NCBI GenBank assembly: GCA_016928715.1
Contig: JAFGKG010000219.1
Location: 29,671-93,670 of the forward strand
Source: Chloroflexia bacterium
Lineage (GTDB): Bacteria > Chloroflexota > Chloroflexia > DTKN01
DNA length: 64,000 bases
Reading direction: 5' to 3'
Positions 1 to 64,000 of this stretch are shown piece after piece (positions within the stretch are counted from its first letter, which is position 1; the number at the start of each line of letters is the position of its first letter). Below the pieces are notes generated by a model. The model had not been told where the DNA came from. It did not search any database and worked only from the letters and a program-made list of their open reading frames with translations. The translations under genes were made by a program, and so were the position numbers.

Positions 1-404
1 AGCGCCTCGAATCCAAAAAGATATCCAAAACCGGCGCCGTGACCAGCCAACTCGACTACCCCCTGGCGGAGAAGGACGTCCACGTCGGGCCCAGCGATTA
101 CGTGCCCTGGCTGGAGGACCGCAAGTGGTGCCACATCCGCATGGAGGGCGAGGCCTTTGGCGGCAGCCCGCTGAACCTGGAACTCAAGCTGGAGGTCTGG
201 GACAGCCCCAACTCGGCCGGCGTGGTCATTGACGCCATCCGCTGCTGCCGGCTGGCCCTGGACCGCGGCCTCAAGGGCGCCATCCTGGCCCCCTCGGCCT
301 ATTTTATGAAGACCCCACCCGTGCAGTTGTCCGACGACGAGGCCTATCACCGCACCGAGGCCTACATCGCCGGGGACGAAGAGGCGGCGCTGACGGGCGA
401 GTAG
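1..404 (+). CDS. ino1: myo-inositol-1-phosphate synthase, C-terminal part (5'-truncated by window)
   Basis: Frame is open from the window edge ([15 protein letters not shown]...). Motif [19 protein letters not shown]...SAYFMKTPP is typical of bacterial Ino1. Confidence 0.9.
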
Positions 405-540
405 CGCCACTGAGCGGCGAACACGAGCAGTCCCAACACGAGCACTTGATCTCGACCGAGTGGGGCTATGCCTGGGCCCACTACCAGGCACCCGACGGCT
501 GGAAGCGCAAATATTGGAAACGTGTACCAGAGAGAAAAGA

Positions 541-2790
541 ATGAGGTCGCGCCAACCCAAAAAACAAACCAGCGCCCTCCTGCTGTTGCTGGGGATCCTG
601 CTCTGCGCCTGCGGGCCGGCCCTGACCTCCCCCGCGGCCTCCTCGCCGCCGGCAGTGGCCACGACCTCGCTGCCGTCTACCCAGGTCCCGCCGGCGACTG
701 CAGTCCCCTTGGCCACGCCCGCGCCGCCCACAGCGACGCCCATTCCCACGGAGCGGCCCACCCCCACCCCGCCGCTGCCGCCCCCGCCGGCCCTGGGCCT
801 CAGCCGCCTGTGGGCCTGGACGGCCGACGACATTATCAACGACTTTTTGCCGCGCGACCTGGACGGGGACGGCCTTCCCGAGATCGTCGTCGCCTCCTAC
901 GACCGGCGGGTCTATGTCGTGGACGCCTGGGGACAGACCTGGTGGTCCTGGGACACTGGCGCTTCGGTGTTCAGCCTGGAGTTGGCCGATCTGGACGGCG
1001 ACGGCCGGGACGAGATCCTGGCCGGCACCGAGGCCGGCGAGCTGCTGGCCCTGGATGCCGGCGGGGGCCTGCTCTGGCAGGTACCCCTGGCCGGCCGCGT
1101 CACCGCCATCGCCGCGGTCGACCTGGAGGGCGACGACCGCCCCGAGATCCTGGCCGGCGCCCGCCCGGCCGGCGCCTGGGCCCTGCGGGGGGACGGCAGC
1201 GTGCTCTGGCAGCAGCAGACCACCGGCGCCCCCACCGCCTTTGCCAGCTTTGCCAGCGGCCACAACCAGCTCATCGTGCTCAGCACCGAGGCCGGGGCCG
1301 TGCAGGCGCTGGACGCCGCCGGCGTCCCCTCCTGGCGCTGGGAGGACGCCGGCTATATCCGCGGTATGGCGGCCTTGGAGGGCGGCGTGCTCGCCGGGGG
1401 CCGCGACGGCCTGCTGCGCCGCTTTGGCTTTGGCGGCGACCTGGCCGCCGAGATCGACCTGGACAGTCCCATCCCCATCGTCCTCCCGGTCGAACTGTAC
1501 GGGGACGCCCAGCCTGAGATTCTGGTCGGGACCCGGAAACGCCTGATCGCGCTAGAGTCCAACCCCTCCGAGGAGCGGGCACACCGCCACTGGGACGTCT
1601 TTGTCGAGGGCGGCGTCTGGTCGCTGGCCCTGGCCGACCTGGAGGGGGACGGCCAGCCCGAGATCGCCGCCGGCACCGACACCGGCCAGATACTGATCGT
1701 CGAGTCCCACGGCATGCCGCGCGGCTATACCTGGGTGCCCTTTCGCGTGCACGGCCTGTGGGCGGCCGACCTGGACGGCGACGGCCAGGACGAGCTGCTG
1801 GCGCGGGCCAGTAACCACCTCTACGCCTTTGTGGGCAATTCCCGGGGCGAGGTCGGCGAGCCGCAGCCGCTGGTCCGCACCCTGGAGCGCTGGCCGGAGG
1901 AGACCGTCCTGCTGCAGCCGGCCGAGGACGAGATCGTCCTGGCCGCCGTGGGCGATATCATGATCGGGCGGGCCGTGGAGCCGCGCATGCTGATGTACGG
2001 GGCCCTCTTTCCCTTTGAAGCCCTGCTGCCCCTGCTGCAGGGGGCCGACCTGACCACCGGCAACCTGGAGGGCGTGCTGGCCTTTTATGGCGAGCCCCTG
2101 CAGAAATCCTACACCTTTCGCGGGCACCCCGGCCTGGCCACGGGCCTGCAGCAGGCCGGCTTTGACCTGCTAAACCTGGCCAACAACCACGCCAGGGACT
2201 TTGGCCAAGAGGGCCTGGACGAGACCATAGCCACCCTGGAGGAGGCTGGCATCGCCGCGGTGGGGGCCGGGCCGGCCGCCTACGAGCCGGTTTTCATCGA
2301 GGTCAAGGGCATTCGCCTGGCCTTCCTGGGCCGCACCGCCGCGATCGGCCCCCAGGAGGGCGTGGCCTGGACCGAAGCGGAGGAACTGCGCCAGGCGGTG
2401 ATTGCGGCCCAGCAGCAGGCCGACCTGGTCATCGTACACCTGCACGCGGGCTACGAATACTGGACGACTTACGAGGCCACCCAGCAGCAGTTGGCCCAGG
2501 CCGCCGCTGCCGGCGGGGCGGCCCTGGTCATCGGCCACCACCCCCACGCCCTCCAGGAGGTGGAGTGGATCAGGGAAACGCTGGTGGCCTACAGCCTGGG
2601 CGATTTCGTCTTTGACATTGACGACCACAACGTCGCCCGCGACGCGGTAGTGCTGCGGGTGCTGCTCTCCCGCCAGGGCGTCCAGGGCGTGGAGTGGATC
2701 CGGGCCCGCATCATCAATGATGTGCAGCCACGGCCGATGGTCGACGAGGAGGGTGGCCCCTGGGTCGAGGTGCTGTTCGGGGAGCCATGA
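541..2790 (+). CDS. Lipoprotein with Pro/Thr linker, FG-GAP/PQQ-like beta-propeller repeats and C-terminal CapA (PGA_cap) metallophosphatase domain
   Basis: Lipobox LLCAC; repeated DLDGDG.PEI motifs; CapA motifs AVGDIM, GNLEG, LANNH..DFG, HAG.E, GHHPH, YSLGDF. Confidence 0.8.
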   Translation: MRSRQPKKQTSALLLLLGILLCACGPALTSPAASSPPAVATTSLPSTQVPPATAVPLATPAPPTATPIPTERPTPTPPLPPPPALGLSRLWAWTADDIINDFLPRDLDGDGLPEIVVASYDRRVYVVDAWGQTWWSWDTGASVFSLELADLDGDGRDEILAGTEAGELLALDAGGGLLWQVPLAGRVTAIAAVDLEGDDRPEILAGARPAGAWALRGDGSVLWQQQTTGAPTAFASFASGHNQLIVLSTEAGAVQALDAAGVPSWRWEDAGYIRGMAALEGGVLAGGRDGLLRRFGFGGDLAAEIDLDSPIPIVLPVELYGDAQPEILVGTRKRLIALESNPSEERAHRHWDVFVEGGVWSLALADLEGDGQPEIAAGTDTGQILIVESHGMPRGYTWVPFRVHGLWAADLDGDGQDELLARASNHLYAFVGNSRGEVGEPQPLVRTLERWPEETVLLQPAEDEIVLAAVGDIMIGRAVEPRMLMYGALFPFEALLPLLQGADLTTGNLEGVLAFYGEPLQKSYTFRGHPGLATGLQQAGFDLLNLANNHARDFGQEGLDETIATLEEAGIAAVGAGPAAYEPVFIEVKGIRLAFLGRTAAIGPQEGVAWTEAEELRQAVIAAQQQADLVIVHLHAGYEYWTTYEATQQQLAQAAAAGGAALVIGHHPHALQEVEWIRETLVAYSLGDFVFDIDDHNVARDAVVLRVLLSRQGVQGVEWIRARIINDVQPRPMVDEEGGPWVEVLFGEP

Positions 2791-3572
2791 CGATAAAACG
2801 TCTGATCGTCAACGCCGACGACTATGGTTACACGCCCGGCGTCTCGGCGGGCATCCGCCGGGCGCACCTGGAGGGCATCGTCAGCAGCACCACGGCCATG
2901 ATGACAATGCCGCCGGCCGCGGCGGAACTGCGCCTGGCCCGGGAGCAATGCCCCCATCTGGGTATCGGCGTGCATCTGACGGTGACCAAGGGGCACTGCC
3001 TGCGGCCGGCCGGGTCCATCCCCTCCCTGGTGCCGGCCTCGGGACAGTTTCCGGGGGTGCGGGAACTGTCGGCACTGCTGGAGCGGGCCGCGCCCGGGGA
3101 ACTGCGGGACGAGTGGCGCGCCCAGATCGAGGCCCTGCTGGCCCTGGGCATCCAGCCGGATCACCTGGACAGCCACCACCACGCATTTTACTGCCACGAA
3201 AAGGCCCTGCTGGTGACACTGGACCTGGCCGAGGAGTACGCCCTCCCCCTGCGCACCCCCCCGCCGCCCCTGGCCGGCCGCGATTTCGTCCAAAGGCTGC
3301 TGCAGCAGCGACAGCCTCCCCGTCCCGACCGCACCCTCTTTTCCTTCTACAAGCAGCGGGCCACCCTGGATCACCTGCGACAGCTCATCAGTTCGCTCCC
3401 CCCGGGGACGAGCGAGTTGATGTGCCACCCGGCCTATGCTGACGACGCGCTGTACGCCCTCAGCAGCTACCACGACCTGCGCGAACAGGAATTGGCCGTG
3501 CTGGCCGACCCGACCCTGCCCGCGCTATTGGAACAATGCGGGGTGGAACTGGGGCGGTTTCCCGAACTTTAG
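2787..3572 (+). CDS. ChbG/HpnK (YdjC) family carbohydrate deacetylase
   Basis: LIVNADDYG, GVHLT, HLDSHHH and ELMCHP motifs; ATGA overlap with the upstream gene. Confidence 0.9.
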   Translation: MTIKRLIVNADDYGYTPGVSAGIRRAHLEGIVSSTTAMMTMPPAAAELRLAREQCPHLGIGVHLTVTKGHCLRPAGSIPSLVPASGQFPGVRELSALLERAAPGELRDEWRAQIEALLALGIQPDHLDSHHHAFYCHEKALLVTLDLAEEYALPLRTPPPPLAGRDFVQRLLQQRQPPRPDRTLFSFYKQRATLDHLRQLISSLPPGTSELMCHPAYADDALYALSSYHDLREQELAVLADPTLPALLEQCGVELGRFPEL

Positions 3573-3808
3573 CCATCCCCCTCGGCCCAACGTCCCAGCC
3601 AAACCAGCAGCAGCCAGAGCAGCGATCCCAGAGCCAGCGGGCCCAGGATACAGGCCAGCCCGCCCAAGACCCCGCCCCAGCCATAATTCCAAAAGATCAA
3701 CCCGCCCCCCACGACCAGCAGCAGCAGGATAAAGCCAAACAGCAGCCAGCGCTCGGTCTGCTGCCGGTGGGCGCGCAGGTCTCGCGGGGGGCGCTCATCG
3801 AGCGGCAT
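3569..3808 (-). CDS. Small two-TM membrane protein
   Basis: Two hydrophobic segments; overlaps the 3' end of ogt, so probably co-transcribed. Confidence 0.65.
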   Translation of the reverse strand: MPLDERPPRDLRAHRQQTERWLLFGFILLLLVVGGGLIFWNYGWGGVLGGLACILGPLALGSLLWLLLVWLGRWAEGDG

Positions 3809-4334
3809 GGGTTCCACCCGAAGGGGGTGGCCCGACCTCGCCGCCGCCCTCCAACCGGAGCAGTGCCCGCTTCAGAGGCAGGCCGCCGCCATACCCCCCC
3901 AAAGAGCCATCGCTGCGCACGACCCGGTGGCAGGGAATGATAATGGGCAGGGGATTGGCCCCGTTGGCCGCCCCCACCGCCCGCACCGCCCGCGGTCGGC
4001 CGATCGCGTCGGCCACCTGGGCGTAACTGCGCGTCTGTCCATAGGGAATCTCCAGCAGGGCCTGCCACACCTGGAGTTGAAAGGGGGTGCCCCGCAGATC
4101 CAGCGGCAGGTCAAAGGAGCGGCGTTCCCGGGCCACGTACTGCTCCAGTTGGGCCGCGGCCTCCCGGAGCAGATCGCCCCCCTCGATCGGCGTGTGGCTG
4201 GAAAGATGCCGCCCCATCCAGGAGGCCACGGGGCCGCCTGCGGGCAGAGCCAGCAGGCAGAGGCCCTCCGGGGTGGCGAAAAGGCGCAGTGTGCCCCAGG
4301 GAGAGGGAAAACGCTTCCAGTACAGGTAGGGCAT
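3795..4334 (-). CDS. ogt: Methylated-DNA--protein-cysteine methyltransferase
   Basis: GTPFQ..VW, IPYG.TRSY, RAVGAANGANP and active-site PCHRV; RBS GGAAAGGA before ATG 4334. Confidence 0.92.
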   Translation of the reverse strand: MPYLYWKRFPSPWGTLRLFATPEGLCLLALPAGGPVASWMGRHLSSHTPIEGGDLLREAAAQLEQYVARERRSFDLPLDLRGTPFQLQVWQALLEIPYGQTRSYAQVADAIGRPRAVRAVGAANGANPLPIIIPCHRVVRSDGSLGGYGGGLPLKRALLRLEGGGEVGPPPSGGTHAAR

Positions 4335-4474
4335 GGGCTTTTTCCTTTCCAATCGGCGATCCAGTACGGACCCCGTTCTCTGGCCCTGATCCTTTCTGCG
4401 GCCGGCAGGGCAAAAAACGCCGCCGGTATCAGCGGCGGCATTCGCTAAAAGATCACTTGAAAGCGGACCGGGAG

Positions 4475-4693
4475 CTACTTTTTGCCCAGCCCTCCCAATA
4501 GACCCTCCAGGCTTTGGCCCAGATCCCCGGCCTGCTCGAGCAAATCATCGCTACCCAACAGGGTTTCCAGGTGCCCAGAGATAGAAGATGGCAATTTCTC
4601 TTTCACAAAATTGATCACCATGTCCACCGCCTGCTGGGCGTCCTCCTCGGACAGGTTGAGTTTCTGCGAGATCATTTTGACCAATTCGTCCAT
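4475..4693 (-). CDS. Small helical hypothetical protein (DUF2267-like)
   Basis: AAGGAG RBS before ATG; MDELVKMISQKLNLSEEDAQQAVDMVINFVKEKLP. Confidence 0.7.
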   Translation of the reverse strand: MDELVKMISQKLNLSEEDAQQAVDMVINFVKEKLPSSISGHLETLLGSDDLLEQAGDLGQSLEGLLGGLGKK

Positions 4694-4743
4694 GTGGGCG
4701 CTCCTTTTGCTCACCGCGATTCCCCGGATGAGCAGCACTCATC

Positions 4744-4850
4744 CTAACCCGGCAGAGCCGGACCCAAAAAGGGAAGAAATCCCAAGTCCATTCCCTTTGT
4801 GGTTGAAATCCTTGTTTTTTTGTGCCAGAATTTCGGTGGTAAGGTACTAA
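4744..4850. repeat. Small intergenic repeat element, copy A
   Basis: Begins CTAACCCGGCAGAGCCGGACCCAAAAA, closely matching 50202 (CTAACCCGGCCGAGCCGAATCAAAAA); both contain CTTTGTGGT. Confidence 0.55.
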
Positions 4851-4880
4851 AAGCCCGCTTGTAATGGGGCAGGCCCGGAT

Positions 4881-5285
4881 TCAGTACGAGACCACCCGGG
4901 GCAGCTCTTTGGCCTGTTCCACCCAACCCGCCACCTTTTTGAGGCTGGGGGTCTGCCGGACCAGCTTTTTCTCCGCGTTCACCTCGAGCATTTTCTGCAG
5001 CAGGTTCTGCGGATTGCGCTGGGCCAGCTCAATTACAGTATCGACCCCGGACTGCTCCAGCAGGTCCGCGTATTCCTCCCCGACGCCCGAGATCCGCATG
5101 AGATCGGCCTGGTTGACCCAACCGAGGATCTTTTTTTCCGCAAGGCCCGTCTGGGCTGCCAATTCTTGACGGCCGTTGGGTGTGGCCCCCTTTTGGAGCA
5201 GGTCCTCTACACTGCAAAGACCTGCGCCCTCTAGTTTCTCGGCAAAAGCCGGACCGATGCCCTCAATCGTCTGTAGTTTAGCCAT
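4881..5285 (-). CDS. DUF4332 domain-containing protein (HhH motifs)
   Basis: IEGIGP, WVNQADLMRISGVGEEYADLLE..GVDTV.ELAQRNP. Confidence 0.85.
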   Translation of the reverse strand: MAKLQTIEGIGPAFAEKLEGAGLCSVEDLLQKGATPNGRQELAAQTGLAEKKILGWVNQADLMRISGVGEEYADLLEQSGVDTVIELAQRNPQNLLQKMLEVNAEKKLVRQTPSLKKVAGWVEQAKELPRVVSY

Positions 5286-5541
5286 TTGGAACCCCCCAAT
5301 CTTGCTCATGTCGGTGCTCTATACGTGGAGCAAGCCACGACCCTATTCAAAAAACTGCTTTGTGGTCAGGCAAGTAACGAAACTCACCTGACATGTTACG
5401 AGGCGGCCTTGAAAATCACTCCCCACAAGAGGCCCACCCTCTGGCTAGGATTCATTATAGCACTTTTTTACGTTCAGGGCAAGCCCTCATTTGTGGTATA
5501 ATGAACACATCATTGGAGCCGAACAGATTTGAGGCAAAATC

Positions 5542-6894
5542 GTGGACAAGCCAAGTGAAGAGCAACTCGACGTGATCGGTGGGGGGCTGGCCGGCAGCGA
5601 GGCGGCCTGGCAGGCGGCCGAGCGCGGCCTGCAGGTGCGCCTTTACGAAATGCGCCCCCGGCAGATGACGCCGGCGCACCAAAGCGAGTACCTGGCCGAA
5701 TTGGTCTGCAGCAATTCGCTGGGCGCCCGGCAGTTGGACCGGGCCCTGGGACTGCTCAAACAAGAACTGCGCCGGCTGGGTTCAATGCTGCTGGAATGCG
5801 CCCAAGAGACCGCCCTGCCGGCCGGCGGCGCCCTGGCCGTAGGGCGGACGGCCTTTGCCCGGGCCGTGACCGCCCGCATCCAGGCCCACCCGCGCATCAC
5901 GGTGGTGCGGGAAGAGATCGACAGGCTGCCCGGCGGGCCGGCCATCGTCGCCACCGGACCCCTGACCTCGCCGGCCCTGGCCCAGGAGATCGCCTCTTGG
6001 GCCGGCCAGGAGCACCTGTACTTTTACGACGCCATGGCCCCCATCGTGACCGCCGAGTCGGTCGACATGGAGGTAGCCTTTCGCGCCTCCCGCTACGGCC
6101 GCGGCGGGGACGACTATATCAACTGTCCCCTGGACGAACAAGCCTACGACCGCTTTGTGCAGGCCCTGCTCTCGGCCGAGACGGCCCCACGCCGCGAGTT
6201 TGAGGACCCCTGTTTCTTTGAGGCCTGCCTGCCCGTGGAAGAGATCGCCCGGCGTGGTCCCCAATCGCTGGCCTACGGGCCGCTGCGGCCGGTCGGACTG
6301 ACGGACCCCCGCACCGGCCGGCGGCCCTATGCGGTGGTGCAACTGCGCCAGGACGACCTGGCCGGCCGGCTCTACAACCTGGTCGGATTTCAGACCAACC
6401 TGCGCTGGCCCGATCAGCGGCGGGTCTTTCGTCTGATTCCAGGCCTGGAGCAGGCCGAGTTCGTCCGGCTGGGCCAAATGCACCGCAACACCTTTTTGCA
6501 CAGCCCGGCCCTATTGCAGCCGAGCATGCAAAGCCGAGCCCGCCAGGATCTCTTTTTTGCCGGGCAGCTCATCGGCAGCGAGGGCTATGTGGGATCGATC
6601 GCCACGGGCCTGCTGGCCGGCATCAACGCCGCGGGGCTGCTGCAGGGCCGCCCCCTCTGCGTTCTGCCCCAGACCACCATGCTGGGGGCGCTGGCGGCTT
6701 ATCTCAGCGGCGGGGATCCGCGGCGGGAATTCCAACCGATGAAGGCCAACTTTGGCCTGCTGCCCCCGCTGGAGCCGCCGGTGCGGGGTAAACGCGAGCG
6801 CTATGCCGCCTACGCCAGGCGGGCGCTGGAGGCGCTGGAGACGTTTCTGCAGCGCGAGCGATCCCAGGAGGCTGAGGATGGCCGCCGAGATTAG
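5542..6894 (+). CDS. trmFO: Methylenetetrahydrofolate--tRNA-(uracil-5-)-methyltransferase TrmFO
   Basis: [46 protein letters not shown]; extended -10 TGGTATAAT at ~5494-5502. Confidence 0.95.
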
Positions 6895-9800
6895 TTGTCG
6901 GGCGCTGCACCCGCTGTTCCAAGCCCTTAACGAACGCGGCATTCCCCTCTCGGATCTCTTGGGGAATTTTCCTGAGGGCCATACTTTTTTCTGTGCGGAG
7001 AGCTGGATCAGCCAGGCTACCTTTGCCAAATTGTTCGACCGGGCGATCGCGCTCAGTGGCAGCCCCGACCTCATCGCCTGGGTGGGCCGGCTGGCGGCGG
7101 AACCCTGCGTGGCCGGGCTGGTGCAGCCGCAGGCTGTTTTGGAAAAGAGCCCGCTGGAGCTGCTGCGCCAGGCCGATCGCTTTTTGGGCCCACTGCAGCG
7201 GGAGGGCCAGGTCATCGTCCAGGCCGGCCGTCCTGGATACGTCCGGCTGGCCTGCCTGCCTCCCCCGGGTGGGCGGCGCAGCTATCACCTCTGCACCTAC
7301 ACCCGGCACCTGCTGGCGGCCATCCCCGGTCTCTGGCAGATCGAGGACGTCCAGGTGCGGGAGATTTGCTGTACCGTCCCTTTGGTCGAACTGCGGCCCG
7401 CCTCCGGCGAGCGCTATGCCATCGAGGAGCAAGGGCAGGTCTGGCAAGTTCTGGCCCAAGGAGAGTTCGCCAGCCGGCGTTGCTTGGGCAAATTGAACGA
7501 GGATGGCACATTTCAGCAAGGGGGCACCCTCTATGGTGCGGAGCACTGTCTCTACGAGATCCGCTGGTCGCATCCCCGCTCCCGCCGCCGATCCTGGTCC
7601 CCCCGTTTTGTACCTCGGGCCCATCACTGCGAACGGGCTCTGCGCGTGGTACAGCGTCAGGAGCATACGATCCAGGCACTGCACGAGCAGATCCAACACA
7701 TGCAGCGCACCATGGAGGCGCGCATGCTAGAGCGCACGGAGAAACTGCGCGCCAAGGCCCGGCAGTCCGCCCTGGTTGAGCAGGCCGGCCGGCGATTTGC
7801 TTCCATTCTGGACCCCCAGGCGCTCTGGCAGGAAGCGGTGAGAACCTTGCGAGAGGACCTGGGCTATTTCAGCGTGGCCATGTACCTGCAACACGAGAAC
7901 CGCTGGACCCTGGTTGCGCTGTCCAGTGGTGACGAAACTGTGCAGCGGCAGATCGGCGCGATCTTTTATCGGCAAGCAGCCCTGGACGATCTCCTGGATC
8001 GCAGCGGCCGGCCCCTACGGCAGGACGACCTGGAACAGCAGCCCCATCCGCTGGGGCTGCCCCGATGGGGACGGGGGCGCTCTCTGCTCTGTGTCCCGTT
8101 GGTGGCCTCCAATCGCCTATTGGGCATCCTGGATCTGCAAAGCCCGCTGGCCGGGCACCTGAACGAGGAGGATGCCCTGCTGCTGTACACCCTGGCCCCG
8201 CAGATTGCGATTGCTCTGGAGCGCAGCCTCCTCTACCAGGAGGAACAATGGGCTCGCCAAAAGGCCCGGGCCATGGCCAACCTAGCCCGGGTGGTGACCA
8301 CCTCTCTAGAAATGGACCAAGTGCTTAGTTCGGTCCTGGAGCAACTCCGCAGCGTCCTACCCTACGACAGCGCGATCATCCTGCTGCAACAAGGGACTCG
8401 GCTTTCCTCGGGGATAAGCCATGGCTTATCCCCGCAGGCGGAACACGGTCTACTCCAGTTCTGCCTGAAGCGGACCAAGGGGCCACTGGCGCTCCTGTTC
8501 CAACAAGGCCGCTCTTTTCTGCAGAGCAGTCCCGGCGGAGCCACCGGGTACCTTCCACCGCAGTTGGCCCATTTGCGCTCCTGGCTGGGGGTGTCCCTGA
8601 CCTCCCGGAACACCGTGATCGGAGCCGTGATCCTGGCCAGTCAACAGCAGGGGCTTTACGGCCCGGAGGACCTGCGCCTGGCCGAGGATTTAGCCGGACA
8701 GGTCTCCACAGCCATCGAGAACGCCCGCCTGTACAGCCGCATCCGCCAGGAGCGGGATCGCCTGGAAAGCCTCTATGAAATCGCTCGACAACTGCACGCG
8801 AACTTGGGGATTGAAGATATCCTGAGCCACGTTCTAGAGTTGGCCCTAACCAGTGTGGGAGCGCTGGCCGGCAGCATCATCCTCTTGGATGGGCAAGGCC
8901 AATTGAGGCACAGCATCCTCTCCCGACCTGGGCAGGATTCCTTCTCCCTGCTGCAGCGGGTCATTCGCGAAGGGGCGGCCGCATGGGTCATTCGGGAAAA
9001 ACAAGCGCTGCTTATACGGGATACCCACAGCGACTCCCGCTGGATCGAACTGCAGGGCAAGCCCTGGGTGACCCGTTCCGCTATCCTGGTCCCCCTGTTG
9101 GTCCAAGACCAGATCCTGGGGGTGCTGACAGTGGACCACCCGCAGGTCAACCGCTTTAACCAGGACGATCTGGCCCTGCTGCTTTCCGTGGCCAGCCAGG
9201 CCAGCGTCGTCGTCCAACGGGCTCACCTCTTTGCGGCCATCCAAAATGAGCGGGCCCGCCTGGAAGCGGTGATCGAGGGCACCGCCGACGCCGTCGTTCT
9301 ATTGAACGAGTCCGGCCAGGTACTACACATGAACCACTCCGCAGCCCATCTTTTCGGATTGGAGAGCCCAGATCCGACCAGCAAATCCCTGGATTGGCTG
9401 GCCATCAGTCCAGCACTGCAATCATTGATCACCCCGCAGTCCCTGCGGGAAGGGCCGCGCCGGGCCGAGATCCCCCTAGAGGACGAGCGTATTTTTTACG
9501 CCACGCTCAACCCAATTCCATCGGTGGGCGCGGTGCTCACTATGCAGGACATCAGCCCTCTCAAAGAGCTGGATCGGCTGAAAAGCGACTTTATCGCCAC
9601 TGTCTCACACGACCTGCGCAGCCCCCTGGGGGCTGTACAAACACTGACCGAGATGATAGAGGTAGCCGGCCCCTTGAACAAAGACCAGCGCCGCTTTATC
9701 GAACAAGTCCTGTTCTCTGTGGACAAAATGATCGCCCTGGTCCAAGACCTCTTGGACCTGACCCGGATTGAAGCCGGGGTAGAGATGTCAATGGCCCCCT

Positions 9801-10276
9801 GCCAACTCGCGGCCGTGATCGCCGACGCCGTGGACCAGGTAGAGGCCCTGGCCGCGATCAGGTCGGTTTCCCTCCAGGTTGTTGTTGCCCCGGACCTGCC
9901 CCTGGTCTGGGGCAACGGGCGGCGGTTGGGCCAGGTCATCACGAACCTGTTGGATAATGCCATCAAGTACAGCCCAAGCAGGAAAGAGGTCCTCTTTCGC
10001 GCCTATCCCCAGGGGGACATACTGCAGGTAGACGTCACCGACTATGGACCGGGCATTCCCAACGCGGACCTGCCCTATGTGTTTGAAAAGTTCTACACTA
10101 TCCGACAGAATAAACCAGGCGAAAAGGGAACTGGTTTGGGACTCTCCATCGCCCGCTCTATTATCCTGGCTCACGGGGGCAAAATTTGGGTTAAAAGCAA
10201 AGAAGGAGAAGGTTCCACCTTCTCCTTCAGTCTTTTATGTCGGGATATGCCGGCTCAGACGTCCGACAAGCTATGA
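6878..10276 (+). CDS. Cytoplasmic multi-GAF/PAS sensor histidine kinase with an unassigned N-terminal domain
   Basis: Three GAF-like segments (LCVPLV...LGILDL; GVSL...IGAVIL; ILVPLL...LGVLTV), PAS, H-box SHDLRSPL, N-box [11 protein letters not shown]-box GTGLGLSI; RBS GGAGG. Confidence 0.9.
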
Positions 10277-13200
10277 GTCCTCTTCGGCAGCCGGTTTGAG
10301 CGAATCCCAGGGCAGGCTTTCAAACTCTGGGCTATCGCTCTCCTCCAGGTCATCACCGCGCAAGAAGCGCATCGCCTGTTCACGCTCGAGACTGCGGGAG
10401 CCTTCCTCCTCCAGCGCGATGCGGGCCAGGCGCTGACGCTCTTCGGCCCGTTTACGGCGGATCTCCAGTCCTGTCCCAGCCGGGATCAGCCGCCCGATAA
10501 TGACATTTTCCTTCAGGCCGCGCAAATAGTCCATCTTGCCCATCACGGCCGCCTCTGTCAGCACACGGGTTGTCTCCTGGAAGGAGGCCGCGGCCAGCCA
10601 GGAATCGGTGTTCAAGGCCGCCTTGGTAATGCCGAGCAGGACCAGGTGCGCCGTCGCCGGTTCCCCACCGGCGGCGATCACGCGTGAATTCTCCTCTTGG
10701 TAGCTAGAACGATCCACCAGGTCCCCGGGCAAAAAGTCCGTATCCCCGGGGTCATCCACCTGGACCCGGCGCAGCATCTGCCGGATGATGATTTCCAGGT
10801 GCTTGTCATTGATGTCCACGCCCTGCGAGCAGTAGACGCTTTGGGCCTCATTGACCAGGTACGACTGGACCGCTTCGCGGCCGGCAATCTGCAATAGAGC
10901 TCGCGGATCGATCGAGCCCTCGGTCAGGCGATGGCCGGCCTCGATCCACTGTTCTTCGCGTACACGCAGGCGAACGGGAATCGGCACTTCGTACTCGCGC
11001 ACCTCTTCCTCGGCCCCCCGCAGCACAATCCGGCCGTCCTCCATAAAGACCTGACCGGCGACGCTGGCTACAATCGAAGGGCGGTCGTCGTCCTCTACAT
11101 TAGTCTCGGCCAACAGATCGCCCTCCTCGACCTCATCACCTTCCTCTACCCGGCAGACGAATTGTTCGGGGATCTCGTACACATCGCTGTAGGCCTCGCT
11201 GTGGACCACCCGGATAATGCGATGGTCGCCCTCGCGAATGATCTCGACGGTGCCATCGATATCGGCGATCTCGGCTTTCCCCTTGGGCAGGCGGGCCTCG
11301 AAAACCTCCTGCACCCGGGGCAGACCCTTGGTAATATCCAACTCGGATTTGACCCCACCGGTGTGAAAGGTGCGCAGCGTAAGCTGGGTACCCGGCTCAC
11401 CAATGGACTGGGCGGCGATGATACCAATGGCCTCGCCGATGCCCACCAGATTGCCGGTGGCCAAATTGCGGCCATAGCAGAGCGAGCAGAGACCGATCGG
11501 GGCCTGGCAGGAGAGCGGCGAGCGGACGAAAAAGTTGGTGAGGGCCTCCTCTTCCAAGAGACGCCGGGCCTCCGCGGGCACCTCTTCGTCTCCTCGCAGG
11601 ATCGCCTTGCGGCGCTCTGGCCGCAGCAAGGGCAGGGGGCGATCGAGGATCTTGGCCACCTGCTGCCAGACCTTTTGATTGATCTGGTCCACCCGCTCCC
11701 AGGCCTGTTCGTCAAATTCGTCGTTGCGGTCCACCAGGATTTCGCCACTGCTCGGATCGGCTACGGGCAAGGCCATCCGGCGCCCAATCAGGCGGGCGCT
11801 CAGTTCCTCGATAGTATGGTCGGCCTCGCGGACCCAGATGCCGCCTTCCGTCTCGCAGTCCTCACTGACAATGGTGACATCCTGGGCCACATCGACCAGG
11901 CGGCGGGTCAGATAACCGGCCTCGGCCGTACGCAGAGCGGTATCGGCCAGGCCTTTGCGTCCACCGTGGGTAGAGACAAAGTACTCCAGAACCGAAAGTC
12001 CCTCACGAAAGTTGGAACGAATGGGCAGGTCGATAATCCGGCCCGCCGGATCGGTCATCAGACCGCGCATGCCGGCCATCTGGCGAATCTGCTCGATATT
12101 GCCGCGGGCGCCGGAGGTGGCCATCATATAGACCGGGCCAAAGCGATCCAGTGTATTCGAGACCTCGGAGGTAATTTTTTGCGTGGCCTCGGTCCAGACC
12201 TCCACAGTGCCCCGATAGCGCTCGCCCTCGGTAATCAGACCGCGCCGGAACTGCCGCTCCAGGTTTTCCACCTCGCTATCGGCCTTGGAAAGGAGCTCCG
12301 TCTTGCCCTCGGGGATCTCGATATCCTCTATCCCGATGGTCAGGCCGGCCCGCGTGGCAAAGCGAAAGCCCAGTTGCTTAATCCGGTCGGCCATAGCGGC
12401 CGTCTCTTCGGCGCCATACTGACGGTAGCACTCGGCGATGATGCGACGCAAGGCCTTTTTATCCATAATCTCGTTGCGGAAGCGCAAACCTTCGGGCAGT
12501 ACCTCATTGAGAATGACCCGACCCAGGCAGGTTTCCAGAAGCTCATTGCCGATCTGGTAAGAGGGGGGAAGCAGGATGCGGATCTTGGTCTGGAGTCCGA
12601 TCAGGCCGGCATCGTAGGCCATCAGGGCCTCCTCCAGGCTGGAGAAAGCCTTGCCCTCCCCCCAAGCACCCGGCCGAACCAAGGTCATATAGTAGCAACC
12701 CAAGACCATCTCCTGGCTAGGGGTAATGATGGGGGAACCGGTGGCCGGAGAGAGCAGATTGTGCACTGAAAGCATACGATTGCGCGCTTCCTGCTGTGCC
12801 CGTTCTGAAAGCGGCACATGCACGGCCATCTGGTCGCCATCAAAGTCGGCGGCAAAAGCCGTACAGACGAGCGGGTGCAATTGGATGGCACTGCCCTCGA
12901 TCAGGACGGGCTCAAAAGCCTGAATGGAAAGGCGGTGCAGGGAGGGAGCCCGGTTCAGCAGCACCAAATAATTCTGCACGACCTCTTCCAGGACATCCCA
13001 GACCTCTGGACGGATCCGCTCGACACTGCGTTTGGCACTCTTGATGTTATGCGCATAGCCCCGTGCGACCAGGCCACGCATCACAAAAGGCTTGAACAGC
13101 TCGAGGGCCATCCGCTTGGGCAGACCACACTGGTGCAGCTTGAGATTGGGGCCGACCACAATGACCGAGCGGCCGGAATAGTCGACCCGCTTGCCCAAGA

Positions 13201-14728
13201 GATTTTGCCGAAAGCGGCCCTGCTTGCCCTTGAGCATATCCGAGAGGGACTTGAGGCGGTGTTTGCCCCGCCCAGAGACGGCCCTCCCGCGCCGACCATT
13301 GTCAATGAGTGCGTCTACAGCCTCCTGCAGCATACGCTTTTCGTTGCGGATAATGATCTCTGGCGCTTTGAGTTCCAACAAGCGGCGCAGGCGGTTGTTA
13401 CGGTTGATCACGCGGCGGTACAGGTCGTTGAGATCCGAGGTAGCGAAACGACCCCCATCCAACTGCACCATCGGTCTCAAATCCGGGGGCAGCACGGGCA
13501 GCACCGTCATGATCATCCACTCCGGACGGTTGCCAGACTTGCGGAAGGACTCGACCACCCGCAGCCGTTTGCCCGCCTTTTTGCGGCGCTGGGCCGACGT
13601 ACTGGTCTCCATTTCCTCCTTCAGTTCCACGGACAAGAGATTCAGGTCCAAGCGCCCCAAGATGTCCCGCACGGCCCCCGCGCCCATATCGGCCCGAAAG
13701 ATGTTGCCGCAGGCCTCTCGATACTCGCGGTACTGCGCCTCTGTGAGGAGCATAGAGCGATACAGTTCCTTGACCATACGCTGGCGGCGATCGGCTTCTT
13801 GGCGAATCTGGTCTATCTGCTCCTGGGCGGACTCTTCCAGGCGGGCGCTCTCTTGCTCGGCCACGTAGGAACGCTGGTCGCGCTCGGCCTCGGTTTGCAT
13901 CCGGGCATCCGATTGTTTTTGGCGTCCGATAGGTTCGACGGTCTCGATAGCCGCCTGGACAACATGGGTCAACTCGACCAAGTTGTCAGCAGTGACGGTC
14001 TCTCCCTCCTGAACAATGACCTCTCCAGTGGGCTCAAAAACGAGGGTGCGATGGGCCGGCCCGCCTTTCCAGGCCTCCAGTTCGGCTTCGATCTCTTTGG
14101 CCGCCTGCACAAAGGTCTCGGTCTGCTCCAGCAGCTCTTCCTCAAAGCGCTCCAGGGTAGCCTCCAGGGCGCGATCCAGCACGCCGAGTTCCCCTGCCAA
14201 CTGCTCGCGGAGGCGTTCTATTTGCTCGCCGGTCTCGGCTTCCACCTGGGCAATTTCCTCGGACACTTGTTTTTCGATGCGCTCCAGCAGGCTGGCCCGG
14301 CGGTCCTCATCCACATCGGTGACAATATAGGCAGCAAAATAGATGACCCGTTCCAGATTGCGCAGGGTGACGTTCAGCAGCAGACCCAGGCGGCTGGGAG
14401 TCCCCTTGACAAACCAGATGTGGGTAATCGGCGCCGCCAACTCGATGTGGCCCATGCGTTCGCGGCGCACGCGGGAACGCGTCACTTCGACCCCACACTT
14501 GTCGCAGATAATGCCATGGTGGCGCACGCGCTTGTACTTGCCACAGGCACATTCCCAGTCCTTGGTAGGACCAAAGATGCGTTCACAAAACAGCCCGTCC
14601 CGCTCGGCCCGCAGAGTACGGTAGTTGATCGTCTCCGGTTTGGTCACTTCTCCGTGAGACCAACGGCGGATTTCCTCCGGCGAAGCCACACCAATGCGAA
14701 TGGCCGTAATCTCGTTGATTCTTGTCAT
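10271..14728 (-). CDS. rpoC: DNA-directed RNA polymerase subunit beta'
   Basis: KPETINYRT, Zn finger CACGKY...[19 protein letters not shown], bridge helix/trigger loop [22 protein letters not shown]. Confidence 0.99.
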
Positions 14729-14789
14729 TCAGCTATCCTCTCAGTCCAGGCAGGTCAGCACAAGCCCCCGGCCGGATCTCCTAACAACG

Positions 14790-17700
14790 CTATTCTCTTT
14801 CGATACCAGAGAGGTTGATCCCCTCCAGCCCAATCAGGGGCCGAGTTTGTTGCCCCGCGTTGTCAATATCCACTGCCGCCTCATCGTCGCCATAGATCTC
14901 GACCGACAATCCCAAGCTTTGCAGTTCCTTGACCAACACCTTAAAGGCCTCAGGGATACCCACCTCCTGAATGGGCTCCCCTTTGACAATCGCCTCATAG
15001 GTCTTGCTGCGGCCATTGATATCATCGGACTTGACCGTGAGCATTTCTTGCAGCGTATAAGCCGCCCCATAAGCCTCCAGCGCCCAGACCTCCATCTCGC
15101 CAAAGCGCTGCCCACCGAACTGGGCTTTGCCGCCCAGGGGCTGCTGGGTGACCAGGGAATAGGGGCCGGTAGAGCGGGCGTGGATTTTGTCCTCCACCAG
15201 GTGGGCCAGCTTCATCATATAGATATAGCCCACCGCGACAGGATTTTCAAAGGGCTCTCCGGTGCGGCCATCGTAGAGCGTGATCTTGCCATTATCGGGG
15301 AGGCCGGCTTTTACCAGCATATCTTCGATATCCCTTTCCTCGGCGCCGTCAAAGACGGGGGTGGCGACCTTGATCCCCAATCTGAGTGCGGCCCAGCCGA
15401 GATGGGTCTCGAGTAGCTGCCCAATGTTCATGCGCGAGGGCACGCCCAGCGGGTTGAGGACAATATCCACCGGCGTACCATCGGGCAGAAAGGGCATATC
15501 TTCAACGGGCAGGATACGCGAGATGACGCCCTTGTTGCCGTGCCGCCCGGCCATCTTGTCCCCGGCGGCGATTTTACGCCGCTGGGCAATGAGGACCCGC
15601 ACCATCGTGTGCACGCCAACCGAGAGTTCGTCGCCCTGGTCGCGGGAAAATATCTTGACATCAATCACCCGGCCGGAGACCCCATGGGGAACCCGCAGGG
15701 AAGAATCCCGCACCTCGCGGGCCTTTTCTCCAAAGATCGCCCGCAGCAGGCGCTCCTCGGCGGTCAGGTCCGTCTCTCCCTTGGGCGTGATCTTGCCCAC
15801 CAGGATCTCACCCGGCCCGACCTCGGCCCCGATATAAACCACGCCGGCTTCGTCCAGATTGGCGAGCAGGTCCTGACCTACATTGGGGATATCCCGGGTA
15901 ATCTCCTCCGGGCCCAACTTGGTATCGCGGGCCTCACATTCGTACTTTTCGATGTGCACGGAGGTATAGACGTCCTCCCGTTCCAGCCGCTCGCTGATGA
16001 GGATGGCGTCCTCAAAGTTACCTCCCTCCCAGGGCAAAAAGGCCACCAGGACGTTGCGCCCCAAGGCCAGTTCTCCATTGTCGGTAGAAGGCCCATCGGC
16101 GATGACCTGCCCGGCGACCACCCCATCCCCCTTTTGCACAATCGGCCGCTGGTGAATGCAGGTATCCTGATTGGAACGACGGAATCCAATCAGCGGATAG
16201 GTGCGCTCAAAACCATCCTCTTCCCGCACCAGGATTTCGTCGGCCACCGCCCGCAGCACCTCGCCGTCAGCGGCGGCAATAGCCACCAGGCCGGAATCAC
16301 GGGCCGCCTGGTACTCCATGCCCGTACCGACCAGGGGCGATTCCGGCACCAGCAGGGGCACGGCCTGTCGCTGCATGTTGGAACCCATCAGGGCACGGTT
16401 GGCATCGTCATGTTCCAGGAAGGGGATCAGGGCCGTGGATACCGAAACAACCTGTTTGGGCGACACATCCATAAAGTCGATTTGGTCGGCGCGCTCCAGG
16501 GTGGGCCGGGAACCTCGCCGGGCCGTGACCCGCTCGTCGATGAAGCGATTGCGCTCGTCCAGGCGGGCATTGGCTTGGGCAATGGTATACCGATCGTCCT
16601 CGTCGGCGGAGAGATAGGTGATCTCTTGGCTTACCGTCGGATGCACCGCAATGCGTTTCAAGGGCAGCGCCGCGATCCGCTTGCTCAGGGCCTCGTCAAT
16701 TTCTGTGCCGGCTGCCGCGACCAACTCGCCGCTCTGCGGATCGGTTACGTCCTGGCGCAACAGATGCCCTTCCAGGAGTACCGCCCGGTTCTCCAACTCG
16801 CGGACGACCCGGCGATAGGGGGTCTCGATAAAACCAAGCGGGTTAACCCGCCCATAGGTCGCCAGGCTGCCAATCAAGCCGATGTTGGGGCCCTCGGGGG
16901 TTTCTACCGGACAAATACGCCCATAGTGTGAATGGTGCACATCTCGGACCTCAAAGCCGGCCCGATCACGGGAAAGGCCACCCGGCCCCAGCGCCGAAAG
17001 GCGCCGCTTGTGGGTCAACTCGGCCAAGGGGTTGGTCTGGTCCATGAACTGGGAAAGCTGGCTGCCACCAAAGAATTCTCGAATCGCCGCCACCAGCGGT
17101 CGAATGTTGATCAGACGATTGGGCATCACTGTTTCGGGCTCGCTCATGGTCATCCGCTCACGGATGATGCGCTCTATGCGCAGCAAGCCAATACGGAATT
17201 GGTTCTGCACGAGCTCGCCCACCGTGCGGACCCGGCGATTGCCCAGATGGTCAATATCATCCGGTTCGCCCCAACCATTGTTCAGACGGATCAGCTCTTC
17301 AACGATGCGAATAATGTCCGCCGTAACCAGGGTGCGCTGGTTCAAGGGCGGCGGATCCTGATGCCCACTGATCACGCGCACGTAAAAGCGGCTGCAAAGA
17401 TGCTCAAACTCGTATTCCGCAGGACCAATCCAAAGGTCCTGGCCCTCTTGACACATCTCGCAGCCCGGGCAGATGTACCAGCCGCACTCGGGGCACATCT
17501 CGACTTTGCTCGAGTCAATCAAATGGGCCTCATCCCGCCAGCAGGTCACGGATTCCCCACTCAGGGCCAGTTCTACCACCTCTTGGGTCTGGGCCCGCAG
17601 TGCTTTTATCTCGTTCTCTTCCAGGCTGAGCCCCCCCCTGGCCCGCTCCAACCACCAGACGCGCTGCTGCACCATGTCATCAACAAGTTCTTGATCCGCC

Positions 17701-18710
17701 CCATGCTCGCGGGCCTGCTGCCAAAGATCCAGCCAGGCGCGCCGGCGCTCCAAACCCTCTCGGACCTCCGGCTCCAGCGTGCGATTCTCCCACAAGCGGC
17801 GGTTCAATTTGTAGCGTCCGACCTTGGCCAGGTTGTAACGCCGCTCATCAAAGAGCATGCTCTCCAGTAAATTGCGCGCATTGTCCAAAGTAGGGGGATC
17901 GCCGGGACGAAGCCGCCGATAGATTTCCAGCAATGCCTCCGGCTGGTCCGTACTGGGATCCCGGCCCAGCGTGGCCTCGATAAAGGAACGATCCGTCGAG
18001 GTATCCACATGTTGGAAAAGAGCCCGAAGCTCGTCATCCGTATCGTAGCCCAACGCTCGCAATAGAATGGTCACCGGGATTTTGCGCCGCCGATCCATCT
18101 TGACCGAGAGAACATTGCGGCGATTGGTCTCGAAATCCAGCCAGGCTCCCCGCGCCGGAATCAACTTGGCTGCGTACAGGGGCAAACCATCGCGGGTCTC
18201 GTCCTTGAACTGAAAATAGCAACCCGGGGAACGGACCAACTGGGAGACCACCACCCGCTCAGCCCCGTTGATGATAAAGGTAGCCCGGTTGGTCATCCAG
18301 GGAAAATCACCACAAAAAATCTCTTGCTCCCGGACCTCACCCGACTCTTTGATGTGGAGTTGGACTTGAACGCGCAGAGGACGAGCGTAGGTGGCATCCC
18401 GTTCCCGGGCCTCGCTCTCACTGTAACGGGGCTCCCCAAAGTAATAGTGCAAAAAGTACAGCTCCATCTTGCGCCCGGTGAAATCCTGTACCGGCGAGAT
18501 CTCGGTAAAAATCTGCTGCAGGCCCTCCTCGACAAACCAATGGAAGGACTCCAACTGGGTCTGGATCAGGTGGGGCATGGGTAAAATTTCAGGGATCCGC
18601 GAGAAGGAATGCCGCTCGGGTCGCTTGACCTCTCGAATGGGGTGCTGTGGACCCGGTAAAGAATCCTCTACCGTCACAGACTGTTCAGGAGTACGAACAA
18701 CAACGGACAT
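14790..18710 (-). CDS. rpoB: DNA-directed RNA polymerase subunit beta
   Basis: [63 protein letters not shown]. Confidence 0.99.
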
Positions 18711-18826
18711 TCAACGCCTCCACAGTGTTAAGGCCGGTCCTCACAGACCAGGCGAGCTTTTCGATAGGTTGGGGGTACCGTTCTTTAGGGGGATAAAACA
18801 CCAACGAACCGCCCATCCAGTAGCAC

Positions 18827-18855
18827 TGGACAGGAACCTTGGTTTTGTGTATAAT
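18827..18855 (+). promoter_or_regulatory. sigma70-type promoter for the GH/ligase gene
   Basis: TGGACA-N17-TATAAT. Confidence 0.6.
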
Positions 18856-19017
18856 ACCCTTGATCCAGGAAAGCACATCGCTTGGAGAGAATGCCCCAGA
18901 GACCTGTTGGTCCAGGTATGTTTTTGCGAGGAAACAGGAACTCAAATCTTGCCGCCTACCGCTCGGTTTCCGTTCCTGGCAACGTACCAATTTTTGTGCC
19001 CCACCCCCGAGGACACA

Positions 19018-22000
19018 ATGCCCCACTTTAAGAAAACTTCAATCGAACAGTATACCATAAAAAGAATTATTTGTCAACTCACCGCCTTGACCATTCTAAC
19101 GAGCCTGCTGGCGACGCTGCTGGCCGCCGTCGTCTGGCTGGATAACAACTATAACCGCGGGGTCTCCTGGGGGCCAGAGCTGCCCCGCATCGCCCAAGCC
19201 GACGTACATCCCTTGGGCGTCAACCTCTTTTTGGACCGCGAGCCGGCAGAGAGCAACATCCGCCGCACTCTGAAGCTGACGCAGGACATGGGCGCTCATT
19301 GGGTCAAGCAGCTCTTCCCCTGGGACCAAATCGAGCCCACGGCCAAGGGGGACTTTTGGGACGAGCGCTACGGCCACAGCACCTGGTCCCATTATGATCT
19401 CATCGTCCAGCTCTGCCAGGAGCATAACCTGTCCTTGATCGTCCGCCTGGACCGTCCACCCGAGTGGGCCCGCCAGGAGGCACTGCGCAACCCGACCCTG
19501 CAGGCAGCCCTACAGGAAAACCCAGCCCTCGATATCACGGGACCCCCGGACCACCTCTCCGATTATGGCGATTTTGTCTATGCCGTCGTCTCCCGCTATC
19601 GGGGCCAGATCCACTACGTCCAAATCTGGAACGAACCCAATCTGGCCAATGAATGGAACTGGGACGCCATCGATCCAGAGCACTTTGTCGAGCTACTGCG
19701 CATCGCTTACAGCCGCGCCAAAGAGGCCGATCCGGACGTGCAGGTGATCTTTCCCAGCCTGGCCCCCAATGATGGCCGCGATCCCCGTCACATGAGTGAC
19801 CTGGAGTTTTTAAAACGAGTTTATGAGGCCGGCGGGGGAGGCTATTTTGACATCATGTCCGCCCAGCTCTATGGCCTGGGCCAACCCCCCACAGAGCACT
19901 CCCCCCTAGGTCTGGACCGAACCCAGGGGCGCTTACTGACCCGCACGGACGTCTCGCGCATTGTCCTGCTGCGCGAGATCATGGAGCAGCACGGAGATTG
20001 GGACAAGGCTATCTGGATCGGCGAACTGGGCTGGAATGCTGTCCCCAATGATTGGGCCGGCCAAGCCAGTCCATGGGGCGCCTCCGTCGACGAGCAGACC
20101 AAAGGCCGCTACATCACAGCCGCCCTAGACCGTTCCCTGCACGAATGGCCCTGGGCAGGCGTGCACAACCTCTGGTTCCTGCACTGGGATGGCCCTGCGC
20201 CCAAGGCGGATGACCCCACACCCTTTTTTGCCCTGGTGGACCATGATTACAATGCATTGCCGGCCTACGCGGCTGTGCAAAAGTGGGCCACCCAGGGCAT
20301 TCCCCTCGGCGTGGGCTATCACCGTCTCCCGCCCCAATCCGGCCTGGACCTGCGCTTTGTGGGGACCCGCCTGGACCTGCTGCTGCCGGCGAACGATGAC
20401 GCCCAGGGGCTAGAGTTCATTGTGGATGGCGTCCGCCAAGAGCCGCACTTTTGGCGCTATGAGGGCACCGAGTCTCGCTACATCGTCGCCCGGGACCTGC
20501 CGGATACAACGCATACACTGCGGCTGTCCGCCCCAGCCGGGCTCTCCTGGTCTTGCTACGTCGTGCGCGAACAGCCCTGGCCCTGGCTTTTCCCCAGCCT
20601 GAGCGCCCTCCTGGCCATCGCCCTGCTCATCAGCGTGATCCTCCTACTGCGACGCCTGCCGGCCAGCCTGGCCGCGCTCTGGACCTGGGCCTGGCGCGCC
20701 AGGGCCCGCTTCCACGCCTGCCCGAACGCGCTGCAGAACGGACTGATCCTCGGCGGTATGGCCCTGAGCCTGCTCCTGTTCTACCTCCTGCGCGGGCAGC
20801 CCTCCCTCCTGGCCCTGCCGGCCGCCCTATTGCTGTTAGCCGCCCAGGTCCTCTTGGCCCTGCTGCGCCTCGACCTGGCCCTGCTGGCCGCGGTTTTCTT
20901 TATCCCCCTCTACGCCCAACCCGTCCAGTTCGCCGGACGGCAGTTCGCCCCCTTTGAGCTGATCATCCTGGCCTGCCTGGCCGCGGCCGGCCTGGAACTG
21001 CTGCGCTCGGACCGCCGGCGCGCTTTTCTAGCCCGGCTGAACCTCTCGCAACTGCTGCCAGCCCTGCTCTTTATGTTAGTCTGCGCCGGTTCCCTGCTCT
21101 GGTCGACCGATCGCTCCTTCGTCACCGACGAGGGGATCGGCCTGCTGCGAATTTCCCTGCGCGAGTTCCGCGTCACCGTGCTGGAACCTTTCCTGCTCTA
21201 CCCCCTGCTGCTGCTGGCCCTGCCCCGGCTCCGTTCGGCCGGCGCGCCGGTCGGCAGTCCGGAACGAGAAGCACAACTGCAGCAACAGCATCGGCAGGCG
21301 GGACAATTCTGGTGGCCCATCGACGCCCTGGTCTTCAGCGCTGCCTTGGTCTCGCTGGGGGGGATCGTGCAGGTGCTCAACCCCGCCCTGCACGCCGAGG
21401 TCGCCGATGGCGTACGCCGGGCCAGCTCGGTCTATGGGACCTTTTCGCCCAACAACCTGGCCCTCTTTTTGGGCCGGGTGCTGGCCCTGGCCGCCGCTGG
21501 CGGGATCTTTTTGGCACGGGGCCGGCGCAAGCGGCTGTACCTGGCCGCGCTGCCCCTGCTGGGAACCGCCTTTTTGCTGACCTACTCTCGGAGCGGGCTC
21601 ATCGCCTTGGCCCTGCTGCTGCTGTTCTACGGCCTCCAGGTCAGCCGATTGCTGCTCTGGGCGGAACTGGGACTGGGTGCCGCAGGGTCTCTTTTCCTCT
21701 GGCTGACCGGGGGCCTGCAACGTCTACTGGCCACAGATACCCTGGGCAACCGCCTGACCATGTGGCGCAGGGCCTGGGTCCTGGTACGCGAGCACCCCTG
21801 GCTGGGCCTCGGCCTGGATGCATTTTACCATCACTACCACCGACGTTATCCCGAGCTGGGAGCAGAAGCCTACTGGACGCCGCATAATGTTGTACTGGAA
21901 TTTTGGACGCGCTTGGGCCTGTTGGGGCTCGCCGGGGCGGCCTGGCTCTATGGGGCCTTTTTCGCCCGGGCCGGCCGGCTCTACCGGCAACTGCAGGATC

Positions 22001-22143
22001 CCCAGATGCGCTGCCTGCTGCTGGGGCTCTTGGGAAGCGTGGTCTATGGACTGGCCCATGGCCTGCTGGACGGCACCTTTTTTGCCCCAGACTGGGCGGC
22101 CCTCTTTTGGCTGGCCTACGGCCTGGTGGCCGCACTGCCCTAA
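19018..22143 (+). CDS. GH-A clan glycoside hydrolase domain fused to an O-antigen ligase/Wzy_C-type membrane domain
   Basis: N-terminal TM; QIWNEPN (acid/base) and WIGELGW (nucleophile); then many TMs with SPNNLA, TYSRSG, R..MW, PWLGLG, PHNVVLE; RBS GAGGA before ATG 19018. Confidence 0.8.
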   Translation: MPHFKKTSIEQYTIKRIICQLTALTILTSLLATLLAAVVWLDNNYNRGVSWGPELPRIAQADVHPLGVNLFLDREPAESNIRRTLKLTQDMGAHWVKQLFPWDQIEPTAKGDFWDERYGHSTWSHYDLIVQLCQEHNLSLIVRLDRPPEWARQEALRNPTLQAALQENPALDITGPPDHLSDYGDFVYAVVSRYRGQIHYVQIWNEPNLANEWNWDAIDPEHFVELLRIAYSRAKEADPDVQVIFPSLAPNDGRDPRHMSDLEFLKRVYEAGGGGYFDIMSAQLYGLGQPPTEHSPLGLDRTQGRLLTRTDVSRIVLLREIMEQHGDWDKAIWIGELGWNAVPNDWAGQASPWGASVDEQTKGRYITAALDRSLHEWPWAGVHNLWFLHWDGPAPKADDPTPFFALVDHDYNALPAYAAVQKWATQGIPLGVGYHRLPPQSGLDLRFVGTRLDLLLPANDDAQGLEFIVDGVRQEPHFWRYEGTESRYIVARDLPDTTHTLRLSAPAGLSWSCYVVREQPWPWLFPSLSALLAIALLISVILLLRRLPASLAALWTWAWRARARFHACPNALQNGLILGGMALSLLLFYLLRGQPSLLALPAALLLLAAQVLLALLRLDLALLAAVFFIPLYAQPVQFAGRQFAPFELIILACLAAAGLELLRSDRRRAFLARLNLSQLLPALLFMLVCAGSLLWSTDRSFVTDEGIGLLRISLREFRVTVLEPFLLYPLLLLALPRLRSAGAPVGSPEREAQLQQQHRQAGQFWWPIDALVFSAALVSLGGIVQVLNPALHAEVADGVRRASSVYGTFSPNNLALFLGRVLALAAAGGIFLARGRRKRLYLAALPLLGTAFLLTYSRSGLIALALLLLFYGLQVSRLLLWAELGLGAAGSLFLWLTGGLQRLLATDTLGNRLTMWRRAWVLVREHPWLGLGLDAFYHHYHRRYPELGAEAYWTPHNVVLEFWTRLGLLGLAGAAWLYGAFFARAGRLYRQLQDPQMRCLLLGLLGSVVYGLAHGLLDGTFFAPDWAALFWLAYGLVAALP
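19049..19077 (-). promoter_or_regulatory. sigma70-type promoter for rpoBC
   Basis: Minus strand TTGACA-N17-TATACT with TG extended -10. Confidence 0.7.
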
Positions 22144-22158
22144 CAACGAGGGCGCTGC

Positions 22159-22869
22159 CTAGAATCCCGGCGGCCGCTCGATCGTCACCGGGGCCTCCCA
22201 GTTGGAGAACTGGAGCAGCCAAATCGTGGGGTAACCATCCTCCTGCGGCGGGGGCTCCTCAAAGCGCAGTTGGTAGATGCGCCAGTCCGCCTGCCCCACC
22301 CAGGCCTCTACCTCAACCTGTTCCGAGGTGATGAGCCAGGCCGTCAGGGGCGCCAGCAGCTGGCCGGGGGCCTGACCACGCAGATGATAGCAGCGCACCC
22401 CCTGGATCTTTTCGTCGCCTAGTTGCTCGGACCACTGCACCTGGGTAATCGCCGTCTCGACGCCAATCTCCCGATCAAAGAGCACCGTGGGATCAAAGCC
22501 CCAGCCTGCCGGCATGCGTTGCCACTCCCCACTGATGGGCTTGGTCAGGAACTGCTCCGACCCGATCCCGATAAAGCGCAGATCGATAACGGCCAGACCA
22601 CCGGCACCAACCTTGAGATCGGCCTGCACCCGATCTGGGCGGACCATATCCCCCTCGGCGGAGCGCAGGGACAGCGAGGACTCGGTATCGATGTAGGCCG
22701 GGCCGCCCTCCACACCAATGTTGAAATGGAGGCTTTCCAGCTCGGCCATGGCCTGGCCGGCCCGCTGGGCGATCTCTTCCATAGAGAACGCTGGGGCGCC
22801 ACAGGCGAACAAGAGCAGGGCCAGCAGCAGGCTCTGCAGCCATAGAGGTCCTCGCCACCTTGGAGACAT
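22159..22869 (-). CDS. LppX/LprAFG family lipoprotein
   Basis: Lipobox LFAC; SLHF, AEGD..RPDR; C-terminal FSNW.APVTIE.P. Confidence 0.75.
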   Translation of the reverse strand: MSPRWRGPLWLQSLLLALLLFACGAPAFSMEEIAQRAGQAMAELESLHFNIGVEGGPAYIDTESSLSLRSAEGDMVRPDRVQADLKVGAGGLAVIDLRFIGIGSEQFLTKPISGEWQRMPAGWGFDPTVLFDREIGVETAITQVQWSEQLGDEKIQGVRCYHLRGQAPGQLLAPLTAWLITSEQVEVEAWVGQADWRIYQLRFEEPPPQEDGYPTIWLLQFSNWEAPVTIERPPGF

Positions 22870-22902
22870 CGTTCCTCCTGTAGGCCTGTTCCGGAAACAG
22901 CT

Positions 22903-23955
22903 CTAGAGGTTCTCAATCTCTTCCAAAATTGCCCGCAGTCCGCCGGCTGACTCCGCCTGACCGGCCGCATCCATCTCTTGAGCACGCTCGTGCAGATAGT
23001 CCAGGGCTTCCTCGTTGAGCAGGATGGGGTACTGGCTCAAGAGTTCGCCTATTTCGGCGGATGACATCTCGGGCGACAAGGTCAACAGATGCTGCTGGAT
23101 CTCTTGCAGCAATTTCTCAGCCTCTTCCAGGGGCAGGCCACTGATTTTCTCCAAAAAGGCCGCCTGCAGGCCCACCCGACGACAGCGCTGCAGCAGTTGG
23201 CGGTGCTCCTGCAGCATGTCGACCGTCTCCTCATCCTGGCGATCCTGAGCATAGTCAATCATCCGGGCCAGCTCGCTGTCAGAGGGCGGGGCCAACAACT
23301 CGGGATGTGACTCCAGCATCTCTTTGGATTCCCCCCAAGTATCCAGTTGGGCAAAGGTGAGCAGGTCCTGCTGCAATTGGGATGTCGCGATGCCGGCAAT
23401 CTCCAAGGCTTCGCGCAGCTCGGGCCGCTCGTCCAGAAAGGCGCTCATGCCTTCAATGGTCTCGACCTCCGCAGCCTTGAGTTCCCGCAGGGCCGTCTGC
23501 ACGTGAGGCGGAAATCGACGCATCGACTGCTCCCACATCTCATCCAGAGCCGCCTCTACCGCTTGATTTCCCCCGGTCAGGTAGGCCGGCAAGAGGGGCA
23601 ACGGGACAAAGACCGGCTGCTCCAGGTGGGAAACATCCGCTGCATCGGGCAGCGCCTGCTGCAGCCGTTCCAACAATTGTACAAAATCCTGGCTGTCCCG
23701 ATCCCGGGTGGTTCCTTGGGAGGGGGCAAAGATCAGTTGTTCCTGGCTCGCGTCGTGGTAGAGTAGGGGTGCATCGAGCCAGCCAATGGTCTCTTGGCAG
23801 TGGGGGCACTGCACCTGGCGCAGCGTACCTGCCTGGACCTGTGCCGCCAGTTCGGGTCGCTCGACTGCGTCGACCAGGAGCCAGAGGGTGTAGCCAAAGT
23901 TTTGCTCGCAGTGGGGGCAAGTCAGCCAGATCTCTTCATAGTGGGAAATATTCAC
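22903..23955 (-). CDS. CpXC domain (Zn-ribbon) protein with helical C-terminus
   Basis: TCPHC...W..VDA.ERPEL...CPHC...PLLYHD. Confidence 0.8.
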   Translation of the reverse strand: MNISHYEEIWLTCPHCEQNFGYTLWLLVDAVERPELAAQVQAGTLRQVQCPHCQETIGWLDAPLLYHDASQEQLIFAPSQGTTRDRDSQDFVQLLERLQQALPDAADVSHLEQPVFVPLPLLPAYLTGGNQAVEAALDEMWEQSMRRFPPHVQTALRELKAAEVETIEGMSAFLDERPELREALEIAGIATSQLQQDLLTFAQLDTWGESKEMLESHPELLAPPSDSELARMIDYAQDRQDEETVDMLQEHRQLLQRCRRVGLQAAFLEKISGLPLEEAEKLLQEIQQHLLTLSPEMSSAEIGELLSQYPILLNEEALDYLHERAQEMDAAGQAESAGGLRAILEEIENL

Positions 23956-24076
23956 AGCTATCTCCTTTTTAGCAGTCAGGCCTATCCGTCCAGAGCCGCA
24001 ACCCAGAAAATAGCCTTCACCAACAAATTAGCCGCCAGCGAGTGGCGGCCAGCAGAAACAAGCTTTGGCCAGAGGA

Positions 24077-25405
24077 TCACTGCAAATAGCTCAACGGGTC
24101 GACGTAATTGCCCTCGTAACGTATCTCAAAGTGAACATGAGAACCTGTACAATAGCCAGTGCAACCCATAAAGCCGATCAACTGGCCCCTTTCGACCCAT
24201 TGCCCGGTACCCACCTCGGGGAACTGGCACATATGGCCATAGCGAGTCACCCAGCCCTCGCCGTGGTCGATCTCGACCATATAGCCCATATTGCCGCGCC
24301 ATCCGGCATAGGACACGGTACCGGCGGCGGAGGAGTAGAGCGCCGTGCTCCAGGGGGCGGCGATATCCAGGCCGGTGTGCCAACGGGTGCCGGTCCAGCC
24401 AAAGTGGTCGGTGATGCGGCCCCAGGCCGGCCAGGAGAAGCGTTCTCCACCAGGCAGAGCGGCATAGGGTGGAGTGTTCGAGGAGGAGATATACGAAGGG
24501 GTTCCTTTATGGGTAACGGCCGGCTGAGGGATCGGCTTGGCCGCACCGGGTACAAAGATCTCCTGCTCTACCTGCAACGTATAGGGTTCGCGCAGGTCGT
24601 TGGGCTTGTAGGCGATCATGTTCCCTTTGCGCACCCCATAGTCCTCAGCTATGCTGTCCAAAGTCTCCTCTTCTTCGACCTTGTGCAACAACCCATCCAC
24701 CGGTGGAACCAATAGTTCCTGATCAATGGACAGCACTTCGGCGCTTTCCAGATCGTTGAACCAATAGAGCGTCTCGACACTCAGGTCAAAGCGGGCGGCA
24801 ATAGACCCCAGCGTGTCCCCTTCCTGCACCACGTAGGTAATGACCTCCCCGTGCAGGGGGATTTCCGAGTTCAAATCCTGCTCCTGTTCAACCGGCATCG
24901 GCGGTGGGAGCACCTGGCGGGGCTGCGAGATGATCACGGGCATAGGCGGGATGCTGTCATAGGCGTTCGCGGTAGCAGCAATCTCGTCGGGAACCCGCAG
25001 AATATGCCAGGAGGGATCCTTGCCGCTGGTGTTCGCCGTGATGGGTTGCGCCAGCGCTCCCCGAAAGCCGCTAAAGAACAGCATCAGGCCCAACACAAGC
25101 AACAGGACCAGGTGCGCGGGAAGGCGTTGCAAGGAAAGAAAAGAATTCCCCGACCGGGTAGGCCGGCGCTTTCGCGCCAAAAGGCCGGGGGCGGAAAAGC
25201 GCTCCCCTCTCTGTCGGAGACGGGATAGCCAAACCATCCCTCCACGCAGCCAGGGAGGCTTTTGCGAGACGGTAGAAATACCGCTGACTTGTTCTAGAGC
25301 TGAACGGGCTTCAGCTACCGCTTCCCCCAGGCAAATCCGCCGGGAGAGAGCGGCAGCAGACCGCTTTTTTTCCAGACCGCGCGAGCGCGGCGAGCGCTTC
25401 ATCAT
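24077..25405 (-). CDS. Membrane-anchored LysM-LysM-M23 peptidase
   Basis: Two LysM repeats (YVVQEGDTLGSIA; HKVEEEETLDSIA); M23 motifs HTGLD, YGH, HVHFE; upstream TTGACA-N17-TAACCT at 25469-25441. Confidence 0.9.
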   Translation of the reverse strand: MMKRSPRSRGLEKKRSAAALSRRICLGEAVAEARSALEQVSGISTVSQKPPWLRGGMVWLSRLRQRGERFSAPGLLARKRRPTRSGNSFLSLQRLPAHLVLLLVLGLMLFFSGFRGALAQPITANTSGKDPSWHILRVPDEIAATANAYDSIPPMPVIISQPRQVLPPPMPVEQEQDLNSEIPLHGEVITYVVQEGDTLGSIAARFDLSVETLYWFNDLESAEVLSIDQELLVPPVDGLLHKVEEEETLDSIAEDYGVRKGNMIAYKPNDLREPYTLQVEQEIFVPGAAKPIPQPAVTHKGTPSYISSSNTPPYAALPGGERFSWPAWGRITDHFGWTGTRWHTGLDIAAPWSTALYSSAAGTVSYAGWRGNMGYMVEIDHGEGWVTRYGHMCQFPEVGTGQWVERGQLIGFMGCTGYCTGSHVHFEIRYEGNYVDPLSYLQ

Positions 25406-25654
25406 CCATAGGCTCCTTATACAGGATACCCTCAAATCCTAGGTTACTACAACAATACGGATTTGTCAAGTGCTTCTCAGAACAAGGGTTTCAAAGTAGG
25501 GCGTGGAAACGCAACATTTACAGCAATTCTGTCCTAAAACCGCTTGACCGCGCTGCTTGTTTGGGATACAATAGCAGCAGACTGATGGATCCCCTGCCAG
25601 TTCACGCCCGGCGGGAAACCTTTCCTGTAAAAATTCCAGATCAAGGAGGCGACG

Positions 25655-26224
25655 ATGCCAGTCAATCGTGAAAAGGCCTGGGCCTTGCTGACCGAGTTTA
25701 CCGAGAGCCCAAACTTGCTCAAGCACGCCCTAGCGGTGGAAGCATCCATGCGAGCCTATGCCCGACATTTTGGCGAGGATGAGGAGACATGGGGAGTGGT
25801 GGGACTGATCCACGACTTTGACTATGAACAACACCCCACGCTGGAAGAGCACGTCTTTGCCGGCATGGAGATTTTGCGAGAGCGGGGCTGGCCAGAGGAT
25901 GTGATCCGGGCGATGGCCGGTCACAGCAACCACAGCGGTGTGCCTCGGGACACCTTGATGGCAAAAACGCTATATGCAGTGGACGAACTCACCGGGTTGA
26001 TTGTTGCCGTGGCACTGGTCCGGCCCAGCAAGAGCATCCTGGATGTCAAACCCAAGTCGATCAAGAAAAAATGGAAGGATAATGCCTTTGCCCGCGGGGT
26101 CAATCGAGAGGAAATCGAGGAGGGCGCCGCGGCCATTGGTGTGCCCCTGAACGAGCATATTGCCCTGGTCCTGGAAGCGATGAAGGGCATCGCTGATGAG
26201 CTGGGGCTGTGTGGCCAAGCCTAG
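25655..26224 (+). CDS. HD-domain (HDIG-type) phosphohydrolase
   Basis: KHALAVE, GLIHDFDYE, VDELTG, FARGVNR; promoter TTGACC-N17-TACAAT at 25544-25572; RBS AAGGAGG. Confidence 0.88.
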   Translation: MPVNREKAWALLTEFTESPNLLKHALAVEASMRAYARHFGEDEETWGVVGLIHDFDYEQHPTLEEHVFAGMEILRERGWPEDVIRAMAGHSNHSGVPRDTLMAKTLYAVDELTGLIVAVALVRPSKSILDVKPKSIKKKWKDNAFARGVNREEIEEGAAAIGVPLNEHIALVLEAMKGIADELGLCGQA

Positions 26225-26235
26225 GAGAATGGGGA

Positions 26236-27684
26236 ATGCGTCGAGCCAAGATTGTCGCTACATTGGGGCCGTCCAGCAATTCTGAGGAGATGATCCGGGA
26301 TTTGATCGAGGCCGGGGCTAATACCTTCCGCCTCAACTTTTCTCACGGCAGTCACGAGGATCATCGGATTCGCCTGGAAACGATCCGACGCGTTTCGCGT
26401 GAATTGGAACGACCCGTGGCCATCCTGCAGGATCTGTCCGGCCCCAAGATCCGGACGGGCCGCCTGCGCGGCCGAGAGCCAATTGAACTGCAGGAGGGCG
26501 CCTCCGTCCTTCTGAGCAATCGCGCCGTGGAGGGAACGGAGGATATCCTCCCCATTAGCTACCCACACCTGGTCGACGACGTCGAGCCGGGACATCGTAT
26601 TTTGATCGATGACGGCAATATCGAGCTAGAGGCCATCGAGGCCGAGGGATCGGATCTGCGCTGTCGCGTGCTGCACGGCGGGCTGGTCAAGGAGCGCAAG
26701 GGGGTCAATTTTCCCGGCGTGCCCCTGCGGGTCTATGCCCCGACAGAGAAGGACCGCCGCGATCTGGCCTTCGGGCTTGCTCTGGATGTGGATTACGTGG
26801 CCCTATCCTTTGTCCGGCGCGCCGAGGACATCCTGGCGACCAAACGGCTGATGGCCCAGGAGGGCAAAGAGGTCCCCCTGATCGCTAAAATTGAGAAACC
26901 CGAAGCCCTGGAGGATCTGCCGGCCATCCTGGAGGCCAGCGAGGGCGTCATGGTGGCCCGGGGCGATTTGGGCGTAGAGATGCCCCCTGAGCGGGTCCCC
27001 ATCTTGCAGAAACAGATCGTAGAGCAGGCCAACCAATGCGACTGTCTCTGTATCATTGCCACCCAAATGCTCGAATCGATGATGCACCACCCCCGCCCGA
27101 CCCGGGCTGAGGCCTCTGACGTGGCCAATGCCATTATCGATGGGGCCGATGCGGTAATGCTCTCCGGGGAAACGGCGGTGGGGGAATTCCCCGTGGAGAC
27201 CGTGCGCATGATGGGGCGCATTGTGCAAGAGGCCGAGAGCAGTGGTCGCCCCCAAATGACAGCCGGCCTGCCGCGCCGTACGCCCCCCACCTATGCCCAC
27301 GCCATCGCTCACGCCGCGCGGGAAATCGCCCACGACCTGGAGATCAAGGCAATTGTGGCCTTTACCCGTTCCGGATTCAGCGCTCGCCTGATTTCCAAAG
27401 AGCGTCCAAGAGTTCCCATCCTGGCCATTACGCCCAGCGATATCGTCTGGCGACAGTTGGGATTGGTCTGGGGCGTGACTCCCATCTGCTGTCCTTTTGT
27501 CCAAGGCACCGATGGAATGATCCACGTGGTCGAGGCCGAACTCGTCGCGCGGGGCCTGGTCCAACCGGGCGACCTGATTGTCATTATGGGCGGGATGCCC
27601 ATGACCACCCGCGGCAGGACAAACTTTATCAAGGTCCAGGTGGTCGAGAGCACGGGCAAAATCCGCATGATTCGCCCTGACTAG
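26236..27684 (+). CDS. pyk: Pyruvate kinase
   Basis: KIVATLGP, RLNFSHG, DLSGPKIR, AKIE, MVARGDLGVE, ATQMLESM, MLSGETA. Confidence 0.97.
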   Translation: MRRAKIVATLGPSSNSEEMIRDLIEAGANTFRLNFSHGSHEDHRIRLETIRRVSRELERPVAILQDLSGPKIRTGRLRGREPIELQEGASVLLSNRAVEGTEDILPISYPHLVDDVEPGHRILIDDGNIELEAIEAEGSDLRCRVLHGGLVKERKGVNFPGVPLRVYAPTEKDRRDLAFGLALDVDYVALSFVRRAEDILATKRLMAQEGKEVPLIAKIEKPEALEDLPAILEASEGVMVARGDLGVEMPPERVPILQKQIVEQANQCDCLCIIATQMLESMMHHPRPTRAEASDVANAIIDGADAVMLSGETAVGEFPVETVRMMGRIVQEAESSGRPQMTAGLPRRTPPTYAHAIAHAAREIAHDLEIKAIVAFTRSGFSARLISKERPRVPILAITPSDIVWRQLGLVWGVTPICCPFVQGTDGMIHVVEAELVARGLVQPGDLIVIMGGMPMTTRGRTNFIKVQVVESTGKIRMIRPD

Positions 27685-27727
27685 CCCTCGATTGAGGCGC
27701 TTGGGGCAATTTTTTCCGGAGGGAACC

Positions 27728-29461
27728 ATGCCGCCAGCTACAGATGTACCCCCCTATAGCCGCCAGTTGCCCCCGGTCCATCCCGGTCAGCCGCGCGAGA
27801 CGGTGCAGGTTCGTTTTCCAGACGGCCGTATCTTGGAAGGACCGCGCCATGCCCCCCTGGAGGCCTTTATCGCTGCCATGCGCCGGCCGGGAGACCCCCC
27901 CGTGGTCTCGGCCATCGTGGAGGGCAAGCTCGTCGAACTCGCCCACCCAGTGGAGCACGAAATCGACGTGGAGCCCATCTCGATCCGCCACAGCGACGGC
28001 ACCCGCATCTACCAGCGATCCCTCTGCTTTCTGCTGATCGTCGCCGCCCACGAGTTATTCCCCGAGGCGCTGATCCACATCGATTACTCCCTGACCCTGA
28101 ACGGGCTGTATTGCCGGGTGGAAGGAAGAGATACGTTCAGCAAAGAGGATTTGGAGCAACTGGAATCGCACATGCGCGCCTTGGTGCAGGCCGACCTGCC
28201 CATTGTTAAAAAGCGGATCTCCCTGGAAGAGGCGCGGGAGATTTTTGAACAGCAGGGCTACCTGGATAAAATTCGCCTGCTGGTCTTTCGACAGAAAGGC
28301 TATCTGAAGGTCTATGGCCTGCGCGGGCTGTACGACTATTTTTACGGCCATATGGTGCCCTCTACGGGCTATCTGCACCTTTTCGCCCTGCAGCCTTATC
28401 CTCCGGGCTTTATCCTGCGCTTCCCCCGCCGATCCCAACCGGGCCGGCTGCCCCCCTTTCGCGATTCCCCCAAACTGGCCGCAGTCTTTGAGGAATATGG
28501 CGAGTGGATGGATTTCTTGGAGGTCAAGGACGTCGCCGGCCTCAACCGGGCCATCGCCGAGCGGCGCATCCGGGAGGTCATCCTGGTGGCCGAAGCCCTG
28601 CATGCCCAACGGGTGACCGAGATTGCCCAAGAGATCGCCCGGCAGCGCGAAAGCATCCGCCTGGTCTTGATCGCCGGCCCTTCTTCCGCCGGCAAGACCA
28701 CCTTTACCAAGCGCCTGGCTGTGCAGCTTCTGGCCAACGGCATCCGCCCCCTGCCCATTGGCCTGGACGACTATTTTGTCCCTCGGGCCGAAACCCCCCG
28801 CGACGAGGAGGGCCAGTTCGATTACGAGATCCTGGAGGCCATCGACCTCGAGTTGTTCAACGAGCAGCTCCTGGCACTGCTGGAGGGAAGGGAAATCCGC
28901 CTGCCCCACTATAACTTTATCAGCGGACTGCGCGAGGAAGGGCCAACCCTGTCGTTGCAACAAGGCCAGGTGCTGCTCATCGAGGGCCTGCACGGCCTGA
29001 ACCCCCGCCTGGTGCCCCGCATTCCCCCGGCCTCGGTCTATCGGGTCTATGTCTCGGCTCTGACCCAGTTGAATCTGGATTGGCACAACCGTGTACCCAC
29101 TACGGACACCCGCTTGCTGCGCCGGCTGGTGCGGGATGCCCGCGACCGCGGCTACAGCGCCCACGAGACCATCACCCGTTGGGAAAAGGTGCGCCGGGGA
29201 GAGACCCGCAACATTTTCATCTACCAGGAGAACGCCGACTGCATGTTCAACTCGGCCCTGGTCTACGAACTGGCCGTGCTCAAACCCCTGGCCGAGCCCT
29301 TGCTGCGCCAGATCGAGCCCGGCACGCTGCCCTGGGTCGAGGCCCGGCGGCTCCTGGCCTTCCTGGAATGGTTCCTGCCCTGTCCCCCGGACCTGATCCC
29401 GGATAATTCCCTGCTGCGTGAATTTATCGGCGGCTCCATTCTGCGAGATTTTCGCTTTTAG
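27728..29461 (+). CDS. Nucleoside (uridine) kinase with ThrRS-N-like N-terminal domains
   Basis: P-loop AGPSSAGKTT, LDDYF, IEGLHGLN, RRLVRD..RG, REFIGGS. Confidence 0.85.
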   Translation: MPPATDVPPYSRQLPPVHPGQPRETVQVRFPDGRILEGPRHAPLEAFIAAMRRPGDPPVVSAIVEGKLVELAHPVEHEIDVEPISIRHSDGTRIYQRSLCFLLIVAAHELFPEALIHIDYSLTLNGLYCRVEGRDTFSKEDLEQLESHMRALVQADLPIVKKRISLEEAREIFEQQGYLDKIRLLVFRQKGYLKVYGLRGLYDYFYGHMVPSTGYLHLFALQPYPPGFILRFPRRSQPGRLPPFRDSPKLAAVFEEYGEWMDFLEVKDVAGLNRAIAERRIREVILVAEALHAQRVTEIAQEIARQRESIRLVLIAGPSSAGKTTFTKRLAVQLLANGIRPLPIGLDDYFVPRAETPRDEEGQFDYEILEAIDLELFNEQLLALLEGREIRLPHYNFISGLREEGPTLSLQQGQVLLIEGLHGLNPRLVPRIPPASVYRVYVSALTQLNLDWHNRVPTTDTRLLRRLVRDARDRGYSAHETITRWEKVRRGETRNIFIYQENADCMFNSALVYELAVLKPLAEPLLRQIEPGTLPWVEARRLLAFLEWFLPCPPDLIPDNSLLREFIGGSILRDFRF

Positions 29462-29469
29462 GGGCGCTT

Positions 29470-32400
29470 ATGGGCACGCTGCGTATCTTTCTCTTCGGGG
29501 GCTTGCACCTCTCTTATGGGCAGCAGCACCTGCCCACGTTTCCCACCCAGAAAACGCGTTCCCTGTTCGCCTACCTGGTAACGTTCCGCGATCGGCCGCA
29601 CGCCCGAGAGGATCTGGCCCGTACCTTCTGGCGCCACAGCCCCCTGGACCGCGCTCGCCGCAGCCTCAACACCACCGTGTGGCGACTGCGGCGGATCGTG
29701 CCGCCCGGCTATCTGCAATCCGTTGGGGAACAGCTTGCCTTTGAGCCCAGCGGGGACTATTGGGTCGACGTGGTCGCCTTTGAACAGGCCCTCCAACAGG
29801 CGGGCTGGACCCCGGGGCGGGACGCGTCCTCGTTTTTCCCAGCCCATCCCCAGGCTTTCGAGGCCCTGCAGCGGGCGGCGGAACTCTATCGGGGCGATTT
29901 CCTGGACGGTTTTGGCGAGGAGTGGCGCCTGGTTGAGGCCGAACGGCTGCGCTCCCTCTACCTGCAGGCACTGAAGCAATTGTTGGCCGGCTATCGCGAT
30001 CGAGGCGATGACGAACAGGCCCTGCAGATCGCCCAGCGCTTGCTGCAGCTTGACCCACTGCACGAACAAGCCCACCAGCAGGCCATCGAACTGTACGCCC
30101 GGCTGGGCCGGATGAAGGATGCCCATACCCAATTCGAGACCTGTCGCCGCTTGCTTAGGGAGGAACTGGACGTCAAACCAATGCCCGAGACAGTGTCCGT
30201 ATACCAGCGCATTTGCCGCACCAGCCCTAACGCTGCGCTCCCACCGCCTTCCTCCAACTTGCCTTTTAGCGACCAATCGATACCTGGACCTCTCTCCCGC
30301 AGCCCCTTTGACAATTTCGGACAGGTACCGATGGTGGGCCAGGAGCAGGTCTGGTCCTCCCTGTTGTCTCGTTTTTCGCTGGCCGCCCGGGGAGAGGGTG
30401 GGTTGGTCATGCTGATGGGTCGAGCCGGCGAGGGTAAAACCCGCCTGGCCCAAGAGTTAGCCCGTTATGCCAAAAGCCGGGGTTGGCTATCCCTTTGGGG
30501 GAACTGCCACGAGTTCAAAGAGCCCCCTCCGTATCAGGCCTGGACTGAAGCGCTTCGCTCCGCCCTCTCCTGGCTGGGCCGGCAAAACTGGAATTTACTG
30601 CCCTCAGCCTGCCTGAGCGAGATCACGCTGCTGCTGCCCGAGTTGGGCCGGCTGCTGCCGAGTTTACCGCCCCCAGCGAACGTCCCCGCCCCGCAGCGGC
30701 GGGAACAATTGCAGCAGGCCCTATGGGGCTTTTTGCTTGGCCTGGGCCGGGTGCGCCCCTGCCTGGTCGTCCTGGACGACCTGCACTGGGCGGACGAGGC
30801 CACCCTGCAGGCATTGGCCAGCTTGACCCGCTTGCCGGACTGCCCCCTGCTCATCCTGGGAACCACCCGCTCGGACGAGCAGCCCCCCCTCCTGCACACA
30901 CTGCTGCAGGAGGGGACCGACACCGAGGCCCTGCAGCAGTACAAATTGAAGCCCCTCTCGCGGTCAGAGGTCGGCGAGTTGAGCCAGGCGCTGCTGGGCC
31001 GGGCCTTGCCCGATGCACTTTTTGTCGAACGTCTCTATCAAGAAACGGGGGGAAATCCTTTCTATATCATCGAGTCGCTCAAAGGCCTCTACGAGCAGGG
31101 CCTGCTCTCACAGGATCGTCAGGGCCGGTGGCACCTTGAGCAGGACTCCACCCAACTGCTCCAGGCCGACTGGCCCCTCCCTCGTGGGATTGGCCAGGTG
31201 GTGCGCCGCCGCCTGGAGCAACTTGCCCGGAACGAGTGTGCCCTGTTAGAACTCGCCGCAGTTCTGGGAAGGAGAATGCCTTTTGACCTGCTCTGGCAGT
31301 CCAGCGGCTGGTCGGAGGAGCGGGTACTGGAGGTCACGGACGAACTGCTGCGGCGGCAGTTCCTGGTCGAGGGGGATGACGCCCTGAGATTTGTTCACGA
31401 TCACGTGCGCCAAATCATCTACCAGGGCATCGGGCCGGCTCGTCGTCAATTTTTGCATCGGCGTGCGGGGGAAGTGTTGGAGGCATACGACGCCGGGTGC
31501 ATTGAGGAATTGGCCCACCATTTTTTCCTGAGCCGGCAACTAGAGCGGGCGATGCCATACTGCTTGCAGGCGGGAAATCGGGCCATGAGTCTCTATGCTT
31601 ACCAGTCCGCCCTGACTTATTACAATTGGATCGTCCAGGCCGCCCAAGAGTTGGGTGAAATAGAGCACGCGACGGAATTATTGAGGGCTTATGAGTGTTT
31701 TGGTTACGTGTGGGGACACCTGGGTAACATTGACCGAGCGCTGGAAAATTATGCCGCTATGCGCCAGGTGGCCCAATCCGCCAAAAATTGGGCCGCTGTT
31801 GCCCGATCCGAGAGACGAGTGGCCTGGGTATATGGAAGTATGTTGCATGATTGGAATGAGGGGCTATCTCGCGCTCGCCAGGCCGGCCAATTGGCCCGCG
31901 AGGCAGAGGATTGGCGGGAAACGGTCATCGCTATGCTGGATACAGGCTTTTTCCACAACATGTTGGGGCAATATGCCCAGGCACTGGATACCCTGCAGCA
32001 GGCCCTGGCCCTCTCTAGAGAACAGGGCGAAGCCGGACCGGCGGCGCACTGCTTACAATATATTGGCCTGGCACAGCAAGCCCTAGGTCAATATCAAGAA
32101 TCCCAGACCGCATTTCAGGAAGCCTTGCAAGTCTTTGTAGAGATCGGTAATCGATGGGCACAAGCCAGTACTTGGGCCGATCTCGGTTATCTTTACCTGA
32201 GTATGGGAAATCTGGCCCTGGCGGAAGACTCTTTTTTCAAGACCCAGTCCGTGTTGAACGACACGGTCTCTTATCTTGGCTCTCCCTATGAACTGATTGG
32301 CCTGGCGGCCGTGCAGCGCTGGCGGGGAGCGTGTGCTAAAAGTCTGGAATGGCTGGACCAGGCCTCCAAGGTGGGGCATCGTTTTGAGGAGAGCCACTAT

Positions 32401-33525
32401 ACCGCTGCTCTATATCTCTTTTATCGATCGTTGGTTCACTGGGACCTGGGCCAGATTGGGGCCAGCCTCGACGATCTGTGGCTGGCCTTGGAGCGGGCTC
32501 GCCAAAGCAATACCCCAACGCTGGTGATCGACCTGTTGAATAGCCTGGGCTTTAGCCTGCGTGTTTTGGGCCAGGTCGAGCAGTCCGCTGCCTGTCATCA
32601 AGAGGGGCTGGACCTTGCCAACCGATCAGCATCTCTCTCCGGTAAGAAAGAATCCCTGGTCGGACTCGGTCTTGTCCATGTCTATCAGGGCAATCTCGTG
32701 GGAGGGCGTGCACACCTGGCGCGGTCCGTGCAACTGGCCCGTCTCCTGGGATCAAAGCATCGGGCGACAGCTCTCGCCGCGCTGGCCGAGGGCTGCCTGG
32801 TCAATTGGGACCTAGAACCAGCCCGGTCGTTGGCCCAAAAATCCTTGGGCTTGGCCGAACAAATGGACCTGCTTCCCCTGCAGGTCCACTCGCTGCATTT
32901 GCTGGGCTGGGCCTTGCTTGGACTGGGCTACCCCGAGCAGGCCAGGACCGCACTGGAACAGGCCCTGCACAGGGCTTCCCCACCCGGTTATCCCATGCGG
33001 CGGTGGATGATTCTCGTGGGACTGTCGAATACACTGGCAGAACTGGGCGAACAGGCCGAGTCCGTACGACTGCGGCGACAGGCCGTCAGCCTGGTCCAAG
33101 GGATACTGGACGGCCTGGAAGACGAGGATATAAAGCGTTCTTTTAAATCACAGGGGGCCGTGAGGACATTACTTGGGGAGAGCGAGCCGGTTCCTTTAGA
33201 GTCCGGCCAAACTTGCGTTGGCTTGGCCCGACTGGGGGCGCCCACCGGCAGGCACCTGCTCCCGGAGGAACAGGTGCTCGTGCTGTGGACGGCACAAGTC
33301 GATCCCTTGCCGGGTGAGGACAAGGTCGCCCGCCGCAGGCGCCATATCCTGCACCTGTTGAGCGAGGCTGCTGTGCAGGGCGGCGATCCCACAGAGGCCG
33401 ATTTGGCCGCCGTCCTCGGAGTGAGTACGCGCACCGTGCGCAGCGACGTCGCCGCTCTGCGCGCGTCCGGCCGGACGATCCGCACCCGCGGCGGCCGGAC
33501 GACCACAAGGCGGGCTCCCGCGTAA
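29470..33525 (+). CDS. SARP-type (wHTH-BTAD) transcriptional regulator with STAND AAA ATPase, TPRs and C-terminal HTH (DUF1670-like)
   Basis: N-terminal LFGGL...LFAYL, LYRGDFLDG, DPLHE; Walker A GRAGEGKT, Walker B LDDLHWAD, TGGNPF; TPR array; C-terminal EA..QGG.PT..DLA..LGVS.RTVRSD. Confidence 0.88.
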   Translation: MGTLRIFLFGGLHLSYGQQHLPTFPTQKTRSLFAYLVTFRDRPHAREDLARTFWRHSPLDRARRSLNTTVWRLRRIVPPGYLQSVGEQLAFEPSGDYWVDVVAFEQALQQAGWTPGRDASSFFPAHPQAFEALQRAAELYRGDFLDGFGEEWRLVEAERLRSLYLQALKQLLAGYRDRGDDEQALQIAQRLLQLDPLHEQAHQQAIELYARLGRMKDAHTQFETCRRLLREELDVKPMPETVSVYQRICRTSPNAALPPPSSNLPFSDQSIPGPLSRSPFDNFGQVPMVGQEQVWSSLLSRFSLAARGEGGLVMLMGRAGEGKTRLAQELARYAKSRGWLSLWGNCHEFKEPPPYQAWTEALRSALSWLGRQNWNLLPSACLSEITLLLPELGRLLPSLPPPANVPAPQRREQLQQALWGFLLGLGRVRPCLVVLDDLHWADEATLQALASLTRLPDCPLLILGTTRSDEQPPLLHTLLQEGTDTEALQQYKLKPLSRSEVGELSQALLGRALPDALFVERLYQETGGNPFYIIESLKGLYEQGLLSQDRQGRWHLEQDSTQLLQADWPLPRGIGQVVRRRLEQLARNECALLELAAVLGRRMPFDLLWQSSGWSEERVLEVTDELLRRQFLVEGDDALRFVHDHVRQIIYQGIGPARRQFLHRRAGEVLEAYDAGCIEELAHHFFLSRQLERAMPYCLQAGNRAMSLYAYQSALTYYNWIVQAAQELGEIEHATELLRAYECFGYVWGHLGNIDRALENYAAMRQVAQSAKNWAAVARSERRVAWVYGSMLHDWNEGLSRARQAGQLAREAEDWRETVIAMLDTGFFHNMLGQYAQALDTLQQALALSREQGEAGPAAHCLQYIGLAQQALGQYQESQTAFQEALQVFVEIGNRWAQASTWADLGYLYLSMGNLALAEDSFFKTQSVLNDTVSYLGSPYELIGLAAVQRWRGACAKSLEWLDQASKVGHRFEESHYTAALYLFYRSLVHWDLGQIGASLDDLWLALERARQSNTPTLVIDLLNSLGFSLRVLGQVEQSAACHQEGLDLANRSASLSGKKESLVGLGLVHVYQGNLVGGRAHLARSVQLARLLGSKHRATALAALAEGCLVNWDLEPARSLAQKSLGLAEQMDLLPLQVHSLHLLGWALLGLGYPEQARTALEQALHRASPPGYPMRRWMILVGLSNTLAELGEQAESVRLRRQAVSLVQGILDGLEDEDIKRSFKSQGAVRTLLGESEPVPLESGQTCVGLARLGAPTGRHLLPEEQVLVLWTAQVDPLPGEDKVARRRRHILHLLSEAAVQGGDPTEADLAAVLGVSTRTVRSDVAALRASGRTIRTRGGRTTTRRAPA

Positions 33526-33614
33526 GCGGGGGGGATTTGCGTTCTTTGGGGTGGCCGCCCCGGCTGCGCCGGGGTTGGATCGTGGGCACCTGCTCCGGAA
33601 ATAGACCGTAAAGG

Positions 33615-33820
33615 CGTCCGCCTGCGCGGACGCCCGGCCAAAGGCCCGTCAGGCTTCAGCCGGCGCTTGAATTCCCCAGGCGGCTAAAGCCTCTGCTGGG
33701 GGGACTCAAACCGCATGCCATGCCCGCTTTTGGCCCGGCGGTATGCTGGAGCACAGAAACTTCAAGTTTCTGGGTAGCGCAGTCGAGGAATCGCGTGGAT
33801 AGCAAAACGATTCCTCGTCT
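33615..33820. repeat. Cluster of short palindromic (REP-like) elements
   Basis: GCGTCCGC-ctgc-GCGGACGC; AGGCTTCAGCCG...CGGCTAAAGCCT; CAGAAACTT-C-AAGTTTCTG; CGAGGAATCG...CGATTCCTCG (also present at 61.8 kb). Confidence 0.6.
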
Positions 33821-33860
33821 CCGGGCCAAACCCGGCGGAGTTTGGGAGCAAAAGTCGGCG

Positions 33861-33900
33861 GAGCCATGTGCCAGACTCGGCTGAGTCATGTGCCAGACTC
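33861..33900 (+). promoter_or_regulatory. 18-bp direct repeat with 22-bp period, candidate operator
   Basis: GAGCCATGTGCCAGACTC (33861-33878) and GAGTCATGTGCCAGACTC (33883-33900); TATACT at 33960-33965. Confidence 0.6.
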
Positions 33901-33995
33901 TCGCCTCATTTTTTCCTCATGGTTCCTCCCTACAGCCGATCCTTGTGATAGCCTTCGACTATACTGGGTCCAACGATTGCATTCAAGGAGCGCCC

Positions 33996-34229
33996 ATGAC
34001 GTTAATTCCGCGCCGCAGCGCCGCCTTTGTCGTCCGCATCTGGTGGGAACGCCCCGAAGGGGAGCAGTCGCTCTGGCGGGGCCAGGCGATCCACACGGAC
34101 AGCCGCCAGGTTCAGTACTTCGACTGTCTGGAGGATCTGTTGGAATTCATCGAAACCTGGACGGGCGAACTGCATGGACAGTCACCGTCCTCTGAGGCCT
34201 CCCCAAAGGCCCCGAGAAAAATGGGGTAG
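33996..34229 (+). CDS. 77-aa hypothetical protein (FVVRIWWE...WRG...H...F..L..L..FI)
   Basis: AAGGAG RBS; ends 4 nt before the next ATG. Confidence 0.75.
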   Translation: MTLIPRRSAAFVVRIWWERPEGEQSLWRGQAIHTDSRQVQYFDCLEDLLEFIETWTGELHGQSPSSEASPKAPRKMG

Positions 34230-34233
34230 GATA

Positions 34234-36072
34234 ATGGACCCGGAAATTTACCCTCGAAACAAGCCTGGAGGTCTCCCCAGTGCAAACGCCCCCGGCAAAA
34301 AGCACTTGGCCCCACCGGCGCTCAGCCGGCGCCGCTTCCTGCTGGGGTTGGCGGCCGCTCTGGCCTGGATCGCCGGCGGCTGTGGCCGGCGGCCCCGGCC
34401 AGGAGACCCGGCCGCAGTGCCCACGACCGCCCCGACCCGGGCCGCCACTCCGGCTGCCACAGCGTCTTTCAGCCCCGTACCCTCCGGCGAGGCCGCCGAC
34501 CTGGTCCTGCGCGGCGGCAAGGTCATCACGGTCGATCCGGCGGACACGATCGCCCAGGCGGTAGCCGTCAAGAACGGCCTCATCCAGGCCGTGGGCACGG
34601 ACGCCGACGTGGCCCCGTACCTGGGCGCGGCCACCCGGATCGTGGAACTGGCCGGCCGGGCCCTTACCCCGGGCCTGATCGATCCCCACAACCACTTCCA
34701 GGTGATGGGCCAAATGAGTGCTTTCTACGTGCCCTTTATGCCACCCGAGGTACACACCATCGCCGAACTGCAGGAAAAGCTGGCCGAGGTGGTGGCCCAG
34801 ACCCCCGAGGGGGAATGGGTCAAGGGCTACTTCCTGGTCGTCACCGAGGGCCGGCTGCCCACCCGGCACGACCTGGACCCGGTCTCGCCCAACCATCCCG
34901 TGTTTATCCTGCAGCAGGGCGGCCATTACGGCTCGGCCAACAGCCTGGCCCTGCAGATGGCCGGCATCACAGCCGATACGCCCAGCCCACCGGGCGGCTT
35001 GATTGAAAAAGGAGACGACGGAGAGCCCACCGGCGTCTTTTATAACCACCGGGCCATGGACCTGCTGCGGCGGGTGATCCCCTTCTTTACAATGGAGGAC
35101 GTACACCAGTACATCCTCTCCACCCAGCCCATGTTTGCCGCGGCGGGGGTGACCAGTTTTCAGGACAACAACGTGCGCGGCGTCGAGACGGTGCACACCT
35201 ACATGGACGTGGCCCGGGCCGGCCAGCTCTACCTGCGCGGCGCGGTCTATTATACGCTCGAGTGGCCCAGCGACCTAGAGCGGGCGCTGCACGAGATGGA
35301 TCGCTACAGCGACGATTTCATACGCTTTGCCGGCTTTAAATTCCTCCTCGACGGCCAGTCCCACATGGCCTACTGCCACGAGCCCCACAACGGGGTGCGC
35401 TGGGACATGCCCACCTGGGACCCGCAGACCTTCAAGGACGCCGTGCGCCAATTGCACGACACCGGCCTGCAGATCTGCGTGCACTGCGTCGGGGACGCCG
35501 CCGTGGACCTGACACTGGACGCCTACGAGGGGGCCATGGACGCCAACCCCCGTCCCGACCCCCGCCACCGCATCGAACACTGCATCCTGTCCACGCCGCG
35601 GGCGATCCAGCGCATGGCCGACCTGGGCGTGGTGGTCAGCACCCAGCCGCAGTTCCTGCGCCTGGGCGGGAACTTGTGGGCCCAAACTTTTGGCGAGGAA
35701 CGGGCCCGCCGGATTATGGTCACCCGGGAGTGGCTTGACGCCGGCGTCCCCCTGGCCCTGGGCTCCGACGCCCCGACGACCCCCTGGTACACGCCCCAGG
35801 TCACCCTCTTTGGCGCGGTCACCCGTATCAGCGGCAGTAACGAGTTCCACGAACCCGACCAGGCCCTGACCATCCAGGAGGCCCTGCGCGCCCACACCAT
35901 GGGCGCGGCCTACGCCGGCCACCAGGAGCAGGTCAAGGGATCGATCGAGGTGGGCAAGCTGGCCGACCTGGTCGTCTGGAATGCCGATCCCTACACCGTG
36001 CCGGTGAAGGATCTGTGGACGACGACGATCGATATGACCATCGTCGATGGCCAGATCGTGTACCAGGTGTAG
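34234..36072 (+). CDS. Tat-exported amidohydrolase (YtcJ/NfdA-like, amidohydro_3), probable lipoprotein
   Basis: SRRRFL Tat motif and AGGC lipobox; PGLIDPHNH, HCVGD, RIEH, GSDAP, GSIEVGKLADLVV. Confidence 0.9.
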   Translation: MDPEIYPRNKPGGLPSANAPGKKHLAPPALSRRRFLLGLAAALAWIAGGCGRRPRPGDPAAVPTTAPTRAATPAATASFSPVPSGEAADLVLRGGKVITVDPADTIAQAVAVKNGLIQAVGTDADVAPYLGAATRIVELAGRALTPGLIDPHNHFQVMGQMSAFYVPFMPPEVHTIAELQEKLAEVVAQTPEGEWVKGYFLVVTEGRLPTRHDLDPVSPNHPVFILQQGGHYGSANSLALQMAGITADTPSPPGGLIEKGDDGEPTGVFYNHRAMDLLRRVIPFFTMEDVHQYILSTQPMFAAAGVTSFQDNNVRGVETVHTYMDVARAGQLYLRGAVYYTLEWPSDLERALHEMDRYSDDFIRFAGFKFLLDGQSHMAYCHEPHNGVRWDMPTWDPQTFKDAVRQLHDTGLQICVHCVGDAAVDLTLDAYEGAMDANPRPDPRHRIEHCILSTPRAIQRMADLGVVVSTQPQFLRLGGNLWAQTFGEERARRIMVTREWLDAGVPLALGSDAPTTPWYTPQVTLFGAVTRISGSNEFHEPDQALTIQEALRAHTMGAAYAGHQEQVKGSIEVGKLADLVVWNADPYTVPVKDLWTTTIDMTIVDGQIVYQV

Positions 36073-36209
36073 CCTCCCTGGAATGGCAATGTGGTCAGTA
36101 GATCGTGAAGGACAGCCTGGTCATCCAAGGCCCGATCTTGACTGAGAAAGGAGGAGACCCGAAAACTTGAAGCCCGCCCCATTACGCATGTTGTCAAGGA
36201 GGAAAAGGA

Positions 36210-39200
36210 ATGAACAGCAAGCAAGTTTCGTCTTTATTCGTGTTGATACTCGTACTCCTGGCGTCCTGGCCTGTACTGGCCCGCCCGGCCCCACGGCCCA
36301 CCGGTCCTGCAGCGGCCCCCCAGGCCCTGCTGGATACCAGCCAGGGCAGCGACATCCTCGTCTCAACCGCCAATGGCTCCCAGGAATGCCCTGACGTCGC
36401 CTACAATCCTACCGCCAACCAATACCTGGTCGTCTGGCACGACCCGCGCGGACAGGACAGCGATATCTATGGCCAACTCTATTCCTTCCAGGGGGTGCCT
36501 TTGGGCGAGCCCCTGGCCATCTGCACCACTAATGGCTCCCAGTATATGCCCGCCGTCGCCTACAACGAGACGGCCGACGAGTACATGGTCATCTGGTCGG
36601 AGTATTTGGCTCCCCTGCTCTGGATCGGCGGCCAACGGGTGGCGGCGGACGGCAGCCTGGTCGGTGATCGCTTCCAGGTCACCCTAGCCTCGAACGAGAC
36701 GGTCCATGATCCCGACCTAGTCTACGACCCCAACGCTGACCACTACCTGGCCGTCTGGGATAACGAGAGCCAGGAGCAGGTCGCGGCCCAACTGCTGGAC
36801 GGCAATGGCACCCGCCTGCTGGCCGATCCGTTGGTGGTCGAGACCAATGCGGCCGACCCCAAGGCGGCCTATGACAACGACCGCGCCAGCTATATGGTCG
36901 TTTTCGAGCAGGAGCAGGATATCGCGGCCCAGGCCGTCGCCGGCGATGGCTCCCTGAGTGGGGGCACCATCCCCATCTGCTCGCATCCGGCCCAGCAGGG
37001 CTACCCAGACATTGTCTTTAACTCCAAGTACTATGAGTATGTGATCGTCTGGCAGGACTGGCGCAACGACGCTGCCAGCGGCCAGGACATCTATGGCCGG
37101 CGCATCGACCAGGACGGCAACTTTGCCGACGAGATCGCCATCTCGACGGCGCTCAGAAACCAGGCCCAGCCGACAGTGGGCTACAACCCCGACCGGCAGC
37201 AGTACATTGTGTTGTGGAATGACTACCGCAACGAGTTGGCCGGCAGCATGGCCGACATCTATGGCCAGCGGCTCAACATGCTCGGCGAGTTGGCCGAGCA
37301 AGGCAACTTTGCCGTCGCCACGGCCTATCATAATCAGTTTTCCCCGGCCGTCGCTTATAACGACAACGCCCACCAGTACCTGGTGGTCTGGGCCGACTAT
37401 CGCGGCACCTGGTTTTCAGAGATTCACGGACAGCGCCTGCACTGGCTGGGGCTGCCCCTGGGCTACGAGCTGGACATCTCGGCCGCCCTGGAATCGCACG
37501 AGGAACCCGCCGTGGTCTATAACAGCACCAACCAGGAGTATTTTGTGGTCTGGGCCGACGACCGCGACGGCGACGGAGATCACGATATCTGGGGCCAGCG
37601 CTACAGTGGCGCTGGCCGGCCACTGGAGAGCAACATGCCCCTGCGGCAGGAGCCCGGGGAGGAAACCCGCCCCGTCGTCGCCTACAACCACGATCTCGAC
37701 CAGTACCTGGTGGTCTGGGACGATCTGACCGAGGGGGACGTCGAGGCCCAGTTGTTCAACGCCCAGGGCCTTCCACTGGGCAATGCCTTTAACGTCGCCG
37801 CCGGTTCCGGGCCCGCCGTGTCCTATTCCAACGGAGAGTACCTGGTCGTCTTTGAGAGCAACGCCGGCGGGGACTGGGATATCCTGGGGCGTTTCGTGCA
37901 GCCGGACGGCGACATGCGCAGTCAGGCCTTTATCATCAACGCCGCGGCCGACAACCAAGCCCAGCCGGCCCTGGTCTATGCCCCACAGTCGCTTTCGTAC
38001 CTGGTCGTCTGGAGCGACCAGCAGGCCGACGAGGGCGACGTCTATGGCCAGCGCGTCGAGGTCGGCACCGGGGATCTTCTCTACGACGTGATCCCCATCG
38101 CCACCGCCGCCGATGCCCAAAGCTATCCGGACGTAACCGTTAACAGCACCGACGGGAATTTCTTGGTGGTTTGGCACGACTATCGCGACTCGGGCAGCAG
38201 CGGGACGGACGTGTACGGCCAGATGGTAACCCCCGGCGGAGTGCCGCTGGGGAACAACATCGCCGTCTGCACCGCCGAAGATGACCAGCAGTACCCCTAC
38301 GTCAACTATGTCCAGGATATGGACAGCTATTACGTGGGCTGGCAGGACAACCGCGACACCAACACCGGCTGGGACATCTATGGCCGCTGGCTGAACGCCG
38401 ATGGCTCGATGGGCAGCCTGCAGTTGCCGACCTTTTCATACGCGGGCTGGCAGCTAAAACCGGCCGGGGCCTACAACCCCGACCGCAGCGAGGGCATTGT
38501 CGTCTGGCAGGACGGCCGCAATGGCGAGGCCTACAAGATCGTGGCCCGCCTGGGCGTATTGGATCGGCAGCCCCCGGTGGCCCGCTTTACCCGCCAGCCG
38601 GAGGTTGGCTTTGCCGGCACCACCTTTACCTTTGACGCCCGCAGCAGCAGCGACAACGCCACCCCCGCCGGCCTGCTCCTGGTGCGCTGGGATTGGACCA
38701 GCGACGGCAGTTGGGACACCCTGCCCAACCTAAGCAAGGTGGTCACCCAGACCGTGATGAATCCCGGCGTGTATACCGTCACCCTGGGGGTGTGGGACAT
38801 GATGCTGCTCAGCGATACCGTCTCCTACCCCATCGTGGTCCTCACCCCGACGGGGAACACGCCCCCCACGGCCACCCTGTACGTCTCGCCCACGCTCGCC
38901 CCCGCAGGATCGAGCTTTTTCTTTGACGCTTCCGATTCCACCGACCCCGAGGGGTCGCTGTCGGCCCGCTGGGATTGGCAGAACGATGGGCAGTGGGACA
39001 CGGGCTTTGCCCCAGGGTTGACCTCAACCCACGTCTATACCGAGTCCGGGGACTATGTCATGCGGGTGGAGGTGCGGGACGACGAGGGCCTGACCGACGC
39101 CATCCTGGGCCAACTGACGGTGGTACCGGCGGAACTGGTTGAACTGCAGGTTTTGCCCGGACAGGGCAACGTGATGCCCGGGATCGTGATCCCCTATTGG

Positions 39201-39872
39201 GCACAGGGTTGGGACCGCTATGACAACCTGATCGCCAACCCGGCGGTGGAATGGTCGGTCACCGACCCCAACGCGGGCGTGATCGACGCCAACGGCATCT
39301 TTACGGCCGGCCAAAAGGCCGGCGATTACCCCGACAGCATCCTGGGCCAGAGCAATGGGGTCAGCGACACGGCTTCGATAAACATCTTTACCCTGTACTA
39401 CGAGAACTACCTGCCCCTGGTGTTCAAGGGGGCCGGCGAGGTATCGGAAACCGAGTATTCTTACGACGACGGCACCATGGAGAGCACCGTCTCCTGGGAG
39501 ACCGGCCGGGGCTATGCCGTCTGTTTCAGCGTGCCGGCCGCCAACCCCCAGCTCTTGCGCCTACGCTACTATCTGCAGGACCCCCAGCCCATCGAGGTCC
39601 ACGTCTGGAGCAGCGATACCCATACCGATCTGATCACCCCCTTCCAGGCCGAGCCCACAGCGGAGGGCTGGAACGACGTGGACCTGTCCGCCTACAACCT
39701 GATGCCCGGCCCGGTCTTTTGCGCCGGCTTTTTGCACCTGGAGGACTATCGCCCCACCCTGGGAGTCGACACGACCTCCCCGGTATACAAAAGCTACGAG
39801 GTGGACGGGGCCTACTGGGAGGAACAGGGCGGCTACAACGCCATGATTCGGGTGGTGTATACCGAGCCCTAA
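36210..39872 (+). CDS. Large secreted protein: 14 beta-propeller-like repeats, 2 PKD domains, Ig-like domain, YLPLV motif, C-terminal beta domain
   Basis: Sec signal peptide; repeats P.VAYN....YLVVW.D.R.....DIYGQR; PKD motifs FDA..S.D...WDW..DG.WD. Confidence 0.85.
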   Translation: MNSKQVSSLFVLILVLLASWPVLARPAPRPTGPAAAPQALLDTSQGSDILVSTANGSQECPDVAYNPTANQYLVVWHDPRGQDSDIYGQLYSFQGVPLGEPLAICTTNGSQYMPAVAYNETADEYMVIWSEYLAPLLWIGGQRVAADGSLVGDRFQVTLASNETVHDPDLVYDPNADHYLAVWDNESQEQVAAQLLDGNGTRLLADPLVVETNAADPKAAYDNDRASYMVVFEQEQDIAAQAVAGDGSLSGGTIPICSHPAQQGYPDIVFNSKYYEYVIVWQDWRNDAASGQDIYGRRIDQDGNFADEIAISTALRNQAQPTVGYNPDRQQYIVLWNDYRNELAGSMADIYGQRLNMLGELAEQGNFAVATAYHNQFSPAVAYNDNAHQYLVVWADYRGTWFSEIHGQRLHWLGLPLGYELDISAALESHEEPAVVYNSTNQEYFVVWADDRDGDGDHDIWGQRYSGAGRPLESNMPLRQEPGEETRPVVAYNHDLDQYLVVWDDLTEGDVEAQLFNAQGLPLGNAFNVAAGSGPAVSYSNGEYLVVFESNAGGDWDILGRFVQPDGDMRSQAFIINAAADNQAQPALVYAPQSLSYLVVWSDQQADEGDVYGQRVEVGTGDLLYDVIPIATAADAQSYPDVTVNSTDGNFLVVWHDYRDSGSSGTDVYGQMVTPGGVPLGNNIAVCTAEDDQQYPYVNYVQDMDSYYVGWQDNRDTNTGWDIYGRWLNADGSMGSLQLPTFSYAGWQLKPAGAYNPDRSEGIVVWQDGRNGEAYKIVARLGVLDRQPPVARFTRQPEVGFAGTTFTFDARSSSDNATPAGLLLVRWDWTSDGSWDTLPNLSKVVTQTVMNPGVYTVTLGVWDMMLLSDTVSYPIVVLTPTGNTPPTATLYVSPTLAPAGSSFFFDASDSTDPEGSLSARWDWQNDGQWDTGFAPGLTSTHVYTESGDYVMRVEVRDDEGLTDAILGQLTVVPAELVELQVLPGQGNVMPGIVIPYWAQGWDRYDNLIANPAVEWSVTDPNAGVIDANGIFTAGQKAGDYPDSILGQSNGVSDTASINIFTLYYENYLPLVFKGAGEVSETEYSYDDGTMESTVSWETGRGYAVCFSVPAANPQLLRLRYYLQDPQPIEVHVWSSDTHTDLITPFQAEPTAEGWNDVDLSAYNLMPGPVFCAGFLHLEDYRPTLGVDTTSPVYKSYEVDGAYWEEQGGYNAMIRVVYTEP

Positions 39873-39905
39873 ATCGAGCAAGCCTTTAGCATTGTAACTG
39901 GAGCT

Positions 39906-39958
39906 AGTGGTAGAGACGGGCTTCAGCCATCCGCAGGATGGCCCCCGTCTCTACCACT
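39906..39958. repeat. GTAG-type REP-like palindrome / possible terminator
   Basis: 15-bp inverted repeat AGTGGTAGAGACGGG...CCCGTCTCTACCACT with inner hairpin GCCATCC-GCA-GGATGGC. Confidence 0.65.
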
Positions 39959-40059
39959 CTGACCAGGTACTGGTAATCAAAAAAGTTGCGTTTCCCTTTT
40001 GCTTGCTCTATAATGGGGCCATTGAGGGTGCTCGCTTGTACTGGCAGGAAAGTGTCACC

Positions 40060-41559
40060 ATGACCTGGCCCCGTCGCTTGAAGGAATGGCTGGATCCACT
40101 TCCGGACAAACATCGGGAGTTGGCCAAAGAATTTGAGGCAGCCATGCAGGCGGATCTGTGGCAGATCGCGCCCCGCCTCGGACTGGCCGCAGCGCTGCTT
40201 TTTGGGGCGCTGTCCGTCCTCGATGCGCTTTTTTACCCGGACCGCTTTGGCACCATGCTGGTGCTGCGCCTGCTGCAGCTACTGCTCTGCGGCCTGGCGG
40301 CCGGCCTGGCCAGATGGCGGGCCAACCAAGGCTCACTCTATCCCTGGGGGCCCCTGCTGGTAGCCCTGCTGCTCGGCCTGACCCAGTCCTTGCTCGTGGT
40401 CAGCCAGGACCCGCAGGGCTCCTACCTGTTGACTATGCTGCTGCTGGGCCTCGTCCTGCTAATCCTGCCCTGGTCCACGCTCTGGACCGCCTTGCTGAGT
40501 GCTCTCTCTGCCCTGAGCCACCTGGCCCTGGGACTTTTTCTCCTGCCCCGGAGCGAGGATGGTCGGGCCTTTCTGCTCTCCAGCCTGCTGCTGGGACTCT
40601 GTTGGCCAGCCTTTTGCCTACTGCACCGCTTTTTGCGGCGCCTGCGCTGGGATACCTTTCTCAACTACCACCGCCTCGAGTCCGTCTCGGCCGAAAATGC
40701 CTCCCTCTACGAGGAGATCATTCGCTTCAACGAGCAATTGGAGGAACAAATCCGCACGCGCACCCAGGATCTGCGGGAGGCCTATAATCAATTAGAGTGC
40801 CTGGATCAGAACAAGTCGGACTTTATCCACATGATCGCCCACGAACTGCGCACCCCCATGACCGTCTTTGGCGGCTACAGCCAGATGCTGCTCGCCGATC
40901 CCGCCATCCAACAGGACCGATCCCTCGCGCAGATGGTAGGCAACATCCGCTCCAGTTCACGGCAACTGCAGGAAATCGTCAACACGATGCTGGATGTGGT
41001 CAAATTGGAGAGCGGTGTTTTTGAGCTGGCCGTCGAGCCGGTACTGCTCTCGGTGATCTTTTATCGGCTGCAGCAATTATTCGAACCCGTCTTGTTGGAA
41101 CGACACCTGTCCTTGAAAATCGACCCCCTGGAGGCACTACCGGCCATCGAGGGGGACGCGGAGGCCCTTTACAAGGTCTTTTACAACCTGGTGATCAATT
41201 CGATCAAATATACCCCCGATGGTGGACACATCTGCGTCAGCGGCCAGATCCGGTCGGCCGAAGCGAACGGGCTGGCCGTGGACGCAGTGGAACTGGTGGT
41301 CCAGGACAGCGGTATTGGTATCGATCCCCAGCACCACGAACTGGTCTTTACCAAGTTTTACCGGGCCGACGATACCGACCGGCACTCCTCGGGCCAGACC
41401 AAGTTCAAGGGCGGCGGGCCGGGGCTGGGCCTGGCCATCGCCCGAGGAATCGTCCAGGCGCACGGGGGCCGCATCTGGATAGAAAGTACCGGCCGCGATG
41501 AACGAGACTGCCCCGGCAGTTGCTTCTACGTCCTGCTGCCCCGGCAGCAATCGAGGTGA
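40060..41559 (+). CDS. Membrane sensor histidine kinase
   Basis: About 6 TMs; AHELRTP, NLVINSIKYTPDGG, DSGIGI, GGGPGLGLAI. Confidence 0.9.
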   Translation: MTWPRRLKEWLDPLPDKHRELAKEFEAAMQADLWQIAPRLGLAAALLFGALSVLDALFYPDRFGTMLVLRLLQLLLCGLAAGLARWRANQGSLYPWGPLLVALLLGLTQSLLVVSQDPQGSYLLTMLLLGLVLLILPWSTLWTALLSALSALSHLALGLFLLPRSEDGRAFLLSSLLLGLCWPAFCLLHRFLRRLRWDTFLNYHRLESVSAENASLYEEIIRFNEQLEEQIRTRTQDLREAYNQLECLDQNKSDFIHMIAHELRTPMTVFGGYSQMLLADPAIQQDRSLAQMVGNIRSSSRQLQEIVNTMLDVVKLESGVFELAVEPVLLSVIFYRLQQLFEPVLLERHLSLKIDPLEALPAIEGDAEALYKVFYNLVINSIKYTPDGGHICVSGQIRSAEANGLAVDAVELVVQDSGIGIDPQHHELVFTKFYRADDTDRHSSGQTKFKGGGPGLGLAIARGIVQAHGGRIWIESTGRDERDCPGSCFYVLLPRQQSR

Positions 41560-41562
41560 TCC

Positions 41563-43392
41563 GTGTCCACCCGCCCCGAGTTCGAGGAGCGTCTCAAGGC
41601 GCTGCCCGACCACCCCGGCGTCTATATCTATAAGGATCAAAAGGGCGACATTCTCTACGTGGGCAAGTCAGTCTCGCTGCGCCAGCGGGTGCGCTCCTAC
41701 TTTCAGTCCTCCGAGGGCCTGAGCCAAAAGACGCGCGAGTTGGTGACCTGCATCGCCGATTTCGAGGTCATTCTCACCGATAACGAGCTGGAGGCCCTGG
41801 TCCTGGAGAACAGCCTGATCAAGGAGCACCGCCCCCGCTACAATATCCGCCTGCGCGACGACAAGACCTATCCCTTTATCAAGGTGACGCTGAACGAGCA
41901 GTGGCCGCGGGTGCTCAAGACGCGCCGCGTCGAGGACGATGGCGCCCGCTACTTTGGCCCTTTTTCCGATGCCGGCGCGGTCAAGCGTACCCTGCGCCTG
42001 TTGGACCGCCTCTTTCCCTACTGCTCCCGAGGCCGGGTCGTCAATGGCAAGCAGGAGCGGCCCTGCCTGAACTACTATATCGGCCGCTGCCTGGGAGCCT
42101 GCGCCGGTCGGGCCGATCCGGACGAGTACATGGAGTCCATCCAGCAGGTCATCCTTTTTCTGGAGGGCAAGGGAGATCACGTAACCCAGCGGCTGCGGGA
42201 ACAAATGAACCAGGCGGCCGAGGCCCTCGAGTTTGAGCGCGCCGCCCGCCTGCGCGACCAACTGCACGACATCCAGCAGGTGCTGGAGCGACAAAAGGTC
42301 GTCCTGGCCCAAGAGTCCGACGAGGACGTCATTGCCTTTGCCCGAGATGACGGCAATGCCTGCGTGCAGGTCTTTTTTATCCGCCGCGGCCGCCTGATTG
42401 GCAGCGAGCACTTTTTGATGCAGGGCGCCGAGGAGGAGAAAGAAACCCGGGTCATGGCCTCTTTCCTGACCCAATTCTACGAAAACGCCACCCTGGTCCC
42501 CGGCACCATCCTACTGCAGCACGAGATCGAGGAATGGGGCGTGATCGAGGAATGGCTGAGGCGCAAACGCGGCTCCCGGGTGACCCTACGGGTGCCCCGG
42601 CGCGGACAAAAACGCCAGTTGATGGAAATGGTGGCCCGCAATGCCGTGCAGACCCTGGAGCAACTGCGGCTCAAATGGCTCAGCGACCAGCAGCGCCAAG
42701 CCGGCGCCCTGGCCGAACTGCGAGATGCCCTCGACCTGACCGGCCTGCCCCGACGCATCGAGGGTTATGATATCTCGACCCTGCAGGGCACGGCCCCGGT
42801 GGGCAGCATGGTCGTCTTTGAGGACGGCGTGCCCCAGAGCGGCAAGTACCGCCGCTTTCGCATCCAGTCCGTCACCGGACAGGACGACTATGCCATGCTG
42901 GCCGAAGTGCTGGGCCGACGTTTTCGCCGCGCGGCGGAGGAGGAGGGGGTGGGCGGAGAGTGGGGCAGCCTGCCCGACCTGGTCCTCATCGACGGGGGCA
43001 AGGGCCAGGTGGGAGCCGCCCGCAAAGTGCTGCAGGAGGCCGGCCTGGAAATACCCATGATTGGCCTGGCCAAGCGGGAGGAAGAGATCTTTATCCCTGG
43101 CCGGCCTCACCCGCTGTGCTTGCCCCGCGATTCCATCGGTCTGCACCTGCTGCAGCAGGTCCGTGACGAGGCGCACCGTTTCGCCATCAGCTACCACCGC
43201 CAGCGCCGCCGCAAAAAGGGCCTGCGCTCGCAGATCGAGGACGTGCCCGGCATCGGCCCACGCCGGCGCAAATCCCTGCTCAAACACTTTGGCAGCATTG
43301 CAGCCATGCGCCAGGCCTCCGTGGAGGAACTGGCGGCCGTGCCGGGGATGAATAAAAGGGTGGCCGAGCAGCTCAAGGATTGGCTGGGCTGA
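41563..43392 (+). CDS. uvrC: Excinuclease ABC subunit C
   Basis: GIY-YIG (PGVY...LYVGKS..LRQRVRSY), UVR, RIEGYDIS, IDGGKGQ, RDEAHRFA, HhH. Confidence 0.97.
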   Translation: MSTRPEFEERLKALPDHPGVYIYKDQKGDILYVGKSVSLRQRVRSYFQSSEGLSQKTRELVTCIADFEVILTDNELEALVLENSLIKEHRPRYNIRLRDDKTYPFIKVTLNEQWPRVLKTRRVEDDGARYFGPFSDAGAVKRTLRLLDRLFPYCSRGRVVNGKQERPCLNYYIGRCLGACAGRADPDEYMESIQQVILFLEGKGDHVTQRLREQMNQAAEALEFERAARLRDQLHDIQQVLERQKVVLAQESDEDVIAFARDDGNACVQVFFIRRGRLIGSEHFLMQGAEEEKETRVMASFLTQFYENATLVPGTILLQHEIEEWGVIEEWLRRKRGSRVTLRVPRRGQKRQLMEMVARNAVQTLEQLRLKWLSDQQRQAGALAELRDALDLTGLPRRIEGYDISTLQGTAPVGSMVVFEDGVPQSGKYRRFRIQSVTGQDDYAMLAEVLGRRFRRAAEEEGVGGEWGSLPDLVLIDGGKGQVGAARKVLQEAGLEIPMIGLAKREEEIFIPGRPHPLCLPRDSIGLHLLQQVRDEAHRFAISYHRQRRRKKGLRSQIEDVPGIGPRRRKSLLKHFGSIAAMRQASVEELAAVPGMNKRVAEQLKDWLG

Positions 43393-43397
43393 CCAAA

Positions 43398-43425
43398 GTA
43401 GGGGCAAGGCTCGCCTTGCCCCTAC
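43398..43425. repeat. GTAG-type REP palindrome between convergent genes (probable bidirectional terminator)
   Basis: GTAGGGGCAAGGC-TC-GCCTTGCCCCTAC perfect inverted repeat. Confidence 0.7.
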
Positions 43426-43453
43426 AGAAAGGTCTATTTACGACGCAGGCCGG

Positions 43454-44275
43454 TTAGCGCAGCCCGGCGAACAGGTCGTTCTCTTTTTCCTCCGGCCAAC
43501 CCACGCTAGAACGGACCAGGGTAAAACATTCCGTCGTGGACAAGGCATCCTGCCGGGCTAGATCGATCTTCTGGGCCAGATCCAGGTCGCTGCGCCGGCC
43601 CACCTGGGTAGCGTGGCAGGAAATCCCCCGTATTTTCTGTTCCAGGTAATCGTCCACCCGAATGATCGTGGTGATCGATTCTATGGGGTGCCCGTTGAAA
43701 TAAAAGGGCACCCCATCCATCATGACGGCCGGCGGTTCCCCCCGATTGCTCATACCTTCCACCTGTTCCTGGGGCAGCACCCGGTAGTAGAGCTTGTCGA
43801 CCTGGTGGGGCCGGCAATCGTCGTCCAGGTGATGGGGAAAGCAGTCGGGTTGGCCGGCCAGGTCCACGGCGATGGTGGCCCAGCGGCTGGCGGCAATGTG
43901 GTCATAGTGGCCGTAAATGCCGTCCGGCCCAAAGCTGATCACCACCTGCGGTCGGAACTGGCGGATCAGGAGCACCAGCTTGCCCACGGCCTGGCCCTGG
44001 TGAACGTTGGGCAGTTGGCCGTCCACATAGTCCAGGAAAATGGGCGGGTGGATGCCATAGACCTGGCAGGCGCAGCGCAGTTCCCTTTCTCGCACCAGGG
44101 GCAGGTCAGCTGCCGTGGCCAGATCGGGCTCGGAGATCTGCCCTGCTTCGCCCCGAGTGGCCGTGACCAGGTAGACATCGGCCCCCTCGGCGGCATATTT
44201 GGATAACGAGCCCCCCGTACCGAATGCCTCGTCGTCCGGGTGGGCAAAGATCGCCATCAAGGTTAATTTGCTCAT
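43454..44275 (-). CDS. PIG-L family deacetylase (MshB/BshB/Mca-like)
   Basis: FAHPDDE, ATRGEAG, GIYGHYDH, CHATQ. Confidence 0.9.
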   Translation of the reverse strand: MSKLTLMAIFAHPDDEAFGTGGSLSKYAAEGADVYLVTATRGEAGQISEPDLATAADLPLVRERELRCACQVYGIHPPIFLDYVDGQLPNVHQGQAVGKLVLLIRQFRPQVVISFGPDGIYGHYDHIAASRWATIAVDLAGQPDCFPHHLDDDCRPHQVDKLYYRVLPQEQVEGMSNRGEPPAVMMDGVPFYFNGHPIESITTIIRVDDYLEQKIRGISCHATQVGRRSDLDLAQKIDLARQDALSTTECFTLVRSSVGWPEEKENDLFAGLR

Positions 44276-44321
44276 TTCCGCTCCTGTTCCGTCAAGCCCT
44301 TTTTGTAGAGACTGCCCCCGC

Positions 44322-44355
44322 GTAGACGGAGAGGCGGCGCATGCGTCGCCCCTAC
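44322..44355. repeat. GTAG-type REP-like palindrome
   Basis: Minus strand GTAGGGGCGACGCATGCGCCGCCTCT...CTAC. Confidence 0.5.
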
Positions 44356-44395
44356 AGAGGCCTTTACGTCATTCGTGGCGGCCCGCCGGAGATGG

Positions 44396-44749
44396 CTACA
44401 GGCCCAGCCGTTCCCGGGACACCTCCCGGCGCTCGGCGCGAATTTCGTCCCGGGATAGGGCCGGCACGTGCAGCACAAAATGAAGGTAATCCGGCGAACT
44501 GCCCAGAAAGGTGTGGGCCTCGCCGGGCTCGACCAGCAGCACGTCGCCGCTCTGCAGGCGCAGCGACTCCCCCTCGATGCGGACCGTTGAGATTCCCCGC
44601 GCCACCAAATATATCTCGGTGATGCGCTCGTGGACGTGGGGATCGTCAATGCCCGCGTTTGCATACCCCAGGGCCAGGGCCAGCCCCGAGTTCCAGGGAC
44701 ACAGGCACCAACCCTTGGCTTGGACGGGATCGGATCGTTCCAGGCGCAT
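44396..44749 (-). CDS. Cupin domain protein
   Basis: HVH...EIYLV.RG and GD.LLVEPGEAH cupin motifs; RBS GAGGAGG. Confidence 0.85.
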   Translation of the reverse strand: MRLERSDPVQAKGWCLCPWNSGLALALGYANAGIDDPHVHERITEIYLVARGISTVRIEGESLRLQSGDVLLVEPGEAHTFLGSSPDYLHFVLHVPALSRDEIRAERREVSRERLGL

Positions 44750-44759
44750 CGGCCCCTCC

Positions 44760-45230
44760 TCAGACGAACGACTGCCGCTGCATGCGCTCTCGGTGCTCCT
44801 CATAGTCGGTCAACTTGCGCTCGTAGGCCCGTGCCATCAGCGGCGAGGAGATGATAAAGTCAGCCGAGGCGCGGTTGCAGGCTACGGGTATGTTCCAGAC
44901 CACGGCCACCCGCAGCAGGGCCTTGACGTCGGGATCGTGGGGCTGCGCCTCCAGGGGATCCCAGAAAAAGATGAGCACGTCCAGGGCGCGCTCGGTAATC
45001 TTGGCCCCGATCTGCAGATCGCCGCCGAGAGGGCCACTCTCAAAGCAGGTCACCGGCAGGCCCAACTCCCCGGCCAGCAGGCTGCCGGTGGTGCCGGTGG
45101 CGTAGAGCTCGTGTTGAGACAGCAGTTCGCGGTTATAGTGGGTCCACTCCAGCAGGTCGTCCTTTTTGTGGTCGTGGGCCACCAGGGCGATGCGTTTTCG
45201 GGCCGCCAGGGCGGCTTGAGGGGTTGACAT
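44760..45230 (-). CDS. mgsA: Methylglyoxal synthase
   Basis: [43 protein letters not shown]. Confidence 0.97.
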
Positions 45231-45245
45231 ACACGCGCTCCTTTC

Positions 45246-45809
45246 TCAGGCCCGGCCGGTCAGGCGGCGGATGACCCGGGACGCCAGGGCAGCCAGGCAG
45301 CCCAAAATGACCGCCAGCAGCAGCAGGTCCTTGATGCTGGCGGCGATCGAGGCCACCAACACCCCGCCGGCCGCCACCTGGTCCAGGTCTCGGATGAGCC
45401 AGAGATGCAGGCTGTTCTCTACATAGTCGCAGAGGGCAGCGCCAAAGGGACAGCTAAAGAGGGCCAACTGCAGCCAGTGGGGTTCCTCGTCCGCCGCCGG
45501 CCCGCTGAGCCAGGCAAAGAGGCCGCCGAAAAAGACGGCATAGACCGGGGCAAAGACATAGTCGACAAAGAGGCTGATCCGGAAAAACCGCCGCCCCTCG
45601 GCGCCCCACTGCTGCAGGATAGCGACAAACTCCTCGCGGTTAAAAGCCAACTGCAGGGCGGTAATGTCCGGCGTGCCCACCGGCCGGCCGGCACGATCCA
45701 GCCATTGAAAGACTAGCATCAAGCCCACGGTCAGCACTCCCGCGACCGCCAGCACCGCCGGCCGGCTCAGATAACGATAACAGGCCGGTAGACATCCCGG
45801 TTCTTTCAT
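45246..45809 (-). CDS. Four-TM membrane protein
   Basis: Hydrophobic segments; LQLAF, D..F...Y, DYVEN pattern; GAAGGAG RBS. Confidence 0.7.
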   Translation of the reverse strand: MKEPGCLPACYRYLSRPAVLAVAGVLTVGLMLVFQWLDRAGRPVGTPDITALQLAFNREEFVAILQQWGAEGRRFFRISLFVDYVFAPVYAVFFGGLFAWLSGPAADEEPHWLQLALFSCPFGAALCDYVENSLHLWLIRDLDQVAAGGVLVASIAASIKDLLLLAVILGCLAALASRVIRRLTGRA

Positions 45810-45970
45810 CGGCCGTTCTCCTTCAGGCTGCGCAGCAGCGTCCAATTCTAGCGGCCATTGTAGCAGAGATTTCGCCGCCCGGCAAGGGCGGACCCCATCC
45901 ACTGGACAAAACGCCATTTTCGTGTAGAATAAGTCTAACCATCAAAATATTGTAATTTTAGGAGGCGATT

Positions 45971-46558
45971 ATGAAACGTTGGGGAATCATCACCCTACTT
46001 TTGAGCATCCTGGTTTTGGCCAACTGCACCGCCGGCGGCATCTATATTCCACCCACCCTGACCCCCCTCCCCGGCCAAGCGCAGACCGACAGCGGCGGGG
46101 AATCCTCCACCTCGGGAGAAAAAGTCGCCATCATCGAGACCCATCGGGGCACCATTCGCTGCCAACTCCGCCCCGACGCCGCCCCCAAACACGTGGCCAA
46201 TTTTGAAGAGTTGGCCAACCAGGGCTGGTACGACGGGCATACCTTTTTCCGCGTCGAGCCGGGTTTCGTCATCCAGGGGGGCAGCCCCACGGATAACGCC
46301 ACCGGAGACATTGGCTATACGGTCGAGGCCGAGATCCAGTTGCCCCACAACAAGGGCGCCCTGGCCGCCGCCCGCACCTCCGACCAGGTTAACCCGGAGC
46401 GCCGTTCCAGCGGCAGCCAATTCTACATCACCCTGGAAGCGACCCCCCATCTGGACGGCGCCTACACCGTCTTTGGCTACTGCGACCAGTCTATGGACGT
46501 GATCCGCCAGATCCAGATCGGCGACGTCATGAACCGGGTGCGCGTCGAGGAGCAATAA
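45971..46558 (+). CDS. Cyclophilin-type peptidyl-prolyl isomerase, lipoprotein
   Basis: LANC lipobox; APKHVANF, FFRV.PGFVIQGG, SGSQFYI, HLDGAYTVFG; promoter TGGACA-N16-TAGAAT at 45903-45930. Confidence 0.92.
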   Translation: MKRWGIITLLLSILVLANCTAGGIYIPPTLTPLPGQAQTDSGGESSTSGEKVAIIETHRGTIRCQLRPDAAPKHVANFEELANQGWYDGHTFFRVEPGFVIQGGSPTDNATGDIGYTVEAEIQLPHNKGALAAARTSDQVNPERRSSGSQFYITLEATPHLDGAYTVFGYCDQSMDVIRQIQIGDVMNRVRVEEQ

Positions 46559-46583
46559 CGAAAGCGCCCCCCGTGGAGACCGC

Positions 46584-47066
46584 ATGTCCCGACAGAACGA
46601 CCGAGAGCCCTACGAAAAAACGATTGCCGTCAACCGCAAGGCCCGGCACGACTATGAGGTCCTGGAAACCTACGAGGCCGGCCTGGTCCTGACCGGTTCG
46701 GAGATCAAGTCCATCCGCGACGGCCGGGTCAACCTGCGCGGGGGCTATGCCCGGATTCGTGACAATGAATTCTGGCTGCTCGATGTGCACATTTCCCCCT
46801 ACAAGGAGGCCGGGGAGCACTATGGCCACGAGCCCGGTCGCCCGCGCAAGCTGCTGCTGCACCGCCGCGAGATCCGTCGCCTGATCGGGAAACTGGATCG
46901 CGGCGGACTCACCCTCATCCCCCTGCGTCTCTACATCAAGGGACGCTGGGCCAAAGTCGAGCTGGGCCTTTGCCGAGGGCGCCGCGAGTATGACCGCCGC
47001 GAAGCCATCGCTAAACGCCAAGCCCGTCGGGACATAGAAAGGGCCTGGAAAGATCGCTACCGCTGA
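46584..47066 (+). CDS. smpB: SsrA-binding protein
   Basis: NRKARHDY, EAGLVLTGSEIKSIR, RKLLLHRREI. Confidence 0.97.
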   Translation: MSRQNDREPYEKTIAVNRKARHDYEVLETYEAGLVLTGSEIKSIRDGRVNLRGGYARIRDNEFWLLDVHISPYKEAGEHYGHEPGRPRKLLLHRREIRRLIGKLDRGGLTLIPLRLYIKGRWAKVELGLCRGRREYDRREAIAKRQARRDIERAWKDRYR

Positions 47067-47177
47067 ACCGAGGATCGACCGGCATCCGCCGCCTGGGGAG
47101 GGATGCGGCAGCACTTGCCTGCTGGGAAGCATTTATCTGGCTGCGGCGCGGGTTGGTCTGCTGGGAAAACAAGGCCC

Positions 47178-48233
47178 TCAGGAACTCCGCCCCAGCAGCG
47201 ACTCGACCAATCGCTCCAACAAGCTACGGGCCGGGCCCTCGGGGAGCTGCGCCAGGAACTCGAGGGATTGGCGATGATAACAAGCGGCTTGTTGTTGGAC
47301 ATAGTCGCGGCTTCCCGCATCCTCCATCATCTGCAGTATAGCGGCAATGTCCTCCTCGGACAGGGGCTCCCTCCCCCTGAGGCGCTGGACCAGAAATTCC
47401 CGCGCCGCGCCGGTGGCCTGACCCAGGGCGTGTACCAGCGGCAAGCCTAATTTGCGCCCATGGAGGTCCGCCGCCGCCGGCTTGCCGGTCAGCACCGGGT
47501 TCCCCCAGACCCCCAGCCAATCGTCCTGCACCTGGAAGGCCAAGCCCAAGGCCAGGCCAAAACGACGCCAGGTCTCCAGGGACGCCGCCGTAGCCCCACC
47601 GATCAGCGCACCCAGTTGCACCGCGGCGACCAAGAGCGCCCCCGTCTTGGCCGAGATCATGGCCCCATAAGAAGTTTCGTCGACATCCAAGCGGCCCTCA
47701 AAACTTAGGTCCAGATATTGTCCCTCGCAGATACGCAGTATGGCCTGATCAAAAACTTCCAGCGCCTCCAAGAATGCCTCGTTCGCCAGTCCGCTGGAGC
47801 GCAGGCGGAGCAGGGCCGTACGGGCCAGGACAAAAAGGCCATCTCCGACGTTGATGGCCTGGGGAATTCCCCATAGATTCCACACGGTTGGCCGACCCCG
47901 TCGCAGGGGACTGTTGTCCTCAATATCATCGTGAATCAGGGTAAAATTGTGCAGCAATTCCACCGCGGCCGCTGCCGGTAGAGCCGGTCGCCAAAGCCCT
48001 GAACTCACCTCGCAGGCCAACAGGCTCAACAAGGGGCGCAGTCGCTTGCCCGTATTTTCCCGCACGGGCCGCAGTGCTGCATCCCGCCAACCCAAATGAT
48101 ACTCGATCATCCCATAAAAGGGCTGCAGCCTTGCCGGCGGATCCGCGGGGAGGCAAAGCCCCATCTCGGATTCAATCGCCGCAAGTCTTTCCTGGAATTG
48201 CTCCGACCCTCGCTGTCGCTTCATCAGCTCCAC
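47178..48233 (-). CDS. Polyprenyl diphosphate synthase (IdsA/GGPP synthase-like)
   Basis: GKRLRP, FARM FTLIHDDIED, RRGRPT, GQYLD, KTG, FQVQDD. Confidence 0.92.
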   Translation of the reverse strand: MELMKRQRGSEQFQERLAAIESEMGLCLPADPPARLQPFYGMIEYHLGWRDAALRPVRENTGKRLRPLLSLLACEVSSGLWRPALPAAAAVELLHNFTLIHDDIEDNSPLRRGRPTVWNLWGIPQAINVGDGLFVLARTALLRLRSSGLANEAFLEALEVFDQAILRICEGQYLDLSFEGRLDVDETSYGAMISAKTGALLVAAVQLGALIGGATAASLETWRRFGLALGLAFQVQDDWLGVWGNPVLTGKPAAADLHGRKLGLPLVHALGQATGAAREFLVQRLRGREPLSEEDIAAILQMMEDAGSRDYVQQQAACYHRQSLEFLAQLPEGPARSLLERLVESLLGRSS

Positions 48234-48333
48234 CTTCCCCGGCGCTTGTGCCGGGAAGATTCACTCGAACCATTACAAAGCATATCACAGGGCTCTATCC
48301 CTGTCAAAATAGCCTGTCCGCCCCCCCCCAAAA

Positions 48334-48705
48334 TTTTTCACACTTTTATTTCTGAGGGTTTTCCACTTTTCCACAAGGGGGCCTTCTAGATAAATCTATC
48401 GGCGCCCTAGTCATCCTGACCCCCTACATCTAGTGGTTCGGATCGTTTCAAGCCCTAATTAGCGGTAGGCCTTTTTGTGGATAACTGCCCCCCTGTAGTG
48501 GAAAAGTGCCCCCGTTTGTGGATAATTTGACGCAAAGCCGGAAGACCCGGGCCCAATCATTGTAATAAAGATAAATTTCTCCACCATGGCCTCACCAGGA
48601 CAAATGGGGGAAAAGGGCATCTAAAAGCCCTTTTTTTGTGTTTTATCCCCAATCAACCGCCCTACTACTGTATACTATTAATTAATATTAACGAGTATTA
48701 ACATG
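48334..48705. other. Putative chromosomal replication origin (oriC)
   Basis: Perfect DnaA boxes TGTGGATAA at 48476 and 48517; TTTTTCACA 48334, TTTTCCACA 48367; one-mismatch boxes at 48359, 48497, 48643; then CGCCC-TACTACTGTATACTATTAATTAATATTAA. Confidence 0.75.
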
Positions 48706-48816
48706 TGGACTCACACACCTCGTATAAGGGGTGTGAGTTACTTGAAACTTGGCGTAAAGTGTGCTACATTAGGGTATCCGGACAATACGCTCCAACTGAC
48801 TGGAGGGTGTAGCCAA

Positions 48817-50205
48817 GTGACTGAAGTGATTAGCGGAGGCTATATCGTAAAAACAAGCGGACCAGCCCAAAGGGCTGGGCTACAGGCCGGTGATCGCCTG
48901 CTCAAGGCGGCCAGGGTACCACTCCGTGATATCATTGATTTCTGGTTCTATGCTGATGGGCCGCAGGTGGAGATCGAGATAGGGCGCCAGGGCCGGCGGA
49001 TGACCCTGTGGCTTGAACGCGATGCCGGGGAATCCTGGGGACTGGACTTTGATCAGCCGCTGTTCGATGGTCTGCGCCGTTGTAGCAATCACTGCCTGTT
49101 CTGCTTTTTGGACCAGCTTCCTCCTGGTTGGCGCAGGAGCCTGTACTTGCGCGACGATGACTATCGGCTTTCCTTTCTATACGGCAATTTTGTGACCTTG
49201 ACCAACCTGCGGCCGGCCGATTGGGATCGTTTGGACGAACAGCATCTGAGTCCGCTCTATGTTTCGGTGCATGCCACGGATCCGGTCTTGCGGCGGATCC
49301 TCTTGGGGCGCTCCGATTTGCCCGATATTCGAGCGCAACTGCTGCGCTTGGAGCAATTGGCTATTGAGGTCCACGCCCAGATCGTTCTGTGTCCAGGCAT
49401 TAACGATGGGGAGTATTTACAACAGACGCTGTCCGATCTGGAGGAGAGGTCGCGGAGCGTTGTCTCGGTTGCCCTGGTGCCGGTGGGGCTGACCCGTTTT
49501 CGCAACGAACGATCGGTGGTCCTGCCTGGAGAGACGGCCCATTTGCGATCCTACACCCCGACCGAGGCCCGGGAGATGCTGTCTTGGGCAGGTCCCCTGC
49601 AGCGATCCTTTCGTCAGCGCTGGGGCCGGAACTTGCTCTATTTGTCCGACGAGTTCTACCTTTTGGCCGGCCGGTCCGTGCCGGCAGCCCGCTTTTACGA
49701 TGACTTTCCTCAACTGGAGAATGGGGTGGGTTTGGTGCGCCTGCTGCGGGAGGATTGGTTTCGGGCCCGCCGACGCTTGCCCGCGAAATTGCCCCGACCG
49801 CTGCGGATGAGCCTGGTCTGCGGCACCATGATCGCGCCGATGCTGCGCGAGTTTGCCCGGGAATGCCAGGAGCGGACAGAGCTTTTGACCATCGAGGTAT
49901 TGGCCCTGGAGAATCAAACCTTTGGCCCGCTAGTGACTGTCTCAGGTCTGTTGACCGGGGAATGTCTGCGGGCCGGCCTGCGGGGGAGGACTCTGGGGGA
50001 CGTTGTGGTCATGCCACGGGTGGCCTTTGAACAGTCTGGCCGCTGTACCCTGGATGAAGTGTCGTTGTCCGATCTCGCCGCAGAACTGCAGTGCCCCCTT
50101 CTTTTGGCGGACCAGATGTCAGAGGTGGTGGAGGCCCTTAACCAAATCGACCGAGGGAACCCGCCCAGCCCATTGTTTACTGATCTCCGATATCCCACTT
50201 TCTAA
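48817..50205 (+). CDS. DUF512 family PDZ/radical-SAM-like Fe-S protein
   Basis: N-terminal PDZ-like; CSNHCLFCF, DDDYRLSFLYGNFVTLTN, SDEFY, QLENGVG; GGAGG RBS before GTG. Confidence 0.88.
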   Translation: MTEVISGGYIVKTSGPAQRAGLQAGDRLLKAARVPLRDIIDFWFYADGPQVEIEIGRQGRRMTLWLERDAGESWGLDFDQPLFDGLRRCSNHCLFCFLDQLPPGWRRSLYLRDDDYRLSFLYGNFVTLTNLRPADWDRLDEQHLSPLYVSVHATDPVLRRILLGRSDLPDIRAQLLRLEQLAIEVHAQIVLCPGINDGEYLQQTLSDLEERSRSVVSVALVPVGLTRFRNERSVVLPGETAHLRSYTPTEAREMLSWAGPLQRSFRQRWGRNLLYLSDEFYLLAGRSVPAARFYDDFPQLENGVGLVRLLREDWFRARRRLPAKLPRPLRMSLVCGTMIAPMLREFARECQERTELLTIEVLALENQTFGPLVTVSGLLTGECLRAGLRGRTLGDVVVMPRVAFEQSGRCTLDEVSLSDLAAELQCPLLLADQMSEVVEALNQIDRGNPPSPLFTDLRYPTF

Positions 50206-50290
50206 CCCGGCCGAGCCGAATCAAAAAGAACCACAAAGGACACAATGGATACCAATTTTTTCTTTGTACCCTTTGTGTCCTTTGTGGTAG
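50202..50290. repeat. Small intergenic repeat element, copy B, with 16-bp inverted repeat
   Basis: Left end shared with 4744; ACCACAAAGGACACAA (50230-45) / TTGTGTCCTTTGTGGT (50273-88). Confidence 0.65.
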
Positions 50291-50308
50291 AAATACTCAG
50301 TTGGTGGG

Positions 50309-51262
50309 CTACTCCTCAGACTTTTTTCGTCGCCAGCGCACGATCAGCCAGATCGGCAGGCCAAAGACGAGGCCCAGCAGGAGCAGCAGGGGCAGTACGA
50401 TGGTGACAAAGTTGATCAGTACGACCAACAAGTTCTGCAGGATCTCGACCAGGTTGCTGGCGGCCCGGCGAAAGATTTTTCCTGGGTCAAAGCCCTCCTC
50501 TACGACAGGCTGCTCGATGTCGGGATCGCGGGGGGTCAGCTCCACGCTGATGGTGGCCATGGCGGACATTTGCTCCAGGTACTGCATGCGGCCCTGGATC
50601 TGCTCGATCTGGCTGCGGATATTGGTGAGCTGTTCGTGGATGGCCAGGATGGCGTTGGCCTTTTCCTCGGCATTGCCCTCGCTCTCTCGAACCTCGGTGA
50701 GTAGGGCCAGCAGTTCAATCTCGGTGGCCTGTAGGGTCTTGAGTCGGGATTGCAGGTCGACGTACTGGTCGGTGACGTCCTCGCCGCTGACGTCCTCGCG
50801 GGTGACCTTCCAGGCCAGGCCGCGGAGCTGCGAGAGGGCCTCGTCAAAGCGGTCTGCCGGCACCCGCAGGGTGATCTGGGCCGCCAGGCGGTCGGTGTGG
50901 GTGCGGTAGGTACTGGATTGGACGATATAGCCCTCCATTCCTCGGACCATGTCCAATACCTGCGGCAGGGTCTGTTCGACGTCCTCGACGAGGATCGAGA
51001 TGGAACCGGTCTGGATGACCATGCGCTCGATGGTGACGCCGGCTTGGGCCTCGATGTCGCTCACGGTTCCACGGCTGCCGAGCTCATTTTTGTCATAGAC
51101 AGCGTCGGGGGCGTGCTCGGATTCGCGGGGGGCGTTCACCGCCTCGTCGTATCCGGCTGCTCCATAGCTTTCCTGCGGATTGGGCCGGACCAGGGCGACG
51201 ATGACGACGATGGCGACGATGGCGAGGAGTGTCCACAGGGCGTACTTGGCCAACTTTTTCAT
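50309..51262 (-). CDS. DUF4349 domain-containing protein
   Basis: RMVIQTGSI, TLRVPA..FD, EDVTDQYVDL, coiled coil, C-terminal TM. Confidence 0.88.
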   Translation of the reverse strand: MKKLAKYALWTLLAIVAIVVIVALVRPNPQESYGAAGYDEAVNAPRESEHAPDAVYDKNELGSRGTVSDIEAQAGVTIERMVIQTGSISILVEDVEQTLPQVLDMVRGMEGYIVQSSTYRTHTDRLAAQITLRVPADRFDEALSQLRGLAWKVTREDVSGEDVTDQYVDLQSRLKTLQATEIELLALLTEVRESEGNAEEKANAILAIHEQLTNIRSQIEQIQGRMQYLEQMSAMATISVELTPRDPDIEQPVVEEGFDPGKIFRRAASNLVEILQNLLVVLINFVTIVLPLLLLLGLVFGLPIWLIVRWRRKKSEE

Positions 51263-51356
51263 TTGAAACCTCCTTCAAGGGCGATCGATTGTTTATCCCC
51301 GCTTTTGGGGGCTCTGTTAGATAGACGCTCCTCGCCGCAAAAAGATTTCACTTAGA

Positions 51357-53255
51357 TCACACCTCGCGGAATTCACCTTCGACGGTGCGGTCGTCCGCTG
51401 GTGGTGTTTCGCCACTACCCGCCGGCGCCGGCCCGGCCTCGGCCTCAGGTCCGCTCTCATAGACGCTCTGTCCGATCTTTTGGGCTGACTGGGACAGCTC
51501 CTGCATGGCGACGCTGATTTGCTCGGTGCTGTCGCCTTCCAGGGCGCTGCGCACGGCGGCAATTTTCCCCTCCACCTCGCTGCGAATGTCGGCCGGCACC
51601 TTGTCCCCCAGGTCGGCTAACGTGCGCTCGATCTGGTAGGCTAGGTTGTCGGCCTGGTTGCGCGTTTCGACCTCCTGCTTGTGGCGCAGGTCCTCCTCGG
51701 CGTGTTTTTCGGCATCCTGGACCATCTGGTCAATCTCGGTCTCGCTGAGGCCGCTGGATGCTTTGATGGTGATCTTTTGTTCCCGTCCGGTGGCCTTGTC
51801 CTTGGCTGAGACGTGCAGGATGCCGTCGGCGTCGATGTCAAAGGTGACCTCGATCTGGGGGATGCCCCGGGGGGCCGGCGGGATGCCGTCCAGGATGAAT
51901 TGACCCAGGGTCTTGTTGTTGGCGGCCATAGGCCTTTCGCCCTGCAGGACGTGGATCTCGACGCTGGGCTGATTCTCGGTGGCGGTGGAAAATATCTGGC
52001 TTTTGCGCACCGGGATGGTTGTGTTGCGGGGGATGATCGATGTCATTACGCCGCCCAGTGTTTCCACGCCCAGGGTCAGCGGGGTGACGTCCAAGAGCAG
52101 CACGTCCTTGACCTCGCCGCCCAGGACGCCGGCCTGGATGGCCGCGCCTACGGCGACCACTTCGTCGGGATTGATGCCCTTGTGAGGCTCTTTGCCAAAA
52201 TGGTCGCGCACGGTCTTTTGCACCAGGGGCATGCGTGTCTGCCCACCGACCAGGATAACCTCGTCGATCTGGCCGGTTTGCAGGTTGGCGTCGGACAGGG
52301 CCTGCTTGACCGGTCCCAGGCTGCGTTCGACCAGGTCGCCGACGAGCTGTTCCAGCTTGGCCCGGGTCAGCTTGATCTGCATGTGCTTGGGGCCGCTGGC
52401 GTCGGCGGTGATAAAGGGCAGGTTGATCTCGGTCTCGGCCAGGGTGGACAGTTCGATCTTGGCCTTTTCGCCGGCCTCTTTGAGCCGCTGCAGGGCCATG
52501 CGGTCCTGGGAGAGATCGATGCCGTGATCCCTTTTGAACTCTTGCACCAGCCAGTCGATGATGCGCTGGTCAAAGTCATCGCCGCCCAGGTGGGTGTCGC
52601 CATTGGTGGAGCGGACCTCGAACAGGCCCTCCCCGATTTCCAAGATTGAGATGTCAAAGGTGCCGCCGCCCAGGTCATAGACGGCAATGACCTCGCTCCC
52701 CTGCTTTTCCAGCCCATAGGCCAGGGAGGATGCGGTGGGTTCGTTGATGATGCGCAGCACTTCCAGGCCGGCGATGCGGCCGGCGTCCTTGGTCGCCTGG
52801 CGTTGGCTGTCGTTAAAGTAGGCCGGCACGGTAATGACCGCCTGTTTCACCTCTTCGCCCAGGTAGGATTCGGCGTCCTGCTTGAGTTTTTGCAGGATCA
52901 TGGCCGAAACCTGGGGGGGCGAGTATTCCTTTCCACCCATTACCACGCGCACGTCGCCGTTGGGCGCGGCGGTCATCTCGTAGGGGACGAGCTTGCAGTC
53001 GGCCTGTACGCTGGGGTCGTTGTATTTGCGGCCCATAAAGCGCTTGATCGAAAAGACCGTGTTCTCTGGGTTCGTGATGGCCTGGCGGCGAGCGATGCGC
53101 CCGACCATCCTTTCCCCTGTCTTGGGATTGACCGCCACGACGGAGGGGGTAAGCCGTTCTCCTTCGGCGTTTGTAATGACCACCGCTTCGTTGCCCTCCA
53201 TCACGGCGACGACCGAGTTGGTTGTTCCCAAGTCAATTCCAATTACTCTGGCCAT
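51357..53255 (-). CDS. dnaK: Chaperone DnaK
   Basis: [32 protein letters not shown]. Confidence 0.99.
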
Positions 53256-53305
53256 GGACGTTCCTCCTGACTGTCTTTTTTCCAGGGGCAGACAAGCGGC
53301 CCCGT

Positions 53306-53938
53306 TTACTCGGCAGTTGTTTCCAAAGGTTCTTTGTCGGGGGCTTTTCCCGGAGAGGTCATGGCCCGTCCGACCTTGACCATGGTGGGACGGAGCACCC
53401 GATCGTGTAGCTTGTAGCCTTTTTGCAATTCCTGTAGGACCTCTTGATCCCGTTCCAGATCGACCTCTTCAAAAAGGATCCCGTCGTGATAGTAGGGATC
53501 GAAGGTTTCCCCTATGGCTTGGATGACCTGCAGGCCGTGCTGCTGCAGGGTGGTCCGCAGACGATGGTGGATCAATTGAATGCCCTCGATCCAGGGGGTC
53601 TGGTCCTGTTGATTCTGCGGCAGCGATTCTATGGCTCGATCCAGGTCGTCCAGTACGGGCAGCAGGTGCCCGATGAGTTCGGCGTTGGCCTGGCGGACCA
53701 TAGTTTCCCGTTCCTGCTGTATGCGCTTTTTATAGTTGCGCAGTTCAGCGACGGTCCTCAGCCATTGGTCGTGGTACTCGGCGGCCTGGACATTCGCCTG
53801 CTCCAATTCCTGCCGTAGGATGTCCATTTCGTCCAGGGGTGCTTTTTGCTCCTCCGGCGATTCCGCCTCCGGTGCGGGGGATGTTGCTTCGGGCTCGTTT
53901 TCCGCAGGAGCGTCTCGTCGTTCTTTTTCCTTGGGCAT
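53306..53938 (-). CDS. grpE: Nucleotide exchange factor GrpE
   Basis: [35 protein letters not shown]; between hrcA and dnaK. Confidence 0.95.
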
Positions 53939-53970
53939 ATCTGCGCTTACCTCCTTGTACCTTGGGCCTT

Positions 53971-55011
53971 TTAGCCGGGCAGTTGTCCCAAAAGCTCGCT
54001 CATCAGGCGGGCGATAAAGTGTACCGAAGAGACAGATCGCGGATAGGGCATCCGGGTGGGCCCTAGGATGCCTAGGACTCCCTCCAGTCGGCCCTCCAAC
54101 CCATAGCGGGAGACGACCATGCTGTAGTTGCGCATCTCTTTGTGCCGGCTTTCCCCGCCAATGATGATCTGGACGCCGTTCTGCTGCAGTGCCCGGCCCA
54201 GCAACTCGGCCAGCAGCGTGGGTTGGTCCAATATCTCTAGGAATTCGCGGGTGCGTTCCACCGCGGCGAACTCGGGCTGGCTCAGGGCCTGAATGAGGCC
54301 GTCCCGAATGATGGGCTCGCACTCCCAGCGGTTCAGTTGCTCCATCGTGCCGACGACCAGGTCTCGCACCTGTCTTTCCAGGCGCGACCACTCCTCCGAT
54401 CCAAGGGAGGCAATCTGGGCCGCGGACTGTCCCTGCATCTGCTCGTTGAGCTTGTTGGCCATCTGGCTCAATTCGTCCTGGGTGATGCTTTCGTCCAGGG
54501 TGAGCATATGCTGGCGGATGGTGCCATCCCGTAGGATGACGACGAGCAGTACCCGCGTCTCATAGACCGAGAGCATCTCCAGGTGCTTGAAATGGATCTG
54601 CGGGGAGCGGGCCGGTGTGACCATGGCCGTGCTCTGGGAGAGACGGGCCAGGGCTGCCGCGGCCAGGCGGGACCATTCCTCCATGTCGGTGCGAACCTGG
54701 TAGAATTGGTGCCGGATCATGCGGCGATCGTCGGAGGACAGCGGCTGCCATTCCATCAACTGCTCCACAAAGTAGCGATAGCCGCTGTCGGTGGGGATGC
54801 GGCCGGCCGAGGTGTGTGGATGGGTCAGCAGCCCGATCTCTTCCAGAAAGGACAGCTCGTTACGCACCGTGGCCGAACTGACCCTCAGTCCGTATTTGCG
54901 CACCAGGGTTTCGGATGCCACCGGCGTGGCCGTTTTGACGTATTCCTGGATGACCAGGCGCAGAATCTGTTGTCGACGCTTGGTTAATTCAAAACGTTCT
55001 TGGGTTGCCAT
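53971..55011 (-). CDS. hrcA: Heat-inducible transcription repressor HrcA
   Basis: SSATVRNE, HTSAGRIPT..GYRYFV, LGPTRM.Y. Confidence 0.97.
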   Translation of the reverse strand: MATQERFELTKRRQQILRLVIQEYVKTATPVASETLVRKYGLRVSSATVRNELSFLEEIGLLTHPHTSAGRIPTDSGYRYFVEQLMEWQPLSSDDRRMIRHQFYQVRTDMEEWSRLAAAALARLSQSTAMVTPARSPQIHFKHLEMLSVYETRVLLVVILRDGTIRQHMLTLDESITQDELSQMANKLNEQMQGQSAAQIASLGSEEWSRLERQVRDLVVGTMEQLNRWECEPIIRDGLIQALSQPEFAAVERTREFLEILDQPTLLAELLGRALQQNGVQIIIGGESRHKEMRNYSMVVSRYGLEGRLEGVLGILGPTRMPYPRSVSSVHFIARLMSELLGQLPG

Positions 55012-55028
55012 ATCCTGGCTCCATACTT

Positions 55029-55055
55029 TTAGCACTCCAAATATCAGAGTGCTAA
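55029..55055. promoter_or_regulatory. CIRCE element (HrcA operator)
   Basis: Perfect TTAGCACTC-N9-GAGTGCTAA. Confidence 0.97.
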
Positions 55056-55068
55056 TCAGCCAGAAACC

Positions 55069-55097
55069 AGTTTAGCATGCCCAAGGGCCTTTGTCAA
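55069..55097 (-). promoter_or_regulatory. sigma70 promoter of hrcA-grpE-dnaK
   Basis: TTGACA-N17-TAAACT with TG extension, directly upstream of CIRCE. Confidence 0.8.
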
Positions 55098-55134
55098 GCC
55101 TTTTGGTGACCAGGTAGGGGAGGAGGGCGGATTT

Positions 55135-56319
55135 CTAATGAAACGTTAAGCTTGTGCCGAAAAAGCGTTCCAGACGGGTGCAGGCTTGGGCCAGTTCGCT
55201 CAGGTCGACGGCGCCATAGGAGAGGCGCAGGCAGCCCTCTCCGTAGGGGCCAAAGAGGCTGCCGGGGATGGTGACGACGTGGGCTTGCTGCAAGAGATCG
55301 AGGGCCAACTGGAACGAGTCCCTGCAGCCGGCCACCTGGACAAAGGCGAAAAAGCCGCCCCGGGCGGGTTGCCAGCTCAGGCCCGGGATCCGGGGCAGCC
55401 GCTCCAGCAGCAGTTGCCTCCTTTGCGCCAGGACGTCGCGGCGTTGGGCCAGGGCCGTGCTGGGCGCTTGCAGGGCGCCCAGGGCGGCTTTTTGGGCGAT
55501 CACGCTGGCGCAGATGACCATGGTGTCCTGCACCTTGAGCGCCTCTTGCACGAAATCGGCCGGGGCGACCAGAAAGCCAACGCGCCATCCGGTCATGCTG
55601 TAGGACTTGGAAAAACTGCTGATGGTAATGACCTGGTCGCGGATCTCGGGCCGGCTGGCAGGGCTGAAATGGCGGGCCTCCTCGTAGACAAAGTGCTGGT
55701 AGGTCTCGTCGGTGATGATGGCGATGCCGCGGCCAGCCAGTTCCTGGCAGAGGTCGTTTAGTTCCTGCGGGTCATAGACGGCCCCAGTGGGATTGTTAGG
55801 GGTGACCAGGACGATGGCCCGGGGTAGCGGGTTCAGGTAGGGTAGCAGTTCCCGCCGGCGCAATTGAAAACCATCGGATGGGTCCAGGGGGATCTCGACG
55901 GGGATGGCCCCGGCCAGGCACACGGCCATGTGGTGGTTAAAAAAGTAGGGAGCGGGCAGCAGGACCCGGTCGCCGGGGTCCAGCAGGGTCAAGAGGGCGG
56001 TCAGGAAGGCCTGGTTGGCCCCGGCGGTGATGAGGATCTCGCTGTTCGGGTCGGCGTGGATGCCGTTCTGCGCCCGTAGGGTCTCGCCGAGCTGCCGGCG
56101 CAGGGCCGGCAGCCCGGCGTCGGGGCTGTAGATGTGCGTTTCGTCCTCGTCCAGGGCCCGGCGGGCGGCGTCGATGGCCTGGGTCAGGGGCGGCAGATTG
56201 GGGATGGCCTGCCCCAGGTTGATGACGTGGGCGCCGGCCCGGCGCAGCGCTGTCGTGCGCAGCTTGATCTCGTCGATGAGCGCCGGGGTGAGTTGGCGGG
56301 TGCGGTCGGAGACATGCAT
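55135..56319 (-). CDS. PLP-dependent class I/II aminotransferase
   Basis: TAGANQA, TPNNPTG, DETY, SFSKSYSMTGWRVG. Confidence 0.93.
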   Translation of the reverse strand: MHVSDRTRQLTPALIDEIKLRTTALRRAGAHVINLGQAIPNLPPLTQAIDAARRALDEDETHIYSPDAGLPALRRQLGETLRAQNGIHADPNSEILITAGANQAFLTALLTLLDPGDRVLLPAPYFFNHHMAVCLAGAIPVEIPLDPSDGFQLRRRELLPYLNPLPRAIVLVTPNNPTGAVYDPQELNDLCQELAGRGIAIITDETYQHFVYEEARHFSPASRPEIRDQVITISSFSKSYSMTGWRVGFLVAPADFVQEALKVQDTMVICASVIAQKAALGALQAPSTALAQRRDVLAQRRQLLLERLPRIPGLSWQPARGGFFAFVQVAGCRDSFQLALDLLQQAHVVTIPGSLFGPYGEGCLRLSYGAVDLSELAQACTRLERFFGTSLTFH

Positions 56320-56323
56320 GGCT

Positions 56324-56716
56324 TTACCCTTGAGCTAACTCCTGAACCCGTTCCACCAGGGCCGGCGAGCCCGAGACAAAGATCTTGGTCCAATAGCCCG
56401 GATTGGCGTGGCCTTCGATCTCGTAATCTTGGCCGCGCAGCAAAAAATCGATTTGCCAGCCAAAGAATCCGTCCTGGACCTCGGCGTAGGCGCTTTCCCA
56501 GTTGCTGGGGGCAAAGGATACCGGATCATCCCATTCGCCGGCGTCGATGCCGTGCAGTACGTAGTACAGTTGGTTGGGTTGGCGGTCCAGCGCCTGGCAG
56601 ATTCGCTCGATGGCGCGCAAAAAGGCCTCGAGCCCGTTGCCCCGCTCGAATTCGATCTCCGCCTCCACCCGCTCTGGTGTGGAGGACGTGGGTGCTTCCT
56701 GGGCTGGTTCTCCCAT
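56324..56716 (-). CDS. Hypothetical protein
   Basis: 130-aa ORF fills the gap between hutU and the aminotransferase in the same orientation. Confidence 0.6.
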   Translation of the reverse strand: MGEPAQEAPTSSTPERVEAEIEFERGNGLEAFLRAIERICQALDRQPNQLYYVLHGIDAGEWDDPVSFAPSNWESAYAEVQDGFFGWQIDFLLRGQDYEIEGHANPGYWTKIFVSGSPALVERVQELAQG

Positions 56717-56734
56717 TTTATCAACCTTGGACGG

Positions 56735-58405
56735 TCAGCTTTTAACCGTATCGGGCAGCATAGGCACCTGGACCCCGCGATCCCTGGCTACATTGATGGC
56801 TTTCTCGTAGCCGGCGTCGGCGTGGCGGGCGACGCCCAGGCCGGGATCGTTGGTCAGTACGCGCTGAAGCTTGTCGTCGGCCTCGCGGCTGCCGTCGGCG
56901 ACGATGACCATGCCGGCATGCAGGGAATAGCCGATACCCACGCCGCCGCCGTGGTGGAACGAGACCCAGGTGGCCCCAGAGGCGGTGTTCAGCAGGGCGT
57001 TGAGCACGGGCCAGTCGGCGATGGCGTCCGAACCGTCGCGCATGCTCTCGGTCTCGCGATTGGGCGAGGCTACCGAGCCGGTGTCCAGATGGTCGCGGCC
57101 GATGACGATGGGCGCCTTGACCTTGCCGCTGCGGACTAGCTCGTTAAAGGCCAGGCCTGCCTTGGCCCGCTCGCCATAGCCCAGCCAGCAGATGCGGCAG
57201 GGCAGCCCCTGGAACTGGACCTTTTTCTGGGCCATGCGGATCCAGCGGGCTAGGGCCTCGTCTTGGGGAAAGAGTTGCAGGATGGTCTCGTCCGTGGCAT
57301 AGATGTCCTGAGGATCACCCGATAGGGCGGCCCAACGGAAGGGGCCTTTGCCCTCGCAAAAGAGCGGCCGGATAAAGGCGGGCACAAAGCCAGGATAGTC
57401 AAAGGCGTTCTCCACGCCGGCCTTGAGGGCCTGCCCGCGCAGGTTGTTGCCATAGTCAAATACCACGGCGCCCCGTTGCTGGAAGGCCAGCATGGCCCGG
57501 CAGTGCCGGGCCATCGAGTCCATAGCGCGGCGGATGTACTCATCGGGCTGTTCCTCCCGCAGGCGCAGGGCATCCTCATAGGGGAGTCCCTCGGGGACGT
57601 AGCCGCGCAGGGCGTCGTGGGCCGAGGTCTGGTCGGTGACGACATCGGGTGTGATGCCGCGGACGACCAGCTCGTCCAAGACCTCGGCGGCGTTGCCCAA
57701 CAGCCCGATTGATTTGGCCTGGCCCTGCTCGGTGGCTTCCTGCACCCAGGTCATGGCCTCTTCCAGGTCCTCGGTCATGATGTCCAGGTAGGCCGTGTCC
57801 AGGCGGCGCTGGATGCGCTGCCGGTCCACCTCGACGATGAGGGCGACGCCCTCGTTCATAGTGATGGCCAGGGGCTGCGCGCCGCCCATGCCGCCCAGGC
57901 CGGCGCTGAGGACCAGGCGGCCGCGCAGGGTGCCGCCAAAGTGCTGGCGGGCCAGTTCGGCCAGGGTCTCGTATGTGCCCTGGAGAATGCCCTGGGTGCC
58001 GATATAGATCCAGCTTCCGGCCGTCATCTGGCCGTACATGATCAGACCCTTGGCCTCCAGCTCCCAAAAGTGCTCCCAGTTGGCCCAGGCCGGCACCAGC
58101 ACCGAGTTGGCAATGAGCACCCGCGGGGCCTCGGGCGTCGTTTTAAAGACGCCGACCGGTTTGCCCGACTGGACGCAGAGCGTTTCGTCGTCCCCCAGTT
58201 CGCGCAGGCAGCGTACGATGGCGTCAAAGCAGTCCCAGTTGCGGGCCGCCTTGCCGGTGCCTCCGTAGACGATGAGCTGGTCGGGATCCTCGGCTACTTG
58301 GGGGTCGAGATTGTTCATGAGCATGCGCAGGGCGGCCTCTTGGGCCCAGCCCCGGCACGAGATTTTGCCCCCCCGGGGGGCGCGGACGACGCGTGGTCCG
58401 GACAT
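56735..58405 (-). CDS. hutU: Urocanate hydratase
   Basis: [60 protein letters not shown]. Confidence 0.98.
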
Positions 58406-58651
58406 GGTGACCTCCTTGTCTGATGGGATGATCCCTGGCGGGGATAAGGCCAGGTGCTTTTCCTAGGTCAATTATACCACATTTCTGGCGAACCGAGCGC
58501 TGTTGGGTAGCGGATGGCAAGACATTAGCGCGTTCGTGCGTTGGAACGTGGACACGTTGGCACATTGTCGCGCCAGGCCGGATGGACGGTTGAACGTTTG
58601 CTGCGGATGAAAGACAGGGGCGAGAAGAAATGGGAAGAACCTTTGATCTGG

Positions 58652-58680
58652 TTGACTTTTTGGCCTACTTGTCGTACAGT
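58652..58680 (+). promoter_or_regulatory. sigma70-type promoter ~320 nt upstream of the Pro/Thr-rich gene
   Basis: TTGACT-N17-TACAGT. Confidence 0.5.
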
Positions 58681-58832
58681 AGGGGGCGATTGGGAGGAAG
58701 AAAGGCTGCGCGGCTGTCCGCTGCTGCTGGACCGCCGCACCCGCCGGGTTATCCTGGTGCGGCGGAATCTAGCCATCTTGGCCAAGAATTACGGACGGCT
58801 GGAGTACTTTGCGGCGCTTGTTAAAAGACAAA

Positions 58833-58965
58833 GCCGAACGGCCCCGCCTGATCGAGATGGTGCCGGGTATGGCGACCTCTTTATCGGCGCGGTGGAGGTC
58901 GAGCCCTGAAACGCCAAGCCCCCGCCGCATGCGGCCGCGGGGGTAGAAATAGCAGAGGGCGGCCG
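58833..58965 (+). ncRNA. Candidate structured cis-regulatory RNA (riboswitch-like leader)
   Basis: Stems CCTG/CGGG around GAGA loop, GGC-GACCTC/GAGGTC-GA-GCC and CCCCCGC/GCGGGGG, with purine-rich junctions GCCGAA, GCCAA, GTAG, shortly before the RBS. Confidence 0.4.
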
Positions 58966-59002
58966 GCCGCCGCTCCGACGGACAATGGAAAGGTGGTGGG
59001 CG

Positions 59003-59866
59003 ATGAAATTGCGTAGGACGCTGCTGCCGTTGTTGGCGCTGTTGGGGCTGTTGATGGGGGGAGGGGGGCCGGCCCGGGCCGGCCAGATCCCGCCGACCAA
59101 GACGCCCTTTCCCACCGTGACCAAGACGCCCTTTCCCACCGTGACCAAGACGCCCTTTCCCACCGTGACCCCGGCGCCGCCCACGGCGCTGCCCACGGCC
59201 ATCGTGCTGCCCACCCCGCCGTCCACGGCCGCGCCCCCGCTGTCCACAGCCACGCCCCCGCCGCCCACAGCCGCATCAACGGCCGCCCCACCTCCCACCC
59301 GCCGGCCGGCGGCCACCGCTACGCCCACAGAGCCCGTCCCTCCCACCGCTGCGCCTACCTGCCCGCCCGCGACGGCCCTCCCGCCCAGCGCGCCGCCGGC
59401 CGCGCCCAGCGCCACTGCCACCGCCGTGCTTTCGCCCACGCGCACCCCCACGCCCACACGCACCCCCACGCCCACGCGCACCCCCACGCCCACGCCCCGG
59501 CCCACGGACACTGCCCCACCTACTGCCACGGACACCGCGCCGGTCCCGACCACCGCCGTGCCCTCACCCTCCCCGGCGCTGTCGCCCACGCCCCTGTCGA
59601 CGGTGGGCAGTGGGGATGGGGAAAATCGCCCCACACTGCCGCTGCTGCTGGCCGGCGCGGGGGCGCTGGGACTGCTGTTGGGTCTGGTACTGCTGCTGCG
59701 CCGCTCGCAGGGGCGGGTGGCGGCTGTGCCTCCGCTGGTTGTGGAAACCGCCGTGACGCCGGACGCAGTGCCGGAAGCCGCACTTGCCCCAGACATGGGC
59801 CGGCCCTACAGCCTGGATCGAGGGGAATTGCGCCGCCTGTGGCAGCGCTTTGCGCGGAGATTATAG
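59003..59866 (+). CDS. Secreted Pro/Thr-rich protein with C-terminal membrane anchor
   Basis: Signal peptide (ARA|G), long PT stalk, C-terminal TM followed by RR. Confidence 0.75.
   Translation: MKLRRTLLPLLALLGLLMGGGGPARAGQIPPTKTPFPTVTKTPFPTVTKTPFPTVTPAPPTALPTAIVLPTPPSTAAPPLSTATPPPPTAASTAAPPPTRRPAATATPTEPVPPTAAPTCPPATALPPSAPPAAPSATATAVLSPTRTPTPTRTPTPTRTPTPTPRPTDTAPPTATDTAPVPTTAVPSPSPALSPTPLSTVGSGDGENRPTLPLLLAGAGALGLLLGLVLLLRRSQGRVAAVPPLVVETAVTPDAVPEAALAPDMGRPYSLDRGELRRLWQRFARRL
59096..59170 (+). repeat. 24-bp tandem repeat x3 (TKTPFPTV)
   Basis: GACCAAGACGCCCTTTCCCACCGT repeated three times exactly. Confidence 0.9.
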
Positions 59867-59873
59867 GGAGAAC

Positions 59874-61538
59874 TCAATCGAGCCGGTACTGCTCCACCAA
59901 TTGGCCCAACTCTCCGGCCAGCCGGTGCAGTTCGCCCGCCGACCGCTCGGACTGGCCGGCGCTGTCCAGCGTCTGTTTGGTTACCTGCTGCATACTCTGC
60001 ATGGCCTGCGCTAGCAGGTCCATCCCGTTCAATTGCTGCTCCGCAGCAACGACGATCTGGGCTGCCGATTCGGTCGAATTGACCACGCTTTCCGCTAGAT
60101 CCTCGATGGTCCGGCCGGCCTCCCCGGCCAGGCGCACGCCCAGGTCCGCGCCCTCCATACCCTCCTCTGTGGCCAGCACGGCCGTGCCGATGCCGCCCTG
60201 GATGTCGAGCAGGATCTGCTGCACCTGCTCCGTCGCCTGTTGGGACTGCTCGGCCAGGGAGCGCACCTCCTCCGCTACGACGGCAAAGCCCCGGCCGGCC
60301 GCGCCGGCCCGGGCCGCCTCCACCGCCGCGTTGAGGGCCAGCATGTTGGATTGGGCGGCGATCTCGTTGACCGTGCTGATGATCCGCTCGATGGCCTGGG
60401 CCTGTTCAGAGAGTGCCCGGACGGTCTGCTCGATCGTCTCGACCCGGGTGCGGACGTCCTGGATCCCGGCCGTGGCCTCGCTGACCGCCTGGAGGCCGCC
60501 CTGCGAGACGTCGGCCGTGCGCCGGGCCATCCCGGCCACTTGCTGGGCCCGTTGGGTGGACCGCTCGGCCACCGCCCGTACCTGCTCGATCGTCGTAGAG
60601 GCCTGCTGGATGGCCGCGGACTGCTCCATGGCCCCGCTGGCCTGCTGGCTGGCGGTGGTCAGTATCTCGGCCGCGGCAGAGGCCAGGTTGCCCGCGGTGT
60701 GGCGTAGTCGGGCCGTCATGCGCTGCAGGCTGGCGATCGTTTCGTTCAGGCGCTGCCCCAGGATGGCCAGAGGGTCGTCGCCGTCCGACTGCGCGACCTC
60801 CACCCGGGCGGCCAGGTTGCCCTGGGCCACCTTGTCCATGCAGGCGACGCACGCTTGCACAACCCCCTGCAGTTGCTCGGCCCGCTCCGCCAAGACCGTC
60901 CGCGTTTTGTCCAAAAGTTGGTTGCTCTCCCGCAGTTCCTGTTCCCGCTGCCGGGTCTGGGTAAATCCCTGACGATTGCTGCGCACGGCGTGGCGCAGCA
61001 GCAGGCCTGTGAGTAGGAGGATGGGAATCGCCATGATCAGGTCCACCACATCGGCCTGGGGCGCTGTGGGAACGACAAAGCCGGTGACCTCGGCGGTGTA
61101 CGCCGCCAGCACTCCCAGGACCGCCAGTCCCGTCACGCCGATCGCAGCGCCCTCCCCGATGAGCAGCCCGGCCAGGGCAATCAGAAAGGGGTAGATCAGC
61201 ATCGAGTTCTCACCGCTGAGGCCGGAGAAGAGGACGCTCCAGGCGCTAATGACCCCCCAGAGCAGTAGGATGAGCAGGAAGGCCGCCAGGCGGGTGTGGC
61301 CGCGCCGGGCTAAAAATAGGAACCAGACGCTCAAGGCGGTCATCAGCAGGCCGCTGAGCACGGTAAAGGCTTCGTCGCCATTATCGGGCCAACCGTACAG
61401 GAACAGGAGCAGCAGCGACAGCGCTCCGGCAATGGCGGTAAAGACGATCAGGGTGGTATGCAGCAGCCGTGCGGCCCGCGTCTTGTCCTCGTCGGCAAAG
61501 GTGGGGGCGGTAAACAGATCTCGCAGCCAGGTTCCCAT
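59874..61538 (-). CDS. Methyl-accepting chemotaxis protein with multi-TM input domain
   Basis: IAAQSNMLALNAAVEAARAG..GRGFAVVAEEVRSLAE; HAMP-like segment; ~6 N-terminal TMs. Confidence 0.92.
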   Translation of the reverse strand: MGTWLRDLFTAPTFADEDKTRAARLLHTTLIVFTAIAGALSLLLLFLYGWPDNGDEAFTVLSGLLMTALSVWFLFLARRGHTRLAAFLLILLLWGVISAWSVLFSGLSGENSMLIYPFLIALAGLLIGEGAAIGVTGLAVLGVLAAYTAEVTGFVVPTAPQADVVDLIMAIPILLLTGLLLRHAVRSNRQGFTQTRQREQELRESNQLLDKTRTVLAERAEQLQGVVQACVACMDKVAQGNLAARVEVAQSDGDDPLAILGQRLNETIASLQRMTARLRHTAGNLASAAAEILTTASQQASGAMEQSAAIQQASTTIEQVRAVAERSTQRAQQVAGMARRTADVSQGGLQAVSEATAGIQDVRTRVETIEQTVRALSEQAQAIERIISTVNEIAAQSNMLALNAAVEAARAGAAGRGFAVVAEEVRSLAEQSQQATEQVQQILLDIQGGIGTAVLATEEGMEGADLGVRLAGEAGRTIEDLAESVVNSTESAAQIVVAAEQQLNGMDLLAQAMQSMQQVTKQTLDSAGQSERSAGELHRLAGELGQLVEQYRLD

Positions 61539-61660
61539 GGGCACTCCTTACGTGCTCGGCCTACCATACTTTTGGGCAATCGGTGGCCTTTAGAAATGTC
61601 GAATCCTACCAAAACATAGTACCATAGTCGCCAGCCCAATGCAAGCCTTTTCCAGAACCG

Positions 61661-61689
61661 TTGACTTGGGCCGCCGATTGCGGTACAAT
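61661..61689 (+). promoter_or_regulatory. sigma70-type promoter
   Basis: TTGACT-N17-TACAAT. Confidence 0.65.
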
Positions 61690-61730
61690 CGAAAAAGAGG
61701 GTGGCCTGCGCCCAACATGGCCTTACAGCC

Positions 61731-61948
61731 CTAGCTACCTGACAGTTTTGTGAACGAGGGGGAATTCAATTCGTTTGGCCGATCAAATCACGTCATTCCG
61801 AGCGCAGTCGAGGAATCGCCTGGAACTCTAACCGATTCCTTGACTACGTGCCGCTACGCGGCACTCCGCTCGGAATGACGTGAGGTTGGCGGTTTTGCCG
61901 CCTGCGCTCGAAATGACGAGGTCTATCGCCAGCAAAGTGTCAGGCTAG
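61731..61948. mobile_element. MITE-like element with imperfect terminal inverted repeats, flanking direct repeat and internal long palindrome
   Basis: Ends CTAGCTACCTGACAGTTTTG / CAAAGTGTCAGGCTAG; TACAGCC on both flanks (61724-30, 61949-55); internal CGTCATTCCGAGCG...CGCTCGGAATGACG. Confidence 0.65.
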
Positions 61949-61987
61949 TACAGCCCACACAATGAGAGGGTGGAATAGGGGGAACCC

Positions 61988-62350
61988 ATGTCCAAGGGAC
62001 GGCTCTTGATCGTCGGCGGCCTTTTATTATGCCTGCTGAGCGCTTGCAGCGGCGATGCGGGCTCTACAGCGTACGTCTGGGAGGATCTGAACGGGGATGG
62101 TCAACCGGGGCCGAACGAGCCGGCCATGGCCGGCGTCGTCATCCAAATCGTCTACCCCTCGAGCGGCGAACTGTGGGGACGATACGTCACGAATGCGGAG
62201 GGCATGATCATAGCCTTTCACCCCGGAGCGGCTTGCGGTGATTACGACCTCTATTTAAGCGTGCCGGATGGTTATTGGCCCACCACGCCGGTCGTGGCGA
62301 GCCCCCCGAAATGCGAGAGAGCCCTGTTCGGCCTGCGGCGGGAGCCCTGA
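61988..62350 (+). CDS. Small lipoprotein with SdrD-B-like domain
   Basis: LSAC lipobox; VWEDLNGDG....NEP..AGV; C-terminal FGL. Confidence 0.75.
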   Translation: MSKGRLLIVGGLLLCLLSACSGDAGSTAYVWEDLNGDGQPGPNEPAMAGVVIQIVYPSSGELWGRYVTNAEGMIIAFHPGAACGDYDLYLSVPDGYWPTTPVVASPPKCERALFGLRREP

Positions 62351-62371
62351 GCGGCGCTAACCGACATGGAA

Positions 62372-62431
62372 ACCACAAGGGACACCAAGGGCACAAAGAA
62401 GAAATTTATGTCCATTGGTGTCCTTTGTGGT
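62372..62431. repeat. Palindromic repeat of the same family as 50230-50288
   Basis: ACCACAAGGGACACCAA / TTGGTGTCCTTTGTGGT (17 bp, 1 mismatch), between convergent genes. Confidence 0.65.
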
Positions 62432-62501
62432 CAAAAGCTTGCTTCAATTCGCAAAGAGTGAATCGTCGAGAAACTAATGCGGCGTGAACTTTTAAAGGCA
62501 G

Positions 62502-64000
62502 TCAAGGGGCATTTTTTTGGGCAAAGCGCTCTTGTATCTGCCGGTGCAGGGAGATATTCTGCAAAAAGTTTTGTCGAGAAGCCGGATCGCTGATGCGGCC
62601 GGCGCGCTCCTGGAGCAGTTCGTGACCGGCCCGCAGGGCGGCGCGGGCCCGTTCGGCCTGGCCCAGGGCGGTCCAGATGTCCGCCCCTGTCAAATAGACC
62701 CGCAGGGGATAGTCGATCCCGGACACGCCGTTCTGCTCGATCCAGTCCAGGGCCTCCTCGATGTGGGCGCGGGCCTCCTCGAGGCGGCCTTGCTTCCAGT
62801 ACACCCGGGCCAGGCCGGCCAGGTCGTCGACGGCCGGTGCATCCTGGCCGATCTCGCGGCGCAGCTTCAGGGCTTGTTCGTAGGCCCGCGCGGCGGCCTC
62901 CTGTTCGTCCAGTCCCTCCAGGGTCAGGGCCAGGTAGGTCAAGCTGTAGCCCTCGCCCTCCCGCGCGCCAATGTCCCGATAGATATCGAGGGCCTGCTGG
63001 CAGCAGTCACGGGCGGATCGGGCATCGCCCAGGTCGTGCAGGACCAAGCCCATGTTCTCCGCCGTCAGGGCCTGCCCGCGGCGGTCGCCGATGCCCAGGA
63101 ACAGGTTCAGGGCGCGCTCATAGTATTCCAGGGCTCGCTCCAACTCGCCCAGGTCGCGGTAGACGTTGCCCAGGTTGCTCAGGGCCTGGATCTCGTTGCG
63201 GCGGTCGCCGATGGTCCGATAGACCTGCAGGACCTCCTCGCTAAAGGCCTTGACCTGGCCTAGATCGCCCAGGGCGTGGTGCACGCCGGCCAGGTTGTTG
63301 AGGCTCATGGCGGCGCTGCGCTGGTCGCCCAGGTCGCGGCGAATAGCCAGGGCGCGCTCCAACTGCTCCCGCGCCCCGGCGTGGTCGCCCAGGAAATAGA
63401 GGACCGTGCCCAGGTTGTGCAGGCTGGTGGCCTCGCCTGCCCGATCGCCCTCTTTGCGGGCCAGGGACAGGCTCTGCTGCAGGCGCCGGCGGGCCGGCTC
63501 GAACTGGCCCTGCCGCCAGAGCGCCCGCGCCCCCGAGATCAGGCCCTGGACCTTTTGGGATAGGTCGGCGGCCCGCTCGGCGCACTCTACGGCCCGGTCG
63601 GCCGCCGCCAGGGCCGCCGAAAAGTCGCTGATGGCCTCGTGGTAGGAGGCGTGGGTCAGGGCCACCTCGGCCTGCCGACCCTCCTCGGGCCATTCTCGCA
63701 CCAGTTCCTGCAAGTGCTGCAGGTCGGCCTTTTGGGCCTCGCGGTCGCCCAGCATGGCGTAGGCCTGCTCGCGCCCGATCAACAGGTTGTAGCGCTGCTC
63801 GCGCTGCCAGGGCGGCTCCCCTTCGAGCTGGGGCAAGAGTTCCAGGCCGCGGCTGTAGAACTCGACCGCCTGACGGTGGGCCGATTGCCGGGCCGCCTGC
63901 CGGCCGGCCAGGGCGACGTATTCAAACTCTTTTTGCGCCTGCCGGGCCCGGCGGTAGTGATAGGCCAGGATGCCATACCAGGGGCCCAGGTCGCCGCCGT
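62502..64000 (-). CDS. C-terminal TPR region of a STAND-type ATPase/TPR protein (5' part outside the window)
   Basis: Frame open to the window edge (LAYHY..A...AG..A); many TPRs (LHNLG, LNNLA, LSNLG); terminal RI.D...RQNFL motif. Confidence 0.85.
   Translation of the reverse strand, partial: GGDLGPWYGILAYHYRRARQAQKEFEYVALAGRQAARQSAHRQAVEFYSRGLELLPQLEGEPPWQREQRYNLLIGREQAYAMLGDREAQKADLQHLQELVREWPEEGRQAEVALTHASYHEAISDFSAALAAADRAVECAERAADLSQKVQGLISGARALWRQGQFEPARRRLQQSLSLARKEGDRAGEATSLHNLGTVLYFLGDHAGAREQLERALAIRRDLGDQRSAAMSLNNLAGVHHALGDLGQVKAFSEEVLQVYRTIGDRRNEIQALSNLGNVYRDLGELERALEYYERALNLFLGIGDRRGQALTAENMGLVLHDLGDARSARDCCQQALDIYRDIGAREGEGYSLTYLALTLEGLDEQEAAARAYEQALKLRREIGQDAPAVDDLAGLARVYWKQGRLEEARAHIEEALDWIEQNGVSGIDYPLRVYLTGADIWTALGQAERARAALRAGHELLQERAGRISDPASRQNFLQNISLHRQIQERFAQKNAP

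What the first reader, a model, noticed from the sequence alone, without database searches (positions are those of the whole stretch)
12833..12856. RpoC catalytic motif is AADFDGD rather than NADFDGD
Seen: minus strand reads TTT GCC GCC GAC TTT GAT GGC GAC = F-A-A-D-F-D-G-D; codon 626 (12851-12853) is GCC. Established: NADFDGD is near-invariant in cellular multisubunit RNAPs, and the Asn (E. coli beta' N458) contacts the NTP ribose and contributes to rNTP/dNTP discrimination. AAY to GCC needs at least two substitutions, so a single base-call error is unlikely. The three Mg-binding Asp and the NRAP Arg are intact. Inference: a natural RNAP variant with altered sugar selectivity or compensating changes.
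Basis: partly seen in the sequence, partly recalled or inferred. Interest (0 to 1): 0.8.

Follow-up and report, generated by a model that had tools for sequence, protein, structure and literature searches.

The report
RNA polymerase lacking its conserved active-site asparagine
The only RNA polymerase of this uncultured Chloroflexota bacterium has alanine where almost all cellular RNA polymerases have an asparagine that holds the sugar of the incoming nucleotide, and its whole family has glycine there, so this is a real natural variant and not an error or a dying gene.

Summary
rpoC (window 10271-14728, minus strand, 1485 aa) reads F-A-A-D-F-D-G-D, and codon 626 (12851-12853) is GCC, which aligns with E. 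coli beta' N458.

- **Not an artefact of gene decay.** It is the only rpoC found in the genome. It sits next to rpoB and has dN/dS of 0.09-0.15 against relatives.
- **Loss of Asn is family-wide.** All 8 other genomes of the family read GADFDGD, using GGC, GGG and GGA. All 21 loci from nine other families of the class read NADFDGD.
- **Ala is one base from the family's Gly.** Ala is a singleton and I could not confirm it from reads.
- **Gly recurs elsewhere.** It occurs in 22 of 401 sampled Chloroflexota, and sporadically in Armatimonadota, Patescibacteria and Clostridia. It is also common in phage RNA polymerases.
- **Not found in print.** No paper in the searchable library contains either motif string.

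From published N458S/D data I expect weaker ribose contacts, forward-biased translocation and only a modest loss of sugar selectivity. R425 and the trigger-loop Gln are intact. None of this was tested.

The parts
10271..14728 (-). rpoC, the RNA polymerase beta' subunit, 1485 aa (P0001). It is the only copy found in the genome.
   Evidence: open frame. (Pfam Rpb1 domains 1-5, E from 1e-84 to 5e-14, all above the curated cut-offs). (1 match in G000, which is 88.86% complete).
12833..12853 (-). Metal-A motif AADFDGD (codons 626-632). The canonical form is NADFDGD.
   Evidence: One search aligns it to E. coli beta' 458-464.
12851..12853 (-). Codon 626, GCC = Ala, at the position of E. coli beta' N458. 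The 8 relatives in the family have Gly (GGC x5, GGG x2, GGA x1).
12950..12952 (-). Codon 593, the Arg of NRAP, equivalent to E. coli beta' R425. This is the main 2'-OH sensor and it is intact.
   Evidence: Its role is taken from passages of PMC7862312.
12710..12712 (-). Codon 673, Glu at the position of E. coli D505, next to Q504. Glu is specific to the family; Asp is invariant in the 21 Asn-type loci of the class.
11339..11404 (-). First helix and tip of the trigger loop (residues 1109-1130). Q1115 (=Q929), R1119 (=R933) and H1122 (=H936) are intact. L1118 replaces M932, which is also the case in Asn-type sister families. K1127 is family-specific; the other families have Ala there.
   Evidence: E. 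coli trigger-loop numbering is recalled, not taken from a call.
14790..18710 (-). rpoB, the beta subunit, 1306 aa (P0002), directly upstream of rpoC on the same strand.
17361..17660 (-). Family-specific insert in beta (residues 351-450) containing a Cys-rich CPxC...CPxC stretch.
   Evidence: sequence; found in 8 of 8 other family genomes, and not found with this query in 32 genomes of nine other families.

Best explanation
This is the sole, functional housekeeping RNA polymerase of an uncultured Chloroflexota bacterium, probably of class Chloroflexia judging by the labels of the nearest hits. It lacks the Asn of NADFDGD (E. coli beta' N458).

Shown: the ancestor of its family replaced Asn with Gly, and this genome then went from Gly to Ala by one base change (GGC to GCC). 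The rest of the catalytic centre is kept, including the Asp triad, R425, and trigger-loop Gln, Arg and His.

Inferred from published N458S/D work: removing the amide side chain takes away one hydrogen-bond partner of the 2'/3'-OH. This partner normally contacts the incoming NTP, and also the RNA 3' nucleotide when it sits in the substrate site. The enzyme should therefore bind NTP ribose somewhat more weakly. It should populate the pre-translocated and 1-nt backtracked states less, giving a forward-biased, less pause-prone enzyme. It should lose only a few-fold of its discrimination against 2'-dNTPs, because R425 and the trigger-loop Gln carry most of that selection. A small residue (Gly or Ala) probably leaves room for a water molecule to bridge the ribose hydroxyls; this last point is pure inference.
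For: Real and fixed:
- 8 of 8 other family genomes have GADFDGD, with three different Gly codons. 21 of 21 loci from nine other families of the class have NADFDGD.
- On a tree of 111 full-length proteins with the site masked, the family forms one clade of 9 rows with support 100.

Functional:
- One rpoC match in the own genome, and one in each of the 8 relatives.
- dN/dS is 0.09-0.15 at dS 0.95-1.35.
- All five Rpb1 Pfam domains are present, rpoB is adjacent, and GreA is present.

Intact partners: R593 (=R425) and D628/630/632; Q1115, R1119 and H1122.

Mechanism, from passages I read:
- N458S lowers selectivity at the binding step about 4-fold, while R425K lowers it 17-fold at binding and 25-fold at incorporation (PMC7862312).
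- An N458D complex hardly enters the pre-translocated state (PMC3424550).

Small residues are the recurrent replacement:
- Of 69 rpoC-context hits with a non-A-first codon, 64 are Gly, 2 are Ala and 3 are His.
- 0 of 401 Chloroflexota have Thr, Ser (AGY), Arg (AGR), Ile or Met at the site.
Against: - No biochemistry exists for Gly or Ala at this site. The published mutants are Ser and Asp in E. coli, and their effects need not transfer to this enzyme.
- The family has 15 other family-specific changes at positions that are otherwise invariant in the class. They include D505E next to Q504, a Lys in the trigger-loop tip and a Cys-rich insert in beta. Any of these could compensate fully, or change the outcome.
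- I found no replacement that recurs across independent Gly lineages, so the 'water fills the gap' step has no support beyond residue size.
- The Ala call rests on one assembly. Its protein cluster has 1 member on 1 contig, and laying Logan contigs did not settle codon 626.
Confidence: 0.6

Rival explanations
1. The true state of this genome is Gly, as in its family, and Ala (GCC) is a single-base assembly or base-call error.
For: GCC differs from the commonest family codon, GGC, by one base. P0001 is alone in its 90% cluster, with 1 member on 1 contig, and its nearest protein is 89% identical over residues 520-740. It is the only Ala among the 120 best hits and among the 23 positives in the phylum sample. 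Only contigs could be laid, not reads.
Against: The probable source run holds the flanking sequence at a mean word depth of about 11, a depth at which consensus errors are rare. Ala at this site exists in nature elsewhere: 2 rpoC-context genome hits (L046, L063) and 8 rpoC-like metagenome contigs. Either way, Asn is absent.
Confidence: 0.1
2. The replacement is functionally silent. Co-evolved residues, or an ordered water molecule, restore normal NTP binding, translocation and selectivity, so the enzyme behaves like any bacterial RNA polymerase.
For: The variant has persisted through divergence that is near synonymous saturation (dS 0.95-1.35), and it arose at least twice among the 111 nearest proteins. 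The family's stem branch is the longest inner branch of that tree (0.49), and the family carries specific changes near the site, namely D505E and a trigger-loop Lys. N458S is a mild mutant in vitro.
Against: N458S and N458D measurably shift translocation and backtracking. No change shared by independent Gly lineages was found: the Q504 position varies in both Asn-type and Gly-type lineages, and trigger loops differ from lineage to lineage.
Confidence: 0.25
3. The loss of Asn is an adaptation against natural inhibitors or nucleoside analogues that use the same ribose or pyrophosphate pocket. It trades some catalytic efficiency for resistance.
For: In the passage I read, the N458D complex responded poorly to tagetitoxin. 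The variant recurs independently in soil- and sediment-type lineages. That tagetitoxin and pseudouridimycin contact this residue directly is my recollection and was not seen in any call.
Against: No inhibitor, producer or resistance context was found or looked for in the window. The distribution is sporadic (0 of 150 further Patescibacteria). Phage polymerases also carry Gly, which suggests general tolerance of the change rather than selection by inhibitors.
Confidence: 0.05
4. This rpoC is a decaying or accessory copy, and a canonical copy does the housekeeping work.
For: The genome is only 88.86% complete and lies in 226 contigs, so a second copy could be unassembled.
Against: There is one match in the own genome. 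There is exactly one match in each of the 8 relatives, which are 93-96% complete, and every one of those has Gly. The frame is intact at 1485 aa, dN/dS is 0.09-0.15, and the gene has the standard rpoB-rpoC arrangement.
Confidence: 0.01

Closest known systems
Canonical bacterial RNA polymerase beta' (E. coli RpoC, Thermus and Bacillus beta' in solved structures)
   Same: Same domain set (Pfam Rpb1 domains 1-5). The 160 residues around the site give E-values of 1e-69 to 1e-59 against solved beta' chains. Same Asp triad, NRAP Arg, and trigger-loop Gln, Arg and His. Same rpoB-rpoC gene order.
   Different: Ala here, and Gly in the family, replaces N458. That residue is called 'universally conserved' in PMC7862312, and the motif is called invariant from E. 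coli to Pol I-III in PMC2605557. The family also has D505E, a trigger-loop Lys and a Cys-rich insert in beta.
E. coli beta' N458S / N458D and yeast Rpb1 N479S laboratory mutants
   Same: They lose the same side chain. They are the only experimental guide to what the natural variant may do.
   Different: They are engineered Ser or Asp replacements in an enzyme that evolved with Asn. Here Gly or Ala has been fixed for a long time in a wild lineage, alongside other lineage-specific changes. I saw no Gly or Ala mutant data in the passages I read.
Plant RNA polymerases IV and V (NRPD1, NRPE1)
   Same: They are natural multisubunit polymerases that have lost the Asn. NRPE1 keeps only ADFDGD and NRPD1 keeps only DFDGD (PMC2605557). 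Both incorporate dNTPs more readily than Pol II (PMC5737373).
   Different: They are specialised, non-essential paralogues that differ from Pol I-III at about 140 ultra-conserved positions (abstract seen). Here the change lies in the only polymerase of a bacterium, and the rest of the active centre is conserved.
Phage multisubunit RNA polymerases and phage single-chain two-barrel polymerases with GADFDGD
   Same: They have Gly at the same motif position. The viral-contig scan gave at least 102 stretches. Of the 80 loci returned, 70 read SGADFDGD and 4 have a beta'-like context. One locus of the first kind matched phrog_4291. Two loci of the second kind matched phrog_25354 (no known function) best, and also phage 'RNA polymerase beta subunit' PHROGs. 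Earlier notes e1-1993054 and e1-6070544 report the same for jumbo phages.
   Different: These are very divergent viral enzymes with different sequence around the motif. The window's protein is a standard cellular beta', 70-89% identical to other Chloroflexota beta' over residues 520-740.

Membership tests
Bacterial DNA-directed RNA polymerase beta' subunit (RpoC) | Rpb1 domain architecture (Pfam RNA_pol_Rpb1_1 to _5) | tested here: met
   all five domains are above the curated cut-offs (284.7, 126.5, 96.9, 52.7 and 214.8 bits).
Bacterial DNA-directed RNA polymerase beta' subunit (RpoC) | Metal-A Asp triad DFDGD | tested here: met
   D628, D630 and D632. They align to E. coli 460, 462 and 464.
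Bacterial DNA-directed RNA polymerase beta' subunit (RpoC) | Asn of NADFDGD (E. coli N458). This is a near-invariant signature, not a criterion for membership. | tested here: not met
   Ala626. The 8 family relatives have Gly.
Bacterial DNA-directed RNA polymerase beta' subunit (RpoC) | NRAP Arg (R425) and trigger-loop Gln, Arg and His | tested here: met
   R593, Q1115, R1119, H1122. The M932 position is Leu, as in Asn-type sister families.
Bacterial DNA-directed RNA polymerase beta' subunit (RpoC) | Single housekeeping copy directly downstream of rpoB | tested here: met
   (rpoB at 14790-18710 on the same strand). (1 match in an 88.86%-complete genome). (1 match in each of the 8 relatives).
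Bacterial DNA-directed RNA polymerase beta' subunit (RpoC) | RNA synthesis activity and sugar selectivity | not testable with these tools
   This needs purified enzyme.
Phage two-barrel / multisubunit RNA polymerases carrying GADFDGD | Viral sequence context around the motif (SGADFDGD..VIP, or jumbo-phage beta' pieces) and location on a phage genome | tested here: not met
   Searches show the viral contexts. The window's context is [24 protein letters not shown], its nearest relatives are Chloroflexota beta', and it lies next to a full-length rpoB.

The most novel reading that the evidence does not exclude
Asn-less cellular RNA polymerases form a natural class that recognises ribose in a genuinely different way. 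In this family, losing the N458 amide together with D505E, a trigger-loop Lys and a Cys-rich beta insert re-wires how the 2'/3'-OH of the NTP and of the RNA 3' end are sensed. The result would be an enzyme with clearly altered substrate range (2'- or 3'-modified nucleotides), altered pausing and proofreading, or altered sensitivity to inhibitors. The repeated, independent choice of Gly in Chloroflexota, Armatimonadota, Patescibacteria, Clostridia and phages would then be convergent adaptation, not tolerated drift.
Probability: 0.15. Interest if true: 0.75.

Novelty: new variant of a known kind. Interest (0 to 1): 0.5.

Why it matters
Mechanistic papers treat N458 as one of three universally conserved residues that contact the NTP ribose (PMC7862312). 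Here whole lineages of free-living bacteria run their only RNA polymerase without it. About 1 in 18 sampled Chloroflexota species do so (22 of 401). That provides natural, long-adapted enzymes for testing three things: what this residue contributes to sugar selection, what it contributes to translocation and backtracking, and how its loss is tolerated. It also shows that "invariant" here reflects the set of cultured organisms that have been studied.

Tried and rejected
- **Read support.** Only Logan contigs were available. The conserved motif attracts contigs of many other organisms, with depth in the thousands at 12803-12864. In the probable source run X1, the exact-match piece ends at 12835. 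A 151-base piece from a different study (X2, 12826-12976, 2 differing letters) spans the codon, and no differing-letter row for 12851-12853 was among those shown, but 32 rows were not shown. I draw no conclusion about Ala from this.
- **Covariation with the Q504 position.** Many Gly lineages have Leu, Arg or Lys there, but so do Asn-type Chloroflexia (His, Arg). Rejected as a specific partner.
- **A shared trigger-loop change.** The family has a Lys in the tip. The Limnocylindria genome is canonical, and the two Patescibacteria-group genomes and the Clostridia genome each differ in their own way. No common pattern emerged.
- **D505 or Q504 in PMC7862312.** The paper does not mention them.
- **Paper search.** My terms were too general, so the listing was irrelevant and nothing from it was used.
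- **Earlier findings near this place, and by five words.** Nothing was returned.
- **Independent Ala relatives of this genus.** None found. The 8 rpoC-like Ala contigs are only 56-66% identical to P0001.
- **Not done.** I ran no structure prediction or complex prediction, because neither would place the NTP.

Full report
**Observation.** The minus strand at 12856-12833 reads TTT GCC GCC GAC TTT GAT GGC GAC. The frame 10271-14728 (minus) is open for 1485 codons and reads ...[23 protein letters not shown].... Counting from the ATG at 14728, the first Ala is codon 626 (12851-12853). Over P0001 residues 541-696 the protein aligns without gaps to E. coli beta' 373-528. A626 is therefore N458, R593 is R425, and D628/630/632 are the metal-A triad.

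**What the gene is.** The protein has all five Rpb1 Pfam domains above their cut-offs. It lies directly downstream of a 1306-aa rpoB on the same strand. A search of the window's own assembly found one match only. That assembly has 226 contigs, 88.86% completeness and 5.01% contamination. Each of the 8 other genomes of the family (93-96% complete) also has exactly one match. Against those 8 relatives, rpoC has dN/dS of 0.09-0.15 at dS 0.95-1.35. This indicates strong purifying selection over a divergence close to synonymous saturation. GreA is present in the genome. A decaying or accessory copy is effectively excluded.

**The loss of Asn is a family trait.**
- In the loci, all 8 other family genomes (three genera) read GADFDGD. 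All 21 loci from nine other families of the same class read NADFDGD. Two of those 21, L011 and L012, come from the unpublished genomes G019 and G039.
- The Gly codons are GGC (5 genomes), GGG (2) and GGA (1). The window has GCC.
- In the protein database, the 120 best hits to residues 520-740 split into 106 Asn, 13 Gly and 1 Ala, the Ala being the window itself.
- I built a FastTree of the 111 hits of at least 1300 aa, leaving out the 9 shorter rows and masking the site. On it the family is one clade of 9 rows with support 100. Its stem is the longest inner branch (0.49). A second Gly clade of 5 rows lies elsewhere. The non-Asn state needs at least 2 changes.
- Labels of the nearest named hits (Chloroflexia, Roseiflexaceae, Chloroflexaceae) place the family in class Chloroflexia.

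**Ala versus Gly.**
- Ala is a singleton: its protein cluster has one member on one contig, and the nearest protein is 89% identical.
- A metagenome scan for [F/Y]AADFDGDQM gave 12 stretches. Eight are rpoC-like but only 56-66% identical to the window, so none is close kin.
- Laying public runs gave only contigs and did not settle the codon.
- I put about 0.1 on Ala being an error for Gly. Asn is absent either way.

**How widespread the variant is.**

| Search | Result |
|---|---|
| The 69 rpoC-context loci, by residue | Gly 64, His 3, Ala 2 |
| Even sample of the phylum, [G/A]ADFDGDQM | 23 of 401 (22 Gly in 11 other families, plus the window) |
| Phylum sample at ≥95% completeness, Thr/Ser(AGY)/Arg(AGR)/Ile/Met | 0 of 401 |
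| Class sample, any V-first codon + ADFDGDQM | 356 of 401; all 150 listed matches are AAY, 214 not listed |
| Patescibacteria sample around one Gly genome | 1 of 151 (the centre only) |

- The other 11 loci of the genome-wide scan are frameshifted contexts or unrelated proteins.
- By record title, the Gly genomes are Limnocylindria, other Chloroflexota, Armatimonadota, several Patescibacteria groups, and a few Clostridia-type gut MAGs.
- One of the 22 Gly genomes in the phylum sample, G604, is unpublished. The class tally includes ten unpublished genomes.
- Of the 80 viral loci, 70 read SGADFDGD, and the one I tested matches phrog_4291. Four have a beta'-like context; the two I tested matched phrog_25354 (no known function) best and also matched phage RNA polymerase beta PHROGs.

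**Literature.**
- No paper in the searchable library contains the string GADFDGD or AADFDGD.
- PMC7862312 (passages) calls R425, N458 and Q929 universally conserved ribose contacts. It reports about a 4-fold loss of binding selectivity for N458S and identifies R425 as the main discriminator.
[quoted passage not shown] N458D complexes hardly move backward when tagetitoxin is added.
- PMC6237748 (passages) reports lower occupancy of the backtracked state for N458D and for M932L.
- PMC2605557 (passages) states that NADFDGD is invariant from E. coli to Pol I-III. Plant NRPE1 keeps ADFDGD and NRPD1 keeps DFDGD.
- PMC5737373 (passages) links the substitution in Pol IV and V to greater dNTP use.
- Supplements of these papers were not opened.

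**Mechanism.**
- Shown: the side chain is gone, and the other ribose and phosphate contacts are kept.
- Inferred: weaker ribose binding in the substrate site, fewer pre-translocated and 1-nt backtracked states, and a modest loss of 2'-dNTP discrimination.
- Guess only: a water molecule replaces the amide. This rests on the fact that the replacements are almost always Gly or Ala.

**Search for compensation.**
- The family differs from all (at least 20 of 21) Asn-type class members at 16 positions, counting the site itself. These include E673 (the D505 position, next to Q504) and K1127 in the trigger-loop tip. The family also has a Cys-rich insert in beta, found in 8 of 8 relatives and not found in 32 other genomes.
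- None of these recurs consistently in the other Gly lineages I could read. Compensation is therefore possible but not shown.

**Verdict.** This is a real, lineage-fixed variant of a residue that mechanistic work treats as universal, in an otherwise ordinary and essential enzyme. It is a new variant of a known kind. It is of moderate interest because the laboratory mutants are mild and because phage and plant polymerases already show that the residue is dispensable for catalysis.

**Limits.**
- There is no read-level proof of Ala.
- The genome-wide scan was truncated and could not see A-first codons outside Chloroflexota.
- E. coli trigger-loop numbering, and the statements that tagetitoxin or pseudouridimycin contact N458, are recalled and not taken from a call.

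Noticed in passing
window 17361-17660 (minus), rpoB residues 351-450: The beta subunit carries an insert with a Cys-rich CPxC...CPxC stretch that looks like a zinc ribbon. It is present in 8 of 8 other family genomes (66-71% identity). It was not found with this query in 32 genomes of nine other families of the class.
   Followed up: partly
window about 13500-14350 (minus), rpoC residues about 130-400: The protein has a long, charged, coiled-coil-like N-terminal insert relative to E. coli: its numbering runs 168 ahead of E. coli at the active site. Lineage-specific beta' inserts of this kind are known in other phyla (recalled).
   Followed up: no
L166 (genome G758, labelled Clostridia MAG): Another Ala-type rpoC ([12 protein letters not shown]) also has a divergent trigger loop, QLSMKVFQAGG. 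Here Lys replaces the Arg and Gln replaces the catalytic His. The same contig shows 3 TAA stops within a downstream match.
   Followed up: partly
L167 and L168 (genomes G759 Saccharibacteria, G756 Patescibacteria): These Gly-type rpoC genes have unusual trigger loops, QLSLDSKHRAG and QLTLRTKHAAG.
   Followed up: no
L042, L071, L078: Three gut-type MAGs, labelled Clostridia, Christensenella and Lachnospiraceae, read [10 protein letters not shown][VI]H. They have His in place of Asn and Pro in place of the Ala of QMAVH.
   Followed up: no
L066, L069 (Rhizonema MAG contigs); L087, L088, L090, L103: ADFDGDQM occurs in frames that are not rpoC-like. The two Rhizonema contigs share ...[15 protein letters not shown]... 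The proteins were not identified.
   Followed up: no
L058, L068, L072, L098, L107: In these loci the rpoC sequence is canonical downstream ([14 protein letters not shown]) but the upstream frame is broken. This suggests frameshifts in those assemblies just before the motif.
   Followed up: no
L152, L154, L158 (metagenome contigs): These are very divergent polymerase-like frames with AADFDGDQM followed by S/T/N-L/I-F/Y. They are 29-38% identical to the window's beta' over 69-104 residues. Their origin is unknown.
   Followed up: no
L169-L248 (viral contigs): 70 of the 80 GADFDGD loci share the context (L/M)SGADFDGD..V.P. The one I tested (L181) matches phrog_4291, which is annotated as RNA-dependent RNA polymerase.
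   Followed up: partly
window 10931-12769 (+), 12818-14818 (+), 15540-16931 (+) and others: Long open frames of 463-666 aa run antisense to rpoC and rpoB. I take them to be shadow frames of G+C-rich coding DNA. They were not examined.
   Followed up: no

Follow-up and report, generated by a model that had tools for sequence, protein, structure and literature searches.

A putative metal-binding domain embedded in the lobe of the RNA polymerase beta subunit in one Chloroflexia order, with a homologue at a second lobe position

The beta subunit of RNA polymerase (RpoB) encoded in the window, by which we mean the whole stretch of 64,000 nucleotides of Chloroflexia DNA analysed here, carries a 152-residue insert (residues 307-458) between the segments GRYKLNRRL and RTLVTADI, confirming the ~150-residue insertion that a first-pass annotation of the same DNA had reported there. 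On balance we favour the reading that this is a portable metal-binding domain of the lobe, most likely of a two-zinc type and, by analogy with other lobe inserts, most likely a docking platform for a lineage-specific partner. A domain that is, by its sequence, homologous to it was newly found at a non-equivalent lobe site in a second Chloroflexota RpoB lineage (hereafter lineage 2, the insert-bearing lineage of the window being lineage 1).

Results and discussion

An insert in the beta lobe of one order of Chloroflexia

The features of the rpoB gene and of its insert are collected in Table 1. The insert is encoded on the minus strand, and stops interrupt the plus-strand frame of 17345-17790. 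The Pfam Rpb2_2 match of the protein breaks at RpoB residue 309, which is profile position 148 of 190. A single match to rpoB and one copy of the insert were found in the window's own genome (G000), and the single rpoB match identifies the insert-bearing RpoB as the housekeeping enzyme.

Table 1. Features of rpoB, its insert and the co-occurring rpoC site, in window coordinates
Feature	Position	Strand	Basis or remark
rpoB, RNA polymerase beta subunit, 1306 aa	14790..18710	-	ORF list, translation, six Pfam RNA_pol_Rpb2 domains
Whole insert, RpoB residues 307-458, 152 aa	17337..17792	-	bounded by GRYKLNRRL and RTLVTADI
Upstream anchor GRYKLNRRL, residues 298-306	17793..17819	-	found in every bacterial beta subunit of the alignments
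Downstream anchor RTLVTADI, residues 459-466	17313..17336	-	corresponds to B. subtilis beta from 375, E. coli beta from 422
Helical sub-domain, residues 307-384, three predicted helices	17559..17792	-	AlphaFold2 and conserved Trp motifs
Cys/His putative metal-binding module, residues 385-445	17376..17558	-	core at 17394-17543
Pro-rich return linker, residues 446-458	17337..17375	-	alignment A4; mean identity 0.67
VTILLRA, residues 213-219	18054..18074	-	position followed by the lineage-2 domain; without insert in this genome
AADFDGD, RpoC residues 626-632	12833..12853	-	replaces NADFDGD; co-occurring trait, outside the insert

To place the insert among the Chloroflexia, a class sample of 401 genomes was searched. 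All nine genomes of the family matched at E 1e-47 to 1e-49, the insert being present in 9/9 species genomes of the window's order, and no credible match was obtained in the 392 other Chloroflexia genomes sampled; four of these 392 matched at E 1.2e-3 to 6.3e-3, which is about the chance expectation, and two of the four matches contained stops. Insert-free Chloroflexia have 8-18 residues between GRYKLNRRL and RTLVTADI, and the distance from GRYK to DDIDHL is 185-186 residues in 8 insert-bearing loci as against 42-52 in 19 loci from other Chloroflexia families (two of the 19 from the unpublished genomes G019 and G039). The same in-frame insert recurs in the eight other genomes of the family (8/8), in 13 protein clusters drawn from several sources and in 8 metagenome contigs, ruling out both chance and the assembly chimera that the annotation had named as a possible refutation. 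We propose that the insert was fixed in the ancestor of one Chloroflexia order and would then have been kept under purifying selection.

The annotation had also stated that this site hosts lineage-specific inserts, that of the Firmicutes among them, and the alignment of the anchors to B. subtilis beta (6wvj) bears this out. Window RpoB residues 254-314 align to B. subtilis 228-289 and residues 459-519 to 375-435, the same anchors lie ~85-95 residues apart in B. subtilis beta, and the gap in the flank alignment coincides with the inserts of 6wvj, 8x6f and 8i23; in cyanobacterial beta (8syi) the site spans 5 residues. According to PMC8318588, the Firmicutes insert, named SI1 or beta-i5, is surface-exposed and docks a documented partner, PcrA's C-terminal (Tudor) domain. 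It shares with the window insert the lobe insertion point, from the GRYK(L/I)N..L anchor to the helix before a ten-residue segment, and both are lineage-specific. By phmmer against the PDB, however, the flanks alone align and the two inserts have no sequence similarity, and the insert HMMs matched no polymerase chain in the PDB. The Firmicutes insert, of ~90 residues, is classed in PMC11515920 as a BEAN domain and has no metal site, whereas the window insert comprises 152 residues with three helices and a Cys/His knot. That source recognizes BEAN domains by two antiparallel bracket-like elements and by sequence or profile similarity among themselves; for the window insert three long helices were predicted (the knot at low confidence) and no sequence match to solved beta inserts was found, and a BEAN assignment was rejected. 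In the surveys consulted, lineage-specific RNA polymerase inserts belong to the BEAN or sandwich-barrel types and have no metal sites (PMC11515920), and among the papers listed by literature searches none was found to describe a bacterial beta subunit whose lobe has an insert that is Cys-rich or binds zinc. The window's domain lies in the beta lobe (beta2, or Rpb2 domain 2) at the known insertion hot spot beta-i5, where it would occupy a surface loop and project from the outside of the polymerase.

The Cys/His module and the helical part

The module holds seven of the 12 Cys of RpoB (at 390, 406, 409, 414, 417, 420 and 439) and His at 396 and 437. The seven-Cys pattern given by the annotation was right in its CxxC-x4-CxxC-xx-C-x18-C portion, while the first spacing is C-x15-C and not C-x18-C. 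Both lineages conform to the core pattern C390-W-x4-H396-x9-C406-P-x-C409-G-W-Y-[IV]-C414-x2-[C/D]417-x2-C420-x16-[H/Y]437-x-C439. All seven Cys, whose conservation in related RpoBs the annotation had left to be checked, are invariant across 16 aligned lineage-1 sequences from four genera, as are H396 and H437. Eight putative ligand positions (C,H,C,C,C,C/D,C,C) occur at fixed spacing in 47 frames, or 31 distinct sequences, from both lineages; 19 of the 31 read C,H,C,C,C,C,C,H,C, another 11 read C,H,C,C,C,D,C,H,C and one reads C,H,C,C,C,D,C,Y,C. Lineage 1 has Cys at position 417, where each of the 12 distinct lineage-2 sequences has Asp. The helical part is marked by the conserved Trp-rich motifs ERRxxWxxLW and ERxWW, with W326, W330, W352 and W353 invariant in both lineages (alignment A4).

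From 8 genomes (28 pairs), dN/dS was estimated at ~0.07 in the Cys module and 0.06-0.10 in the polymerase core, and at ~0.28 in the helices; the Cys module is under purifying selection and is constrained as strongly as the core. GC3 is 0.74 in the insert and 0.72 elsewhere in the gene. These data bear on the idea that the insert has no function and is what a selfish or accidental event (an intein relic, a mobile element or slippage) left behind in a loop that tolerates it. Inserts are known to be accepted at this hot spot, but the module evolves at core level at dS around 1, nine Cys/His are invariant across four genera and eight positions across two lineages, intein ends and a flanking duplication (p 0.33-0.99) are missing, and the composition resembles that of the rest of the gene, which makes such a remnant scarcely credible.

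The net charge of the 50-residue core ranges from -7 to -12 in 19 distinct lineage-1 sequences, and that of the lineage-1 helical part from -1 to -6, whereas lineage-2 cores (+1 to -6) are near neutral and contain several Arg and His. Since the acidity is absent from lineage 2, a function common to both lineages cannot rest on charge. The annotation had suggested a nucleic-acid-binding surface, which could serve upstream or downstream DNA or nascent RNA; many small Cys/His modules are nucleic-acid binders, the lobe lies at the edge of the downstream DNA channel, and the near-neutral lineage-2 cores would be compatible with such a role. The charge of the lineage-1 core, together with that of the helical part, nevertheless argues against DNA or RNA binding in that lineage, and alignment A4 contains no conserved basic patch common to both. 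Direct contact of the domain with nucleic acid is less likely than docking of a protein, and we consider a nucleic-acid-binding surface highly improbable.

A homologous domain at a second lobe position

A metagenome scan revealed the second Chloroflexota RpoB lineage, represented by nine metagenome loci and 8 protein clusters, in which a homologous helices-plus-knot domain is 35-38% identical to that of lineage 1 over its whole length, helices and knot included. The lineage-2 domain follows ...LLRA (window RpoB residue 219, E. coli ~212) and not residue 306, an insertion point ~87 residues upstream of that of lineage 1 and adjoining the beta-i4 position. E. coli beta-i4 has the boundaries 225-343 and binds DksA/TraR and UvrD. 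In the alignment to E. coli beta, window RpoB residues 190-235 are paired with 183-228, and the lineage-2 copy lies ~10-15 residues before the end of that alignment (residue 228); its exact site differs from that of beta-i4 (SI1). The Pro-rich return linker is missing from the lineage-2 form (alignment A4), and the lineage-2 rpoB is followed by fusA, with rpoC not adjacent. One homologous domain at non-equivalent lobe positions in different lineages is likewise what PMC11515920 describes for the polyphyletic BEAN insertions; in comparison with BEAN and beta-i4, the domain family here is a different one, and its hosts are neighbouring Chloroflexota lineages, not phyla.

The presence of a homologous domain at a second site in another RpoB lineage indicates that it behaves as a discrete, portable unit. 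The 'captured domain' of the annotation stands in so far as the domain is portable, with its homologous copy at another RpoB site, although no stand-alone donor was found in our searches. We envisage an autonomous domain of ~140 residues in which a Trp-rich N-terminal part of three helices would be followed by the 50-residue knot.

Search for relatives and resemblance to known metal-binding families

A phmmer search of the 152-residue insert against 1.84 billion representative proteins returned 0 hits, a null result that speaks mainly to stand-alone families, because RpoB-embedded copies can hide behind insert-free cluster representatives. The module profile scored none of 71 candidates among proteins of 40-130 aa, no relative was found with profiles A2 and A4 in IMG/VR viral contigs or with tblastn in 50,697 phage records, NCBIfam gave nothing relevant, and Pfam gave no match above cut-off. 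The PDB sequence search yielded nothing significant: its best matches, a snake neurotoxin (E 0.049) and an archaeal Nop10 ribbon (E 0.53), were taken as chance, as was the match of A4 to eukaryotic ribosomal protein L24 (E 0.0062), which falls on charged helices. The check for a stand-alone homologue or an already described family that the annotation had called for was made, with none detected in the protein, PDB, phage or viral collections.

Below the cut-offs, resemblances were found to zinc-finger families throughout, consistent with the Zn- or Fe-S-type module of the annotation in that a conserved Cys/His module is present. FYVE_CARP1-2 was matched by 8 of 16 members (best E 0.0031), Zn_ribbon_3 by 7/16 (best E 0.31) and A2L_zn_ribbon by 6/16; FYVE_2 reached 15.1 bits and FYVE_CARP1-2 12.9-15.2 bits, against Pfam gathering cut-offs of ~27. 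In the ESM Atlas the nearest named clusters were Prok-RING_2, B-box, A2L ribbon, Gin and ZZ (0.80-0.83), and the best matches were viral hypothetical proteins (0.91, with 144-154 shared features), within chance range. All of these sub-threshold resemblances may reflect Cys composition alone. FYVE/PHD/RING cross-brace fingers and zinc ribbons have in common with the module the eight ligand positions, the C-x2-C-G-x3-C-x2-C stretch and the CPxCG knuckle. Cross-brace fingers bind two zinc ions through four pairs of Cys/His ligands, and the module offers eight conserved positions as putative ligands. Unlike FYVE/PHD/RING, the window module has a ninth conserved Cys/His; it lacks the FYVE signature motifs, and its scores of 13-15 bits fall far below the Pfam gathering threshold. 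A zinc ribbon has two CPxC(G) knuckles on facing hairpins; lineage 1 has CPECG and CPxC, though only four residues apart, and the second knuckle of lineage 2 is C-x2-D. We suggest that the eight predicted ligand positions of the knot most likely hold two structural zinc ions.

In place of the two zinc ions, a 4Fe-4S cluster might be held, for example, by C414, C/D417, C420 and a remote Cys, with zinc in the remaining Cys3His site; the polymerase could then respond to redox state, oxygen or NO, or the cluster could serve assembly, as does the cluster of archaeal subunit D. The arrangement C-x2-C-x2-C at 414-420 would suit such a cluster, the eight conserved positions suffice for one cluster and one zinc, and the middle Cys is replaced by Asp in the 12 distinct lineage-2 sequences. 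Cys/Asp variation is typical of ferredoxin-type 4Fe-4S/3Fe-4S sites, and its occurrence at 417 makes Fe-S a live alternative. Asp is, however, likewise accepted as a zinc ligand, the nearest language-model clusters, like the CPxCG knuckle, are of zinc type, no cluster-assembly gene adjoins rpoB, and neither the insert nor the 16 members matched Fer4 or any other Fe-S family in Pfam at E up to 10. The ferredoxin-type 4Fe-4S motif is C-x2-C-x2-C-x3-C-P, and a domain of this type was rejected given C-x2-[C/D]-x2-C without the x3-C-P continuation and without an Fe-S family match. We hold an Fe-S cluster to be unlikely and retain two zinc ions as the preferred reading.

Other candidate origins were examined as well. 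Inteins begin with Cys, Ser or Thr and end with His-Asn followed by Cys, Ser or Thr; the insert starts at Trp307 and ends at Asn457-Gln458, followed by Arg459, and an intein was rejected. So was a target-site-like duplication of flanking host residues, suggestive on visual inspection, for which shuffling gave p 0.40-0.66 in three lineage-1 and 0.33-0.99 in seven lineage-2 sequences. A gene for a CpXC protein (PF14353) lies 5 kb upstream. An origin of the insert from this neighbour was rejected, with an hhalign probability of 7% over 7 columns.

Structure prediction

AlphaFold2 was run on the insert alone (9 alignment rows) and on the lobe with the insert (26 rows). Helices were placed at segment residues 18-40, 44-61 and 69-87, with block means of pLDDT of 73-91 for the insert alone and 64-89 in the lobe context, and the predicted secondary structure consists of these three long helices and short hairpins, the knot part being at low confidence. 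The helices folded and the Cys/His knot did not in either model (pLDDT 33-60 alone, 41-68 in lobe context), values at which the knot has no usable 3D model. Searched with Foldseek, the insert-alone model had no PDB match at E up to 0.001; that the knot did not fold in the models accounts for its having no structural match.

A co-occurring change in RpoC

The annotation had linked the insert to an Asn-to-Ala change in the NADFDGD motif of RpoC. The AADFDGD of the window is confirmed and the change proves to be order-wide, with Gly, not Ala, in the 8 other genomes: [G/A]ADFDGD is found in 9/9 genomes of the order and in all six lineage-1 metagenome loci that extend into rpoC, against NADFDGD in 21/21 loci from other families (two of the 21 from unpublished genomes). 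In another active-site motif, MG[A>S]NMQRQ, Ala is replaced by Ser in lineages 1 and 2 alike.

These changes could mean that the insert acts in cis on catalysis, as a lobe zinc module extending to the downstream or the secondary channel, its evolution coupled to the loss of the NADFDGD Asn. Insert and [G/A]ADFDGD are fixed together, each in 9/9 order genomes, the MG[A>S]NMQRQ Ser is common to both lineages, and the lost Asn, beta-prime Asn458, is one of three universally conserved residues contacting the NTP 2'OH, according to PMC7862312. Co-fixation on a single branch is, however, one event and not a correlation, the effects of N458S in E. coli were 5-fold or less (PMC7862312), and GreA is retained in 9/9 family genomes; we judge a cis role in catalysis very unlikely. 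The insert is not a substitute for a lost Gre factor either, since GreA_GreB was found in all nine family genomes. Small Cys4-type modules that tune RNA polymerase at the lobe, jaw or secondary channel are known from the beta-prime ZBD, Rpb9/TFIIS and DksA. The likeness to these trans zinc modules (ribbons in Rpb9/TFIIS) is one of analogy only, with no homology detected and with the window module lying covalently within beta.

A bolder reading would combine these elements: an undescribed portable metal-binding domain, spliced twice at neighbouring lobe hot spots in sister lineages, might be no passive platform but a regulator built into the enzyme, having evolved in step with the disappearance of the Asn in the window's order. 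We think this very improbable. If true, such a regulator would tune how an atypical catalytic centre selects its substrates, keeps its fidelity or initiates, and it might act as a redox-sensitive Fe-S/zinc switch or as a cis equivalent of the Rpb9- or DksA-type modules.

Proposed role and significance

We infer the metal identity, the fold and the docking function of the insert, the last by analogy: as with other lobe inserts, the domain would most probably provide a docking platform for a lineage-specific protein partner. It differs from known RNA polymerase inserts in being apparently an orphan with, to judge from its residues, eight conserved putative metal ligands, and a whole order has it fixed in its single housekeeping polymerase. 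Its recurrence at a second lobe position speaks independently for selection of the lobe's outer face as a docking site and for the movement of such domains as whole units. Taken with the order-wide replacement of the universal NADFDGD Asn, the insert shows the transcription enzyme of these uncultured Chloroflexia to be an unusual one.

An insert at a known hot spot of the RpoB lobe

The first-pass annotation described a seven-cysteine insert in RpoB, and this is confirmed: 152 residues with seven cysteines separate the two flanking anchors. At the interval first proposed the plus-strand frame is interrupted by stops, and the feature lies on the minus strand (see table). The cysteines (residues 390, 406, 409, 414, 417, 420 and 439, i.e. 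seven of the 12 in RpoB) are accompanied by histidines at 396 and 437, and their spacing is as first described except for the first gap, which is 15 residues rather than 18. In Pfam, RpoB shows its usual set of six Rpb2 domains, and the match to the lobe (domain 2) breaks off at residue 309. As the genome holds only one rpoB match, the RpoB with the insert is the cell's working polymerase.

Coordinates of features in the window
Feature	Window position	Strand	Description
rpoB	14790-18710	minus	1306 aa
rpoC	10271-14728	minus	1485 aa, downstream of rpoB
Upstream anchor		minus	GRYKLNRRL, RpoB residues 298-306
Insert	17337-17792	minus	RpoB residues 307-458, 152 residues
Downstream anchor		minus	RTLVTADI, RpoB residues 459-466
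RpoC motif	12833-12853	minus	AADFDGD instead of the universal NADFDGD, residues 626-632
RpoB active-site motif	16380-16382	minus	MGANMQRQ to MGSNMQRQ, residue 777
Helicase-motif-like stretch	16722-16742	minus	DPQSGEL(V), RpoB residues 657-663
Open frame with Wzy_C match	18469-22143	plus	1224 aa, overlaps rpoB start
CpXC-domain protein	22903-23955	minus	350 aa

In an alignment to solved structures, the same anchors flank the insert of Bacillus subtilis beta (6wvj, residues about 290-374) and those of 8x6f and 8i23, and are five residues apart in cyanobacterial beta (8syi), bearing out the earlier statement that this site hosts lineage-specific inserts, including that of the Firmicutes. The Bacillus insert, named SI1 or beta-i5, binds PcrA's C-terminal Tudor domain via a TGE hairpin (PMC8318588), and a preprint on Firmicutes polymerases places the insert in the major lobe and suggests the lobe as a platform for lineage-specific factors. 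The two inserts occupy the same lobe position but are not homologous, since the alignment to Firmicutes beta is restricted to the flanks. The present insert is of an already known kind: a lobe insert specific to a lineage, at an established hot spot.

The usual rplJL genes are not upstream of rpoB. The open frame overlapping the rpoB start matches O-antigen ligase (Wzy_C) only at its residues 1029-1156, so that the true gene start is probably much later. A gene 5 kb upstream of rpoB encodes a protein whose N-terminal domain is CpXC (PF14353, with two CPHC motifs) and whose tail is long, acidic and helical; it was ruled out as a relative of the insert (hhalign probability 7%).

Distribution and conservation in the order

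When 41 genomes were searched, the eight others of the family all aligned to the query across the insert, with 79-83% identity (in one, G005, the match is divided between two contigs), and RpoBs of other families aligned in two pieces, skipping roughly residues 307-455. Eight insert-bearing loci have 185-186 residues from GRYK to DDIDHL; in other families the distance is 42-52, measured in 19 loci (two of these belong to unpublished genomes, G019 and G039). The insert is present in 9/9 species genomes (four genera) of the order, which consists of this one family. Among 401 genomes sampled from the class, a profile of the Cys/His module matches the nine family genomes at E values of 1e-47 to 1e-49 and four of the 392 others at 1.2e-3 to 6.3e-3, as expected by chance (two contain stop codons); none was seen when another 400 genomes were sampled across the phylum. 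Among 5.8 billion proteins the insert occurs in 13 clusters, all RpoB.

All seven cysteines, whose loss in related RpoBs would have counted against the module, are invariant in 16 aligned sequences, as are H396 and H437. Pairwise Nei-Gojobori dN/dS ratios in eight genomes, approximate because dS is near 1, are 0.07 for the module, 0.28 for the helical part and 0.06-0.10 for the core, and GC3 is 0.74 in the insert versus 0.72 in the rest of rpoB. Taken together, these observations exclude a chimera made in assembly, and likewise a recent foreign fragment or a decaying relic.

An orphan domain and its putative ligands

AlphaFold2, given nine aligned rows, models three helices, at segment residues 18-40, 44-61 and 69-87, with pLDDT block means of 73-91, and fails on the cysteine region (33-60); a second model, of 26 rows and including the lobe, agrees (lobe at 78-94, helices at 64-89, cysteine region at 41-68). 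Foldseek returned no match at E up to 0.001, NCBIfam none of relevance, and PDB profile searches none of significance. Pfam gave only sub-threshold zinc-finger signals on the insert (FYVE_2, E 0.027) and among 16 members (FYVE_CARP1-2 in 8/16, Zn_ribbon_3 in 7/16, A2L_zn_ribbon in 6/16), with no Fe-S family in either, and the weak leads in the ESM Atlas that carry names are small zinc-binding families. No search turned up a stand-alone or viral relative or a donor gene; for copies embedded in RpoB the representative-protein null is weak, since clustering at 50% can bury them under insert-free representatives. Among papers listed in literature searches, none describes a Cys-rich or zinc-binding insert in a bacterial beta lobe. 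By sequence, the domain is a putative metal-binding orphan, unmatched in Pfam, NCBIfam or PDB.

Its spacing is invariant in 47 frames (31 distinct sequences): C-W-x4-H-x9-C-P-x-C-G-W-Y-[IV]-C-x2-[C/D]-x2-C-x16-[H/Y]-x-C. The 19 module sequences of the window's order (lineage 1) read C,H,C,C,C,C,C,H,C; in a second lineage (see below) 11 have Asp at 417 and one further sequence has Asp 417 with Tyr 437. With residues and spacing so constant, a possible ligand always stands at 390, 396, 406, 409, 414, 417, 420 and 439, eight positions that would suffice to build two tetrahedral sites. Given the CPxCG knuckle and family leads of zinc type, two structural zinc ions are our best guess. The C-x2-[C/D]-x2-C triad is also typical of ferredoxin-type clusters, for which reason we retain an Fe-S cluster as a reading, but knuckle and leads are of zinc type and we consider it rather unlikely.

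A second lineage with the domain at a second site

A metagenome scan with the module profile gave 17 loci, eight of them ordinary lineage-1 members and nine (L074-L082) a second lineage of Chloroflexota RpoBs, which is also represented by eight protein clusters, one labelled 'Anaerolineales bacterium' at NCBI. The proteins of the nine loci are 1419-1446 residues long, share 65-71% core identity with Chloroflexia RpoBs and bear a domain clearly homologous to the window's insert, with 35-38% identity to it over helices and knot (the Cys/His module) alike and the common motifs ERRxxWxxLW, ERxWW, CWxxxxH, CPECGWY[IV]C, CQ and F.[HY].C. These RpoBs have nothing extra at GRYK (GRYK-to-DDIDHL, 42); the domain lies between KIPVT[VI]LLRA and DEEL..LF, after residue 219 of the window's RpoB and about 87 residues upstream. 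Residues 190-235 of the latter align to E. coli beta 183-228, which puts the site near E. coli residue 212; beta-i4 (SI1 of E. coli) begins just after it.

A tree built on 678 columns of core RpoB from 35 rows, with inserts removed and one partial and two unpublished rows dropped, shows each lineage as monophyletic (100) and places them side by side at a weakly supported node (78). The domain could have reached its two lobe sites by inserting twice from a donor since lost, or by relocating; a test for flanking duplications at the insertion points was negative. BEAN domains, as described in PMC11515920, show a like pattern, one domain at non-equivalent lobe positions, but the domain here is different. 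Three RpoBs of another family, f4 (L010, L013 and L016, from genomes G022, G032 and G017), have a short extra stretch directly after LLRA, the lineage-2 insertion point, and query matches to f4 RpoBs break at about residues 227-243, which hints that this loop is a second permissive spot.

Lineage-2 RpoBs (L074-L082; P0017, P0024) have a further gap of ~170-220 residues inside Pfam Rpb2_6, from about residue 1100 to domain 7 at 1322-1329, and the gene after their rpoB is fusA rather than rpoC.

Co-occurring changes in RpoC and RpoB

The co-occurrence of the insert with an N-to-A change in RpoC, also proposed initially, holds: the motif is AADFDGD here, GADFDGD in the eight other family genomes and NADFDGD in 21/21 loci of other Chloroflexia families (30 loci examined, from 116 class genomes with an rpoC match; two of the 21 from unpublished genomes). 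GADFDGD also occurs in 6/6 lineage-1 metagenome loci reaching rpoC, and the window's genome has one rpoC match only. As insert and change are fixed on the same branch, they count as one event, not a correlation. The Asn is one of three universally conserved residues contacting the NTP 2'OH, and N458S changes selectivity less than 5-fold (PMC7862312).

In RpoB, the Ser of MGSNMQRQ is found in 13/13 lineage-1 and 6/6 lineage-2 proteins, with Ala in 18/18 other Chloroflexia, and nine further fixed substitutions are specific to lineage 1. RpoC also has a long charged helical insert in its N-terminal part (residues about 130-300), where the match to Pfam Rpb1_1 is split in two, its best part beginning at residue 298; Chloroflexi are assigned a beta-prime type with its own insertion (PMC11515920).

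A candidate docking surface

The net charge of the domain core is -7 to -12 in lineage 1, strongly acidic, and +1 to -6, near neutral, in lineage 2, so what is conserved is the Trp-rich helices and the set of ligands rather than charge. The initial interpretation holds in part: the lineage-specific site and a putative metal-binding cysteine module, now with zinc-type leads, stand, while the acidic core speaks against a nucleic-acid-binding surface in the window's lineage. A role as substitute for a lost Gre factor is ruled out, as GreA is present in 9/9 family genomes.

Elsewhere in RpoB, another insert, between Pfam Rpb2_3 and Rpb2_45, contains DPQSGEL(V), a stretch similar to the motif for PcrA/UvrD helicase interaction given in PMC8318588 (VDPETGEIL / IDESTGELI). 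This polymerase may dock helicases there, in which case a site outside the domain may already serve that need.

Partners of beta-i4 include DksA/TraR and UvrD. From the lobe position and the analogies with beta-i4 and with beta-i5, which binds PcrA, a docking role appears most likely: the domain would offer a rigid, metal-stabilised surface to a lineage-specific protein partner.

Follow-up and report, generated by a model that had tools for sequence, protein, structure and literature searches.

A probable chromosomal replication origin lying apart from dnaA in a family of uncultured Chloroflexota

The window analysed here is the whole 64-kb stretch G000:C64:29671-93670, in which a window coordinate equals the contig coordinate minus 29670. 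It belongs to a draft Chloroflexota assembly (G000; 226 contigs, 3.54 Mb, 63.7% G+C) with a marker-gene completeness of 88.9% and a contamination of 5%. Within it, a polyprenyl synthetase gene and a gene encoding a PDZ/radical-SAM-like/DUF512 protein diverge from an intergenic gap of ~580 nt, and the candidate origin, 48325-48705, lies inside this gap. The features are collected in Table 1. The original prediction had described a probable oriC, uncoupled from dnaA, in the most AT-rich intergenic region, flanked by a polyprenyl synthase and DUF512. Both neighbors were recovered by our scan of open reading frames against protein families, and the 370-nt stretch from 48331 is indeed the most AT-rich of the window, with a GC content of 0.438 compared to 0.637 for the genome. 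This distinction does not extend to the assembly, where at least seven stretches elsewhere exceed it in AT content.

The DUF512 gene probably starts at GTG 48817 rather than at ATG 48703, the latter being located within the AT-rich run. The DUF512 proteins of relatives align from residues 1–16 of the 462-aa form that begins at the GTG, and GGAGGG sits just upstream of this codon. Since the relatives align only from GTG 48817, the AT-rich run is most likely non-coding. A promoter-like site is predicted for each of the two genes. The one assigned to the polyprenyl synthetase gene falls just beyond the left border of the origin, in an area where TTGTCAA and CATATCACA stretches recur in most family genomes in the alignment, and the one assigned to the DUF512 gene lies to the right of the unwinding element. 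The two sites flank the conserved core on both sides without overlapping it. An Rfam scan of 47900-49100 with E values up to 1 returned no matches, and a known RNA was rejected on this basis as the cause of the conservation described below.

Table 1. Features of the intergenic region and its flanking genes (window coordinates)
Feature	Position	Strand	Basis
Polyprenyl synthetase gene, left flank	47178..48233	-	ORF family scan
Promoter-like site of the polyprenyl synthetase gene, TTGACA-17-TATGCT, TG before the second hexamer	48279..48307	-	consensus scan
Left conserved block, AAAATTTTTCACACTTTT here, AAAATTGTATACACTTTT in 8 relatives	48330..48347	+	9-genome alignment
Distal tandem boxes TTTTCCACT + TTTTCCACA, pointing to the unwinding end	48359..48375	+	box scan
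Central array, three co-oriented boxes TGTGGATAA, AGTGGAAAA, TGTGGATAA	48476..48525	-	box scan
Weak box TTCTCCACC, 2 mismatches, partly conserved only	48577..48585	+	box scan + alignment
Terminator-like hairpin with T run, inside the origin	48608..48637	+	prediction
Proximal box pair, TTATCCCCA (1 mismatch) overlapping CAATCAACC (4 mismatches)	48643..48658	+	box scan
10-nt spacer ending C-rich, ATCAACCGCC, from the strong proximal box to the first trio	48652..48661	+	sequence
Three DnaA-trios, top CTA CTA CTG, bottom 3'-GAT GAT GAC-5'	48662..48670	-	sequence + register of Table S1 in PMC8287927
AT-rich DNA unwinding element (predicted)	48671..48705	.	nearest-neighbour energy
Promoter-like site of the DUF512 gene, TTGAAA-17-TACATT, right of the unwinding element	48742..48770	+	consensus scan
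PDZ/radical-SAM-like/DUF512 gene, right flank	48817..50205	+	ORF family scan + relatives' alignment

DnaA boxes were scored against the consensus TTATCCACA, and each cluster was given the sum of (3 minus mismatches) over its boxes. Where about seven boxes, two of them perfect, had been predicted, we find nine within 372 nt that have at most two mismatches, whereas the assembly-wide density would predict 0.6. Both perfect boxes (TGTGGATAA at 48476 and 48517, minus strand) are present, 41 nt apart, and they represent two of only 15 perfect boxes in the whole assembly. Boxes with one mismatch occur on the plus strand at 48367 (TTTTCCACA) and 48643 (TTATCCCCA), and those with two mismatches at 48334, 48359, 48385, 48497, and 48577. 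The resulting cluster score of 15 is the highest in the 3.54-Mb assembly, the runners-up scoring 8. Over the whole 64 kb there are 16 boxes with at most one mismatch compared to a shuffle mean of 5.6, and none of 100 shuffles reaches 16.

The boxes are ordered. The three starts of the central array are spaced 21 and 20 nt, or roughly two helical turns, and the array has no second copy in the assembly, giving a single match when up to 3 mismatches are allowed. At the distal tandem boxes, TCCAC-N-TTTCCAC is invariant in all nine genomes of the family. The left conserved block contains a weak box, TTTTTCACA, at 48334, and another Chloroflexota genome (G027) reads TTATACACT at the matching position, two mismatches from a box; the block is probably a degenerate DnaA box. 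We had also considered the two border TGTATAC sites as sites of an extra factor, but the alignment of the left block with the 2-mismatch box of G027 makes a degenerate box likelier. The predicted hairpin, whose GGGC/GCCC is retained in six of the nine family genomes, separates the central array from the proximal boxes. Analysis of its covariation in all nine genomes gave a consensus of 3 pairs only and zero compensatory changes.

The right-hand end of the element carries the unwinding module, which in the window lines up as TTATCCCCA ATCAACCG CC CTACTACTG; the end quoted in the original prediction, TTATCCCCA-ATCAACCGCCC-TACTACTGTATACTATTAATTAATATTAA, was located at 48643-48692. The published search rule for such modules (PMC8287927, section 13) calls for a box (≤2 mismatches), a spacer (0–16 nt), and three or more 3'-NAN-5' trios, with spacer lengths peaking at 10–13. 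In the window, the box faces the trios in the TTATCCACA orientation, a spacer of 10 nt follows, and the trios number exactly three, the published minimum, after which the triplet ATA ends the run. The second box of the pair, CAATCAACC at 48650-48658, has 4 mismatches, as counted by eye, and is within the limit for the optional second box (≤4). All nine family genomes have a box at the proximal position.

Adjoining the trios is the 30-mer with the lowest duplex stability in the whole 3.54-Mb assembly, 48671-48700, which has a nearest-neighbour energy of -27.9 kcal/mol and 87% A+T. Within the 590-nt stretch, the 30-mer of lowest stability likewise begins in or just after the trio block in each of the nine family genomes. 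The trios are the first 9 nt of a block, CTACkACTGTrTACkAT, that is also present in all nine, although the trio sequence itself is not constant. Four of the nine genomes pass the rule of three or more consecutive 3'-NAN-5' trios (CTACTACTG), and in the other five trio 2 is CGA (3'-GCT-5'; CTACGACTG), against the middle-adenine rule. Because the trio sequence varies within the family, our confidence in a trio-type opening is reduced, and we regard opening through the trios as in Bacillus subtilis as a reasonably probable prediction.

The module resembles that of B. subtilis closely. In Table S1 of PMC8287927, the B. subtilis module is given in the 3'-to-5' direction as AATAGGTGT TTAGGTGT CCGG GATGAT..., and its top strand, TTATCCACA AATCCACA GGCC CTACTA..., agrees with the window in both order and orientation. 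The original prediction of a B. subtilis-type module therefore stands as to order and orientation, while its TAC/TAG reading of the trios was one base off, the register of that table giving CTA-CTA-CTG. As in B. subtilis oriC incC, a strong box is followed by a weak box, a short G/C-rich gap, trios that start with 3'-GAT GAT, and AT-rich DNA (PMC8287927). On this comparison, the proximal pair corresponds to DnaA-box 6 and 7 of B. subtilis, and the spacers, 10 nt here and 12 nt there, both lie in the published 10–13 peak (PMC8287927). Distal boxes occur in both, and B. subtilis needs its own (PMC6669920). The two differ in the number of trios, which is 3 in the window and 9 in B. subtilis (PMC8287927), in the non-adenine middle base of trio 2 in five of the nine family genomes, and in that the element here does not lie between dnaA and dnaN and has a predicted function. 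Modules of this kind are widely predicted, in 85% of 2070 origins (PMC8287927). The five Chloroflexi in Table S1 of that work have weak predictions, with scores of 4–7 versus 25 for B. subtilis; among them, Thermomicrobium roseum scores 4 with 3 trios.

The family comparison comprises G000 and eight other genomes (G001–G008), the latter in three other genera, in an alignment of ~590 nt. The conservation in relatives that had been anticipated is borne out, as the element is present in all eight, with identical blocks at identical spacings throughout the alignment and an exact match to the 50-nt three-box pattern in nine of nine genomes. The flanking genes are another matter. To the left is a polyprenyl synthetase gene in G000, G001, G003, and G004, a GNAT-domain gene in G002 and G005, and a Kelch-repeat gene in G006. 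To the right is DUF512 in G000, G002, G005, and G007, desulfoferrodoxin in G001 and G004, a histidine kinase in G006, an NHL-repeat gene that converges on the element in G003, and a gene of unassigned family, also converging, in G008. The DUF512 gene was therefore dropped as a conserved origin neighbor, being the right flank in just four of nine family genomes.

Since the flanking genes vary while the element stays, the element is not a regulatory region tied to a single conserved gene. These data bear on the possibility that the locus is a DnaA-controlled divergent promoter region for the polyprenyl synthetase and DUF512 genes at which no replication starts. The position between divergent genes, with promoter-like sites predicted on either side, would fit such a role, and clusters of boxes upstream of genes do exist in this assembly, at dnaA and at a gene for a beta-CASP nuclease on contig C70. 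However, the predicted promoters lie beyond the conserved core, the core is retained in nine of nine genomes as the flanks change on both sides, with the right gene converging on it in two, and the element is also where the skew minimum and the weakest 30-mer are located. We consider a promoter region very improbable.

The cumulative G-C curve of the 100-kb contig C64 declines from ~26 kb to its global minimum at contig position 78391 and thereafter climbs to the contig end. This minimum is window position 48721, 16 nt past the AT-rich run and close to the ~48.5 kb at which it had been predicted. The V it forms has a depth of 600 and is the deepest on the 59 contigs ≥20 kb in length; skew is noisy, and the next V, on another contig, has a depth of 466. 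The sign of the skew tracks the side of the element and not the strand of the genes, which were called with our own ORF/GC3 heuristic. To the left of the element, the pooled skew is negative on both strands, at -0.037 for plus-strand (4 of 18 positive) and -0.059 for minus-strand genes (2 of 17 positive); to the right it is positive, at +0.074 for plus-strand (3 of 3 positive) and +0.035 for minus-strand genes (8 of 11 positive). As G000 is a draft, skew can be assessed at the scale of contigs only and not as a whole-genome curve.

A second family genome allows the same comparison with dnaA on one contig. The 293-kb contig of G001 carries dnaA at 96.4 kb and the element at 146.9–147.3 kb, and its skew minimum falls at 149.9 kb, which places the element <3 kb from the minimum and 50 kb from dnaA. 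In this genome the minus-strand genes on the left pool to +0.008. In both G000 and G001 the V fades ~50–75 kb from the element. Skew is near zero in G000:C64 1-26000 and in G001:C1 at <95 kb and >220 kb. Rearrangements near the origin, a mosaic assembly, or a weak mutational skew could each account for a V confined in this way.

With respect to the forks that would leave such an origin, rpoB (14790-18710) and rpoC (10271-14728) are both on the minus strand, that is, co-directional with the leftward fork, as had been stated in the original prediction. To the right, in 50309-61544, minus-strand genes predominate (11 of the 14 called, dnaK and hrcA among them) and would be head-on to the rightward fork.

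The element lies outside the canonical dnaA-oriC-dnaN arrangement. A full-length dnaA gene was found at C208:16752-18107 (530 bits against a TIGR00362 cut-off of 344) and dnaN on C91; neither is on C64 within the 78 kb to the left or the 22 kb to the right of the element. Among the 45 open reading frames of the window that were scanned, there is no member of the gyrB or gidA families, in keeping with the absence of dnaA, dnaN, gyrB, and gidA from the 64 kb noted before. The region upstream of dnaA is one of the score-8 places in the assembly, with five boxes, one of them perfect, against the score of 15 for the element. In this gap (L001 1059-1484 = G000:C208:16310-16735), the perfect box, TTGTCCACA, and three 2-mismatch boxes share the same orientation, and a similar box pair occurs upstream of dnaA in G001. 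These boxes are most simply read as sites for autoregulation of dnaA. A switch from minus to plus skew at dnaA was looked for and is found neither on C208 nor on the 293-kb contig of G001.

The E. coli datA and DARS sites are clusters of DnaA boxes located away from dnaA that are not known to lie at a skew switch or to have a trio or unwinding module. The element could be a site of this type that titrates or recycles DnaA, the true origin being located by dnaA on C208 or in unassembled DNA. Like the E. coli sites, it is a box cluster that is not adjacent to dnaA, and the region upstream of dnaA has boxes of its own. The draft is incomplete, with ~11% of the genome absent, so that a better origin site could sit in unassembled sequence. 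In addition, the skew of one more distant genome (G025, below) fits dnaA slightly better than the array. Unlike datA and DARS, however, the element has an unwinding module and a skew switch. The dnaA cluster is weaker and C208 and the G001 contig are devoid of the switch, the trio module is joined to the weakest duplex of the assembly, the array has its single match (at up to 3 mismatches) here, and the same module holds the dnaA-adjacent position in other Chloroflexota. On balance, a datA/DARS-like site appears improbable.

This last point comes from a search for the exact three-box pattern in one genome per species, which matched 83 public stretches, all but three titled Chloroflexota. The matches span Anaerolineae, Chloroflexia, Ardenticatenaceae, Promineifilaceae, Caldilineae, and Dehalococcoidia, and the three others are titled Sphingomonadaceae, Clostridia, and Scatosoma. 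DNA was available for 80 loci, with at least 1500 nt of left flank for 72 and enough right flank for 76. In 19 of the 72, dnaA reads toward the array and ends ≤600 nt upstream of it. Downstream of the array, a box, a spacer of 0–16 nt, and CTACTA occur in 42 of the 76 loci, with a spacer of 12 nt in 38. The same module search gave 0 of 76 on the reverse complement and none in the upstream stretch. The loci bearing the module include 27 without dnaA beside the array and 12 with it.

Array and module directly follow dnaA in the class-level relatives G009, G022 (contig C3), G027, and G037, as well as at loci L096 and L137. L096 reads TTCTCCACA AATCCACA GCCC CTACTA, which is nearly the B. subtilis sequence. 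In these dnaA-adjacent origins, the array has the same box spacing as in the window and begins 36–300 nt past the dnaA stop codon, and the box pair, C-rich gap, CTACTA, and AT-rich run follow 165–312 nt after the array, as they do here. In the window, an opposite-strand polyprenyl synthetase gene occupies the place of dnaA, which is on another contig. The occurrence of the same array and module directly after dnaA in other Chloroflexota shows the element to be the homologue of that origin, separated from dnaA in this family.

Skew was compared at three further genomes, of which G012 and G043 are class-level relatives as well. In G012, the 200–590 kb stretch reaches its skew minimum at 320.2 kb, near the biggest box cluster (7 boxes, with the module; 323.2 kb) and away from dnaA at 0.1 kb. 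In G043, the skew of a 10.4-Mb contig, sampled coarsely, changes from minus to plus in the interval 5.72–6.24 Mb, with the array at 5.885 Mb and dnaA at 4.16 Mb. In G025, which is of the Chloroflexus type, the array with its module (G025:C3 ~275.9 kb) is at a local skew maximum and dnaA (G025:C5 ~427 kb) at a small local minimum. Extension of the origin claim to Chloroflexus-type genomes is thus unsupported by the skew of G025. A second cluster in G012, with 4 boxes (L017 3016-3163, G012:C1 ~431.5 kb), comes directly after a DUF512 gene; it is off the skew minimum and ~108 kb from the cluster there, and may either mark a former origin position or neighbor the gene by chance.

Arrays are also seen beside parA-like genes without the unwinding module, in G017, G011, and G022 (contig C32). 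In these cases (L202, G017:C1 ~92.4 kb; L203, G011:C1 ~135.3 kb; L208, G022:C32 ~78.8 kb) the array is upstream of the parA-like gene, the start of whose product has a ParA-type Walker A motif as read by eye. The dnaA-adjacent arrays of bacteria in the same order do carry the module. The parA-adjacent arrays may belong to a DnaA-controlled par operon or to a second replicon. Given these module-less arrays and the three matches outside Chloroflexota, we rejected the three-box array alone as a marker of origins.

These observations raise the question of whether the element belongs to a second replicon or an integrated element instead of the main chromosome, a reading for which the parA-adjacent arrays of related genomes and the two large contigs of G012 could be cited. 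However, rpoB, rpoC, dnaK, hrcA, uvrC, and a pyruvate kinase gene are all located on contig C64, the 45 open reading frames scanned in the window include no member of a parA, rep, or integrase family, and the element is homologous to dnaA-adjacent origins. We view an origin outside the main chromosome as very improbable.

The box cluster, the module, the skew, and the conservation together support the proposal of an oriC uncoupled from dnaA, and we estimate a probability of about 0.87 that 48325-48705 is the chromosomal replication origin of this Chloroflexota genome. Binding of DnaA, the site of opening, and firing are predicted from the sequence as follows. DnaA, encoded on another contig, would bind the tandem boxes at the distal end, the three phased boxes of the central array, and the strong and weak boxes of the proximal pair. 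From the proximal pair, a DnaA-ATP oligomer would extend along the bottom strand over 3'-GAT GAT GAC-5' and open the adjoining AT-rich run, 48671-48705, where the helicase would be loaded. Two forks would then depart, one each way.

In E. coli, oriC is flanked by gidA and mioC and uses 13-mers, IHF/Fis sites, and many GATC sites. It shares with the element a cluster of DnaA boxes with an adjacent unwinding element, located apart from dnaA (PMC8287927). Unlike E. coli oriC, the element has one GATC only, and its unwinding end looks B. subtilis-type. An origin away from dnaA is an arrangement already in print, for E. coli (PMC8287927) and for T. roseum (PMC2615216). In the latter, a Chloroflexi species in which dnaN, dnaA, gyrA, gyrB, spo0J, and gidA are dispersed, GC skew had to be used to locate the origin; this is the same dispersed situation as here, described in a passage that gives no box or trio architecture (PMC2615216). 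The paper on Chloroflexus aurantiacus likewise states that the replication genes do not cluster. A literature search on oriC, DnaA box, and GC skew in Chloroflexi listed no paper with a description of the present architecture in Chloroflexota.

A well-supported origin for an uncultured Chloroflexota family would serve to orient draft assemblies, to estimate growth rates from read depth, and to analyze strand bias. Prediction of the origin by proximity to dnaA would fail in this family. Moreover, the variation between CTA and CGA at the second trio of an otherwise invariant block offers a ready-made natural test of the middle-adenine rule. A broader and unlikely scenario is that a single Chloroflexota blueprint, consisting of the phased three-box array and the B. 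subtilis-like module, has been split from dnaA many times with its layout intact, and that the block CTACkACTGTrTACkAT has been frozen in this family. If so, the lack of the middle adenine from trio 2 in most members would imply a deviant single-strand recognition by the DnaA of the family or, alternatively, an extra origin-binding factor that reads the TGTATAC core.

Finally, two clusters from the second-best tier of the assembly were considered as candidates and rejected. The one at C98:2533 is within an open reading frame and probably arose by chance, and the one at C70:14246 sits upstream of the beta-CASP gene. The latter stretch (L247 5201-5681, G000:C70:14200-14680) is non-coding, carries a perfect DnaA box, and precedes a gene for a 1079-aa beta-CASP/metallo-beta-lactamase protein. 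It also contains the direct repeat AAATTGTAyACAsCCTGG twice within 62 nt. These repeats account for two of the five ATTGTAyACA sites of the assembly, and the motif is similar to the left border block of the family's origin.
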